This document shows positions 1-64,000 of a stretch of 64,000 bases of DNA, piece by piece. Origin of the DNA: Phoronis australis (taxonomy: Eukaryota > Animalia > Phoronida); the NCBI GenBank assembly GCA_002633005.1, contig NMRA01000091.1:322445-386444 (forward strand). Reading direction: 5' to 3'. The notes beneath the pieces were generated by a model. The model did no database searches. It was given only the letters and a program-made list of their open reading frames with translations, and was not told the origin of the DNA. Made by a program: the position numbers and the translations under genes. The first letter of the stretch is position 1; each line of letters starts with the position of its first letter.

Positions 1-475
1 TGCAAGATTGCGAAAGACTCCACGACACATCACCATGTGTCACAAACAAAGCATATTAGCTTTTTTCATGAGTGTCTTAGGTCTACAGAATGTTGCCCAG
101 TGCTTCTGAAGTTCAAAAAGATGTGAAGTACAGTCGAGTCTTCCCTCGGGGAAACTAGGTCGCAAGCTCGTCGCATAGATATCGGTAGATAGGCGTATCC
201 ATTGATCACTTTGTTTTTCTTATAATAAAGATAATGGTAACCATTTATTGGTAACCGGCTGATGTGCGCCCATGGTACGATATCCATGCGACCTGCATTG
301 TTATATCCAACAAAAACGTAACAAAGGAAAACAATGGTAGCCTCCCATAGGCACTAACCATGTGACATGCTTACGCCGGTCTCATGGATCTCGCAAGTTA
401 AGCAATAGCTTGCGAAATCCATACGACGTCATTCGGCATGGGTTGTTATCACAGACATTCAAGTACCTTCAAAAT

Positions 476-3400
476 CTCCATGTTATAGCGCTAGTTTATT
501 GTAATCAGAGAAGACCTATAGGTCATTTGCATTCTTGACTCCATTTGTAAACTCCTATTGCAACAGGCTTTCTCGAATGCTCACATTTTTCGCATTCGCC
601 ATTTGACTTATTGCGTTACCTGTTTTCCCCAGTTTTGCAAGCTTGACTTGCATTTTCCTTCGTATACTTTTCTTGGTATTCTATTTTCTTTTGAGACTAA
701 ACTCTGAAAATCTTGATGGCAGAACTCCGCATCAAATTCTGAGGTTGAATAAGTTATCTCGCCAGTCGCCTCTGACTTAAGCAATTTGTGAACTAATTGG
801 TTTCGTTTTCCTAACATACTGACCCAGTGCTGATGGTCACTGGGGACGGGAAATTTTGAATGTTTTATCGCTTTCAATGATTGTGAGTTTTGTGACTAGT
901 AGTACCAAAATATAAATGCATCTGTAATATCACGACCCAAAATGCATCTGTAATATCATGACCCAAAATGCATCTGTAATATCACGACCCAGAATGCAAC
1001 TGCAATATCATGACCCAAAATGCAACTGTAATATCATGACCCAAAATGCATCTGTAATATCACGATCCAAAATGCATGTGTAGTATCACGACCCAAAATG
1101 CATCTGTTATACCATGACCCAAAGTGCATCTGTTATACCATGACCCAAAGTGCATCTGTAATATCACCACTTGTACAGTGTATCACTGTTAACATTCTAC
1201 ACTGTAACCAGTATCGACTGTAGGCATCCTGTGGGAACTACGGACAAGTTATACTTCCTGTATCTAATACAGGCAGCCATAACATTTGTGCTTGACTGTC
1301 TTAAAGCACGGATGAATTGTTATGAGAGTGAGCGTTCAAGAACTAAACTTTTAATTTAGACCACTTGCCCCTATAAATGTGGTCTCAAACTTGTCACTTA
1401 CTCAAATGAAAAGGGATTTCTGTGCTTGGATTGAACTGGCAGCGTATTGTTGCGCGAGATCATTCTCAGTGTGTAAAACGACCTGCCGTGACTACTTGTT
1501 CAGCATGGTGTCCTCCATTATAATTTACTGTCAGGTGATTTCAAACCAAAAATCGCCTGGAGCAAGGTGAGACCAATTTTGTAGCTGTCTAACCTTAATG
1601 TGTCCAAGTTTCCCCCACTGCTGGCGCCTCACATTCCTTTCGAACCTTTCACCGCCTCTTTCCTCTCAAAACCCAGGTGAAACACTCATGCAGGTGTCAC
1701 ATATCTAAGCTCAATGCAAGTGACGAGCTACCAGCTCAGCTGGCTGCCTCAAATTACAGCTGAGCACATAACTCATGTGAAGGCATTAACGACTGAATGA
1801 ACTACTGGCTAGATCATTCAGTTGTCTGGGTGGTAGGTAGCTATGTGCTCAGTTAACTTTCATTTTGAGGCTTCCAGCTGTGTTCATGGCTCTCCTTTGG
1901 CACTGAGATTTGTATTTGACAGATGTCTGTAAAGTTATAAAATCGATTTTCCTGAATTTAAAATTCCATTCCTATGGGTGACTTTTCATACTCTGGCAGT
2001 TAAGTTGTTTCATTATCATTGAGTGTACACTGACACTTTGAATGTACATGTCGATGAACTTAAATATGTTGCCAGTTCAGTTATTCCAGTTAAAAGTAGT
2101 GTAGACGGGTCATCTGTGAGTAGCCTGAGGTCCTCTGCTACGATTTTCAAATTTTGTTTCTTGTTCCAGTCGAGGCAGTCGCTATCACTCCCGGTCCAGA
2201 AGTCGTAGCCCATATTCCCGAAAAAGGCGATCNCTCCAAGTTATAGCGCTAGTTTGTTGTAATCAGAGAAGACATATAAGTCATTTGCATTCTTGACTCC
2301 ATTCGTAAACTCCTATTGCAACAGGCTTTCTCTATAGCTCAGATTTTTCGCACTTGCCATTTGACTTATTGCGTTACCTGTTTTCCCCAGTTTTGCAAGC
2401 TTGAGTTGCATTTTCCTTCGTATACTTTTCTTGGTATTCTATTTTCTTTTGAGACAAAACTCTGAAAATCTCGATGGCAGAACTCCGCATCAAATTCTGA
2501 GGTTGAATAAGTTATCTTGCCAGTCGCCTCTGACTTAAGCAATTTGTGAACTAATTGGTTTTGTTTTCCTAACACACTGACCCAGTGCTGATGGTCACTG
2601 GGGACGGGAAATTTTGAATGTTTTATCGCTTTCAATGATTGTGAGTTTTGTGACTAGTAGTACCAAAATGCATCTGTGATATCACGATCCAAAATGCATC
2701 TGTAATATCACGACCCAAAATGCAACTGTAATATCATGACCCAAAATGCATCTGTAATATCACGACCCAAAATGCAAATGTAACATCATGACCCAAAATG
2801 CAACTGTAACATCACGACCCAAAATGCATCTGTTATACCATGACCCAAAGTGCATCTGTTATACCATGACCCAAAGTGCATCTGTAATATCACCACTTGT
2901 ACAGTGTATCACTGTTCACATTCTACACTGTAACCAGTATCGACTGTAGGCATCCTGTGGGAACTACGGACAAGTTATACTTCCTGTATCTAATACAGGC
3001 AGCCATAACATTTGTGCTTGACTGTCTTAAAGCACGGATGAATCGTTATGAGAGTGAGCGTTCAAGAACTAAACTTTTAATTTAGACCACTTGCCCCTAT
3101 AAATGTGGTCTCAAACTTGTCACTTACTCAAATGAAAAGGGATTTCTGTGCTTGGATTGAACTGGCAGCGTATTGTTGCACGAAATCGTTCTCAGTGTGT
3201 AAAAGGACCTGCCGTGACTACTTGTTCAGCATGGTGTCCTCCATTATAATTTACTGTCAGGTGATTTCAAACCAAAAATCGCCTGGAGCAAGGTGAGACC
3301 AATTTTGTAGCTGTCTAACCTTAATGTGTCCAAGTTTCCCCCACTGCTGGCGCCTCACATTCCTTTCGAACCTTTCACCGCCTCTTTCCTCTCAAAACCC

Positions 3401-3958
3401 AGGTGAAACACTCATGCAGGTGTCACATATCTAAGCTCAATGCAAGTGACGAGCTACCAGCTCAGCTGGCTGCCTCAAATTACAGCTGAGCACATAACTC
3501 ATGTGAAGGCATTAACGACTGAATGAACTACTGGCTAGATCATTCAGTTGTCTGGGTGGTAGGTAGCTATGTGCTCAGTTAACTTTCATTTTGAGGCTTC
3601 CAGCTGTGTTCATGGCTCTCCTTTGGCACTGAGATTTTGATTTGACAGATGTCTGTAAAGTTATAAAATCGATTTTCCTGAATTTAAAATTCCATTCCTA
3701 TGGGTGACTTTTCATACTCCGGCAGTTAAGTTGTTTCATTGTCATTGAGTGTACACTGACACTTTGAATGTACATGACGATGAACTTAAATATGTTGCCA
3801 GTTCAGTTATTCCAGTTAAAAGTAGTGTAGACGGGTCATCTGTGAGTAGCCTGAGGTCCTCTGCTACGATTTTCAAATTTTGTTTCTTGTTTCAGTCGAG
3901 GCAGTCGCTATCACTCCCGGTCCAGAAGTCGTAGCCCATATTCCCGAAAAAGGCGATC
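476..3958. repeat. Near-identical ~1.75 kb direct duplication around a single n (476..2232 vs 2234..3958), probably an assembly overlap
   Basis: Same sequence on both sides of n at 2233, differing by scattered substitutions and minisatellite copy number. Confidence 0.9.
913..1170. repeat. 26-bp minisatellite (aaaatgcatctgtaatatcacgaccc), ~10 copies
   Basis: Direct reading; a second version with ~9 copies at ~2665-2896 lies in the duplicated segment. Confidence 0.95.
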
Positions 3959-4444
3959 TCACAAAGCAAGATCTAGGTCACGCTCAAAGACTTCCAGCAC
4001 ACGTGATGGGTCACGGACAACAGTGTCGCGTTCTTCAGGGGTCAATAAGTTTGCCTCAAGCAGCCTGGCCGCTGAGCTCAGTAAGCATAGGAAGGCTAAG
4101 GAGCTCATTGCAAAGTCACGTGACATGTCAAACTCACCTGCTGTTAAAGACATTCGGCCTGTTGAGCCTCCTCGTGAAATAATAGATGTGGACAAGATTT
4201 CGGAGCGGTCCATTCAAGCAACTGGACAGTTTGAGAACTTGGTGATCAAAGTTGACAACCCGGCGGTGAAGCAGCGATCGCCGTCGCCCGAGATTATACG
4301 GGAGGATCTGCGCCGGGTGGAGGCACGTGATGGGCGGAAGTTTGAAGATCGTCTTGGCACAATGGGCACGCTGCCACAGCTTCCACTGCCCCCGGTTGAC
4401 CCCAATGACAACCCTGATGATGAGGGTGATCTCAGCCCATATGG
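3896..4444 (+). CDS. CDK12: CDK12/13 exon, RS-rich and Pro-rich region
   Basis: ttcag| acceptor at 3895; reads [21 protein letters not shown]...[11 protein letters not shown]...LPQLPLPP; donor gg|gtatgt. Confidence 0.88.
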
Positions 4445-7400
4445 GTATGTTGTCATTAGCTGCTCACCTCTATTCCATGTTCCCAACTTTGTGGATGTCA
4501 TCTCGGCTTTTATTCATTCTCAATCTAGTACCCTGGTTGCATAGACTAGTAAAGATTCTGTCTTACAATTATGACTGTAGAAGTACATTGGCAGCGACTG
4601 CGCTTTGCTGAAATGAGATTAACTTATTTTTTGGAAATAGTTGTGTGGAACACAAGATGATATTTCTGACTTAAATCTAGTCATGGATCTTAGATTCCAG
4701 CGAAAATTGCGCTCCCCTCGGTTTGTGTTCATGGATGTCAAATGTCAGCACAGCTTTCGTAGGTATCTGACGTATTCAAATTGAGTAGAAATAATTGGTG
4801 TATTTTCCAACATGATGGTACTGTTTTGAGAAGGTAAAGATGTATTTCATAATCATTTGCATCTGTGGAAATGTACTGTACATCGGCTGTGCGAATGATG
4901 TCTAGCTTTCTAGTTGTGTTTCTGCTGCAATATATTCAAAGTAGGTAGTCTTCTCTCCTCACAAACGATACAGGCGTTTTTACAAACAGTGCTATGATGA
5001 ACACTACTCTTTTCTCATCAACCCTCTCAGGTGCACTTCAATTCCCTTACCGAATAATGTTCTGTCTTCTATCCAGAAAAGGTAGTATTTGTAGTGTGTT
5101 GACAGTTAGGGTCCACTGACGGTCACTGCGGCTTGTGGGAAAAGAAATTTTTCATATGGAAAGAATAGCAGTATGTGAGAGAAGAACCACAGGTTGCGAG
5201 AAAAGAATTGTGAACACTTTCGTGCATATTTTCAGTCATCGCTCAAGGTATGACCGGGAGTCATCAGCCAGTCGCAGGAGTGGCCGTCCCAGTATCCGCG
5301 ACCTCCCGATGCCCCCACACCATGGCGACCACTTGGAGCCAGAAATCGAGAACGAACCTCCCCGTCAAGAGTCGGCCATGCGCAAGCCAAAGTAAGTACG
5401 ATGAGTAAAACTTGTTGGCTGATGACAGACCGGCAAATCTGCGTGAAAGTTTCAGTGGAGTCCAACATGAATACACAAGATGATGCGCTCCTTGTTCTTT
5501 CAATTTAGTTTGCGTCATTCATCAGATATTTGCTGAAGTATGGTGCATCCCCTTTTCAATTCTTGAAATTATAACTCAGTTTCAACAATGCGAAGTATTC
5601 CTGAGTTGATCCATGTCTGTTCAATTGTAGATGACGTTTCTTCAGTAGGTCTTATGATTTATTACTGTAAAAACATATACTTGATGAAAAAGTTTCAGGT
5701 AACTTAGCCAAATATTGCTGCCCTCTGATTGTTCAACCCAAACTCTGAAGCAACGAGCTTTGCAGCAATCATATGGAAAGAAAACTTGAAAGTTTGATAA
5801 TCATTTCTGAGTGTAAAACCTAGAGAAGTAATGTTGTTGTATTAATAATTTAATAGTAGAAGAAAAACGTGACTCGTTCTCAGTTTTCAATTGTTTGAGT
5901 AGCACAGGTGCTGACTCTTGATATTGCCTAGAGCATTCATTATATGCTTGTAATCCACTCTTGATATTACCTAGTGCATTCATTATATGCTTGTAATCCA
6001 CTCTTGATATTGCCTAGTGCATTCATTATATGCTTGTAATCCACTCTTGATATTGCCTAGTGCATTCATTATATGCTTGTAATCCACTCTTGATATTGCC
6101 TAATGCATTCATTATATGCTTTTTATCCAGGGTACTTAACCGCCCTCAAATATTGGACAAGAACAAGTATGACTGGGGTGAAAGATGGGTGGATATCTTT
6201 GACATCATCTGTCCTGTGGGGGAGGGAACGTATGGCCAGGTGTACAAGGCCAAAGACAAGCAGACAGGTAAATGAAACTTTTGGTGTTAAGCTTTGTTTT
6301 AAAAAACCTTCTTGGCAAAGCAATCGCCCCTTTACTGTCTCAGAGGCATCTCAGTTCCCTAGTCCTTTCTGTACACCAAGTAGTTGTTCTATTTTTATTA
6401 TTGCGTACGAATCATGTTTTGGCAGATATGTTAGAAAATAAGTCTCTTGTTAATCTTATGATATTACGATGTGTTCAAGACTAGAAATTTGCAACAGGTG
6501 ACATGGTAGCACTGAAGAAGGTCCGACTTGAGAATGAGAAAGAAGGATTCCCCATCACAGCCATTCGAGAGATCAAGATATTGAGGCAGCTGAACCACCA
6601 AAATATAGTCAACCTGTCGGAGATTGTCACTGACAAGAGTGACGCTATAGACTTCCGCAAGGACAAAGGTAGATGGTTACCTGGTGTTGACTGGGGGGTG
6701 CATTTGACAGTCCTGTTCACTTGTACCGAATGATCCTCGTCACCACTAATTTCATGCAAAAATTCCGATGCTGTGACAGCCCCTAGTCATATCATGGGAA
6801 AAACACTTTCAATCTAAATTTATGAAATGTGCTAATCTTCGGTCTGTCATCTTTGTAGTTAAACGAAAATCTAAGTAGATTTCATGCAAAATGGAAAAAT
6901 TAGTGGAAACTCCAGCTTTTTATATTCACTTAGTTGGATCATTGGCTGTGGCATTGCAATAATTTTTGATATGTGCTCTTCGGCGCCGTGGTACTAGGAA
7001 CCAATCCTAATGGGAGATATGATCAAGCCTGTTACAGTACTTCCACTGGCGCATGGTCATCAGCATTATACTGTACACTAGATCAAGTGAGGCAAAAAAG
7101 GCTTTCAAGAATTTTGTTTAAATTGGCAAGTTGCAAGGTGTATCTGCTGGGTTAAAAAGATTAGCAACACTGTTCAAAAGTATAAGAATGAGTATCGTCA
7201 TGTCCGCCAATTCAAGGAAAGTTGAACTTTATACACGGTGCAAGTGAGGACATTACTGAGAAATACAATAGATAAGAAATGATTTGCATTGCAAAATGGC
7301 ATATGTGTACAGTCCAACAAAGCTTCAGTGAACTGCAATCAGGTGTGGGTCACTTGACTTCCTGTCACGCATCAAAAAGGACTCTGTCCGGTGAGAACTT

Positions 7401-10400
7401 AAAAATTTGGTAGGTACTAGTACTGTTCTCGAAATCAGTAAATGTAATTTTTTGTTGTGGTTTCTCTGCCAGACACTTATTAAATGTGCAAAATAAAATA
7501 ATCCAAGTGATATTTAAGAGTTTCTGAGTTGAAGTGGCAAAAGAGTAAGTAAACTCCCTCGCTTCAAATATCTGTGTACTCATTTCTTAAAGCCTGCTTT
7601 TGATGTGACTACTTTTAAAATTCTAAGACTGATTACTTTAGTGTACGTGGCACTCAGTGGAGCTATGATTTGAGTCTTGTCAGTTGCACACTGTATTGAG
7701 ACTCGTGTGGCTGCATGTATGTAAAACATTAGAGTAACATCAAGGAGGAGGGTTTGAAAATGACGTGTGTAAAGCTCACTCATCCATTACTAAGTGATAG
7801 ATGTTGTCATCTATTCAATGGAGCAGTGATTATTGATATGGAAAGTATTAAAAATGAGAGTCAGGGGATAATTGGCACAAGATGGTGATACATCTGGTAT
7901 GCATAATCTTCTGTGGGAGTGTACCTCGTACAAGAGCAATTAAGTCATTATTACTTAGAAATTAGTTTTCACATCACGACACTTCCTAATCTAAAGGACA
8001 GAATGTCGTGGAAGTTCTAAGACAACTTTAGGCTAACTGTATTCCTGGCTCCACGACTTGGATGTTCACATGTAATTTCTTTTGCACAATACTGAAATTC
8101 AGCAAACAATGGAGTAAGTGTTATGTTTTGATATGTATGTCAAGTACTACCAACACTTTGTTTTTGCTGTTGAAGAAATAGGCATTTTTCTAGAATTGCA
8201 GTTCGTCTAGGGATGTTCCTTGAGCAATTTTTGTCTGGGAATGTACAGTAGCTGGTCAGGATATGGCAACTTGCTCGCTGGAGAAAAGCTGTCAGTCTGC
8301 AATCGTTTTTTTTTTTTGTTTTTTCTGTGCGTTCTTATTAGTCTCCTCCAATAAAGAATTTGTAACCTTGCACACATACACTGTATCTTAACTGACCTAA
8401 AGTATATGCATGTATTTAGGCCCGTGTGCCTGTATGTGAAGCCGCGCCAATATCCAGAATTAGGCTCGTGCGACTATATGATAAACATGTGAGCAAAAAA
8501 ACCAGTGTGAAACTTTCTAGATGTGTAACGTGTATTCAGCTTAATATTCGCTATTTAAAACGAAAAGTACTAGAAAAAGACATTGAAAGACATGCGGGAA
8601 ATAGCCAATTATAACACGTGCATATGCAAGATACAATTAGTCAATGGATGTAAGTGAAGCATAGCGCCATCTGTTATTGCAAAGTGCATACTAGAACAAA
8701 AGTTCTTTTGGATATAGGCGCATATGTGGTGTGAGTTGTCACCTCTGTTTGCTTAGATGTGGTTTGAATGGTGTTCAAGCACATGAACCATATTGTTTAG
8801 ATGTGGTTTGAATGGTGTTCAAGCACACAAACCATATTGTTTAGATGTGGTTTGAATGGTGTTCCAAGCACATGAACCATATTGTTTAGATGTGGTTTGA
8901 ATGGTGTTCAAGCACACGAACCATTTTGTATTTTTACTTCTAGTGGTCTTTCCCTGTATTCAGGTGTGTTTTACCTGGTGCTCAAATACACAAACCACTC
9001 AGTATTTTTAATACTAGTCCCTTGTCTCGCCCCGTATTCAGGTGCATTCTACCTGGTGTTTGAGTACATGGACCACGACCTGATGGGCTTGCTGGAGAGC
9101 GGCATGGTTCACTTTCACGAGGAGCATATCGCCTCCTTCATGAAACAGCTCCTGGATGGTCTTAACTACTGTCACAAGAAGAACTTCCTTCACCGCGACA
9201 TCAAGTGCTCCAATATCTTGATGAGTAATAGGTAACACGACTTGTCCACTGGCCTAATTAGTTTCGTGGATGTGTCATTCTGTTGGCAGGGCAGCGTGCA
9301 AATGTAACCCCCTTGTTTTCAGGTTCTGTGATAGAATCACTTTCTTAAGATATTCTAGACGTTATCAACCATTGAAATGCTCAGTTAAACAGACGACGGG
9401 TTCACCTTTTTCTTGCTGGACTTACTGTTATATGCGTACTAATTGTTTATAACAAATGAACTTTCTTCAGTTGTGACTTCCAAACTTCTGTTATTTCTTC
9501 GCAACAGTGTCTGCTGGTTATACCAAGTACGTTTATTAGTGTCTGCTGGTTATCACAAGTATATTTATTAGTGTCTGCTGGTTATTCCAAGTACGTTTGT
9601 TCCTGCTGTTTTAGTTCTGGTCTCCTGTGTTTAATTACTGTCATCTCTGCTCTAACATGCTTACTGTTGCTTTATCGTACTACAAGGGGTCAGATAAAGC
9701 TGGCCGACTTTGGTCTGGCGCGTCTCTACAATGCGGAGGATCGTGAGCGGCCATACACGAACCGCGTGATCACACTGTGGTACCGCCCGCCGGAACTGTT
9801 GCTGGGGGAGGAGCGCTACGGGCCGTGGATCGACGTTTGGAGCTGTGGGTAAGTAGAGAGAAGATTTATGAGACTTATGATGGAAGTGGAGGTAGAGGCC
9901 ATGGCTTCTCTTGGAAACATTTAGCACCTCTTCATATTTAATCGTGAACAAAACTGGCTTGCAGGAATGTGCCATGTTGTGTCTAAGGAAGTACATTTAT
10001 AGTAAGAGAATCTGGTTGACTTCATGAGCAATGGCTAGTTATCACTGGTTTACTGGTTTTCACAACACATCAAAGAACTGTGCAATGTTGTCTTCCTTGA
10101 CATTTATTCTCTGTCGTTATTGTCGACCTTGTGTTTGCAATCCAAGCAGTGGTTTCTGCCTTCTGTGCAATGATGCTGGTTGAGAGTGTGTGCGTGCGTG
10201 CGTGTCTTGGTGGTTGTTATGTGTGCACTATTGCAGGTGTCTACCATCTGTCCTGGTTGGTAACATTACAAGTTTCATTCTGATGACTGGTAAGTATTTC
10301 TGATAATTCAGTCTTTATTTTAAAGAAATCTTCCATTATTATTGTCGGTTGGCATTACTTTTATCTTTGGCAGTAGTTGATATTTTGTACGAGTCCTGTT

Positions 10401-13400
10401 TGCGTAGAATTTTGAGAACTTGTTTCGCATAGGTACTATTGTCATTAATGTTTTGTCAATTAGAGCTAGCTGTTGTGGATACAATGTAATACAGCTTCAC
10501 TCTTTCAGAGTTGGTTGGGGTAAACATTAGAAAGCATATTATATTGGCAGAGGTGAGATTAAATTCTATTGTCAGGCCGCCATGTTGTGAGAATGTTCTT
10601 GACCTTTGCCTTCTTTCCAGGTGCATTCTGGGTGAATTCTTCACCAAGCGGCCCATCTTCCAGGCCAATCAGGAGATGGCTCAGTTGGAGTTGATCAGTA
10701 AAACATGCGGTAGTCCAACCCCTGCCGTCTGGCCAGATGTCATCAAGCTGCCTCACTTTCACTCTATGAAGTTGAAGAAGCAGTACCGACGTCGACTGCG
10801 AGAGGAATTCTCTTTGTAAGTGCTCCTTGGTCTACTTGTTGCTCGTCGTTAAGGTAATTAACGGTTGTGAGAAAACGCATTTAAATGCTAGTGATGGGTT
10901 TTCGCCTCAATCTTAGAGGCCCTTCATAAATTTGATCTTTTAAATTCAGTTGTCATTTATTGTTCAATTCTATCTAAGTTGGAAATGGCAGTCTTGGCAA
11001 GGAAATGCCTCAGTCGTGTTTCATAGGCTTCGTTACATTTCTTGCTTTGCATTGAACAGTAAATGGATTGGGCAAGTGCAGCTTCAACCTTTGACCTGCA
11101 CATTTCCCATGTGCCAGCCTGCTTCCTGTGTCAAGCCTGTTTGTCTGTGCTTTCAGCCTGCCCAAGCTGGCCCTGGACTTGATGGATCAGATGTTAGAAC
11201 TGGACCCAACCAAACGAATCAGTGCTGAGCTTGCCCTTGACTGCCCTTGGTTGTGTAACGTGGACCCCAACTGCATTCCACCGCCTGAGTACGTACACAG
11301 TGTTTCCCACTTTGGTCCACCTCAACTTATGGTCATTTGTCTTTTCGACAGATCTCGCTGTGGAATTTTTTGAGTGATGTTCAGTAAGCCTGGGACTGCA
11401 AACACACGCCCATGACAGCTGATAGTTCCTGTTCAAGGCTTGTTACTTTCATCCTACAAGCCACAAAATTAGTGTAAAAGCTACTTGTGGGCGTCTCAGA
11501 GTTATGACCAGTAATAACGCCATTGTTAAGGGCATTCAATAAAATGTGTCGTGATCATAAAACGACTTGATAAAACAGCTTCCAGCTCACTTAGTACTCA
11601 AAGTCAAATTTGAAATTATTTTTGGCATTTTCTGTAATTCTGTTTTGTGCAAACTCGAAGATAAGTTTCCAATATTCTGTGCTCGATGACATTATGGTTT
11701 ATGTATACAAGTTTCTAGTCCAAGTTTGCACTTGATGGTTTATAGATTTGAGCTACAAACTTGAGTAAAAATTTGAGATTTCTAGTTCAAACTCGAAATT
11801 CTTAGTTCAGATTCGTAACTTTTAGCATGGGATTAGACAGTTATTCACGCAAACCATTACGTACACGAGCAGAGAATATTACATTTTTATTGAGTTCATG
11901 CACAAGTAAAACAGAAAGCACCAAAAATAATTTCGAGTTAGATTTCGAGTAAAAAGGTTAAACCCCGGGTCAGGGTCTTAGTGTTGTTGGTTATTCCTGA
12001 ATGGAGAACTATCCATGAATTTTGCTGAAAACAGAAGTTTGAAAAAACTGTACAGAGGCATTTTCAGCTTGAGTGAAGATCGTGCTTACAGTCAGTCAGT
12101 TACCAATTTGTGAGAAAGATGTGTAATTTATAAAGGGTCATTGTATTTATTAGTTGTGTTGACATTTCTTGCTTTATGTTTTTTTTTTCTGACTTCTGTT
12201 CCATAGACTCTATGGTTGTGCTTTGTCTGTTTCCAGGTTGCCACGGGACCAGGATTGTCACGAGATGTGGAGCAAGAAACGGAAGAAGAGCATGCGAGAA
12301 GCCATGAAATTGGAGCAGGAGAGGGGTCGTGGGAGTGCAGGGTCAATTAGTGCATCTCGAGACGAAGGCTTAAGGAAGGGAGTGGATAGACCATCAAGAC
12401 CGTCTAGTAGGAATGCTTCGTCCACCTCCGTGTCTGGTGCTGGGTCGTCAAGTTCGACCAAGGCTGAAAAGCCAAGTTCCATCAGCAGCTCGTTGTTTTC
12501 GAAGGAGCCCGAGTCAATACCCGGCCTAGATTTTGGTAATGACGACAATTCAAAAATGGACTCTGAACTGGAGGTATCACAAGCTGGTGACCCCGTGGCA
12601 CCAGTAAAGCAGGAGTCTGACATTGAGGAGGGGACGGCAGACAACAAACTAGCAGCCAATCAGTTGGCAGGACTAGCCAGCCTGCTGTCATCTTCCAATC
12701 AGGGACTGAATGTGCAGCAGCTGGCACAGGTGCTCAACATTCCTGTAGACCAGACAACATCACAGCTGCTAGAAAGTCTCAACATGCAGCTGCTGCTGGC
12801 AGCTGCCGCCAAGCAAGTCCAGGAGAATACAAACAACCCTGCCCCAGTGTCCGATCTTCCAGCAGCAGTCAACCCCAGCCAGCCGGTTGTGAGTTCAGTT
12901 GGTCATTACAAGCAGCCTCCAGTGTCGTCCTCATCATCAAATGAAGGAGTGAAAACTGCGCTAGCTCAGCTGCTAGCACAGCAGGGTGTCCCTGTAAACA
13001 GCACACGCACGGCACAGGGAGCAGCAGAGTCTGCGTATTCCAAATCCATTGACAGCTTTGGACACTCTTCCGATCCGAGCACGCGCAATACTTTCAGTAC
13101 TGACCTGCTCTCCAGTGTACGGTCAACTTCATCTTCTCAGAGGCCGTCATCATTTGGTTATGAGGGAAATTACAGTCGGTACACTAACCCAGAGCCAGGT
13201 CAGGGGGCAGAGGGTCTCCATCTACCCAAACCTAATGAACCAGTGACAAGCCAAGCCATTCTAGACAGCCTGCGTAGTGATAGTCTGGACTCTCGTCAGG
13301 GCAATGTTCATAACAAGGGCTATTTCAACCAGTATGAGGATGGGCTAGGTGACGCTTCCAAGGGCAGGTATGGGTCACGACCTCCGCCGCCAGCGAGTAG

Positions 13401-13464
13401 CGGAAGTGGTGTCCAAGGCAGCTATAGGGGTGGATACCAAGGGGGGAGAGGGAACAACTGGTAG
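3896..13464 (+). CDS. CDK12: Cyclin-dependent kinase 12/13 (CDK12-like), spliced, 5'-partial: join(3896..4444,5236..5391,6131..6267,6498..6668,9042..9231,9687..9848,10621..10815,11157..11288,12237..13464)
   Basis: Manual exon assembly with GT-AG junctions and matching phases. RS-rich N-terminal part, [18 protein letters not shown] helix, [38 protein letters not shown], and the C-terminal extension [13 protein letters not shown] typical of CDK12/13. Single invertebrate co-ortholog, so CDK12 vs CDK13 is not resolvable. Confidence 0.95.
5236..5391 (+). CDS. CDK12: CDK12/13 exon, pre-kinase linker
   Basis: ttttcag| acceptor, HRSRYDRES...IRDLPMPP...MRKP, donor aa|gtaagt; phases match both neighbours. 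Confidence 0.85.
5914..6130. repeat. 43-bp tandem repeat x5 ending in a CDK12 splice acceptor
   Basis: Unit actcttgatattgcctagtgcattcattatatgcttgtaatcc at 5914, 5957, 6000, 6043 and 6086. Confidence 0.95.
6131..6267 (+). CDS. CDK12: CDK12/13 exon, kinase subdomain I
   Basis: [32 protein letters not shown]; atccag| and g|gtaaat. Confidence 0.95.
6498..6668 (+). CDS. CDK12: CDK12/13 exon, PITAIRE region
   Basis: [54 protein letters not shown]; aacag| and g|gtagat. Confidence 0.96.
8753..8925. repeat. 44-bp tandem repeat x4
   Basis: Unit ttagatgtggtttgaatggtgttcaagcacatgaaccatattgt. Confidence 0.95.
9042..9231 (+). CDS. CDK12: CDK12/13 exon, hinge and catalytic loop
   Basis: [20 protein letters not shown]...[14 protein letters not shown]; ttcag| and ag|gtaaca. 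Confidence 0.96.
9506..9598. repeat. 32-bp tandem repeat x3
   Basis: Unit agtgtctgctggttataccaagtacgtttatt. Confidence 0.9.
9687..9848 (+). CDS. CDK12: CDK12/13 exon, DFG and T-loop
   Basis: [54 protein letters not shown]; donor gg|gtaagt. Confidence 0.96.
10621..10815 (+). CDS. CDK12: CDK12/13 exon, C-lobe
   Basis: [44 protein letters not shown]...RLREEFS; ttccag| and tt|gtaagt. Confidence 0.95.
11157..11288 (+). CDS. CDK12: CDK12/13 exon, kinase subdomain XI
   Basis: [32 protein letters not shown]; tttcag| and ga|gtacgt. Confidence 0.93.
12237..13464 (+). CDS. CDK12: CDK12/13 terminal coding exon, C-terminal extension plus low-complexity tail
   Basis: ttccag| then [17 protein letters not shown], long S/Q/P-rich tail, TAG ending at 13464. 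Confidence 0.92.
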
Positions 13465-16400
13465 AGGGAACTTGCTGAGGGGTAATCATGCTTGTGGTGG
13501 ATAACGGGAACTAGTGCAGCGTTGAGTTGTTAAAATTGATGTTTATGTCTTGTGTAGAGTTTATGTGAGACTCGCTGGATGGAGCACTGTTGTGCATAAA
13601 GAGCTACGGTCATTCTACGTTGGATAAATAGTGTGCAACTAATTTGTTGAAGGTGTACAGTGTTGGATGAAGGATGACGTTTGTGTTTTATATGAGAAAG
13701 TGCAGCTGTACTGCTTTGGAGGAAGAACAGGACGTCATTTTGTTATCCGCTAAGTTTGGCACATTGTGCGTTGGATAAAGACTGATGATGGAAGGAAGAT
13801 TTGTTGTTGAGCATGGTGTTCAATAAAGGATGGCCATACTGTGCTGGACCAGGATTGGCCAGTTAGTTTGATGGCATGTTATAGTTGTACAGTGTAGACA
13901 AAGGATGACCTGCTCGCCTGTGCTGTGTGGCTTGGTTGCTTCTAAGTGACGGCTCCTGCCACTCACGTGCCTGAATTGTGTTCTGCTGTCAGGGCCCTGG
14001 ATGCCTAGATTTGGAGGCCGAATATCAGCCTGGTTCCCCTCTGAAAAATATTTGAAAAGAACATTAAGTGCGCCTTACCAGACCAAAAAACTCCTGTTGG
14101 GTGATTGAAATTTCCCGCAAAATCAGACTTAGTTTGAACTCACAGACATTCTGCCTCAGAGTGGTATTTTCCCCTCATTGCTCTAACTTGCTTCTTCAAA
14201 AGGCGCAGGTCCCTTTCCCTTAAGGTGGACGAGGACCCCGGCTGAACTGCTGATTTGATGAAAATGTTGCTTGGTAGGGACTGGATTTGAGTTCCTTACT
14301 GAAGATAAGAGATGGCAGTGTAGTTTTGATGCATATTGTATGAGTTTAAAGTTTGAACCTTTCTTTATTTCACATTTTGGTTTTGACTTTTTTGTAACGT
14401 TTTGCTAAATAATTTTTAAGTTGTTATGCTTTTCAGATATTGCGAAGGATTACACCATTCATTAAATTAAAAATTTATTCAATCTAAATGTACGGTAAAA
14501 AATACGGTATCAGTGTCCGTCATCAGCAGTGTTTCCTCACTGTCTCGCCTATATTTTCAGGAAGTTGATCTCGGCGTTCAGTTTTTGTTACTTTAGACAC
14601 CCCTAAGGCCTACTTCAGTAATGCAGGGATTGACATTGCCCTTGGAATAAGGATTCACAAGCTAACTTGCATAGTAATTGGTACCTCGATTTGAAAATAC
14701 CAAATGCATTTTACAAACATTTTTCTCTTGCTATTTGTGTTTTGTGTCTTATTTTACTCGTCAGTCCATTAGTTCACAAGTGCAAACCCCTGACAACCGG
14801 GTTTCTACATTTTGAAATGTGGCTAAATATCTTTCATCATACTGCTTTGTTTGTGGCTGTATTTCGTCAAAATTGCCTGGAAATTCAGTTTTTGCCCACC
14901 CTGACTAAAAGATTTAGCAGCTTAGTGCAGTAGTGTCAAGTCAATTCGTAACAGAATTCTACTGCATTGCTGATTTACCTCTACAAATGTTCCTTTTCAT
15001 TGCAAAATAATTAAATGTGCCAGTGTTGGATATAGTTGGACTAAGTTTTGTCCTAGTTTGTCCAGACAAATTTTGAAGACCGTATATCGTGAAGCAAAAC
15101 TACCTGTTGTTGCAAGCTTTTGGTGAAAGTGTGTAAGCCGTCGTTCCCATGGCGGATTCAAGCTACGATGGGTCCCTCCTCTAGTGTGCTTATGTATAGC
15201 TTATGCTGTTGAATACAGCCAGTCATGCTCAAAGGAGAAGGCATCAACACCAAAGCACTTACCCTCTTTAAACCTGTAAATGCATATCTTATAATTATAG
15301 TCTTTGTTGATCTAATCTAGGGGGCTTCATTTTCTGTTGTACTTAGGTTCTGTGTCTATGGTATTGCTGCCTCAAGTGTTCGTCTCCATTTTGTGTCGTG
15401 GCTGTAAGCATTTAAGGTTAAGTTTATGTAGAACCTTGTTCACAAGTCTGTATTTAGCCAAATAATTGCATAATTGGATATATTTCCTGAAAGTTGAAAG
15501 CCTGTATAATTTGATGTTTGGCTCTACATCAAACTGCTACTAATCTGGTCACATGATGATGTTGGTTTTGTAAAATTAAGCAAAAAAGAAAGGTACTTTC
15601 ATAGCAAAACTACGGTATCAATAACATGACCAAATTTCTTAGGTTTAAATGTTCAAGATGAAGGCTCAAAACCACTGTTACATTTTTCTAAATTATCATT
15701 CCGTTATAAGCAACTTTTTTCATAGAAATAAAAGTCCTATTTTGATAGCCAATCTTACAAAAGTGGACCAATTTGAAAACAATTCTTAACACTGTTGTGG
15801 AGAACGGTGCGTAAAACATGTTATCTGAAACTTTTGTGAATCCAATGAACCATTTGTCAATACGCTGAAATAAACACTGGAACCCCGAGTGATAAACCAC
15901 AGGTCTTTTAGATTGCTAGTCTAGTGTTCGATTCCCTGTTGGGGTTCTTGATTTCTTGTTTATTTCAGTGTTTATTTGATTCACTATTGGCCAGCATCAG
16001 CGTCTATATATTTGACAGATATGTTGCTCCGAAATTGGCCAAATTTGGACATTTGTCCAGGGTCCTACATAGCCATAATGATATTCTTGTACACGGGCAC
16101 AAGTTAGCCCACCAGTTAAAGTGCAAACTAGCCACTGTGGTTTCCTTAAGCGTTGATAGTTTCTGCATTACGCAGAATATTCACTACAAGGGGTAATGCT
16201 TAATAAGTGGTCAGTGTATATGTGTGATTGAGACTGGTGATGCTTCACATGATCGCCAGTCGTTGGATTACAACTGACCTCTTCAGGGATAAAACAGATG
16301 TGACAAGTGCAATGATATGGATTGTGGGAAATGGCCCCTTTTGTGGAGATGGAACAAATATGTGTCCAGTCACCTGGTGGCATCAAGGGGGGGTGACCAC

Positions 16401-18299
16401 AAGTCTACACTGATAACGCACGCATCAGTTTTTATCTACCTTTGGATTGATCATGTCGTTTTCATGTCAGTATTGTATATTGTATAATGCATTCTGTTAA
16501 GAAAGACCGGCTTTGTGTAAATAATTGATGTACATTGTTGGCTGTATTTCTTGTTCATGATTCTTCAGCTTTGTACTTATGTGATTGTATAGTGATTCAA
16601 ATGGAATACAGTTTAAGTTGTTCATACATCCATTGCCTTGCCACACTTCCTGCTTCACATTAGTTCTGCTCGTCAAGGTGAATGAGAGACTGATCGTTAT
16701 TCAGCAAGTTCTCTTTACAAGGCCATTTCGCCGTCATTGGCATTGTTGGACAGTGCTGTTGCTGTTTTTAGTCCATAAAACTACCACATAAAATATTTAG
16801 ATGTTGGTGTGATAATTCTACAGTTTAGTCAAACTATCACTCTACTACAACTGAGAAATGATGGGCTTCGTTTTCATATTATTTTGTAGTGATTCATTTG
16901 TGCAGTATTTACTAGCACGTTTTCATACATTCCAACATTCTTGTATTCAGGAATGTTCCATATTTCAATGAAAAAAATCTGTAATACAGTTTAAGTTAAA
17001 AAACGTAGCTTTTCTCATCGGAAAAACATCGCTCCTCTTTTAATGAAAAAGGCCATAAGTGCAACCTGTGAAGGTCATGTCTTATTGTGGGGATAAGGTG
17101 CAGTCTCCTCCAAATTGTGTATTTTTTATCCTTGAATATGTTTTCGAAAGTTAATGCGTTGACGTGTCTTCTTTTTATCCGAAATTTTCTTAAAACAAAC
17201 ATCTTTTTAGCCAAGGATTAGAACAATTAGTCATTCACACATGAGTGACCTAAATATCTTGCTAGCCGACTTACTAAATACTACGTGCTTAAAACAATTC
17301 TGACTTACTAACCGTGACTTCGTCTTGTTTTATTGGCTTGTGTGAAAATAATTTTTTGTAAATTTTATGAAATTGCATAGTGACACTAATTTTTACATTT
17401 CACTCTTTGTAGTGACACTTGCAGCAATACATAATTAGGCCCTTACTTGTGGTAAATTTCAAGTTAACATTATTTTTAGTTTGAGGTAGCGATTCTAGTC
17501 CATGAAACAATCGATGAACTTCACTTTTATTTCTAGTAAATAACACACAGGTGTCTTGCATTTTTAGAAACAGTTTTCTCCACTGAATTGCAGGCCTCAA
17601 ACTGGCTCTCAAGTGGCCATCGCCCAAAAAATACTTGAATACCAAAAGTGTCTTGTTAGCTAGTTTCTGGTGCCCATTGCCTGTAAATAACTTTTTTTTT
17701 ATAATTTGTGCCAGCACTGTGCCGGGGGGGGGGGGTCTTTCGTTAGGAGCAGTTGGGAGGTACATCGGCCGTTAACTCTGGTATTGTCCCCTGTGGCACT
17801 TTGCTCTTGGGTATCGTCTAGGGTGGGTATTTTGGCAGCTTTGTGGTATTGCCTTGAGTAGGTAAATGAAAGAAATGGCCTCTGCAGGGGGAGCAAAAGT
17901 GATGTTGCGTTGATTCGGTTTTTAATCATTTCATGTTGTATCTCAATCATACAGGTGTAATTGGTGTGGATTTTGAATGTGGTAACACCCTGTACCCACA
18001 GTGTAGAAGGAAGCCGCCTAGCTGTATTGTTTTGATACCGTTAGTTATAATTACCAAGGAGTAAGTTTTAGCTGTAGATGATGCTGTTCCCAAAGTGTTG
18101 AGTTGTAAACAAAACACTGTAGCTGTGAAAAACGTCACAAAAAACGTCACACTGGAAGTATATTAGGCATCATGCTGTCATGCAGTGTTCGGTGTTGTTT
18201 CTCTAAATCCCCTTTATGGATATTTGTGAAAATTTGCAGACAATCATGTTCCTATCGTGAGGACAGCATGAACAAATTGTTGGACGGACATGGCTTCTG

Positions 18300-21200
18300 C
18301 TGTGCCCCCTAGTGGCAATTTTTATGTGCCCACATATTTTGGAATTTTTGCACCTCCGTCTACTGGTGTGCCCCCTAGTAGCAATTTTTTTACGTTCACC
18401 TCTGTATTTTCGGAGGTCCTCAACGGTTTCTCATAAAACTTAGCTGTTAGGCATCCATTAATGAGATGACGCTATTCTTCTTATCCCTTTTTGGATGCAT
18501 TCGACGTACTTTGAGCCACCTAGTGGCCATTTTTACTGCCTTTCTGTCAACCAAACCGCTTTAGGGATGATTGTGAAAACTTGACACGTATGTTCTTGCT
18601 GTGAAGAGGCCAGCTGATGATTTTCCGACGACTTTGACTATTGTGGCACCTCCCAGTGGCAGTGTTGTTTGTGTTTGCACCCATGGTTGCATCTCCTAAA
18701 CTATACAGGATCTTTATTAAATGTTGCAAGTGTATTTATATGAAGTTGACAACAGATGATGACAAGTTTCGGGTGTATCGGACTACCGGTGTGCCCCCTA
18801 GTGGCAATTTTAGTTTTTTTTAGTTTACCTCTATCTTCAAAGGTCCTCAACACACTTTCAGAAAATTTGCCAGATAGGCATCTATTAGTGAGCTGCTGCT
18901 ATCCTCTGGTTTTTAGATTGATTCGAGGTATTTTGCACTGCCTAGTGGCCATTGTTTTTCTTTTTGAGTCTGTTTTTTGGCGTCTGCCCCTCTGTCAACC
19001 AAACCACTATAAGGGAGATTGTGGAAATTGGCATCTATGTTCCTACTGTGAAGAGGATGGCTGGCGATGATTTCGAATGACCTTGACGACTGCGGTCCCT
19101 TCCAGTGGCAGTTGTTTTTTTACGCACGTGGCTGTATGTCCTAAACCCTCTGCAGGATATTTATTAAATTTAGCAACNCAAGCTGGGTTTCATCTTCAAA
19201 GGTCCTCAACACACTTTCAGAAAATTTGCCAGATAGGCATCTATTAGTGAGCTGCTGCTATCCTCTGGTTTTTGGATTGATTCGAGGTATTTTGCACTGC
19301 CTAGTGGCCATTGTTTTTCTTTTTGAGTCTGTTTTTTGGCGTCTGCCCCTCTGTCAACCAAACCACTATAAGGGAGATTGTGGAAATTGGCATCTATGTT
19401 CCTACTGTGAAGAGGATGGCTGGCGATGATTTCGAATGACCTTGACGACTGCGGTCCCTTCCAGTGGCAGTTGTTTTTTTACGCACGTGGCTGTATGTCC
19501 TAAACCCTCTGCAGGATATTTATTAAATTTAGCAACTGTATTTATGTGTTGTTGACAACGAGCGACGATAACTTTCAGATGTATCCGACAAACACTGTGC
19601 CCCCTAGTGGCAATTTCATTTTTCCTGTTTTCCTCTTTCTCTGAAGCTGTTTATTGGGTTTTTATGTAATTTGCTAAATAGCTTTCTATTGAACCGATGA
19701 CATGTTCCTGTTTTCGGAAGGATTCAACAAATTTTGCGCCATCTGGTGGCTGCTCATTAGTCCATTTTTGGCAACCACCCATCTATCAACCAAAGCACTC
19801 CCACTCTAAGGATGATTGTGAAAATTGGCTTATATGTTCTTAGTGTGAAGAGGACAGATGTGGTGCCCTCTAGTGGCCTTGTTATTTTCATTTTTACATC
19901 GTGTCTTCTGCTTCCTGCTGGTTGAAATCAGCATTTAGTTCTGGTAATGCCCAATTTAGTGGGAATGTTTATAATGAGCATCTCTTGTATATGTTATGCA
20001 GGTGTTGGGCACATGTCACCGCTCAGTGTTGGTCTTGGTTTCCAGTTTGAAGTTGGCAATTCTGTCCCTGCGTAGGTCAATCGTAATTCTTGTAATTATT
20101 AGGAATCGCTTGTTCTTTCAGCGTCATTATTAGAAACAAATGAGCCGTGTTTGCCTATGGTTTTCATCTTTTGGTAAACATTCTTTCTAGAGTTTTTAAG
20201 GATATGTTACAGAAATTGGGAAGACAACGCTAATAATGAATAAATACTCAGTGCACTTGGAAACGTAAACTTAGCTTTATACATTAAATACCTGAACTCT
20301 GCAATGTATTATAAAGGACTATATTTTAATATTCGTGTGTTGGCCCAACTGACCAAGCTGGGTTTCATTTTGAGAAAAAATAAACGCAGCCGGTATGGTA
20401 CACGTAGCAGACGTGGGTGCGTCTCTCGGATGGGCCCATTGCACTGATCACCATTGTGAGAAGGATCTAAGGATGTCAAAGAAGATAATACGTACAGAAA
20501 ATAATATGGTTGTGCTGTTCGGAAGACAAAGGTTTTGTCGTCACAAAAGTGGAGTTTACAGTTTCTCTTACATTTTGGTCATGGGACAGAAGAGATTGTG
20601 GATAGAGGTAAGAAATTCATTTTATGCGCCTACATATTTAAAAGTGGGTGCATATTGCCGTCTTCACTGGGCATCCGTTGCTATATCTCCTAAACCCCTT
20701 GCTGGATCATGAGATTTGATAGATGTGTTCCTGTGGGGCTGACCAGACAACTACGAGTTTCAAACTGATAGGACTACTGCTTTGCCCCCTAGTGCCAGTT
20801 ATATTTTTTTACATTTGCCTCTTGTAATCTATGGAGTTTCTTGATGGATTTCAATGAAATTTAGCAAATAGGTTAGAATTAAAGAGACTACGGCACTTTT
20901 CCATTTTCGGACGGATTTGGTATATTTTGCACCACCTGGTGGCCATTTTAAAAATTTTTGGCTACATGTTTGACATCAGTCTCTTACTCCACCTATCCAT
21001 GCAAAGGATAATTTGAAAATTGGTAGATCACGACTGGTGTTGATTTTTCGTACAGGTTTTACTAAACTGGCACCTTCTAGTGACAATTTTGTTTTTTGCC
21101 TCAACGGCTGTATCAGCTTTGGGCTAGTCCACGTCGCCCTGCATTGCTCTTGTTGATTGTATTGCATAGGTGGACTTAGGGACCCCTATGGACATATCAA

Positions 21201-24200
21201 AAAGCACTGGTATGCCATATGCACCGGTATCCCATCTTCCTTCAAAAATTGTGGTTGCCCTTGGTAACATCCTAGATCTGCCCAATCGTTCAGTGCCGAC
21301 ATTCAAACTGTAATCCATAAGTGTACAAGGACACTTGAGTTGCCTCAAAATTCAACCCTGCCTGGTGGTTTGGGTAACTGTCCTAGTTCTGTTGCACACC
21401 CAGTAGAATTAATGAGGAACATAATGTGACAACCATTTTGGGTTTAAAATCACATTTCTTGTTTCTTTGATGAATACCGGCAAATTTCGAGGTGCGCAAA
21501 CTGGTTGAGTTGCCCAGTGAGGGTGTTAATGTAGGATTCTTTTCATGCCAATTTAAGGGACATGGATTTGCTATCAGTGACCTTAGTTTTGTTGATAATA
21601 TAGTTGCGGACTTCCATAGAATCAAAATTGCATTTTTTTGTTTTTAACAAATTTTCAATTTTGAGAATGCACAAAAAGTAAGAATGTTCGATTAGAACTA
21701 AAACAAAACTTAAACATTCAGATTGCTGCAGCTATTAATCTCTGAATTAAGAAAAATAAAATCCACATCCCTGTGTTGTATCCAAAATAGATGTCGCCAT
21801 AAGTCTGAGGTTAAGTGTTCAAACATGACATGTTACACCAAGACTTGGCTAGGAGAGGTGCTTTTGTCTCTTAAAACATCAAAGGACTTCTGGCAACAGT
21901 AAGGTAAGGCCCCAGCCAAGCAGCAAGTCGAGCCAATTTATAAAGACATGTCCCAGTCAGTTGAGAGTGTAAATCTTTGTTAGGAAATAGTTTGCCTGTA
22001 CTTTTTCCCACTAGATTAAGTTTACTTATATTAGACATGAATAACATGGTACTCCATCATTTGGAAGGTCATCCCTACTATGTACAAAACATGTATAAAA
22101 ACATCTATTTTATATCTAAATTCTAATTGTCTGAAAACAATGATATCTTGACTGCAAAAATTGTATTAGGTTGACAATATTCGGGACTTTTGTTGTTTTT
22201 GGAGACTTCCTTTTTCAATATGAAAAATTAAAAATACTCCCAAACTCTTCAGAGTATTGCTCTATAATTAACAGTTTTTTTTAGAACATTTATCATGTGG
22301 TGATTTTTCACATGTTTTGATTTCTTTGCCAAATAAAAACATCACCGGCTGAGGTCAATGTTTTTGTTTCTCTGCCAAGCTTGAGAATGAAAACTAACTA
22401 AAGCTTCCGACTTTTTGTGTCTTAGTATGTTGTAATCCTGTTTATAAACACCATAAGTGCTTTTGGATTATTCACCAGTGAATAAGTTCAGATTTTTTAA
22501 AAATGTGATTACTTACTAAGGTGCACTGTCATAAGATTAATTATAATAAACCACTTTGACTGGAAATAAGTATATCAGTGCTGCGTAGATGAGCATCCGA
22601 CATTTGAATTTGTTTTCCAAATACTTTGATGAATTAAACTTTCACAATTTAATTCATAATTTCGGTATAATTATGATGAGAATATAACTGCAATCTAGGC
22701 AGGGCTTTCACCTAGTGGGTGCATATTGCTGTCATCTTTGTCATCCACAGCAGTATCTCCAAAACTCTTCACAGAATCTTGATGAGATTTGGCTGTGCCC
22801 CCTAGTGGCAATTTTAACTTTTTTTACTGTTGTCTCTATTGGATTTTTATGAAATTTGGTAAATAGGTTTCAGTTAAGGAGACCGCATCAACTTTCCATT
22901 TTCGGATGGCTCTTGACGATTCTGTGCTGCCTAGTAGCCATTTTTATAATTTTCGAGTCAGTTTTTTGACGTGCACCTTTCTAATGTCCAAAGCGTTTAA
23001 AGAGTCATGAAAATTGACAAGTGTGTTCCTAATTAGTAGACCGCAGCTGACGTATGGTTTGATTACTCTGACGCCCCTAGTGGGGATTTTGTTTCATTTT
23101 GCGTCCGTGACTGTATCTCCTTAACCTTTTGCAAGTTATTTGTGGAATTCGGCAGATGTGTTTCTATGGAGCTGACAACAGACGACGAGTTTAAGACCTA
23201 TCCAACGATTGGTGCATCCCCTAGTGACAATTTAAGTTCTCCTATCTTCGGAGTTCATTGATGGATATTTATATGTGGACGCATATGCCATCATCTCCAT
23301 CCGTCCGGCATCCGCTGCTCTATCTCCAAAATGCCTTGACGTATGTTCATGAAATTTTGCACATTTTCCTTCCGTGGATGAGAGACGGCATGAGCAAACT
23401 TTCGGACGGATCCGACTACCGTTGTGCCCCCTAGTGGCAGTTTACGTTTTTTTATGTTTACCTCTGCATGTTCATAAGTCCTGAAAGGATTTTCATAAAA
23501 TTTGAAATATAGGCACCTATTAGTGAGGTGATGCTAACCTCACGTTTTCGGATGGATTCGACCTAGTTTGTGCCACCTAGTGGCCATTTTTACTGTTTTC
23601 GAGTCTGCTTTTTTGCGTCCGCCCTTCTATCAACCAAACCGCTCAAAGGATGATTTTGAAAATTGGCATGTATGTTTTTACTTTGAAGTGGACGGCTGAC
23701 GGTGATTTTCTGAAGACTTCGACTACTGTGGCACCTCCTAGTAGCAGTTTTGTTTTTTTGCGCCTATGGCTGTATCTCCTAAACCGTTTGCAGGATCTTT
23801 ACTAAATTTTGTAAGTGTATTTAAATGATGTTAACAACAGAGGACGACGACTTTCAGATGGATCTGGTTACTGGTGTGCCACCTAGTGGCAATTTTTTTT
23901 TTTTACGTTTACCTCAACGAATTTTCATAAAATTTGGCATACCGGTATCTATTAAGGAAGTGACGCTATCTCTATGTTTTCAGATGGATTCGACCTAGTT
24001 TGCACCACCTAGTGGCCATTTTTACTGTTTTCGAGTCCACCCCTTTATCAACCAAACAGCTCTAAGGATGATTGTGAAAATTGGCATGTATGTTCCAACT
24101 ATGAAGAGGACGGTTGACGATTTTCTGACGAGTTCAACTACTGTGGTGCCTTCTAGTGGCAGTTTTGTTTTTTTTTGCGCTCATGGCTGTATCTCCTGAA

Positions 24201-25920
24201 CCATATGCAGCATCTTTACTTAGTTTAGCATGTGTATTTATATGATGTTGACAATGGACGACGATGACTTTGTGGCGGATCTGACTACTTGTGTACCCCC
24301 TAGTGGCAATTTTAGCTTTTTAAGTTTACCAGTCTGTATCTTCAAAGGTCAACATATTTTCACAAAATTTGGTATATAGGCATTTATTAGTGAGACGACA
24401 GTATCCTCCCGTTTTCGGATGGATTTGACGTAGTTTGCGCCACTTAGTGGCCATTTTTACTGTTTTCGTGTCCACCCCTCTATCAACCAAACAGCTCTAA
24501 GGATGATTGTGAAAATTGGCGTGTATGTTCCAACTATGAAGAGGACGGTTGACGATGATTTTTCGACGACTTTGAATACTGTGGCGCCTCCTAGTGACAG
24601 TTTTGTTTTTTGCGCCTATGGCTATATCTCCTGAACTGTTTGTAGTATCTTTACTAAATTTAGTAAGTGCATTTTTTTATGATGACAACTCACGGCGACG
24701 ACATTCGGACAGATCTGACTACTGGTGTGCCACCTTGTGGCAATTTTATTTTTTTACGTTTACCTCTGTGCCTTAACGTATTTTCATAAACTTTGGTGTA
24801 CAGGCTTGTGTTAGTGAGGTGACGCTATCTTTATGTTTTCATATGGATTGGACCTAGTCTGCGCTAGCTAGTGGCCATATTTACTGTTCTTGAGTCTGTT
24901 TTTTGGCGTCCAGCCCTCTATCAACCAATATAGGATAATTGTGAAAGTTGGCATGTGTGTTTTTACTATGAAGTAGATAGGTGACGATGATTTTCTAATG
25001 ACTTCAACTACTGTTTTTTTTGCCCATGGCTGTATCTCCTAAACCGGATCTTTACTAAATTGAACAAGTGTGTTTATATGATGTTGACAACGGATGACGA
25101 CGATTTTCGAATGGATCTGATCTGACCATTGGTGTGTCCCCTGGTGGCAATTTTAGTTTTACGTTTACCTCTGTATCTTCAAAGGTCCTCAACGGATTTT
25201 CATAAAATTTTGAATATGGGCACCTATTGGTGAGATGATGCTATCCTCCCGTTTTCGGTCGGAATCAAGGTATTTTGTGCCACCTATTGGCCATTTTTGC
25301 TGTTTTTGAATCTGTTTTTTGGCATCTGTCCTTCCATCAACCAAATCATTCTGAGGATAATTTTGAAAATTGGTGTATATGTTCTCATTGTGAAGAGGAC
25401 GGTTGATGGTGACAACTTTGACTACTGTGGCGCCTCTTATTGGTAGTTATGTTTTGTTTTGTTTTATGCCCATAGCTGTATTTCATAAACCCACTGCAGG
25501 ATCTTTATTAAATTTAATTAGTAAGTGCATTTATATGCAGCTAAAAACAGACCATGACGACTTTCAGGCGGATCCAATGAACAGTGTGCTCCCTAGTGGC
25601 AATTTCATTTTATTCTGTTTTCCGTTGTTTGTCTGAAGTTCCGTGACGGATTTCTATAAAATTTTGTGTATAGCTTTCTATTAAAGAAGCAATGACATGT
25701 TCCCGTTTTCGAGTCGATTTTACGTTTTTGCACCATCTAGTGTCCATTTTTATGACAAATAAACAACCCTAAAAGCACACCAATTGCGATGCATTCATGG
25801 GTGCATTTCAACGCTCCACGTTGCTCTTATGAAACCTGGTAGTTAAGAATCCATTAAGGAAACAACAATGTCTTTCCATTTTTGGACAGATTTGATGTAT
25901 TCTGCACCACCTAGTGGGGA
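18300..25920 (-). promoter_or_regulatory. Array of ~35 co-oriented CTCF-consensus-like motifs
   Basis: + strand gccccctagtggc / ccacctagtggcc / gcgccatctggtggc / tgccctctagtggcc, which read CCACTAGGGGGC, CCACTAGGTGG, CCACCAGATGGCGC and CCACTAGAGGGCA on -. Spacing ~145 bp. Binding is not demonstrated. Confidence 0.65.
18833..19536. repeat. ~345-bp near-identical direct duplication around n at 19178, probably an assembly overlap
   Basis: 18833..19177 is nearly identical to 19192..19536, far more similar than the other array units. Confidence 0.85.
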
Positions 25921-28829
25921 TTTTTAGTCTTAGAGGCCATTTTCAATTTACTTGCATTGCTCCTTTTATTGGGAATGTTTAAAATATTCATCATCCCTTG
26001 TATCTGTGCTCTGTATGATGCACACGGTGGCCACATATCAACACTGGGTGTTGCTCTTGTTTAGAATAGTGTTTCACATTATCATGCTTCCTCTTGACAG
26101 TTTATCTTGTTAAAGGTATCCAGTTGAAAGCAAAAATTGTTACCCACCCCCAAAATGAGTCGTATGTGATGTCATCACCTTTCAGTAGCATCTTAGGGCA
26201 CCTCGTGTGCAATTCTGGCTGTGTTTGTGAATGAAATTGTGAGCATTCTAATCATGACAACAACTGTACACATTTAGAGTCGGAATTTTGTAGAAATATT
26301 GCTGAATCATTGAAAATATATGATAAGTCACCCAGATGAGTTTATTAAAGCTGTAAACTGGCTGCATTGTGCCATTAAATAAACTTAAATTTTGATTTAA
26401 ACCACTCTCTGTTAAAAAATAGGTCTTAATTTGATATATGGTTTTGGAGTTGGAAAGAAATGTCAGCTCTGTATTATTGGAGACCATGCACATAAGTGGC
26501 CTGCTTTGAGAAGTCAACATGTTGAGCCTTGTGTCAAGTAGTAACGAAGCCCAGAAATCACCTCAATTTGGAGTGTTTAAAATGGCACAAAGCTTATAAA
26601 CAACAATGAATTTTTGGACAGTGCAGAAAATATATTGACATTCAAATGGGGAAAAATTTCAAAACTTGGTGAAAACTTGTCAAGTTTCAATTCCTAACCA
26701 TTCAAGAATGTTGAAAAACAAGGATTCATCAACTTGAATCATTGTTTTAACGTTTTGTGATAAGGTTTTTTAAAACCTTAGTTATTTTAAACTGTTCACA
26801 ATTTAACATAAATGTCATCAATCTTCCTAAACGAAAGTAGTATTTTAAAAAATTTGGTAAAATATCAATAGTTAAAGAAACAATATTCCTGACAAGTGCC
26901 GTAATATATTTTCTCATTTTCTGTAAATGATAAGTTTACCGTGGTAATGCTTTACAATTTTCAAATTCTGTTCTGTAGCTATCATCGTACAATGTTTTGA
27001 AACATATTTTGCTTGTTTGTCAGATAGTGTTTGAAGCCTATGAAAATGAAAAAGGACAATTCTTATTATTTTGTTCAAAATTGGTAAGAATTTTACCCTA
27101 CAAAATGTTAGTTGGCCTAATGTTAAAATGTGTTTAAAACTGGTCTTAAACACCCAGCGACTCTCGGTTGTCCCTGCCGTATCAGTGAAGCAATTAAAAA
27201 AATAATAATTTTTAGTTGCTGCAAATCCGAAATGACCTTGATAGTAAATTTATTTGCTTCAAGAAACTTAGGTGTTTAAGTGGCCATGTTGGATTTAGCA
27301 AGCTAACACACTCTTATAAACACTTGTAAGGGTTCCAGAAGTTCCATGATAACAAATCGTTAATAAGCAAGTCTTTGACATCAAGTATTCCATGTTTGTG
27401 TGATTTACAGCGGTTCATTTTCGACACAATACTCGTTCTTTTAAACTTTTGGCAATCTTCAACCTACTTCATATTCACATTGTCGCCATCAGTTGTGTTT
27501 TTAACTAATTTGAGCAAGCAATCACAGAGATAAGGAGTTAGCATGCAAGTTCCACTTTAAGCGCCTAGTTTTTCAATGTCAGTACACCCCACATCACAAG
27601 TCAAAAAATTGTAAATACTGGTAGGGGTATTATTATATTAATGTTAATTGTGACTTATATATTAAAGTATATTTCAAACATTTACCACTTTATGTAACTT
27701 TCAATTATTTGTAACAATGTGGTAAAATTAAATATATTGTAGTCAGAAATGCCATTCAAAAATATTTCTGGGCATGCACGCACCCAGCCTTCAATTTGGG
27801 GGGGCTCGAATTCTTGACAAAACAGCGGGCGGACTAAAAAAAAAACAGGAGCACCACTGTGAAGTACGAGTTTGCACTTGTTTAGTGGACTTTTTCCCCA
27901 TTTTCTCGGGCTTTTTGTCACTTAAGGGGTGGACCTTTTTTACCCACTTCACCAAATGGGGAGAGGCTCATTCAGGCTCTAGGACTATAATGTAGTCTCA
28001 TCAAATTGTTGGTTTTTATTTTTCAAGTGATTCTAACATTGCTGTGAATGCGCACAACTCTTCCAAATATTCGTTAGCAGCTATGGCCCAAAACTTGTAA
28101 ACGGCAGAGCTTCATAATAGATGCGAATTATATTTTATGAAGGAAATGAGAAAAAATCATATTTTGCACCAAGTTGGTGATATTTGTAAAATCAATTGCT
28201 CTTGGAAACAAAGCATACAACTGTCTGTGGAAATATTTTTTAGATTTGAATATCTCATTATTGAAAATTATAGATTTTGTACCTGTAGGTCTAGTCTTTC
28301 AAAACACTCACTAACAGAAGCTGTCAAAATTCAAGGATACCCAACCAGTCATAATCACTGTGCACCCGTTGTCATAAATTACGAAGACACTGTGTGTGCA
28401 TAGTGTGGGTGAAAGGTGTGGTGTTATCCAAGAAAGAAGTTTTTGGCGTCGTTGATGCGGCATTAGGTATAAACTTGTCCTTCGATGACGCCTTTAACTC
28501 GGTATATAATCAACTTGACAGTTGAAGAAAAGTGAAACAAGCTCCTGGTGTGTGTGACTGACTTCTTCTTACATGGGCCATGTCCATGTTCGGGGGATTC
28601 AATTTTGACACTAAGCTCAAGGTCAGCGGAAGAGAGTTATTTGAATGTTAAATCATTCTTTTCTAGGCATTTAATAAAAAGTGTGTGTTGACCATAAAAG
28701 TTAGAAGACAATTTTTGCCTATAAATAAATTTGTTGCCATTTCTGACCGTTATTTGCTATCTACCAGATAATTATTTAATGTATTCCACATATTAAGTGG
28801 TTCCAGTGGGGTTAATACGAGAGAAGCCA

Positions 28830-28867
28830 AAGGCACACAGCACACATTTTAAAGCACTAGATTTATT
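28830..28867 (-). terminator. Candidate polyadenylation signal of the GRB-like gene
   Basis: AATAAA on - strand at 28867-28862 followed by a GU-rich tract (tgtgtgctgtgtgccttt); would imply a ~1.6 kb 3' UTR. Confidence 0.5.
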
Positions 28868-30432
28868 CCAAAAATACATTCTCAAATAGTCTGCTGTACA
28901 GTGAATAGGAACAAACACGCAGAATACCATATGGAAATTGCAAAAATTACAATGTCATCTATGTCCAGTAAAAGTCAATGATAATAATTAATAAAATATT
29001 AATTCTTTGTTAATTTACTATATAACAGGCCGACTTCAATTAATAAAATTATGTAAAAGTGATTTTAAATGAACAGCAAAACAAGTCACACAACAGTCAG
29101 AGAGCAAATCAAGTGTTCATCTGACAATTTAGACTAACATTTAAAGGAAATGAAACTTTATACAACTACAGATATAAATAGCTACGGGCATATCAATGTC
29201 CAGGCACCACCAAAATGGATTTGAACTGAGAAGATCTTCGAGTATGCACCTTAAATATTAAAAGCATAACAACTGCCAATGAAAGCAAAATATAAAAAGT
29301 ATGTTACTTCTTCAAAACAGGAATATGACATTTTGCACCATTAGAACAAAGAAATAAATACTAGTTAAGAAAATTCATAAATACATTTTATAATGTACAC
29401 AATAATTGCTTTTTAAGCATAGAATTTTGATTTATAGTTTGCTCGGGTGTTGATTGGATTGCAAAAGCCAATTTCGTTATTTTGTTTACAAATGTCAGGA
29501 TAAACGCATAACCCGGACATGAGAATAACAGCATCTAAAAAGGAAGAGCAGCTGGTAACAATGGGTTCTCATTGTTGAAACTGATCAATATCCTCATCCT
29601 ACCAAAGTCGAGCAGTGTGTCTTGAAAATTGCTTCACTTCATTATTTATGAAAAACAACACCTGATTTTGTCGAGTCTTCAAACAACTGCTTTGCACAGA
29701 GGTGTGTTATGAAAATATCATACATGTTGATAGGAATCAATTATTTCATACTCTCGGTAGTTGTGGAGTAAAACATAAATTTATATTTTACTCAACATTT
29801 TAGTTGCATCACATGAAACACTACCTCAACAATTTGCAATAATTTATGCAAGTTGGCATCCCAAAAATACAAGAAAAGTTGAAAGGTACACCACTGGAAT
29901 TTTGCGAGGACATTTTCTGCCAAGATTAGTTTTAGAGTTAACAAAATAATTATGTAGTTGCTTTATGATACAATGTTGGCAAATTGATCACATTCGCGGA
30001 CATTCAGCCAACTAAAGTGATCACAAAAATGAATAAAGTAGATGGCTGATCTGCGAACAGTGAAAACATTCACATGTAAGTTTAAGTAATTGCAGTTTAC
30101 CAGCACCTCATTTTACATCAGTGGCATAATTTCCATTGTAAATAAATGAATTTACACACTCAGTTACAAAAATGCACAAACAATATCCAGACATAATGAG
30201 CTTGTCCAGTTCACCCTCCTCTGACTTCCAGGATATTTCCAATTTACATGGTGATTAAAACACTTTGCATCCAAAGAAAAACACTGCCTGCAATGTATCC
30301 TGTCAAACATAAGATGTCTATATCTTTAATGCAGTGACACCTGCATACCTTTCGAAGGTCTTTGGCAATACAATAATGGTAACACCACTGAATAAAACGA
30401 GGTTATGTGTGGTGCGCGTATCACTAGGGTCG

Positions 30433-30573
30433 TCACGCAAGCTTAGTCACATAATGTTCCAACTTAACAGGGAGTCCACCAGCGTTGAGTTGGTAAAAAT
30501 CCACCAACTGAATCAGGTCTGCAAACTTTGTATTGCCATCTAGTGAGTAATACGTTTTTCCATTTTCCACAAC
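30433..30573 (-). CDS. GRB14: GRB7/10/14-like terminal coding exon, SH2 end
   Basis: [46 protein letters not shown]; tttcag| acceptor, TGA at 30435-30433. Confidence 0.94.
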
Positions 30574-33500
30574 CTGAAAGAATAGGAAGTGTCAAGAAAT
30601 GTGATCATGTCACGAGCACACACACACACACACACACACACTGTATAGTATGTACAATTGTAAAGACTGCATCAGGCTGACAAACTAGAGAAGGGAAAAT
30701 GATTAGGCAATTGCACACTTTGTAATTTAATGTAAACTATATTTCACACATATGGCTATTGGCCAATAGTGCTAAGAGGGTTGAGAAAAAATATTTTCAC
30801 GGCACAGCAACCGAGGGTAATAACAGTCTCCAAAATAAAACCTGACAGTGTGTAGTTTAACATATTTACACCACATATTAAGGTTTTAATCCACATTTTT
30901 TGACAACTACCGTGCAACAGCCGTTATTATACTGGTGTATCGAGGCATAAATGGTATAATACATATAATACGTTCATAGATTTCATTGAACGTGTTGTGT
31001 TCATCGCATTCTTGTACAGCATATCTCCCAGTCTTAGTAAACAATTTATTTATGTGCCACAGTGACTTTTTACTAGTCCGATGTGAGAGAGCATTACTAC
31101 AGTACTAACATACGTACCAAATGGTCTCCACAGTTCTGTGGTTTATATGTCTTTATTTGTCATTAAAAAAACAGCAAAATTGATTTTCACCTATTTATTA
31201 TTATATCTATCTTGGCTAAAAACCAACATAGTCACCTTCCAATTCATTTCCCTTATCAAACACTCCCTGTTTATCAGTCTTACTCTGTAACTTTCAACTA
31301 AACATGATTAGCTTACAAGAGTGGTTATGATCGCCACCAAGTAGGAACCTACTTATCCCGCTCATTATCATAATTTATGTCAAAACCGAGGGTGACATTA
31401 AGCGGGTTCCCCAGCATGAAGGACACGACGGTGTGACTAATGTCAACATCTATCAGACCTCGGATGAAACTCAAATGTTATGCATGCTGTCTCAGATATA
31501 AACCAACTATGGATGTTGACTCAGAAATAGAAGACATAGTTCAACATAATACTGGTGGTGCTTTGCGCTATTTTGGTTTAAGTTTCGGCCTCATCACCAA
31601 ATTGAAAAAAAAAACTTTCAATACTTTATTTCTTAGAAACAAACTTTTAAGTTTGGGTCGTAATTTTGTCATATCTACATTTATGAGTTCTCTAAAAATT
31701 GACGACGGTGTACACCTGTTTTTGCGGTGTCTTTGAAAAATAAAATATTCCGATATCTTATCTTCAGGCAATTGTCACTAGTTTCCTCCGTATTATCCAA
31801 CTTTGGTTGGCATTACTTAAAACAGTGCTCAATCCAGATATTGACTATTAACAGAGAAATTCACAGCAATTTAACACGATTCAAGTTTGACAACTTCTCA
31901 CAAAATATGCTAAATTGCCAAACATTTGTAACACTTCACGTGAATTAATCGGTAGCCGAGAGGAGAAACTGTGCATCTCGAACCACCGAAACTATTTTGT
32001 GACAGAATGTGAAGACACAGTTTTAGCTGAACATTGCCGTTACCTTTACGGAAAATTCTAATTACACAATAGCAGCCAATAGAAGCAGTTTTGGGGCAAA
32101 AACAACAAAGCATGGTTCAGCAACCGTTTAAAAAGTATGTGTTGTTATCTGGCAAAATTTTGAATTTAGGTCCGTCACTACACCGAGTATACTTAGCCCA
32201 GTCATACCAGTGCTATTTGGAAATGCTTGACTCTAAGACTGTGAACTAGAGAGAGGACGTAACAACCATTCATCATTCGACTTTCACGAACAAGGAACAG
32301 CCTGAAACAGATACCAAGGTTTAACAACTAGATGTAGGTGTTAAAATGACAAAATCTCGCATTGAAAATTACCAACTAGAGTTTGGAGCAAACAATTAAA
32401 CAAAACCTCATACAATTTACTGCAGCTATTATTATATACTGTATCTCTATGAATATCCTATCTTTGTACACAATTTTCATGACTCCAAGCAATTATTCAG
32501 CTAGACAACTACCACAAGATGTCACTACTATGACTGAAAATGACTGTTATTTGTCTACTCTAGTAACCCTACCCAGGTGACCTTGACCTACCCATCAACC
32601 ATCCCGTGCTTGGCCAACAGTTCATTAGCCTCATCCCTCGAGACACCATGATGGAACCATGGCTGCATCATATTGAGACTGTTACTGACAACGAGGCCTC
32701 GTCCCAGCGCGGGGCTCATGCTTCCCGATGTGTTCTTGCTGCTACCAGGAGTCGTCGGCAAACACGTCGGACGGGTAATTTTTTTCTAATAATGAATAGA
32801 ATACTAATACTCAATACCATAAACGCAACAAATCTTTTCAAAATATCTGGTAGAACGGGTGTATAGTTTCCATCTTTTAAGTCATTATTTTATCATCATT
32901 GTATTACAGTGGAGATTACAGAGACCACTTAAGTAGAACAAGTAACCAAAATGCAGCACGTTCTGACATAAAATACCGAAAATTATTTTGCAAAATTTTT
33001 GGAAAGAACAATTGGCATTAACTTTTTTCAGGTAGATTACGACACTCGTAGGATTATCACAATACTAAAAAATTATTCGTTAATTAATTTTTTGAAATAC
33101 ATTCTTTTAAGCCATTCACTGATTCGTATGACACAAAATTTCTAATCTTCAAGAGCAGACATTTTTTCTACCATGCAGCCCCAAAATGGGAGCTGGTTTA
33201 AACCTCTCACCCGCCATTGGAGACCTTCCTCTATGGCCACACCTATTGCCTCATTGGGGTCATCCACCACTCGACCTCCGTTGACCCCTGTGAAGTCCAT
33301 GGCAACACGCTCTTTGGGATCGGCACCGTCCTATACATGACAACAGACAGAAATTTTTCTTTTAAGCTACAACATTGCACTAAAAGAATCAATTTTAATT
33401 GCTAATAAAATCCAAAGGTATTCTAACGAGAAGCCATACAACAAGACTAAACATGTGGACAATTTGCTGCACGTGATTAAACTTGCCTATGAACCACTCT

Positions 33501-36500
33501 ATGGTAAGTGATTTTTTTATGCACATGTAGCAAAATGTCATGATATTTTCAATATTAAAAAAACACCTGGGATCATTGACTTACCTGTTACCAGACATAT
33601 AGCATTCTATAACTGCATTTTCAACAAAGTTTTGCTTACTTTATTTTAAACTAATCCACTTAATAATGAGTTTCACATAACAACACTAATGAAGTCCATA
33701 ATTTTCTAGTGTTTTCATTTTTGCACGAAACACATGGCAATCGATATCTGCCCCAGTTGAACTGTTTTTTACATGAACTTCTAAGACAATAAATGTCACT
33801 GTGTCAGTAACAAGGAAATGACACAGTGACATTATATAATCAAGAAGAAATGACAAATATATTTAGTAGCCCAGACAGGCTAAGACAAACAACTGATGAC
33901 TTTCCCAAATGTCACTTGCCAGATATGTCATCCTGTTGTTGAAGATGAATACCATTTCATTTCATTTGTTTAGTCTCCGGGTAGTGCAATAAATCTATAA
34001 ACAAGGCCTTCAGCTAGGATAAATTCACAGGCGCTAACACAAAATAACAAATACAAATGGTAAACGTCTCTAAAGTCCCATTTTTCCATCAATTCAAGCA
34101 AAAGTGGAACAAATCAAAAATTATTAAAATAAAATAATTCCTGGCAGCGTTTTGGACAACAATGCATAAAGCATAGCATCTGAATATTCCTATGAATCTG
34201 AGAAGCCATTTGTGAGATATGATGTTCAGAGGCTAGCCAACTGCGAAATTTTTCTAAGGCCCTATTTAACTTTAAAGCTGGCTAGTGTTCAAGCATGCCA
34301 CTACTGAAAAATTGATCTAAACTCATGAGACTTAGTTACATATAATCCCACGTCTGAATGTAAATACTTACAGAATTTGGTGGAGAAGATCCGTTACTTA
34401 AGTTGTTTAGTTTTTCTTGCCTCCTCAGTGAACTTCTGTAGTTTTCTTGTAGCTGTTTGCCATACTGCAAAGGAAATGCTGATAACTACTTTAAAGTGCA
34501 CAAATTAAATCAGTAACAAGGCTGGTTCAATAAAGCCTTTATGAATGGTTTCAAGAAACTGACTTTAAAGCGCAATACTGACAAACTTCCATGGTTGTTA
34601 TAGAAAAGGGTGATGCCAGTTACTTTAAATTAGTAGAAGGTAAAAAATATACCAAAATTATAATTAGAGACGCCAAATGCATGATTGACAAACTTCCCCA
34701 CACCAACATGACTACGGTTCCTCTGTCTACCTTTGTACAAGATCATGTACGTTATTCAAGTTTGACATTCTCCGATTTTACCTGCTTTTTCACTACTAAG
34801 GCAAAGGAAAACAGAAGAAGAAACTGGCAGGAGGGCAAGACAATGACCCTCTTCAAAATCTGGAGGGGCGTTTGTCCTGCAAGGGTGGACGTCTCCCCAG
34901 TGGAATGACGTTCTTTCAGCATGGGATTGTTTCGGCAGACAGCATAGCATCTAGTACAAACTAAACTGGTCTTTCCAGTGTAGATGGGAAGACAAAGCAC
35001 GATAAATTGATTCTAACTTAAGTGTGAACAGGTATGACTTCACTGTTATTTTATGCTGTACTTGGGTAGCATGTTTTTCGTTATCCAAAATTGGTTATTA
35101 TATGCATTGACAATAACTCTTTTGCTGCCATGTGCACCTTTCGCCAAGTTACTCCAGCACTCCCTAATAAGGATGCAATCTGTGAGTCCTTTCATAGTTA
35201 TTTGACCCACTCAATCCTCAATTTCAAGAAGGATAACAACAGCTTAACGACGTCAGTAGATGAAGGCAATTTCACCAAATCACAAAATTAAATTTAATGA
35301 AAGCCAGGCTTTTCAATTTTTCCAGTCTGAATGACTTACTTGTCAAATTACAATTAATGCAATGGCCTCTAAACTGTCCATCACTGAGGTCTAATTGACT
35401 CAAGTTCAAAACAATTCTGATTCAAGATCCGAAATTGAAATGTCAGACGTGAGACGAGGTATGCACCGGTGCCAACGGGATGTAAATTTCAACCAAAACC
35501 CTTAACTGACTGTTGATATTGTTTTCCACCTGAAATCTTGAATACTTCACCTGGTACATACCTGCCTCAGCATATGAAGTCATAATTTTTGAATGTCATA
35601 AACAGAATGTGATTGCAACCAAGGGTACACTGGTCACTTATCCTGATAATATATTTGGTACTTGGAAATGCAGTTCTAAAAACACTTGCGGTGAAAGAAT
35701 TAAGGAAGGTTCAAATGATAATTACATGTTTTAACATTAAAACTAGTCAAAACATGGTAAACGATATTGATGACGACATAATTCCCAAGAAGAATGCCGA
35801 TCCACTGAACACGACATAATCAAAAGAATATCATCTAACAACAAGGAACCATATCGACTAATTCAGATCCACATACTGACAGACGGAAGACTGCCGACAA
35901 AGACCTAATAATCATGATCTAGTTATTATAGAATTAAAAAGATTGTATCCTTACAATATTCATTGTGTGCCTTGCATAGCTAACTAAAACAGCGATACAG
36001 TAATAATACAAACCTTCGCTAGCCTAATACCAGCGAGCCAACACATTCTTGTCTTTTCGTCTTCCGCACAAAGGCATTTCATCTCTTTGGGCTCCAAGGA
36101 CGCAGTATTGTCTGGCTAGAAAGCACAATGTTTCTAATCAGTTCAATGTCACTTGTTTACCTAATTACCGTCACACTTAACACCTTGTCATAATCAGAAT
36201 TCTTATTATTTTATTGTTGAAAGAGCTCGAGAAGAGCAGAAATTATCACAATTTGGCCAAAAGCATTGCTCCAATGAGTCACACCCTTAATGTCATAACT
36301 CAGATGGTACAATGTGTCATATTATACTGAGAATTACCTTGGTGTGAATGGGCTCTAACTAACTCCAGACAAATTGTCCATTCACAAGTGAATAAAAGCA
36401 AGAACACAACTATACATCAGGACTAGTTACTGAGTATTATACTAAACATTATGCATTTTTTGATAGGAATAAACTTGGTTATTTTTGCAGTACATTCAAC

Positions 36501-39500
36501 AAAAATCAAAATTTGAGAGCACTTCATTGACATTTATATCAATTAAAATGAATAAGTGTAGTGAAAACAATAATTAAGTTTGCCTTTGCCTTGATATCTT
36601 TTCCCATCGAAAATTGGAAAAAAAATGTACAGCACATCTTCCTCAAAACTCATTTTTCCTCTGCTATTTTTGGTCTGCCGTTTTTCGATCTGCTGTTAGG
36701 CAACTTTTCATTTTTTCTGCACAGTTTCTTTCTCAACTTTTGCCAAAAATTTTAAAACCATACACTTTATTCACACAGACCCCATGTTCCAAGAGCCTCC
36801 TATTAGATTTATAAACAACGCATTCCATACTTAATCACAGTGCAAAACATGATTTTTTCGCACAACTCATTAATATCTTTGTCTTAAATGCATCGTCTTA
36901 AAAAGAGGCTCATTTTTAAAATGCCAACTGCATGAATAACGTCTATCGTACCACGAGGGCTGACGGTATTTGTCCCTTTCGTTACAAGAAAAAAACATTG
37001 CGTAATCCAGTATTCATTTATTTTGTTGGTCAAGTGGACGCGACAATTTTTCTAACCTTGTGGAGAAGCTATAACAGATTCTCCCTCTCATTAGAGTTTA
37101 GAGAAAACGAATTGCGCAGTATTTTTGTAGGAAATGGAGGGGACAATACAGTAGAATCCGTCATCGATGCATTTTGAGTTAATTTGAATGTGACTGCAGC
37201 AAACCTACCTTGAAACATAACACAAACTGGCTGGGTGAATGGAAACACTTCTTGCTAGAGTTAGCCACATAGACATTGATATCGAGAAATTGGCAAAAGG
37301 TCACTAAATGCTTGGGGTCCTGAAAACACAAGATGGCACGGTTATCAACATGATGTGGGAGAATTACAGGGCCAGAACACTTAACAATGTTAACACTTGA
37401 GAACGCACAGTCAGAGAACTCTAGTGGCCAGTGCATGCCTGTCGAGGGGACAACAAATTTTGATCAACGCTCTGTGTTCATCATCGTCAATGATCAGTCC
37501 CACATTCCATATACAGTAAATAGCAAACTTACAACTTGGCACGTCCAAAACCAACTTTACATCCCTGTAGTTTTATTAACACCAACTTTACACCTATGTA
37601 AGCCAATCAATGCCAAATCAATTTACATCTCTATTGTCAGAATTAATAATGATTAAGTAATTAGTAAGACTCGATCCATTTTAAGTAGCCCAAAATTTGC
37701 TCATACTATGTACTTTCAAATCATGGGGTCAAGCTTGTCGTCATGTACTTCAACGTCAAAATTTATTTTTAGATGGTGTTTACAACTTTGGGTTCTGGGA
37801 TCAAAGCACTCTAGAGATTCTAGAAATTTCTGAGAACAAATTGCAACAGCTAATGATACGATTGGACATGATCATGTGGTTTTTATGAGCCAATCGCTAA
37901 ATAAGTAGATTACTATTACTTAGGCTAAAATTAAGAGGATATTCAGATGAGCTATAATAGTAGCTGAAGCATAAGGACTTGCTACAGTGTACAGAGGAAA
38001 ATGTACAACAGAGCCATCTCGTGGCAGATTCTGAAGAGGATCTGGGCAAGAGAGAGGGTTAACAAACAGGACGTTAACTAAGAGCTTGTCACTTGCATCG
38101 TGGGTAGTAAGATACTGCCTGAAGTGTTGCGTCACCAGAGACTGTGACCAACAAGAAGAATCGTGGGTAGAAGAAACTGCCTACAAGTGTTGCATCACCA
38201 GAGACTGTGACCAGCAAGTACACTGTCGCAATGCAGTGTGTGTAGTTTGAAAATTCACCAACAGGACTGTCATCCAAGTGGAGAGTCCTTCAGCTTGGAT
38301 AGCAGATAAAATATTTGATTATTTTGGATGATTGATTGAAAAAAGCTCTACAGAGGGCGCTAGCGTATTACTCTTCTTTGTAGTTGGTTACTTAATTAAC
38401 AACAGGTTTTACTTGTCTAATTAGTGGTTATCATATAATACATTAATTACTGGATTTAATCATTCTCTCTTCACACTAAATTTACATCCCTGTAGTTCAA
38501 TCAACGCCAACTTAATACCCCAGTAGTTCAATGAACTCCAAATTACATCCTTATAAATCAATGAACACCACATTTACATTCTTGTAGTTCACTCAACACC
38601 AGCTTGACACCCCTGTCCTTCACTAAATACCAACTTTACACTCCAGTCCTCTAGTTCAATCAAAACTAAATCTACACCCGTGAAATTCAATCAACACCAA
38701 CTTCACATCCATGTAGTTCAATCAACACCTGTCCAACTAATGTTAGTAACCCACCTTGGATGTCCCCTTGCTTGAGTAATACAGCCCAGACCCCCTCAGT
38801 ACAAAGAAGGCTTTCTTCCATGACTTTTTACCAGCCTCTTTCAAGTGAAGGTAACCTTGAAGGTCAGGTAACCTGTCTGTTGATGACATCAAATTCTGAA
38901 AATATATTTCCAACATAGAAAGCTACCAAGCTTTGTATAATGAACAGTCAGTTTGTCCGATGGCTTTGAAAAATTAAGATTTTAATAACTAGAAGGCATT
39001 AGGAAAATTAGGCAAAAATACTTCTTGAAGATGGCATCATAATGTGCACAACAAGCAGTCAACATAACAAATGTCAAAACAACCAGTTCAAGAAAATTAT
39101 GATAACAATTTAAACTCTTACAAAATGCAGCAAGCATCATTGTCAAGACAATGTAATATGGGACAAAATTTGCCATTTGGTTCTAAAATAGACTTCCATT
39201 TGTCACATGACACAAAAGTTAAAAATGCCCAAAGCAACTGCATCCTCTTTCCCCACTAACACCCTCCAATAACTAACAACACATAAACAGCCATTAGTCA
39301 AGCAAAATAGCAAGAACTTCCTTTTAGTTTAAGAGCTCGTCAATGCCATTTTTCTGTTCAAAATAATGCAGCCAACCATCAATCTGAGGACTGGTTAATT
39401 GATTTAAGGTGATGGACACACTAGCCAAGCACTTTTCAGGCGCTAATAAAATTATCATTTTTCTTAAATGTTTTAACCAGCTAATGTACGGACATACAAG

Positions 39501-42500
39501 CAAAGGCTATTCCAAACATATTTAAGTAATTCATACAGACAAAGCGTCTTTTCTATCATTAGTTAAACAGAATAGGCCCATCGTGAAAAAGCACAGCACC
39601 ACTCTCACTCTAAGGCAATTACCCACAATGCACTACATGGATCAGTCACGACATGCACTTTTCTTCTACCACAAAAGAAGAATTCAATCCAGGACAGGCC
39701 TATTGTACGTCAAAGACCTTCTTTCAAATGAGTTTCGTTTAAATATATAAGTAAAGTGGCCTTTGTAACGACTTGAATTAATCAAAAGCTGTTAGATTTT
39801 AACCATATGCTGGTGAACTTATTCCTTATTTTTCTTAACACCCCGCACCCGTAATAGAACCAGCCAATGCTGCTCCACTAGATTTTTTTGTTTACTTTCC
39901 TTCCCACCCCGATACCTGTATGGAACCTGCCTACATCAGTCCACCAAACTTTTTGGTTACTTTCCTTCCCACACATGTAGTAGAACCCGTTGATGCTGCT
40001 CCACTAGAATTTTTTGTTTACTTTTCGTCCCACCCCCATACCCGTACTAGAACCTGCCTAAATCAGCCCACCAAACTTTTTGGTTACTTTCCTTCCCACC
40101 CCATACCTACAATTATAGAACTTGCTGATATCGCTCCACCAGTTAACTTTTGCTTACATTTCTTCCCACCCCCATACCTGTAATAGAACCTGCCGGTGCC
40201 GTTCCACTTTGTCAGACAACACGCCCTGTTCTTCCTTCACATCAGTCAGTTGTGTGGGAAAGTACAACTGGAATTATTTGGGAAAATCTAGTGTAAAATA
40301 CACTATGATTAGGTGTAACAATTGACGAATTTCGTTAACACAGACATTATGTTTTGACACTCGATGATCACTAAATGAAACTAAAACAACCACACAATGA
40401 CTCGGGACACGTCACATCAAGTTGCTATTATAAGGCCCCATCACCTACTTCACTGAAAGTAACGTGAGGACCGTCATGTTAAATTTGTTACCACTTGCGA
40501 ACTATGGGCAGCCTGCCAACCTCACTTTTGGCAGTTGCTACCCACAAACGTGCCTATATTGACTACCATACTGCTTGTCTGACTCATGTTTCACTGCCAC
40601 ACGAAAATCCCTAGTAAAACAAACGCGCGTGTAGGGTATAAAGATCTACGGCTTTTGTCAATGTTTGTGCATTAAACGGGATAAACAATAACTTAAAATT
40701 GTGTTATGAATTTTTCTCAAAGTCAACATAATAATTTTATCTCCTTTCAAGCCTCACGCTCACTTTGTAAATGACCTTGATACTGCCTGGTTATATCCCA
40801 CCATGCACTACAATCAGGGGATCAGACAACAAAGACCTTGATATTGACTGTGAATGACTTTGGTAATGGTTCACTTGGATCATGGAGAAGCACTGGAGTG
40901 GATTGGATGAAGAAACGGTAATCATTTTATTGAAAAAATAATGAAACAAGATTGTACTTTATATTGTGTGAAACAGTCCTTGATTTAATGACCCACAGAC
41001 CACTACCAAACTGACGACATGAGATAACAACAGGTCTAGTTATCTCGCTGTCGTCTACATAAATAAATCATCTGCATGACTAAATGATCTGCTTTGATGC
41101 CAATCCTAGTGATTTACGTTGAACAAAATATTACTGTTAGAACCTTCATCTCCTACTCAGTTTGACAGTTGTCACTGTTTGGGGGAGGATAAGCTCCAAG
41201 ACTAGACCAAATGACACTTCATTGTCAACGTGCCTTGCAAAGCCCCTCCCCCATTAACCCAGATACTCTCACTAAGTACCTCAACCACATGCTGAGTTTG
41301 AGGTCTTGCCTTAATAAGGACTAAGATTATAGAATGAACCAGGATGCACCAATGGAAATTACTTGTAGTAATTTTTCAAAATTAATGAACTTGGAAGAGA
41401 CCTTTCCCACACCCTCCCCCTTTGCACTTGCCGAGACCCTTCAAGTTACTAATTTTTCAAGTGAACTTGTAAGATACCCTTTCCACACTCTCCCCTCCGC
41501 ACTCGTCGACGCTCTTCACCACAACTCACCTCTCAGAACACAGGGGAACATACTCTATGAGTGTCCTATAAAGAGCCCCCCATTCCGATGCTGTGTTACA
41601 ATCTAACAAAGCAACTTAACTCACAAAAGTACAAGATAGTTGGCAAGAATGGTGGTAAACACTATCACACTGGTAACAATTAATCATAAGCTAAACGCCG
41701 TCAGTTTACATTTTTGGAAATCTATAAGTCTCCAACTTTCATTCTGTATTCGACAAATTCAAAAACTCGATAGACCAACTGCAGGCCTGATAATGTTGTG
41801 GCCTTCAGAATTCACAACACAGAGTAGAGAAATCCACTCACTGACACCTATCTTAAAACAGTCCTAGCATCACGTCTGCTACAAATTATTTCCATCTCAA
41901 TATTAGTTTTCTTGTTGTCGGGTAACACAAGCCCCTAATTTTGAATTCAAACAGACACCTTTCCAGCATTGCTTCTCAAAAACACAAGTAAGTCCAACTG
42001 GAATAAAAAGCAAACTTTTGTATAGCAATAACGAAGGTGTACAAATATCACAAAATTACTTACTGTTGGGTTTTGAAATAAGTCATACTTTTTGAAGTCC
42101 TGACGAAAGACAAACTTGTTTTCACTCTTTGTTCCCCACTTCAAGAATGTATCAAACACTTTCTCGTGGTCTTCTAAACTCCTGTCTGAAGCACGACGCA
42201 AACAGAGTTAACAGATACTCACCAGTGCCGGGTTGCATGAAACAGTCCCAAATAGAGACTCAACTAAGTTCCCTAAATCTTTTGCCTGTTTGTGTCTTTC
42301 TTTACTCACAGATGTAATCTTTTTCTATAATTTCATCGTTATTACGAGCTCCTCTTTGACTAATTAAATTTTCTAATAACATAACTAAAAACTGAGCCCT
42401 GAATTCAATGAAAATAAATAGGGACTTAGTCCTTAAGTTAGGGGCGTTGCATGAAAAGATCCCTATTTATTTTCGGTAATATTGAGAACTCGGCGTCAAA

Positions 42501-45500
42501 CTGACTCACGATTTGTACCAAAACCAAAAATTGACATAATAATTAAATTAAAACAGCATAAGAACTGAAAGGACAATCGGTGTTTTCACAAGTTCACAAT
42601 CACGCAGTAGATTTAGGGAACTTAGTTTAGTCCGTATTTGGGACTGTTTTACGCAACCGGCCACTGACGACAAGATTTCTTGCTCATACAATATTGAGCA
42701 GCAGTCCATAGTCACAATACTACAGCATGTGTTGATAACACTACAGATCTTATGCGACAAGAATCCTGCTAAGTTCAAACGAGCGTTAATTATGTTAGGA
42801 CAGAAATATTGCGATTCTTAACACAGTGATAAATCATTGCAATAAAGACAACAGAGAAACTTTTACATAACAAGAGCTGATGATTTAAAAGTGGGTTAAC
42901 GTCAGAAGAATCTTGTCCAAGTTACTGCCTGTGGAAAACAATGGAGTACTACTATAGCTCTCAATGTTATGTACAACCTCGTCGTCAAGACTGTGTATCC
43001 AAGTTTCTACAAAACTATATATTTTAATCCGGTAAAAGCAATATTTTCTGAAAATGGAAAGCTTCTACCATTTGATTTTTGACTTTATACCAATTTTACA
43101 TTAATTGGGTCATGTGACCATGCTTTTTGCTGAAATTTAAAAAAGAAATGAATACTATACTAATAGTAAAACTAAGGTTTGTTTTTTTCAAAATCATGAT
43201 AAAAGTTTAATTGATAGCCCTCATGCAAAAGTGTCAGTAGCAATTGAAAAGCAATCCATTAAAGCATTGTATACCACACTTTTGAAAAAAAAAATCTCCA
43301 CAAAGGTTGACAATTACCTTAAGTGACCCAATAGCATTTATTTTCGTAAAGCAAGTCAGTTTCCAGTTTTGCTGTTTACCTTTACTTCATGATCTTGACC
43401 ATGCTAGAACATACCTGCATCTATACTATGAAGATGTTCCACAATCACCCAATTTTTATCATGGACTGCACCAAATTTTAAAATAAGGAGGGCAGCAACA
43501 TCACTGGCCGTAAGTCCTTCATGGATGACAAGGGTCTTGTGCGAAGACTCGTCACTGTAGAAGTTGACACATACCTGGCAATAACACAGAACATGATGTG
43601 ACAAATTGACCTCAAGGTATGTTCAAATGGGCAGGTGTTCCAGCACAAATTGCCCCGCTAAAAAGATGACAGTGCACAGTTGACTGTGTGGAAGGAAGTA
43701 AAAGCATACCCAGCTTGGCACCAGTGAGACTTGAGGCAGTACAACTTGGGTCACATGTACTCGTGTTTACCTTTTTGTGGCAATCAATCAGTTTTAGCAG
43801 AACCGGGACTTTGCTTGACTATCACGGTAAAATGCCCGTATTCCCATGCCCTTTACTGAAGGAGACACAATTGTTTCCTTTGGCTCACACGCGAAACTCC
43901 TGTCAGCATGTACTGATCACTGAGACAGCGCTTGTCGAGTGTATTTCATTTGCCATGGAAGAACTAGCAAAGCAGTACGTGAGAGGAATTTCAAGTCCGT
44001 GGCCAACCTTTCTGTGATTTCCACGTCAGTACACGAAACATAACCACCATGACCCTGAGCACACGAGCACGCTGGACTGTTCTTACATGACCAACGATAT
44101 TGGAAACTCCACGGACATTGTTTTGGACGGAAACCACACATGAATCATATTTTGGCAGCCGACCTAGTACCTCTATTGCCTAATAGTAGTACCGTGCGTT
44201 TGTTGAGCACGTGCTTTGAACAAGAGCAGTGTTGGCTTTCAACTCAAAAAGAAATATATAATGTATAATATATAAAACAACAAGAATGGATCAACTGAAA
44301 TTTTCGGATATAATGACATCCTTCGTCAACAGAAACAGAAATATTAAGTAAAATCAAACACTATATGACAATTGACATTTAAGATGTGGCGTAATGAATA
44401 TGATACATTGTTGTGGAAAAAATTCAATGATATAATTTAAGAAGTTTTTATGTTTAATACATGAGTTTCTAGTGTATTGAGCTTGTCTATCCAAAATTGT
44501 TCTCTTTTGAGTCTGTGAGGGGTACTGGGGTGTTGGAGTTTTTCTATTATTTGTACAGAAAGATCTTGAAGATCATGGTTTTTGGAATTGAAATGATTAC
44601 CAATTGTTGGCACGTATTTGGTTGCAAAGGGTCCAGGGGGAGCAAATCTTTACACAAACCATAATCTTCAAGATCTTTCTGTACAAATAATAGAAAAACT
44701 CCCAATACCCCAGTACCCCTCACAGACTCAAAAGAGAACAATTTTGGATAGATAAGCTCAATACACTAGAACCTCATGGATTAAACATAAATTAAAACTT
44801 CTTAAATTATATCATTGATTTTTTTCCGCAACAATGTATCATATTCATTACGCCACAGATCTGGATTGCCTTATTTAGTTTCAGATTTATTTCTACCTTA
44901 TAATGTATAAAAAATGTTACATTGTTCAAATTAAGTTCAAAGTACTCAGTAAGAAGACCTGTCAATCATTGGCACGTGTTTGGTTGCCAAAGGGTTCAGG
45001 GGGAGCAAATCTTTACAAAATCAAATACATCCCCCTAGAAATGCTTGATCTGCCTTTTCTCTCATGAAACTTGCACTACTGAACGCACGCCTGCCTGTAG
45101 GAAAACTTTAGTTATAAGAGATGACGAGCAACGACCGAGGTACGTTAAAACCCAATCACGCTTGTGATCATGGCCCCACTGTATTGTGTGCACTATTCCA
45201 CTTCAGGCCATCGAAGTCCGTTACTTCAATCCGCCGACCTATATTTTAACTGAAGATAGGCTTGAAGTCCGACGTCAGTGTAGCTCTTTGTGAGGGTAAA
45301 ATCAGTCCTCCATGCAGTAAGCAAAAACTCTTGACTTTTCAAAAATTTCGACTTTAACCGCCCATGCTCGGCTTACCGCCCACCCCGGTTTTTGAGATTC
45401 CCAAGTTAAGCGTCCTGGGTCGTAACGCTGACGAGTACGGTATAATTCGACATACTCTACACATAAGTGGAATGAAGTAATTGATGAAAAGCAGTAGTTA

Positions 45501-48500
45501 TCAGGTCAGAATTTTAAAAGCAACTTAAGAAGAAACAAATACTGGAACTAATGAACTCGTGTGTTGGTGACTGCATCCGCAATCATATACTTCAGTTTGG
45601 TTACTAATGTTTCAACCACTACATGGAGCTTTTATTAGGCAGCACAGTTGATTGGCAATTATCCTGACTCATATGTGAGTCAGTTGAAATCTTAAGCCCA
45701 GTGCTTGTTCAAAGATGGTTTCTCTATAGGTTCGTATAATGCCTCCCTTTTGTAATACTTTCATTTGGTACTTCTCATAAAACAACTCTGGTTTCAAAAA
45801 TAGTCTCCTGTACTACAGAATATGATGAAATACAATACAGCCGCATGTGGCCCTATTATACAGACAAAGAGTTGACACAAAAGCATCTCCAAGTACTGTT
45901 TCATTCCACCTACACAACCAACACTAAGTGTGCTATCACTGCGCACTAAATAGCCTACTACATAAGACTTCTTTTCAGAATTCTGTCCTTGACTTCACCA
46001 GTTAGACAAGCAAGGATATTATTTAAAAACAGTTTGTGAGTAGTAATAATGTCAAACTGTCTAAAAGTCCTCTGGGGAAAACCATCAGATGCACACTTAA
46101 TGTAAGGGACGATGACCCGTGTAGAGAAAGCAGGTCTTAAGAAGGAGGGTAATCTTAGACTTCAACTCTTTCACCTATAGGACGAGACCATCGCCACCGA
46201 TCTATATCAGATGCCAAGCTGAAATCTGCAAGATGCTGATGTAGTGTTGCTAATGCAAGCTCATTAGCTCTAATATTCGATTTATTTCCTTCCTCATCTG
46301 CTACAACTGCACGTCTCAAACTTTAATATTAAGCTTTAACAACTTAGTCTACACAGGCACTTTAACGCCTTAGTCTACACAGGCACTTAAACGCCTTAGA
46401 TTACACAGGCACTTTAACGCCTTAGTTTACACAGGCACTTCAACGCCTAAGTTTACACAGGCACTTTAAAACCTTAGTTTACGCAGGCACTTTAACGCCT
46501 TAGTTTACACAGGCACTTCAACGCCTTAGTTTACGCAGGCACTTTAACGCCTTAGTTTACACAGGCACTTTAAAGCCTTAGTTTACACAGGCACTTTAAC
46601 GCCTTAGTTTACACAGGCACTTTAACGCCTTAGTTTACACAGGCACTTTAATGCCTTAGTTTACACAGGCACTTTCCTCCCATAAATCACGCACAGAAAA
46701 TACATCCATCTATCCTATGATGGCTTATTTTCTTTCGACAGTAGACACAATATTCCCAGTCAATAATAGTTCAAGGTATAATGTAACTTAGCAATAAAAA
46801 TGTGCAAAATTACTAAGTGGCAATAAAGCTACAAAATTCATTGTTTTGCTATATACAAATTACCAAGTCACAATGTTGCCTACCAGACATTCGCTAAAAT
46901 TAAAACCAATGTCTTTACCATTAAAATACCAGTAAAATACTCTGCTATGTAACATGTGACTCAGTGGTAGACCATTCCACTACTACTGTGAGCTAACAGG
47001 TTCAATCCCGCGCTACTGTTGATTTCCATAATATTGCTTTTCTCGATGACCAGATCCCCTTAAGGTCATGACCTTACATGTCTGCTTCTCTTCTCGACTT
47101 AGTGAAATGGAAAAACACAGCAACTTTGTCGTTCAATCTAGCTGTGCACTTAGCTAGTCACTCAACATCCACTAACAAAACACATGTCGCCCAAATGTTT
47201 GGTACATTACTTGATAGTACATACTTTTAACATTCAACCATTTTTTAAATTCTATATTTGTCAGTTTTTAGAGTAAACATAAAACATTAGCCGGTGGCTA
47301 TTATCATTAACAATTTTAAATAATTGAGACATATCAGAAACAAGCAAACAAACAAGACACTATACATCCAGGCTACCACAAACCCTACACGTTTCCCTTG
47401 AAATCAAATCATTAAGTGATCGACTCTCTCTTATATGTCTGGGTAGAGAATTCCACAGTCGCGCACCAAAAGATGAGAGAGAATTAAGCCCATACCTCGT
47501 GGTTCGAGCATGACTGACATGAAGTGAGTGACCCCGTGATCTTAAACTGTAGGGGGTTTCTTTCATCTCAAACACCAAACACGTCCTACATAAAACTGGT
47601 AGACAAGTGGTACACGGCCCTGAAAACCTCCACCAGAATAGAAGCATAATTTTCATTTCCTCTTGGCTCAGTGAGTAGCTTTCCCCACACAGGCGTGTTA
47701 CAAACCTGTCCAATAGCTGCCCCAAAACCTAAAACATAGACTGTACAAAAAGCTCATCACTTACCCGTCGTTGGCTATCACCCGATTTCCATTCTGTTGG
47801 TCTGAAGCTCGGATGGGAGCCCCATCGAGTAGACTAGAATTAGAATCAACAAAGAATTGTCAATAAACAAACATTGGAAATATAAATTACACTTTTATTC
47901 CGTTTCCATGTACCATAGAAAGCTTGCTTGATAATCTCATTTTCTACCTAATAATTCAATCTTGCGTCAAAGGGGAAATTGATAATGAGAGGACAATGGA
48001 AGGACTAATCAAAAGAATATTAAGCACAGTTGACGCAAGAAAATGTTTCAGAGTTTATTAGGGTTCGAAAATGACACATGTATACAATGAAAAGGAAATA
48101 GAATCCTATCACAAAATACAGAGATTATGACGAGCCCAATTTGAAGACAACGAAAGACCTAATTTGATCGTTGTTTTTTAGCCAGCTATGCAAGGCAACA
48201 TGCACAGTCAGGTTTCTTGATTACCATGGCATCTGTGATAACTGAATACTTTTGATCAAAAATCTTTCAGAGGAATGACAAAAGACTTCGGATTCAAACT
48301 TTTATCAAATATTCTGTCTGACATTTGGAGAAACACTATGAAAGCTAACAACATCCGACAAGCGAGACACAAACTAGTGACATTTCGTTTACACTCAACA
48401 ACTAAGTTGAAAGTATCAATGAACTCAGGTTCTGTCAAAGACTTTTGATGCTAAAAATCAATGACTTTCACAGCAAGGAAATTTTTGAGACCAGGGTCTG

Positions 48501-51500
48501 CTTCATGAAGACACAAGTCAGAGAACTTGGGTCTTTCGCTCCACACAGCTTTCTATGAAAAATCATTAAATCTCACTACGGCTAAAGTGCAAAGTCTCTG
48601 AGAATATACACACAACTTCTAGTTCTTGAAACACCACCTAAAAATCATTTTTATACTGTGATGTGCTCATAACTGCATGGCTCTATCATTATTCAATAAC
48701 TGTGAATTGGGAGTACAAGACCAAAATTTCCGTGAGTCCGTGAGGTAATCGGCATACTTCGTTATTGCTGTGTTTAGGGCATGTGTATGGAGGACATGGC
48801 CTTCAGGTAAAATGTAAGGAGAGAGTTTATTTTGCACCTTTACACTACACGACCTGGGGAAATGATCTTTTCTAATTGACAACAACAAAACAATTATATT
48901 CAACATCCTGTTTTGACAGTAACATGCTCATTAGAACAATCCAGATAATGGGACCAATTTGACGCCTTCCCCTAAGGAAACATTAAAGGAAACATGAAAG
49001 GCAACATTAAAGGAAACATGAACTGTTCTGAGGATAACAGTTGAAAAAGAAACTAAGTTTTGAATAAGACCACCTGTCACTACAAAAATTGGACTCAACT
49101 TGACGTAATGTTTAGATTAGAAGTGATCTTTGGTCTAGCAAAGAACTCAAATTTCTCGAGCTTGGTCTTAAAAAATAACTGCCAGGTCTTTTTGAGCACA
49201 GAGATCGCCTCTAAACTCAACAAGGAACAAAATAAATTTCGTAGCGGTTAAAGTAGCTTAAATGAAAACCTGGTTTTTGACAGAAAGCGCAGGTTTTAAG
49301 CCACTTAATTACAAAAAAATATCAAAATAGCAATGTCAGAAGAACGTCGACAGCAAATGCAATACGTCAAAAACTAAAGCAAGCTAAATACAACATTTTG
49401 ATTTCTTAATTGAGATCATAATAGTATTGACAATATAACTAAAACTAAAAAAGTTCAAATTAAGGAATGTTAGAAAATATCAACAAGTACAGAGTAAATT
49501 TAACCTGAGTCATCAACTGTTAGAAGTATTGGGATAACATTATTGGCATTGACATGGTGAAGATGTTTTAGCATTAGACACTCAGATTGAATGGCCTTGT
49601 TATCAAATCAGTGATTCTGTAGTATGTTCCTTACACGAGGTTACACTAGGTTACACTAGGTTACACTTCTAGTGGTCAAAACGCCAGCAGTTATTCTGTG
49701 GTGAAAATTCTAACATTTTTGCCAAATACTGGCGCTTTCAACATAGGAAAGAGTGCAGTCCGCTCAGGAACGGGTGGTGTCCCCAACGGTACTGCCATCA
49801 GTTGATTTGTTCTTACCACCTGTATCTCATTCAAATCGAGACTAAGTGATGAAGCACATCCACTCTCTGCCATCAGCTCATTAGCACAAAGTTCACAACT
49901 TATCCGCGGAATAAATTTGATTGTTGCCTGACGTACAATAGTAATTTGACACATGATTATACGACGTCATTACCGCTATTCAGCAATCTGGCCTTGACTA
50001 CAAATGTGCTAGCAAAAACACCAGTAGTTCTGGGGTAAAAAAAAATAATTGCAGATGATCTGATACAAGTTGTTCCAGACGTGCGCAGGCCGCACTTGTG
50101 GGCCCATTGCACTGATCACCTGGAAATATCTTTGTGTTTTACGTATTTATTTAATATATAGTTAAAACCGAGCTGAGGAGCTAGAAACCTGACTCAAGGG
50201 TTTAGCAGTGTGGCCCAGTGGTACTCAAACCCACGACCTCGGGTAAAGAGGGCGAGCACCATCACACGAGGACACACTGCCTCCTCTTAGGTAACTCAAA
50301 CCACCAGCTGATTAAGGTGATCCTCGCAACTATTCAAACTAGTGGCGTTTTTGCTATTAAAGAGAGTGCTACCGAAAACGCAAGCATTTTAACCAGCTTG
50401 TGAACGGGGTACGGTATTAGATTTTCAGCCACACCACCAACTACATCACTCAAGGGAAAAAGACTGTTAATAAATTGAAATTATTGTATCAAAACAAGCA
50501 AATTGCAATATATTAGAACCAGGAGGCAGAGATAAGGACCTTCAGTACTGAGAATTTCAGTGTCAGTTTAATCAAATGGAAAAACTGTGAATTCTTAAAA
50601 AACAAAACTGTTCTCTCTAATTTCAAGTAAATTTTTATTCGATATACGCAGTACACATTTGCTGACTCTGTACTTAACACCTCCGTGGTTTTTGGCCATA
50701 TTTTAGACACAAATAATTACTTAACAAAACTTGTGGGGTGGAGCCTGCATTTCCATCATGCTCAGTTGTAGTCGCAATAGAACGGATTTAATGAGTTCAA
50801 CATAATTTTTCGAATTATGGTATCAACAAATTTTCCTCCTGCCAGTAAACGAACAGAAAAATGTTACGCATTTTGAAAATAAAGCAGTTATATTTTAAAA
50901 AGTTAAAATATTAATCTAAAACTCACTACAGTCAGCTTTCTACGCTGTTACAAGGAATTAGACAACAGAAAGCATTACCAACTTCGGAAACCATAATTAG
51001 TCCAGGGATGAGTCTCACACATACAGGCGTTGGATTGGAGACGGACGCTGCCATAGCCACTTACCGGCATTCTGAACTCATTTCTGCCACGCCGCCCAAC
51101 AGGTGGCGTTAGCAGTCCACTTTTCACACGCACCTGTGTGGCAGGACTAGCTGGCGCAGTCCGCGACCCCTGGGTGACCTCAGTGTGTTGAGGCGACTTC
51201 TCCAACTCGGGAAATGGGTTAGGCAGGAGCGAAGACGTCGGCCCCACTGGAAGTGGCATACTTCGTTTCTGAGCTTCTGTAAAATGTTTCAGTTGTAACT
51301 GTTAGTAGTAAATTATCACCAATCTAAGACCCAATATGACAGACAAGGTAGGTAACCCTGGCAATGCCTTCTTACGATAGAACATCAATTGCTGTCAAGA
51401 AAAGGAAAATTTGAGACCAGTTTGCTGATACTTATCAGCCTCTATTTGTCACATTGAAATTTGGACCATGCACAGGTAAGGAAACATCCCCGAAAATAGA

Positions 51501-52160
51501 TTTGTTGAAAGACACTAACACGTGATGAAAAGTCCTTGGACACAAGATGTTGTAATGTGAATTCGCGAACAGACAACATCCATTTACCTGGTCTCTGAAT
51601 CATCAAGTAACTATCCGAACTAATTCATTGGTATTTATGCCTGAACTACCCATCTATTCTGACAATAACGCTCGTTCTTTGGTTGCATAACAGCAGCGGA
51701 GATGTTAGGTTCCAGTTGAAGGCTATTAGTTCGTAATAGCCAGGAAACATATGAGGCTCATGAACTAATTACTCTATTCAATCTGTCACATTTAAGTTGT
51801 GAAAGGTTTACAGCACTAAAAGTAAAACCTCGGCACTTATTAAGTGAAGTGTTGCCATTTTCATGAAAGTTAAGTAACACCAAATAAATGTTTTATAATT
51901 TAAAGGGGCATTTCGCCATTGCTTAGCTGCCAAGATTTGTCATAAACTCCATATATACATGATTTACAAAGAACTACACAAAAATTGTAACAAACCTGTG
52001 TTTTGTGGCCGAAGATCATGGATTGTATATTCATAAGGTTCAATCTCCGTATACGCGAGGTCGGACACAAGGGAGGAAGTTTCAGATTGTAATAACGGTT
52101 GTTGCTCACTTGGAAACGAGCTCTGCAGATCTGTTATCAACGCCTCCAGATTCACATCAT
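30433..52160 (-). CDS. GRB14: GRB7/10/14-family adaptor (Pro-rich, RA, PH, BPS, SH2), spliced, 5'-partial: complement join(52160..51996,51276..51065,47833..47765,43574..43415,42185..42064,40267..40178,38895..38755,37319..37209,36115..36014,34464..34372,33330..33211,32785..32592,32301..32208,30573..30433)
   Basis: 14 exons with GT-AG junctions and consistent phases. Family motifs [17 protein letters not shown] domain (RSLEDHE), PH (KKSWKK...[11 protein letters not shown]), BPS (VAMDFTG...[10 protein letters not shown]) and SH2 ([23 protein letters not shown]). The symbol is nominal: co-ortholog of GRB7/10/14. Confidence 0.93.
30617..30642. repeat. (CA)n microsatellite
   Basis: About 13 CA units. 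Confidence 0.95.
32208..32301 (-). CDS. GRB14: GRB7/10/14-like exon, SH2 core
   Basis: [31 protein letters not shown] with the FLVRES signature; tttcag| and ctg|gtatga. Confidence 0.93.
32592..32785 (-). CDS. GRB14: GRB7/10/14-like exon, BPS end and SH2 start
   Basis: KKITRP...[26 protein letters not shown]; attag| and gg|gtaggt. Confidence 0.9.
33211..33330 (-). CDS. GRB14: GRB7/10/14-like exon, BPS domain
   Basis: [40 protein letters not shown]; tatag| and cgg|gtgaga. Confidence 0.93.
34372..34464 (-). CDS. GRB14: GRB7/10/14-like exon, post-PH helix
   Basis: [31 protein letters not shown]; ttgcag| and |gtaagt. Confidence 0.9.
36014..36115 (-). CDS. GRB14: GRB7/10/14-like exon, PH domain part 3
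   Basis: [34 protein letters not shown]; ttctag| and aag|gtttgt. Confidence 0.93.
37209..37319 (-). CDS. GRB14: GRB7/10/14-like exon, PH domain part 2
   Basis: [37 protein letters not shown]; tttcag| and aag|gtaggt. Confidence 0.9.
38100..38218. repeat. ~62-bp tandem duplication
   Basis: tcgtgggtag...gtgttgc(g/a)tcaccagagactgtgacca(a/g)caag occurs twice. Confidence 0.85.
38480..38730. repeat. Degenerate ~31-bp minisatellite (tttacatccctgtagttcaatcaacaccaac)
   Basis: About 8 copies; related copies at ~37550-37630 in the same intron. Confidence 0.85.
38755..38895 (-). CDS. GRB14: GRB7/10/14-like exon, PH domain part 1
   Basis: [47 protein letters not shown]; tttcag| and aag|gtgggt. Confidence 0.94.
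39841..40195. repeat. ~65-bp degenerate tandem repeat spanning a GRB exon/intron junction
   Basis: Recurrent tttcttcccacccccatacctgtaatagaacctgcc-like units, 6 copies including the real junction. Confidence 0.88.
40178..40267 (-). CDS. GRB14: GRB7/10/14-like exon, RA-PH linker
   Basis: [30 protein letters not shown]; ttccag| and cag|gtatgg; not in the ORF track. Confidence 0.85.
42064..42185 (-). CDS. GRB14: GRB7/10/14-like exon, RA domain part 2
   Basis: [41 protein letters not shown]; ttcag| and |gtaagt. Confidence 0.92.
42223..42666. mobile_element. MITE with ~58-bp terminal inverted repeats
   Basis: cagtgccgggttgcatgaaacagtcccaaata...aagttccctaaatct vs agatttagggaactt...tatttgggactgttttacgcaaccggccactg. 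Confidence 0.8.
43415..43574 (-). CDS. GRB14: GRB7/10/14-like exon, RA domain part 1
   Basis: [48 protein letters not shown]; gccag| and g|gtatgt. Confidence 0.9.
44385..44857. repeat. ~200-bp arm inverted repeat (foldback) with ~75-bp spacer
   Basis: 44385-44581 is the reverse complement of 44656-44857 with few mismatches. Confidence 0.92.
46344..46675. repeat. 26-bp minisatellite (ttagtttacacaggcactttaacgcc), ~13 copies
   Basis: Direct reading; no unique spacers. Confidence 0.95.
46955..47012 (+). mobile_element. Degenerate tRNA-derived SINE head
   Basis: gtgactcagtggtaga (A-box-like)...ggttcaatccc (B-box-like); no intact cloverleaf. Confidence 0.45.
47390..47580 (-). mobile_element. 3' fragment of a CR1/L2-clade LINE ORF2
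   Basis: Translates [48 protein letters not shown], the typical YxLR...WNxLP C-terminus of these reverse transcriptases. Confidence 0.8.
47765..47833 (-). CDS. GRB14: GRB7/10/14-like small linker exon ([23 protein letters not shown])
   Basis: 69-nt phase 0-0 open exon with ttctag| and cgg|gtaagt; no recognisable homology, so less certain. Confidence 0.6.
50150..50282 (-). mobile_element. tRNA-derived SINE fragment
   Basis: Minus strand ggcagtgtgtcc...gaggtcgtgggtttgagtacc (B-box-like), then cccttgagtcagg resembling a SINE central domain, and an AT-rich tail. Confidence 0.55.
51065..51276 (-). CDS. GRB14: GRB7/10/14-like exon, proline-rich motif
   Basis: Contains LLPNPFPEL (family PNPFPEL motif); ttacag| and |gtaagt. 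Confidence 0.88.
51996..52160 (-). CDS. GRB14: GRB7/10/14-like exon, N-terminal region
   Basis: ttgcag|AT GAT GTG: [15 protein letters not shown], resembling GRB10 DDVDLEALVNDM; donor g|gtttgt. Confidence 0.8.
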
Positions 52161-53386
52161 CTGCAAGAAAGACAAATTCCACAACGTCTGAACTTTCGTA
52201 GGCTGGAGCATCTGTAGAATTACAAATTTTTCACACTGAAAAAGCGCGAGTCAGTACACAGGCAGAGATTACAGTTACCAGAGTGGAGAGGAGAAACCAC
52301 AAATTTCTGCTGGCAATAAAGTAGTCTTAAAAGTTATGTAACATCTTATCCACAACTCTCTGTGCAATCAGCCAAATATCTACCAAACTATGAGAGGAAT
52401 ACCCTGCATCTTCTACAAGCAGGAAGCCTGTAGAATGTTCTTCTGACGTAACCAATCTATCATGGATTGGGTCATTTGATCATATCTCTTTAGTGCAATT
52501 TAGCAAAAATATGAAGGCAAGATTAGCATAACAGCGGTATCAATAAAGTGACTAAATTTTAGTCATCATAAATGTTCAAGACGTAACCTCATCAAAAAAA
52601 TTTGTTTTTTTATTTATGATTACGTTCACTTGTTTCGCACAAAGTAAATTAACTTTCTTTACTCAGAGTGTGACAAACAAAATGACTATAGATGGCAGGT
52701 GTGCGAAATTAACTATATATAACCAAGCATCGCCAACTGGCCATTGTTGAATCCTGTCAGTGGAAGGACTTAGGAAGATACTGAAGCAGGTGAAGCATCA
52801 TGGGAAATAAAAATGGAGTAAACCACTGTTTTTTTACCTAAATTAGCAGGGATATGCCTAGCCACTCGCCCAGTCGCCGATGCGACTAAAAACTGTATTG
52901 GGCAAGTAAAAGATCACAGGCCAGTCGCTCAGGTGGCGAGTGAATTTTCAGAGCACTGCTGCACTCTGTCGTACCCCAGACTTTTGTAGGCTCCAAATAA
53001 ACTTTCTCTTTCATTTGGTGTTTTTATCCTGAATTTAAGGTTAACTTTAGTACATGTCTCAGTGCTCCAGCAGTAAAAAAAAACATCGACACAGTGCGCT
53101 CTAACCTAGCCAGTGGACATTTAACTTAATGTTGATTTGTCTAGACGAAAGATCACAGTGAGTGCAAGACATTTTTATGAAAACAATACTCGGGGCTTAC
53201 CGATGAACAAAGTCGGTACCCGAAATATCGGCGATGTTTTATTTTGTGACAACCTAAGTGAAGAAATTGAATGGCGTGTGATTTCGAAACTTCGTAAGCC
53301 GCCTTACTGCGAGCAGCTTAGTTGGCGACATGAAAGTTGAATCAGCCCTCTCCAACTGACATGTGTATTCAAGTAACTAAGTATCA

Positions 53387-53637
53387 GGAGTACAAGCATA
53401 GCATAATGCACGAACCACCTACAAACCTATCAATCAGGCATATGAACCTATCAATCAGGCATACGAACCTATCAATCATACATATGAACGCAAAAATAAC
53501 GCATACGAACAAAAAAAATCGTACAAACCACAAAAATCACACATACATATGCGTGATTTTTGGTTTCCTATGCATGGTCCGTATGCATGATCCATAGGTT
53601 CGTAGGTGGTTCGTGGGAAAGACTCTATGGTACCTCC
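53387..53637. mobile_element. Small MITE-like inverted-repeat element with internal 21-bp repeats
   Basis: cacgaaccacctacaaacctat vs ataggttcgtaggtggttcgtg; ggag-tac / gtacctcc ends. Confidence 0.7.
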
Positions 53638-53763
53638 GAATATGCAACGTGATGTAGGAGAAAATACACTTTGGAAAATAACCACGACTTTTCTATGACT
53701 GAACTGTTATATAATTGTGAGCAAAGTCGTCAAAGGTAGATAACTCTTAAGTGCAACAAACTA

Positions 53764-55221
53764 CCATATTCGCCCTAATAAGAACCCATGCCCCTATAAG
53801 CGCCCCCATGCTTTTTCAGACTTTGTTAAAATAAGCGCCCCGGCCCATGAACGTCTGCATGTGAAAAATACCTTACCTACAGTTCTAAAATTCTACAGTA
53901 ATGTCTTCAATTTACCAATTAAATCCGACAGTCCTGAAACAATCATTGGCCACGGCATGAGCCTCGCTGCCATGTCAGCATTTAGCCGTGACTATACACT
54001 GCCGCCGTGCTTCAAAAAGGACGCAAAAGTTTTGCTGATCTTACGAGGAACGTGTCCCATAATGGTCTGGCCTTTCAAAACAGACGCAGCGTACATGTCA
54101 AAAGGATTTATTGTATCTTTCTTTCCCCTACAGATCTTCTCCCTCAATAGGAATCCAGATTTCTTTGTACACGTGAAAACCGCAAATCGAAAACTAATAA
54201 AAACTTGATCTGTGTTTAAAGCACGTGGCCAGGAGCGCAGCCTACCTAGATGTATCAGTACCTTTCACTGAAGACATTAGTCTTCAGGAACTATCTATTC
54301 ATGAAATGGGTAGCATAGCACCGGCAAGAATTACCCTAATTTCCAAAAGGTTCTAATACAATAAAAACGTTTGCGTTATTTTTAAGAGGAACTATTTAAT
54401 TAATCGTAATTGGTGTTTTTAAAGTCAAAATGACCCATTGATAGTGAACACTTCCACACCTTTACACCCCCGAATCTCCCGTAAAATAACTTCTAGACTG
54501 TCACGCATCCAGTCATCCGGCGACTCAATGACATTTAATTTCGGCCTGACTGAGACAATTCTCCAACGGAATTAGCAGGTGAGATCAACAAGTGCTAAAT
54601 AAACACATTTCTTTTTCTTTACTGCTTGTGTTAATTTCTTTAGTTACAATGCACACCTATATTGTTACATGGCGTTTACTGTCAGTAGCAAATGAACTCT
54701 GATGACATGCACGCACTCGCTCACTCACACACACGCAGACGAATTTCAAAACAAATATCACGTGACAACAGATTTTTCTTGTGTTGCGGGGTACGATCTA
54801 GCGCAGATTTGGACTTACCATCTGCAGTTAATTCTGACTAAACAGGAACTTAAAAATCTTAGGTACGCTATTTTGAAAACTTAAGGAGGACTTCAGGTAA
54901 TTTGTTGAGTCGAAACTATATTTTTATTCAAGAATTCAAGTTGATCAGCAATCATGAGGCAGGGACGCATAAGTCGGCGAGTTTTTGCCCTGGGATTGCA
55001 GTACAATTTTCTGAAAATGAGCGTAATTTAACAACGAAGTTTGATAACATTTCACCACAATTTGTCGTAGGCTACAGATACGTCCCAGAGCGTAAATTTG
55101 ATGAATCCTAGCTTACGATTTCACCTGTTTCGGGAACCGGGTTTCAACCCCCTTAGGCAATAACCCCACCCCGGAAACGAATTTTTCTAAGCTCCCTGGG
55201 CACTTATTAGGGCGAATACGG
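53764..55221 (+). mobile_element. Non-autonomous TA-flanked DNA transposon (Tc1/mariner-pogo-like), copy 1
   Basis: TIRs ta|ccatattcgccctaataag ... cttattagggcgaatacgg|tg; no transposase ORF. Confidence 0.8.
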
Positions 55222-56451
55222 TGCTTCCTTTTGTTCACAGTCCAAATTTTGGAACACCAATTTACGTGATCATGGTCTTTAACCTGAATGCTTGCAATAA
55301 TAAAGAATTGAACAACAGCAGTAGTAAGAAATATTAGGCCTTGGCATATCCCTGTTAAAACAGTAAGAATTCTTCATGACAACAAGGTTGTCATTTTTTC
55401 AAGTTCCAGAAGTTTGCCATTATAGTATCTAGCACAGTACTATAATCAGTAGAGAATATTTAATTCCCAAAAACATGAAATGTTCATTTGATCATAACAG
55501 TTTTTATTAACACAAAGTTTTTCTTCGGAGTTTTTTGAAACTGCCAATCCCAACAGTGTTTTCTCATTTTTAGCTTCAAACCAGAAAATTTCCCAAATTG
55601 GACAATTAAATTCAAGGAACGTCTCAAAGCCCTTTCCTAATACATTACTACCGAAGCTTCGACATTAACCGTGGTAAAACCCGAAGTTAAGCGTTAGATT
55701 AGAAGTGTCACTACTATTTGACAGAAAATTCAAATGGCCAAAAGGTGGCTCTGAATTGGGACGAAAGAAGCCAACTCTAGTTTATTAGTTCAATGCCTGC
55801 GATAGAAAACTATTCTAGTGTCAGGAGCATGACACGTCATTTTTTGTTATTTCTTGGTCTTCTGAATTTCACTTAATCAAGACCCGAGCACGGACAACTA
55901 AGCATTTGCCCCATGTTCTTCATCGCGGTATTGCGGTAGTAGGCTATACCAACGTATCTGGCGTAATAAACATTCCCCCTTACGCTCTTAATAACAAACT
56001 ATATTATTAACCAATAAAGTACTGATGTTATTTCACCAGCTATTTACTATCAGAGCTGAGTCATCACTCACTCTTCAAGCAAAATTGGGAAAACGCCTCG
56101 GAGACAAATGACAAGGAATGGAGGTCTAAGACTTTACGACTGGATCCCTCCAAATGGGAAGGTTGACATTGTCTGATAAGAACATATTTCACAAATATCC
56201 ATCAAGGAACTCATCAACAGAAAGGCAAGGTCAATAGCGGGATAAAAGATTTGTCTGAAAATGAACACTGGTTGTGTCTCCCTTGATAGGAATGCAATCT
56301 CAAGAATTCATGATAATCCTTCAAGGGGTTTGAGCTATACAGAAGTGTGTGTCGGACATCCAATGCGGAAGACAACAATATGCAATCACATATTTTGTAC
56401 ATGGGGTAAAAACAATAAAAATATAAATACCAACTATTGCCACAACATATA

Positions 56452-57928
56452 CCGTATTCACCCTAATAACCGCCCAGGGCGCTTAGAAAAGTTCGTTTCA
56501 GGGGGGGTGCTTATTATAACCCAGGCCGTTGAAACCCGGTCTCCGAAACGGGTGAAATCGGAAGCCAAGATTCATCATATTTATGCTTTGTGACGTATCT
56601 GTAATCTATGAAAGACTTTCTACAAAACCGTGGTGCATTGCTATCAAACTTTGCTGCTAAATTACGATCATTTTACAGAAAATTGTGCTGAAATCCCAGG
56701 GCGAAAACTCGCCGACTATTTGCCTCGCAATCGTCCATATGGTGACTTGAATGCTTGAATAAAAATACAGTTTCGACTCAAGCAAATTACCTGAAATCCT
56801 CCTTAAGTTTTCCAAGTAGCGTCCCTAAGATTTTTTTTAAGTTCCCAGCAAGTTTAAGTACAAATCTGTGCTAGTACATGGTGCCATTTACATGTATGAT
56901 GGCAACATGAGACAAATGTCAGACTGAATTAACACACATGTTGTTGTCACGTGACGTTTGTTTTGAAGTTGTCTGCGTTTGGGAGTAAGCGAGCGCGTGC
57001 ATGTCACCAGAGTTCATTTGCCAGAGCAGATACCGTCTTTTGGCCAGAGCCACGCAATCTAACGAGCTAGATGTGCATTGTATCTAAAGAAATTTGCACA
57101 AGCAGTAGGCCTAAACCAGAGCGTGTTTCATTCAGCACTTGCCGGTCTCATGTGCTAAAAACGTTCGACATTTGTCTCAGTAAGGCCATATTAGTCGCCG
57201 TGTGGCTGGATGCGGCGTACGTGACTATCTGACGGTTATTTTTCGGTGTAAGGGTGTGTAAGCATTCACTGTCAGTGGTCATTTTATCGGATATTTGGCT
57301 TAAAAACACCAATTATGGTTAATCAACAATTCATCTTAAAAATAACGTAAAATTTTTTCATAATATTAGAAACTATTGGAAATTAGTGCCAATATTCATT
57401 TCTTGCCGATGCTATGCTACCCGTTTCATGAATGGATAGTTCCCGACTAATATCTTTGATGACAGGTTCATGTATGTAGCGCGCGCTTCCTGGCCACGTG
57501 CTTTTAACAGTTTTCACGTGTAGGCCTGCAAAGAAATTTGGATTCCTGTTGAAAGCGGGAAATATCTACAAATCAATCCCGTAGACAAGTACACTACTTC
57601 TGTTCTGAAAGGCCATACCATTGGTCCTCGCAATGTCAGCAGAACTTTTGCGTTCGTTTTGAGGCATGGCGGAAGTTTGAAGTGTATAGTCACGGCTAAA
57701 TACCTAAATAGCGGCAAGGCTCGTGGTCTACAAATCCTGCGCACAATAATTTTTTCAGGACTGTCGGATATTATTGATAAACTGAAGACGTTACTGTAGA
57801 ATTTTAGGACTGTAGGTAAGGCATTCTTCGCATGTACATGTTCATGGACTGTGCGCTTATTTTAGCAAAGTCTGAAAACACGTGGGGGGCGCTTATAAGG
57901 GCATGGACGGTTATTACGGCAAAAACAG
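56452..57928 (-). mobile_element. Same family, copy 2, in inverted orientation
   Basis: ta|ccgtattcaccctaataa ... ttattacggcaaaaacag|ta; internal sequence collinear with the reverse complement of copy 1 (ORF-track peptides LPPCFKKDAKVLL vs LPPCLKTNAKVLL). Confidence 0.8.
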
Positions 57929-58769
57929 TATACATTTTCTGTAAAGCCTCGTACAGAGTCTTGCTTTGAACACAATTATCCAGAACAATGTGTTGGAAAA
58001 TGACATTTTTTGTAAAAATTGGTTCTCTTGATGAGTTAAAGGTTCAGAATTTCCCACAATAACATCATAGACCAAATGGACTTCAACATTGCTGTTCCCA
58101 CGCATTTTGAAATACCAGAAATATTTTAGGAAAAAATTACACGGGATTAATTCCACAAACGGACGTGTCCTCAAAGAATTAACGAATACCTGAATGTTAC
58201 GTTCTCCCTAGTAGCTGACAGTGACACTACAGTCAGTACAGTGCAATGGTGGTGAAGCGGTTTTATGATGCAGACAATAATCAGAATTTTAATTGAATCA
58301 ACAAACCACAAAGATCACAAATGAATTTTCTCCTTTATTACTCCAACAACATTTGGTGGAACTCAGAATCCCGGCAAAATCGCATCCCAACACTAAAATT
58401 TTTCTCAGTAAAAATTTGCTTGCAAAATATGCTGGATTATTTCCATTGAATTTTCAAATGGCAACAGCCTTATTAATCTATCCTGAAATTAGCATTTTCA
58501 CAATAACAATGCATGGGTCGTTGCTTTACTCAAATAAAAATGAAAGCGCTATGCCAAAATCAACTGAAGCAATGAAAAATCTTCATTTGCAATTCAAAAT
58601 TACGAAAAAATCATGATCTTAGCACAACTCTAACTCCGGTTTCGAATAGTAATGCCATAACCCAACCACTTGACCACCAGAGGTCGTCAGGTTATGCTAC
58701 TAAAACTTGAGCTATAAAAACAAAGAAGAAACTCACAATAAAGTGTTCCATATAACAACATGCAATTAA

Positions 58770-59676
58770 AGGGGAAGGCAACCTTTTTTCATGTCATTTT
58801 TAGCAAAAATAAGGTTCATTGAATATCCCAGACGCATTCTTCACTTAATGACAGGTTTCCGTTTTTTAATCAATAATTCGTCCTCTACTTCGGAAGTGAC
58901 GTTTTGGGAGGCAAGAATTCCGTGCCAATTTCTTTTCATATAGTGCGACTGCGAGAGCTGTCTAGTCAGTCATTGTTCTACCTCAGTTGTGATAAGTTCG
59001 GTCATCGTTTGCTTTGGTTACGAGTCAGTCAACATGCCACACTGTTGCTGCTTACCGGGATATATTCATTATCACCCAGAGCCTGTAAGCAGCCCTGCTG
59101 CGATGATGAGTAACGGGAGTGAATACAGGCCCAATTAGACATAAGAGTGAAGCGAACAGTTCGTCGTCCAATGAACAGATTGGTGAGCAAAACATTGGTA
59201 AGTTTATTGTGGACTTGTCTAAAGTATTGGAGCTTTTGAGAAGGTGCCAGATGTGTGGCGAGGGAGTCACACGATGGGATGTAAGCAGTTTGTGTGCTCA
59301 GGTAACCATCCAGTGGGAGTGTGTCGCGGGACACTCGGGCAAGTGGGACAGTTATTCCTCTGTCCGTGAGACGGTAATGAGTACATCCCGGCACACAGCA
59401 ACATTGTGGCATGTTGACTGACTCGTAAACAAAAGTAAACGATGACCGAACTTATCACAACTGAGGTAGAGCGATGACCGACTTGGCAGCTCTCACAGTC
59501 GGTCTATATGAAAAGAAATTGGCGCGAAATTCTTGCCTCCCAAAACGTCACTTCCGAAGTAGCAGATGAGTAATTGTTTAAATAATAAGAAGCTGTAATA
59601 AACTGAAACATATGTCTGGGATAATCAACAAACCTTATTTTTGCTAAAAATGACAAGAAAAAGGTTGCCTTTGCCT
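58770..59676. mobile_element. Internally deleted Kolobok-like DNA transposon with ~290-bp inverted arms
   Basis: TTAA on both sides (58766-69, 59677-80), AGG...CCT termini, THAP-like start MPQCCCVPGC, and internal peptide KFIVDLSKVLELLRRCQMCG...WECVAGHSGKWDS. Confidence 0.8.
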
Positions 59677-62390
59677 TTAAGCTGACAATTAGACGAAATT
59701 CAGAAAATGTGCAATATTAGCCTATGGGCCATACGCCACAGAAGACTTGTAAAATCACTTCTATGACTATCTTAGAATGATATAACTTATTTTTGTGTAC
59801 CCTTTAAAAACTGACAGCCAACATCTACTAAGGCCAATAAACTACATCCATCATAATCTCTGAGTGTTATAATCCAGCAACTTAATGGCAAGCCATAGGA
59901 AAAAACTTGACACTTGGATCTGATCATGACAGAAATATAGGTTTCAAGCTACTAAGACAACACTTAGAGCATGTTTCCTGTCAATCAAACAAGAAGTGCA
60001 TTTGTCCAGCTTAACTCCAGTTTGGATTATACTCTGCCCATGGCAGATGATATTGATCCTGCATAACTACAGGGCATACCAGAGAAACAGCTTTCATTGC
60101 ACAGACACATAAAAGCTGTCACAATCGTCCTGAAAACCCCATAACCAAACATCGGATCCCAAAACCGAAAACCTATAAAAAAGTTCATCGCGGAATCTTT
60201 TCCAAAGAGTTTGAAGAAAATGTAGATTTTGATCACATTTTTTTATAATAAAACTCGAATAAAAAAGTAGCTTTAAGAAAAAAATTGCCAGTGTTCCTTC
60301 AGAGGAGTATTTTAAAGAAACTTTAAAGATCAGTTCTGGAAATGTTTGTTCAATCTGTTCATCAACCATCTACATGGCAAATGAATACAAAATGGCGGCA
60401 ATGGGCACAATTTTGAAAGAAAGTCTCAATCAAAAATCAGCAAATTAATGTACATCATGCAAATAAAACAAATAACAACTTTAAGTCATTACAATCATAA
60501 CTTGGTTAGGAAAAATGTTTCAGCAAAAATTGGGTTACCTCCCGATTGAAAGGTTGAAACTTTGCAATTCGGTACCACACGTGTTGTGTTATATATGTGC
60601 CAATATTGAGCCTGTATGATGAAAATGCAGGTTTATTCAAGGGTGAGTTTTACTCAAGGGTGATTTTGAAAATGGCCGCCACATATGTTGTTTTGTATCT
60701 GATTATGACGAAAAGCAATAGGTTTTGAGCTATTGGCGAGATACAAGATGTGCGTAAATTTCATGTCGATTGGAAAAAATGCGACCTGTAGCGCACATGC
60801 AAATGAAAGACAAAGCAAAGCAACATCTTATCGAAATTCATTTGGTCAAGTAAAAAGTTAAATTAAGTGCTTTTAGCTTAAAATTCATCCATTCAACATG
60901 TTTGAACTCCTGAACCCCACTCCAGTAATGGATTTAGACGGTAAGCATCAAAGGAACGCCATGAGATGTGCAACCTCCCATCAACTGAGAGGTCAGTGAT
61001 CCTAAAGTTAGAGAAATAAAATCAGTTAACAAGTGCTGCAACTGATTGACCATTGCATACTAATGACAACATGAAGCTACATCTACTTGAAATACATTAA
61101 CAACTGTACGATAAAAGCAACACAAAACTACTGCAAGAAATCAATTCAGAAACAATATTTAAACAAAACAGCAATGCTTCCCTTATTTTGTACAAAAACA
61201 ATTTCCAAAATCGCCTTTTCTCCAATTTTTCATAGAGTGGTAGAAAATTTTAATCTTACCAAATGTCAATTGTATAGTAAATAGGTGAGGAACCACCTGT
61301 ACCATAACTGTGACAAAGGTGACTGGCATTCGACCATAATGCAGGGTTAGCTTTTAAGACTACACTGTTTCCGATTTGCTGTGCATGCCAAATAAGGTTG
61401 TCGACCAGTGCAAGCACTTCACAAATATTGAAATTAAACATGTTACCAATTCAATTATAAATTGTTAAGTGTTACAGATCCTACAAAGCAGAAAAAATCC
61501 TCCAACATACCTGTCTCCACAATTAGGTGTAGGTAAAAATGATATAATCAATATTTGATGCCGTATTGGCAAAATTAATTAGTATACATTTCTCAACCAT
61601 AACAATTGGCAAATTAAGCACTTTCGTTTGATTTGAAAATGCGAGTTAACCACGACTCCACTTTTTGGGAAGTTTCATCAAAGGCCGTCTACTTTGGTAA
61701 ACTGATTTTCTAAAAGCTCTGAATAGCTGACGAAATAGCCGCGCCACATTTAAAGTCACTAACCCGCCAGACGCCAATCAGGTCTTTGGTGGACAGGCAT
61801 TCATAGCCACCGAGATCCCATGTAATGCAGACCGGATGTTTCAACATACTGGTATAAACAACATTTTACCACCATTGTTGTTATTATAATGCTGGTAAAT
61901 TTCCACTGCCCTGCAGTGGGATATACTAAAGCCTTAGGAAAAGGGCAAAGCTTCTGAAATATCAATGGGTGAACATGGACACCATGTTACATACATTTCC
62001 CACTGCGAAGAACAATCTACCGACAAAGCCAGTGACTGCGGCTGATAAGGCGTAAGAATTTTGATCTCAGTCGATGTCAAAAAGCTAATATAAGTTAGGG
62101 AACTAAACTTACCAAACAACAGGAGGCGCTGACAGTGGAATTTATTCCTCTGCTCTTAAATTAATGAGCCACTATGTAGTAATTGAATTTCTATCCACCA
62201 AATCAGAGTCGGGATCAATCGGAAGTCACTTCTGTGCTCTCATTACTCTAGAGAGCACCAAAAGTCACCTATTGAGTGTCACAACCTCAGTTATCAACCA
62301 ATTGATTGCGGAATGAAAGCTCTCTGACAGAGTGACTTGGTGAAATTAACTGAAGGATGAAGCAAGAAAACAAAGGTAGCCACACCATAA

Positions 62391-62794
62391 GTACCGTTTA
62401 CACTTACAAAGTTGACACGGAACAGCTGACACGAAACAAGTTGTTCCAGTGTGTAAACGGACTGACACGGAGCAAATTGACACTGTGGTGACAAATTTTT
62501 GCCACCCGTTTGTGAGGTATAGCAATTTGCATCCGACCATCTTGCGCCGTGTCAATTATAAGTCTAAACGCAAAACTGGAGCAAGGCTTAAAGGATCATC
62601 TCTACTGCGCTTGTGCAATGACCTATGTACGGGTTCTTTGTCTATGCAACTCTCGTCATTTGTAAACCTGGGCATGTACGCTCCAGTCTCTCCAGCCACG
62701 GTTAGTGAGTTGTGTGTGTAAACGTCCGCTTTACACGGGGTCAATTTGCTCCGTGTCAGTTGCAACGGGCCAAAAGTTGATGTCTAAACGGGAC
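62391..62794. mobile_element. PIF/Harbinger-like MITE
   Basis: gtaccgtttacac ... gtctaaacgggac termini; internal inverted ctgacacggagcaaattgac / gtcaatttgctccgtgtcag. Confidence 0.65.
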
Positions 62795-64000
62795 TATAGA
62801 CAGCAATGACCATGATACCAAGAACGATACAGAAGACGCCTGCACCATCACAAAAAACAAGATTGCCAAAGATGGCGAAACTGCCTCTAACAACGATGGC
62901 AATGCTCACACACAGACAACAATCTCAAAGCTACAAATATTGATGTCATCACTGACATGAAACCGGCATTGTCAACAATGGTGTCACTAACATCGATCAT
63001 GGCATAAAACTTGCTCAACATCCTCTAGACTGACAACAATGATGGGCGCCTCCGACACCAACGACTCTGGAAATGACATCATCATCACCACAGTCGTGGT
63101 AATCCTAACCATCATCATCAAACATTGATGACGAAACTGATAAATAAGCAAAGGTCTACAACATAAGTCAATCAACAAGAAAGCAAGGAATGGTCATGGA
63201 TCTGACAAGAAGAGAGGTCATCAGAAAATGTAGCTCAAGAACAGCCAGCCCTAGTGAAAAACCGTCAATCGTGTAGTGCTTGATGAGATCAATACATATA
63301 CCAAGTTTCATGAAGATTTGAGGCTCTAAAAAACACTGTCTTTTAAAAAATGGCTGTCATGGCAACATCTAGTGCCTAACATGTCCAAAACTTAAGGTAA
63401 ACAAGTTTTGAGCTATCAATTAGTTATGTATGCCGTGGTGTATAAACTTCCAAATTGATTGGTGGTGCGAATGAAATTACAGACTGTATCGAAGCCCGAA
63501 ACAGATGGCACACTCCAGATAGCCATTGACAATTTTTTAGATTTATCGAAGCACCAAATGTCATAAGAATCTCAAAAAGGGCCATAAAGCAAAACCTTTG
63601 AAAAATCTCCATTACAGTGCCATCTTGTAGCTGAGCTTTTTTGGTTAAAATTTCACATCCATCGGACAACAACCTGATGCACGCATAAAAATAAATTCAT
63701 GACACAGCAAGACTATAATGAAACTGCATACGTGGTGAAGGAAAAGGAAAATTTATCGTTGAAAACAGAGTTGAATAACTTCATCATATGTTATCTAGGA
63801 AAGTCAGCTACGGAAATGACCTTTCTCCATCCCAATTCATTAATGCCACCCTCGGAGTTCTTTTTCTCATACCAAGCCACATACCTGAGAGGACAAAATA
63901 GCCACCTAAGTTGGCTGTAGGTGCCTGATGACCATTCCCATATGCGAGACACCACCAGAAAACATATCAGCACCACTGGCTGAGAAGTTGGGCTTAGCTA

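Follow-up and report, generated by a model that had tools for sequence, protein, structure and literature searches.

CTCF sites that are carried by transposons, and CTCF sites in tandem repeats, are already known from vertebrates. Helitron-class elements have been tied to loop anchors as well: Shi et al. in 2023 reportedly described Helitron-marked sperm loops of Xenopus tropicalis.

Mammalian SINEs (PMC3368268), hAT-Tip100 elements of lamprey (PMC5504073), and non-autonomous DNA transposons of zebrafish (PMC7182764) are described as mobile spreaders of CTCF motifs. In Table S3 of the zebrafish study, none of the 40 families is named as a Helitron or Helentron, and some of the unclassified ones could be. 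Among tandem repeats, mouse DXPas34 (PMC3149622) and the CTCF/BORIS-bound tandem repeats of K562 (PMC5007689) are described as having one co-oriented site per monomer, with a motif that is conserved across diverged monomer types. In C. elegans, PATC barriers that derive from a Helitron minisatellite link this class of transposons to insulation (bioRxiv 10.64898/2026.08.08.743475). According to that report, PATCs work through DNA mechanics with a 10-bp period, and C. elegans lacks CTCF. More broadly, the role of CTCF outside of vertebrates is described as open, with scarce data from spiralians, in PMC10658182, which lists CTCF from molluscs, annelids, and rotifers and its absence from flatworms.

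The hallmarks of another group of rolling-circle elements, the HINEs, were defined for the Cg_HINE elements of the Pacific oyster (PMC7492417). As described there, these are non-autonomous Helentrons that lack coding capacity and contain satellite-like arrays. They have a 5' subTIR (11-12 bp) and, separated from it by 1-12 bp, a partner inverted repeat, a short GTCC-type microsatellite past the 5' end, internal units of 140-180 bp that are tandemly repeated in a fixed orientation relative to the ends, and a 3' subTIR followed by a palindrome. They insert into T-rich sequence without a target-site duplication.

Here we describe a cluster of HINE-type elements from Phoronis australis whose internal units each tend to contain a CTCF-like motif. 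The cluster lies in a 64,000-nucleotide stretch of DNA, which we call the window. Unlike the SINEs and the lamprey and zebrafish transposons, which are vertebrate cases that were shown by ChIP-seq, this is an invertebrate case with many predicted sites per element. Also, DXPas34 has units of 30-34 bp at a single locus, while the units we describe are ~145 bp and lie within a presumably dispersed rolling-circle element. Our literature searches turned up no HINE with one CTCF site per monomer.

Results and Discussion

The cluster comprises about five decayed insertions

Judging from its ends and its repeats, the region is about five old, partly nested, and decayed insertions of non-autonomous Helentron-type (HINE) elements (Table 1). 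The first-pass annotation had described one 7.6-kb array on a Helentron-type transposon. It was right about the carrier, as Helentron/HINE-type ends are found across the copies. A single continuous array is ruled out by stretches that lack the motif (roughly 20040-20620 and 21155-22700), by the separate ends of the elements, and by their nesting; about 5200 of the cluster's 7621 bases are inside a monomer.

Table 1. Features of the cluster and its surroundings (coordinates within the window)
Feature	Position	Strand	Remarks
CDK12/13 reading frame with last coding exon	12193..13464	+	stop 13462-13464, about 4.8 kb left of the cluster
E0: decayed HINE-like element, 5' part only; contains its first unit and a single type A motif (18302-18315)	18140..18318	+	start approximate
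CTCF-consensus-like 14-mers	18302-25917	-	36 sites, 34 unique; first site 18302-18315, last starts at 25904
E1: HINE-like element or composite, ABC units and terminal A'/B' variants	18319..20040	+	11 sites, 9 unique
Near-perfect duplicate of 18833-19177	19192..19536	+	345 bp, 1 mismatch; contains sites 19294 and 19454
E2: short diverged HINE-like element, one A-B-C set	20620..21154	+	3 sites; 3' end degraded
E3, left part: inverted repeat 22715-22725, units A-B-C-A	22705..23270	+	4 sites; broken by E4
E4: best-preserved element, nested in E3	23271..25828	+	16 sites; five ABC trimers and terminal A'B'
E3, right part: remainder of the split monomer	25829..26061	+	1 site (type B, at 25904)
GRB7/10/14-type last coding exon (end of SH2)	30433..30565	-	upper coordinate approximate

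The monomers are of three types in the order A>B>C, which form a trimer of ~435 bp. A profile of this trimer has 19 matches in the window, between 18206 and 25942, and all of them (19/19) are on the + strand. The core trimers are 74-83% identical to one another, and the trimers of E2 and E3 are 60-72% identical to the core trimers. In E4, one C motif has been deleted among the five trimers.

The full 5' arrangement is present in E2, with an intact subTIR (20621-20634) and a partner inverted repeat (20644-20654) that form an 11-bp stem with a 10-base loop (predicted folding energy, -8.8 kcal/mol). E1 retains only the 5' subTIR (~18321-18333), while E3 and E4 retain only the partner repeat (23275-23285 in E4). 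Of the microsatellite, just eroded CCGT/CATCCG remnants are left, and the clearest is the CCGT-type remnant at ~23296-23311 in E4. As in oyster, the tandem repeats have a fixed orientation relative to the ends. By eye, rows of oyster cluster CL9 also have a similar ATTTTCAT..AAATTT stretch. At the 3' end, a subTIR is followed by a palindrome with a perfect 6-bp stem in E3 (26039-26053, with a T-rich end) or a 5-bp stem, as read from the letters, in E4 (subTIR at ~25797-25806, palindrome at 25809-25823). The palindrome of E1 and the 3' end of E2 have decayed. E1 still has a T-rich end and a 3' subTIR (~20005-20014) that is an inverted copy of its 5' subTIR (9/10 bases match). Insertion into T-rich sequence without a target-site duplication is seen in one case, E4 inside of E3: when E4 is excised in silico, its flanks join into one colinear A-to-B unit of E3, with zero bases gained or lost.

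The evidence for E0 is that 18200-18321 shares 70% identity with E4's first unit (23323-23443), with the 5' ends aligned; we searched for a continuation of E0 beyond E1 and did not find one. The 345-bp duplicate within E1 flanks a single N (at 19178) and is probably an assembly overlap. Of 101 listed reading frames, we compared the 73 from the cluster and its vicinity (at least 45 codons each) with Pfam, and none matched; nothing in the cluster matched Rfam, so by these searches there is no protein-coding or RNA gene inside the cluster.

A CTCF-like motif in nearly every unit

The motif pattern from the first-pass annotation, with up to one mismatch, has 21 matches in the window, as compared to an average of 0.11 matches in shuffled sequence. 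All 21 are on the - strand and lie within 18302-25917. We trained a matrix on these 21 sites and used it only for locating sites. It gave 37 matches in the region, and we excluded the match at 22705 because it overlaps a terminal inverted repeat. The remaining 36 sites are all on the - strand (34 sites if the probable assembly duplicate is ignored), which agrees with the original estimate of ~35 co-oriented motifs, and nearly every ~145-bp monomer has one, as had been noticed. Across the 28 adjacent spacings that fall in 120-165 bp, the sites are 126-161 bp apart, with a mean of 144.

We counted mismatches to CCASYAGRKGGCRS, the CTCF core consensus given in PMC6746451. Among the 36 sites, 9 have no mismatches, 12 have one, 4 have two, and 11 have three. 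Elsewhere in the window (outside 18302-25917), no site is within one mismatch of the published consensus. The consensus 14-mers for the three types are CCACTAGGGGGCAC (A), CCACTAGGTGGCGC (B), and CCACTAGGAGGCGC (C). At a position that is G/T in the published consensus, the type C consensus has an A, and the type C sites are mostly broken (7/10 have three mismatches). Even so, the match to the CTCF core, which the first-pass annotation had proposed, is far above chance: none of 20000 shuffles of the trimer contained an exact match, and if just the GC-rich box was shuffled, so that its GC richness was fixed, 8 and 3 of 300000 did.

In vertebrates, a subset of CTCF sites has a second motif upstream, which is dispensable for binding. 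Just 1 of the 34 unique sites has a candidate for it, namely a TGCAG-like word within 25 bases upstream.

Conservation and decay of the motif

The motif had been thought to be the best-kept part of the monomers. This is true across the three types: 12 of the 14 motif columns are identical in all three consensuses, versus 50 of 130 ungapped spacer columns (binomial P = 4e-4, which, like the other P values in this section, is optimistic because the motif served to locate the monomers and because the copies are not independent). The best 14-column window of the spacers has 10/14 identical columns, and the spacers, aligned without the motif, are 53-58% identical between types. Both of the variable motif columns are degenerate columns of the CTCF consensus (the chance of this is 15/91). 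Within type C, the claim does not hold: the motif scores 0.84 vs. 0.81 (P = 0.18) and ranks 50th of 146 windows.

In the core family, non-CpG G/C columns diverge by 9.2% within the motif (16/174) and by 17.5% in the flanks (134/766; P = 0.006). If only private changes are counted and CpGs are strictly excluded, the difference weakens to P = 0.07. The A/T columns of the motif show no excess conservation. Fixed columns of the motif are not better kept than degenerate ones (11/147 vs. 10/107 changes, P = 0.65), and recent substitutions are not biased towards changes that CTCF tolerates. The CpGs of the motif decay as freely as those of the flanks (7/11 vs. 52/110 deaminated, in the core family), and in the core copies, this decay broke the consensus 4 times and was tolerated 3 times.

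Why was the motif kept?

Our best reading is the second option of the first-pass annotation, in which the element itself profits from recruiting CTCF. The cluster would represent a HINE family with one CTCF-consensus box per ~145-bp unit, which was kept by element-level selection via CTCF binding and is now decaying. We give this about an even chance of being correct. We assume that the host has a CTCF gene, and that CTCF would dock at these sites is a prediction from the sequence. A CTCF site might have been acquired a single time, by the ancestral monomer, and master copies whose boxes were intact might have spread better as the monomer split into three types. The likely benefit, although this is a guess, is that CTCF would hold the array open or guard it against silencing in the germ line. 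The core of a nucleosome is 147 bp, so at a spacing of ~144 bp, a nucleosome would not fit between adjacent bound sites, and full occupancy would yield a nucleosome-poor tract. If just the type A sites were occupied, there would be one site per ~435 bp.

If this is true, then a transposon has preserved a site for a host architectural protein even as its own repeat diverged deeply. If CTCF fails to bind, then this is an ordinary heap of decayed HINEs. An element whose copies can carry as many as 16 CTCF motifs that face the same way offers a natural experiment on CTCF outside of vertebrates. If loop extrusion is stopped by CTCF in this lineage, then Hi-C should show one-sided insulation around insertions, which should flip with the orientation of the element; otherwise, there should be none.

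A rather unlikely alternative is that the box was kept for the Helentron transposase, for another zinc-finger protein, or for DNA structure, and that its likeness to a CTCF site is incidental. The substitutions in the box do fail to follow the CTCF consensus, and the oyster HINE monomers likewise retain two conserved segments and, among the rows listed, have GC-rich stretches (PMC7492417). However, an exact match to the consensus is rare even if GC richness is held constant, and the oyster arrays, in contrast to the three-type trimer of the window with its box in each unit, are almost without the CTCF-core 9-mers that we searched for. For the twelve 9-mers together, there are 11 occurrences in the 7.6 kb of the cluster, versus at least 7 in the 3.35-million-character table of oyster HINE arrays, so the box appears to be specific to the window's HINE family. 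This string search, among the array sequences listed, rules out the CTCF box as a general trait of HINEs for 13 oyster clusters, and those elements are described as mobile without it. As for DNA structure, the type B box can fold as a 5-bp hairpin, but one pair is broken in 20/34 sites, with no compensating change, which rules out the hairpin as the purpose of the box. The 10-bp periodicity of A/T tracts, which is how PATCs act, is weak here, judging from the raw ratios (1.13-1.23 vs. 0.92-1.0 for controls).

We also consider it unlikely that a CTCF site was captured once and then amplified passively, so that conservation reflects homogenization, lower mutability, or anchoring of the search on the motif, instead of selection. 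This would fit with the test of private changes, with the breakage of most type C sites, and with the recurrence of tandem CTCF-motif repeats in unrelated sequence (see below). But the box outlived the drop in spacer identity between types, and it was retained in the diverged subfamilies E2 and E3.

A broader version of our preferred reading, which we doubt, is that the element is a mobile insulator with many sites. Every unit would be a functional CTCF site, graded as strong (A, hence one strong site in every ~435 bp), medium (B), or weak (C) and selected at the level of the element, and each insertion would be a nucleosome-poor barrier that stalls cohesin. In that case, rolling-circle transposons would set most of the chromatin boundaries in spiralians, and the pile of five elements would be one such boundary, between CDK12 and GRB.

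Neighboring genes and co-orientation

The cluster does lie between two convergent genes, as first annotated. The best match of the CDK12 gene on the left is from Lingula (38%), and the host is probably lophotrochozoan by this match. The GRB7/10/14-type gene on the right encodes RA, PH, BPS, and SH2 domains, and its stop (30433-30435, - strand) is about 4.4 kb from the cluster. The cluster is not within an intron of GRB, since the SH2 exons and the stop are at 30433-32660.

The orientation dependence of CTCF is established for vertebrates. In this cluster, co-orientation is a by-product of head-to-tail tandem copying and of nesting into T-runs on the same strand. It goes back to no more than five insertions, and two of these hit T-runs that belong to the same family, so co-orientation is no evidence of selection. 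In other invertebrates, no orientation pattern is reported in the accounts of echinoderm boundaries (PMC13317027) or of an annelid whose CTCF motifs are mostly single and located at promoters (PMC7854359). The main text of another study of annelid chromatin conformation (bioRxiv 10.64898/2026.05.18.725834) does not mention CTCF.

The least likely explanation, which we view as improbable, is that the cluster was co-opted by the host to separate the 3' ends of CDK12 and GRB as a boundary and that selection on the locus keeps the sites: the location is real, 21 sites remain within one mismatch, the motif's G/C columns diverge about half as much as the flanks, and repeat-borne CTCF sites can be barriers in mammals, but the cluster is a heap of separate insertions with gaps, CpG decay breaks the consensus as often as it is tolerated, fixed columns are not favored, the echinoderm and annelid reports give no orientation rule, and of the CTCF events in mammals, only some 5% marked chromatin borders (PMC3368268). 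The boundary proposed in the first-pass annotation is thus unsupported, with separate insertions and no CTCF-specific pattern of substitutions. Any influence of the element on CDK12 or GRB would be incidental.

Similar motif repeats in other sequences

An exact 21-base pattern from the window's family has no matches in metagenome contigs. A two-motif pattern matches 11 loci in metagenome contigs, none in viral contigs, and one in genome contigs, which seems to be a chance match in GC-rich bacterial sequence. Past the motif, neither the 11 metagenome loci nor the genome-contig locus resembles the window. Since the motif itself was used to select the metagenome loci, only additional sites are informative there. 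Five of the 11 (L002, L005, L007, L009, and L010) contain 3-6 sites with at most one mismatch, versus 0.003-0.03 expected (7 of the 11 loci were shuffled).

CTCF-like sites in the cluster

Scanning the whole window with the pattern from the first-pass annotation, we found 21 matches with at most one mismatch, all on the - strand and all within 18302-25917, while shuffles of the sequence gave a mean of 0.11 matches. A matrix built from these 21 matches gave 37 hits in the region. We left out the hit at 22705, which overlaps a terminal repeat, and counted 36 sites. A 345-bp duplicate (1 mismatch), which flanks a single N at 19178 and is probably an assembly overlap, accounts for two of them, so there are 34 unique sites. 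Adjacent sites are 144 bp apart on average. When clustered on the flanks, with the motif excluded, the monomers fall into three types that follow one another as A>B>C and form a trimer of about 435 bp.

The annotation's likening of the motif to the CTCF consensus is also borne out. We scored sites by mismatches to the core consensus CCASYAGRKGGCRS (as given in the available part of PMC6746451): 9 of the 36 sites match exactly, 12 have one mismatch, 4 have two, and 11 have three. The rest of the window has no match with at most one mismatch. By type, sites with at most one mismatch are 11/13 for A (the best), 8/13 for B, and 2/10 for C, which matches poorly. Dinucleotide shuffling of a trimer gave no exact match in 20000 rounds; when the GC-rich box was shuffled alone, exact matches came up in 8 and 3 of 300000.

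Carrier elements

What had been read as a single array consists of roughly five pieces (E0-E4) and includes two gaps that lack the motif. A Helentron-type carrier, in contrast, is supported. According to the accessible text of PMC7492417, a HINE (non-autonomous Helentron) has a 5' subterminal inverted repeat (subTIR) with a nearby inverted repeat, then a microsatellite, central repeats, and a 3' subTIR with a palindrome, and it enters T-rich targets without target duplication. These end features are spread over E1-E4: the subTIRs at the two ends of E1 match at 9/10 bases, the 5' stem is intact in E2, and 3' palindromes are present in E3 and E4. Excising E4 in silico makes a monomer of E3 colinear again, with no extra base. 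No single copy has every feature, and the core trimers are only 74-83% identical to each other, so these are old copies. Pfam had no hits to 73 frames in and near the cluster, and Rfam had no hit.

Features of the window
Feature	Position	Strand	Remarks
E0	18140-18318
E1	18319-20040
E2	20620-21154
E3	22705-26061
E4	23271-25828		inside E3
Motif-free gaps	about 20040-20620; 21155-22700
CDK12/13	3855-13464	+	stop ends at 13464
GRB7/10/14-type gene	30433-43622	-	RA, PH, BPS, SH2 exons; stop 30433-30435
Direct duplicate	476-2240; 2234-3966		1.77 kb, 95.6% identity, around single N at 2233
Minisatellites	914-1167; 5914-6129; 8749-8929; 39816-40195; 46334-46675		26-68-bp units, in or near both genes
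Short dispersed repeat	20375-20452; 50040-50120		71-73% identity; first copy in E1-E2 gap
Second short dispersed repeat	15547-15658; 52470-52581		71-73% identity
Inverted pair	53769-55222; 56451-57923		1.5 kb, 71% identity, decayed reading frames
Inverted pair	58766-59071; 59375-59680		307 bp, 85% identity, short frame between

All the sites face one way because the units arose by head-to-tail copying and the elements lie on one strand. Two of the elements inserted into T-runs of the same HINE family, and the co-orientation amounts to five events at most, so it is no evidence of selection. Orientation-dependent action of CTCF is a vertebrate finding. In the available portions of two other studies, echinoderm boundaries are enriched for the CTCF motif but have no orientation pattern (PMC13317027), and annelid motifs are mostly single, at promoters, with no directional arrangement (PMC7854359).

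Conservation and decay of the box

The motif was said to be the best-kept part of the monomers. This holds across types, where 12/14 motif columns are identical versus 50/130 spacer columns (with spacers aligned without the motif), and both of the variable motif columns are degenerate positions of the CTCF consensus. It also holds within type A (conservation of 0.92 vs. 0.77 for the rest) and type B (0.86 vs. 0.77), but not within type C (0.84 vs. 0.81).

Among 20 copies of the core family, divergence at non-CpG G/C columns is about half as high in the motif as elsewhere (16/174 vs. 134/766, P = 0.006), and P = 0.07 for private changes only with strict CpG exclusion; these P values are optimistic because the copies have common ancestry and the motif was used to locate them. 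At A/T columns, the motif shows no difference in divergence from the rest, and none is seen between fixed and degenerate motif columns (11/147 vs. 10/107). CpG deamination stands at 7/11 in the motif and 52/110 in the flanks; 4 of the motif losses break the consensus and 3 are in a tolerated direction. The picture is of a motif that was conserved long ago at the family level and is decaying in place in these copies, with no clear sign of CTCF-specific selection at this locus.

The box in other elements

Twelve CTCF-core 9-mers occur 11 times in the 7.6-kb region, 2 times in the rest of the window, and just 7 times in a table of oyster HINE arrays (3.35 million characters, from the first 400 of each cell), in which a separate search for related strings gave none. 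This near-absence implies that HINEs do not require the box.

A two-motif pattern scan hit 11 loci in metagenome contigs and one in a bacterial sequence, with no likeness to the window found beyond the motif itself. Extra CTCF-like sites beyond the search pair are present in 5 of the 11. For example, L002 (378-868) has a tandem unit of about 147 bp (74-79% identity) with one exact consensus match in each of 3/3 units; this repeat is unrelated to that of the cluster. L005 (135-752) and L007 (2495-3111) have diverged units of about 150-160 bp with co-oriented consensus matches. These units adjoin GTCC-type microsatellite ends that look HINE-like, and by our reading they lie outside those ends. 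L007 also has a Mutator-like/exonuclease/PML-C frame (1-1347) with relatives in animals. In L010, a 33-bp minisatellite (672-890) within an open reading frame has seven co-oriented CTCF-like 14-mers.

Why was the box kept?

Judging from sequence, this is a real feature: a family of HINEs whose monomers each carry a CTCF-consensus box. Transposon-borne CTCF sites have been shown in mammals (PMC3368268), lamprey (PMC5504073), and zebrafish (PMC7182764), tandem CTCF sites are known from DXPas34 (PMC3149622) and human repeats (PMC5007689), and for C. elegans it has been proposed that Helitron minisatellites act as mechanical barriers (bioRxiv 10.64898/2026.08.08.743475), all according to the accessible parts of these sources. 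Our literature search (mostly open-access texts, and bioRxiv without supplements) found no HINE core repeats described as carrying a CTCF motif. Helitron-marked loops were reportedly described by Shi et al. in 2023.

The explanation that we favour, with chances about even, is that the family retained one CTCF site per unit because binding would have aided the spread of master copies, perhaps by holding the array open. It is unlikely that the box was kept for another binder or a DNA structure instead; a hairpin as the structural reason was rejected, as it failed our test. Passive carriage of the site seems slightly less likely again. We do not favour a host-selected boundary between CDK12 and GRB, which is the least probable of these explanations.

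Surrounding genes and repeats

The stop codons of CDK12/13 and the GRB7/10/14-type gene are each 4-5 kb from the cluster, and AATAAA signals precede it on both strands. Among 12 hits for the CDK12 last-exon frame, the top match is from Lingula (38%), followed by nemertean and mollusc proteins, which points to a probable lophotrochozoan host. In humans, CDK12 is near GRB7 on 17q12 and CDK13 near GRB10 on 7p, so the two neighbouring genes here would represent an ancient linkage. The five minisatellites in or near the two genes lack the motif at up to one mismatch. The 1.77-kb duplicate takes in part of the CDK12 region and is probably two haplotypes set in tandem by the assembly. Of the inverted pairs, the 1.5-kb one may come from a DNA transposon, present either in two copies or as its arms. 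The 307-bp pair is a probable foldback or MITE-like relic, and by eye, the start of its frame resembles a THAP domain.
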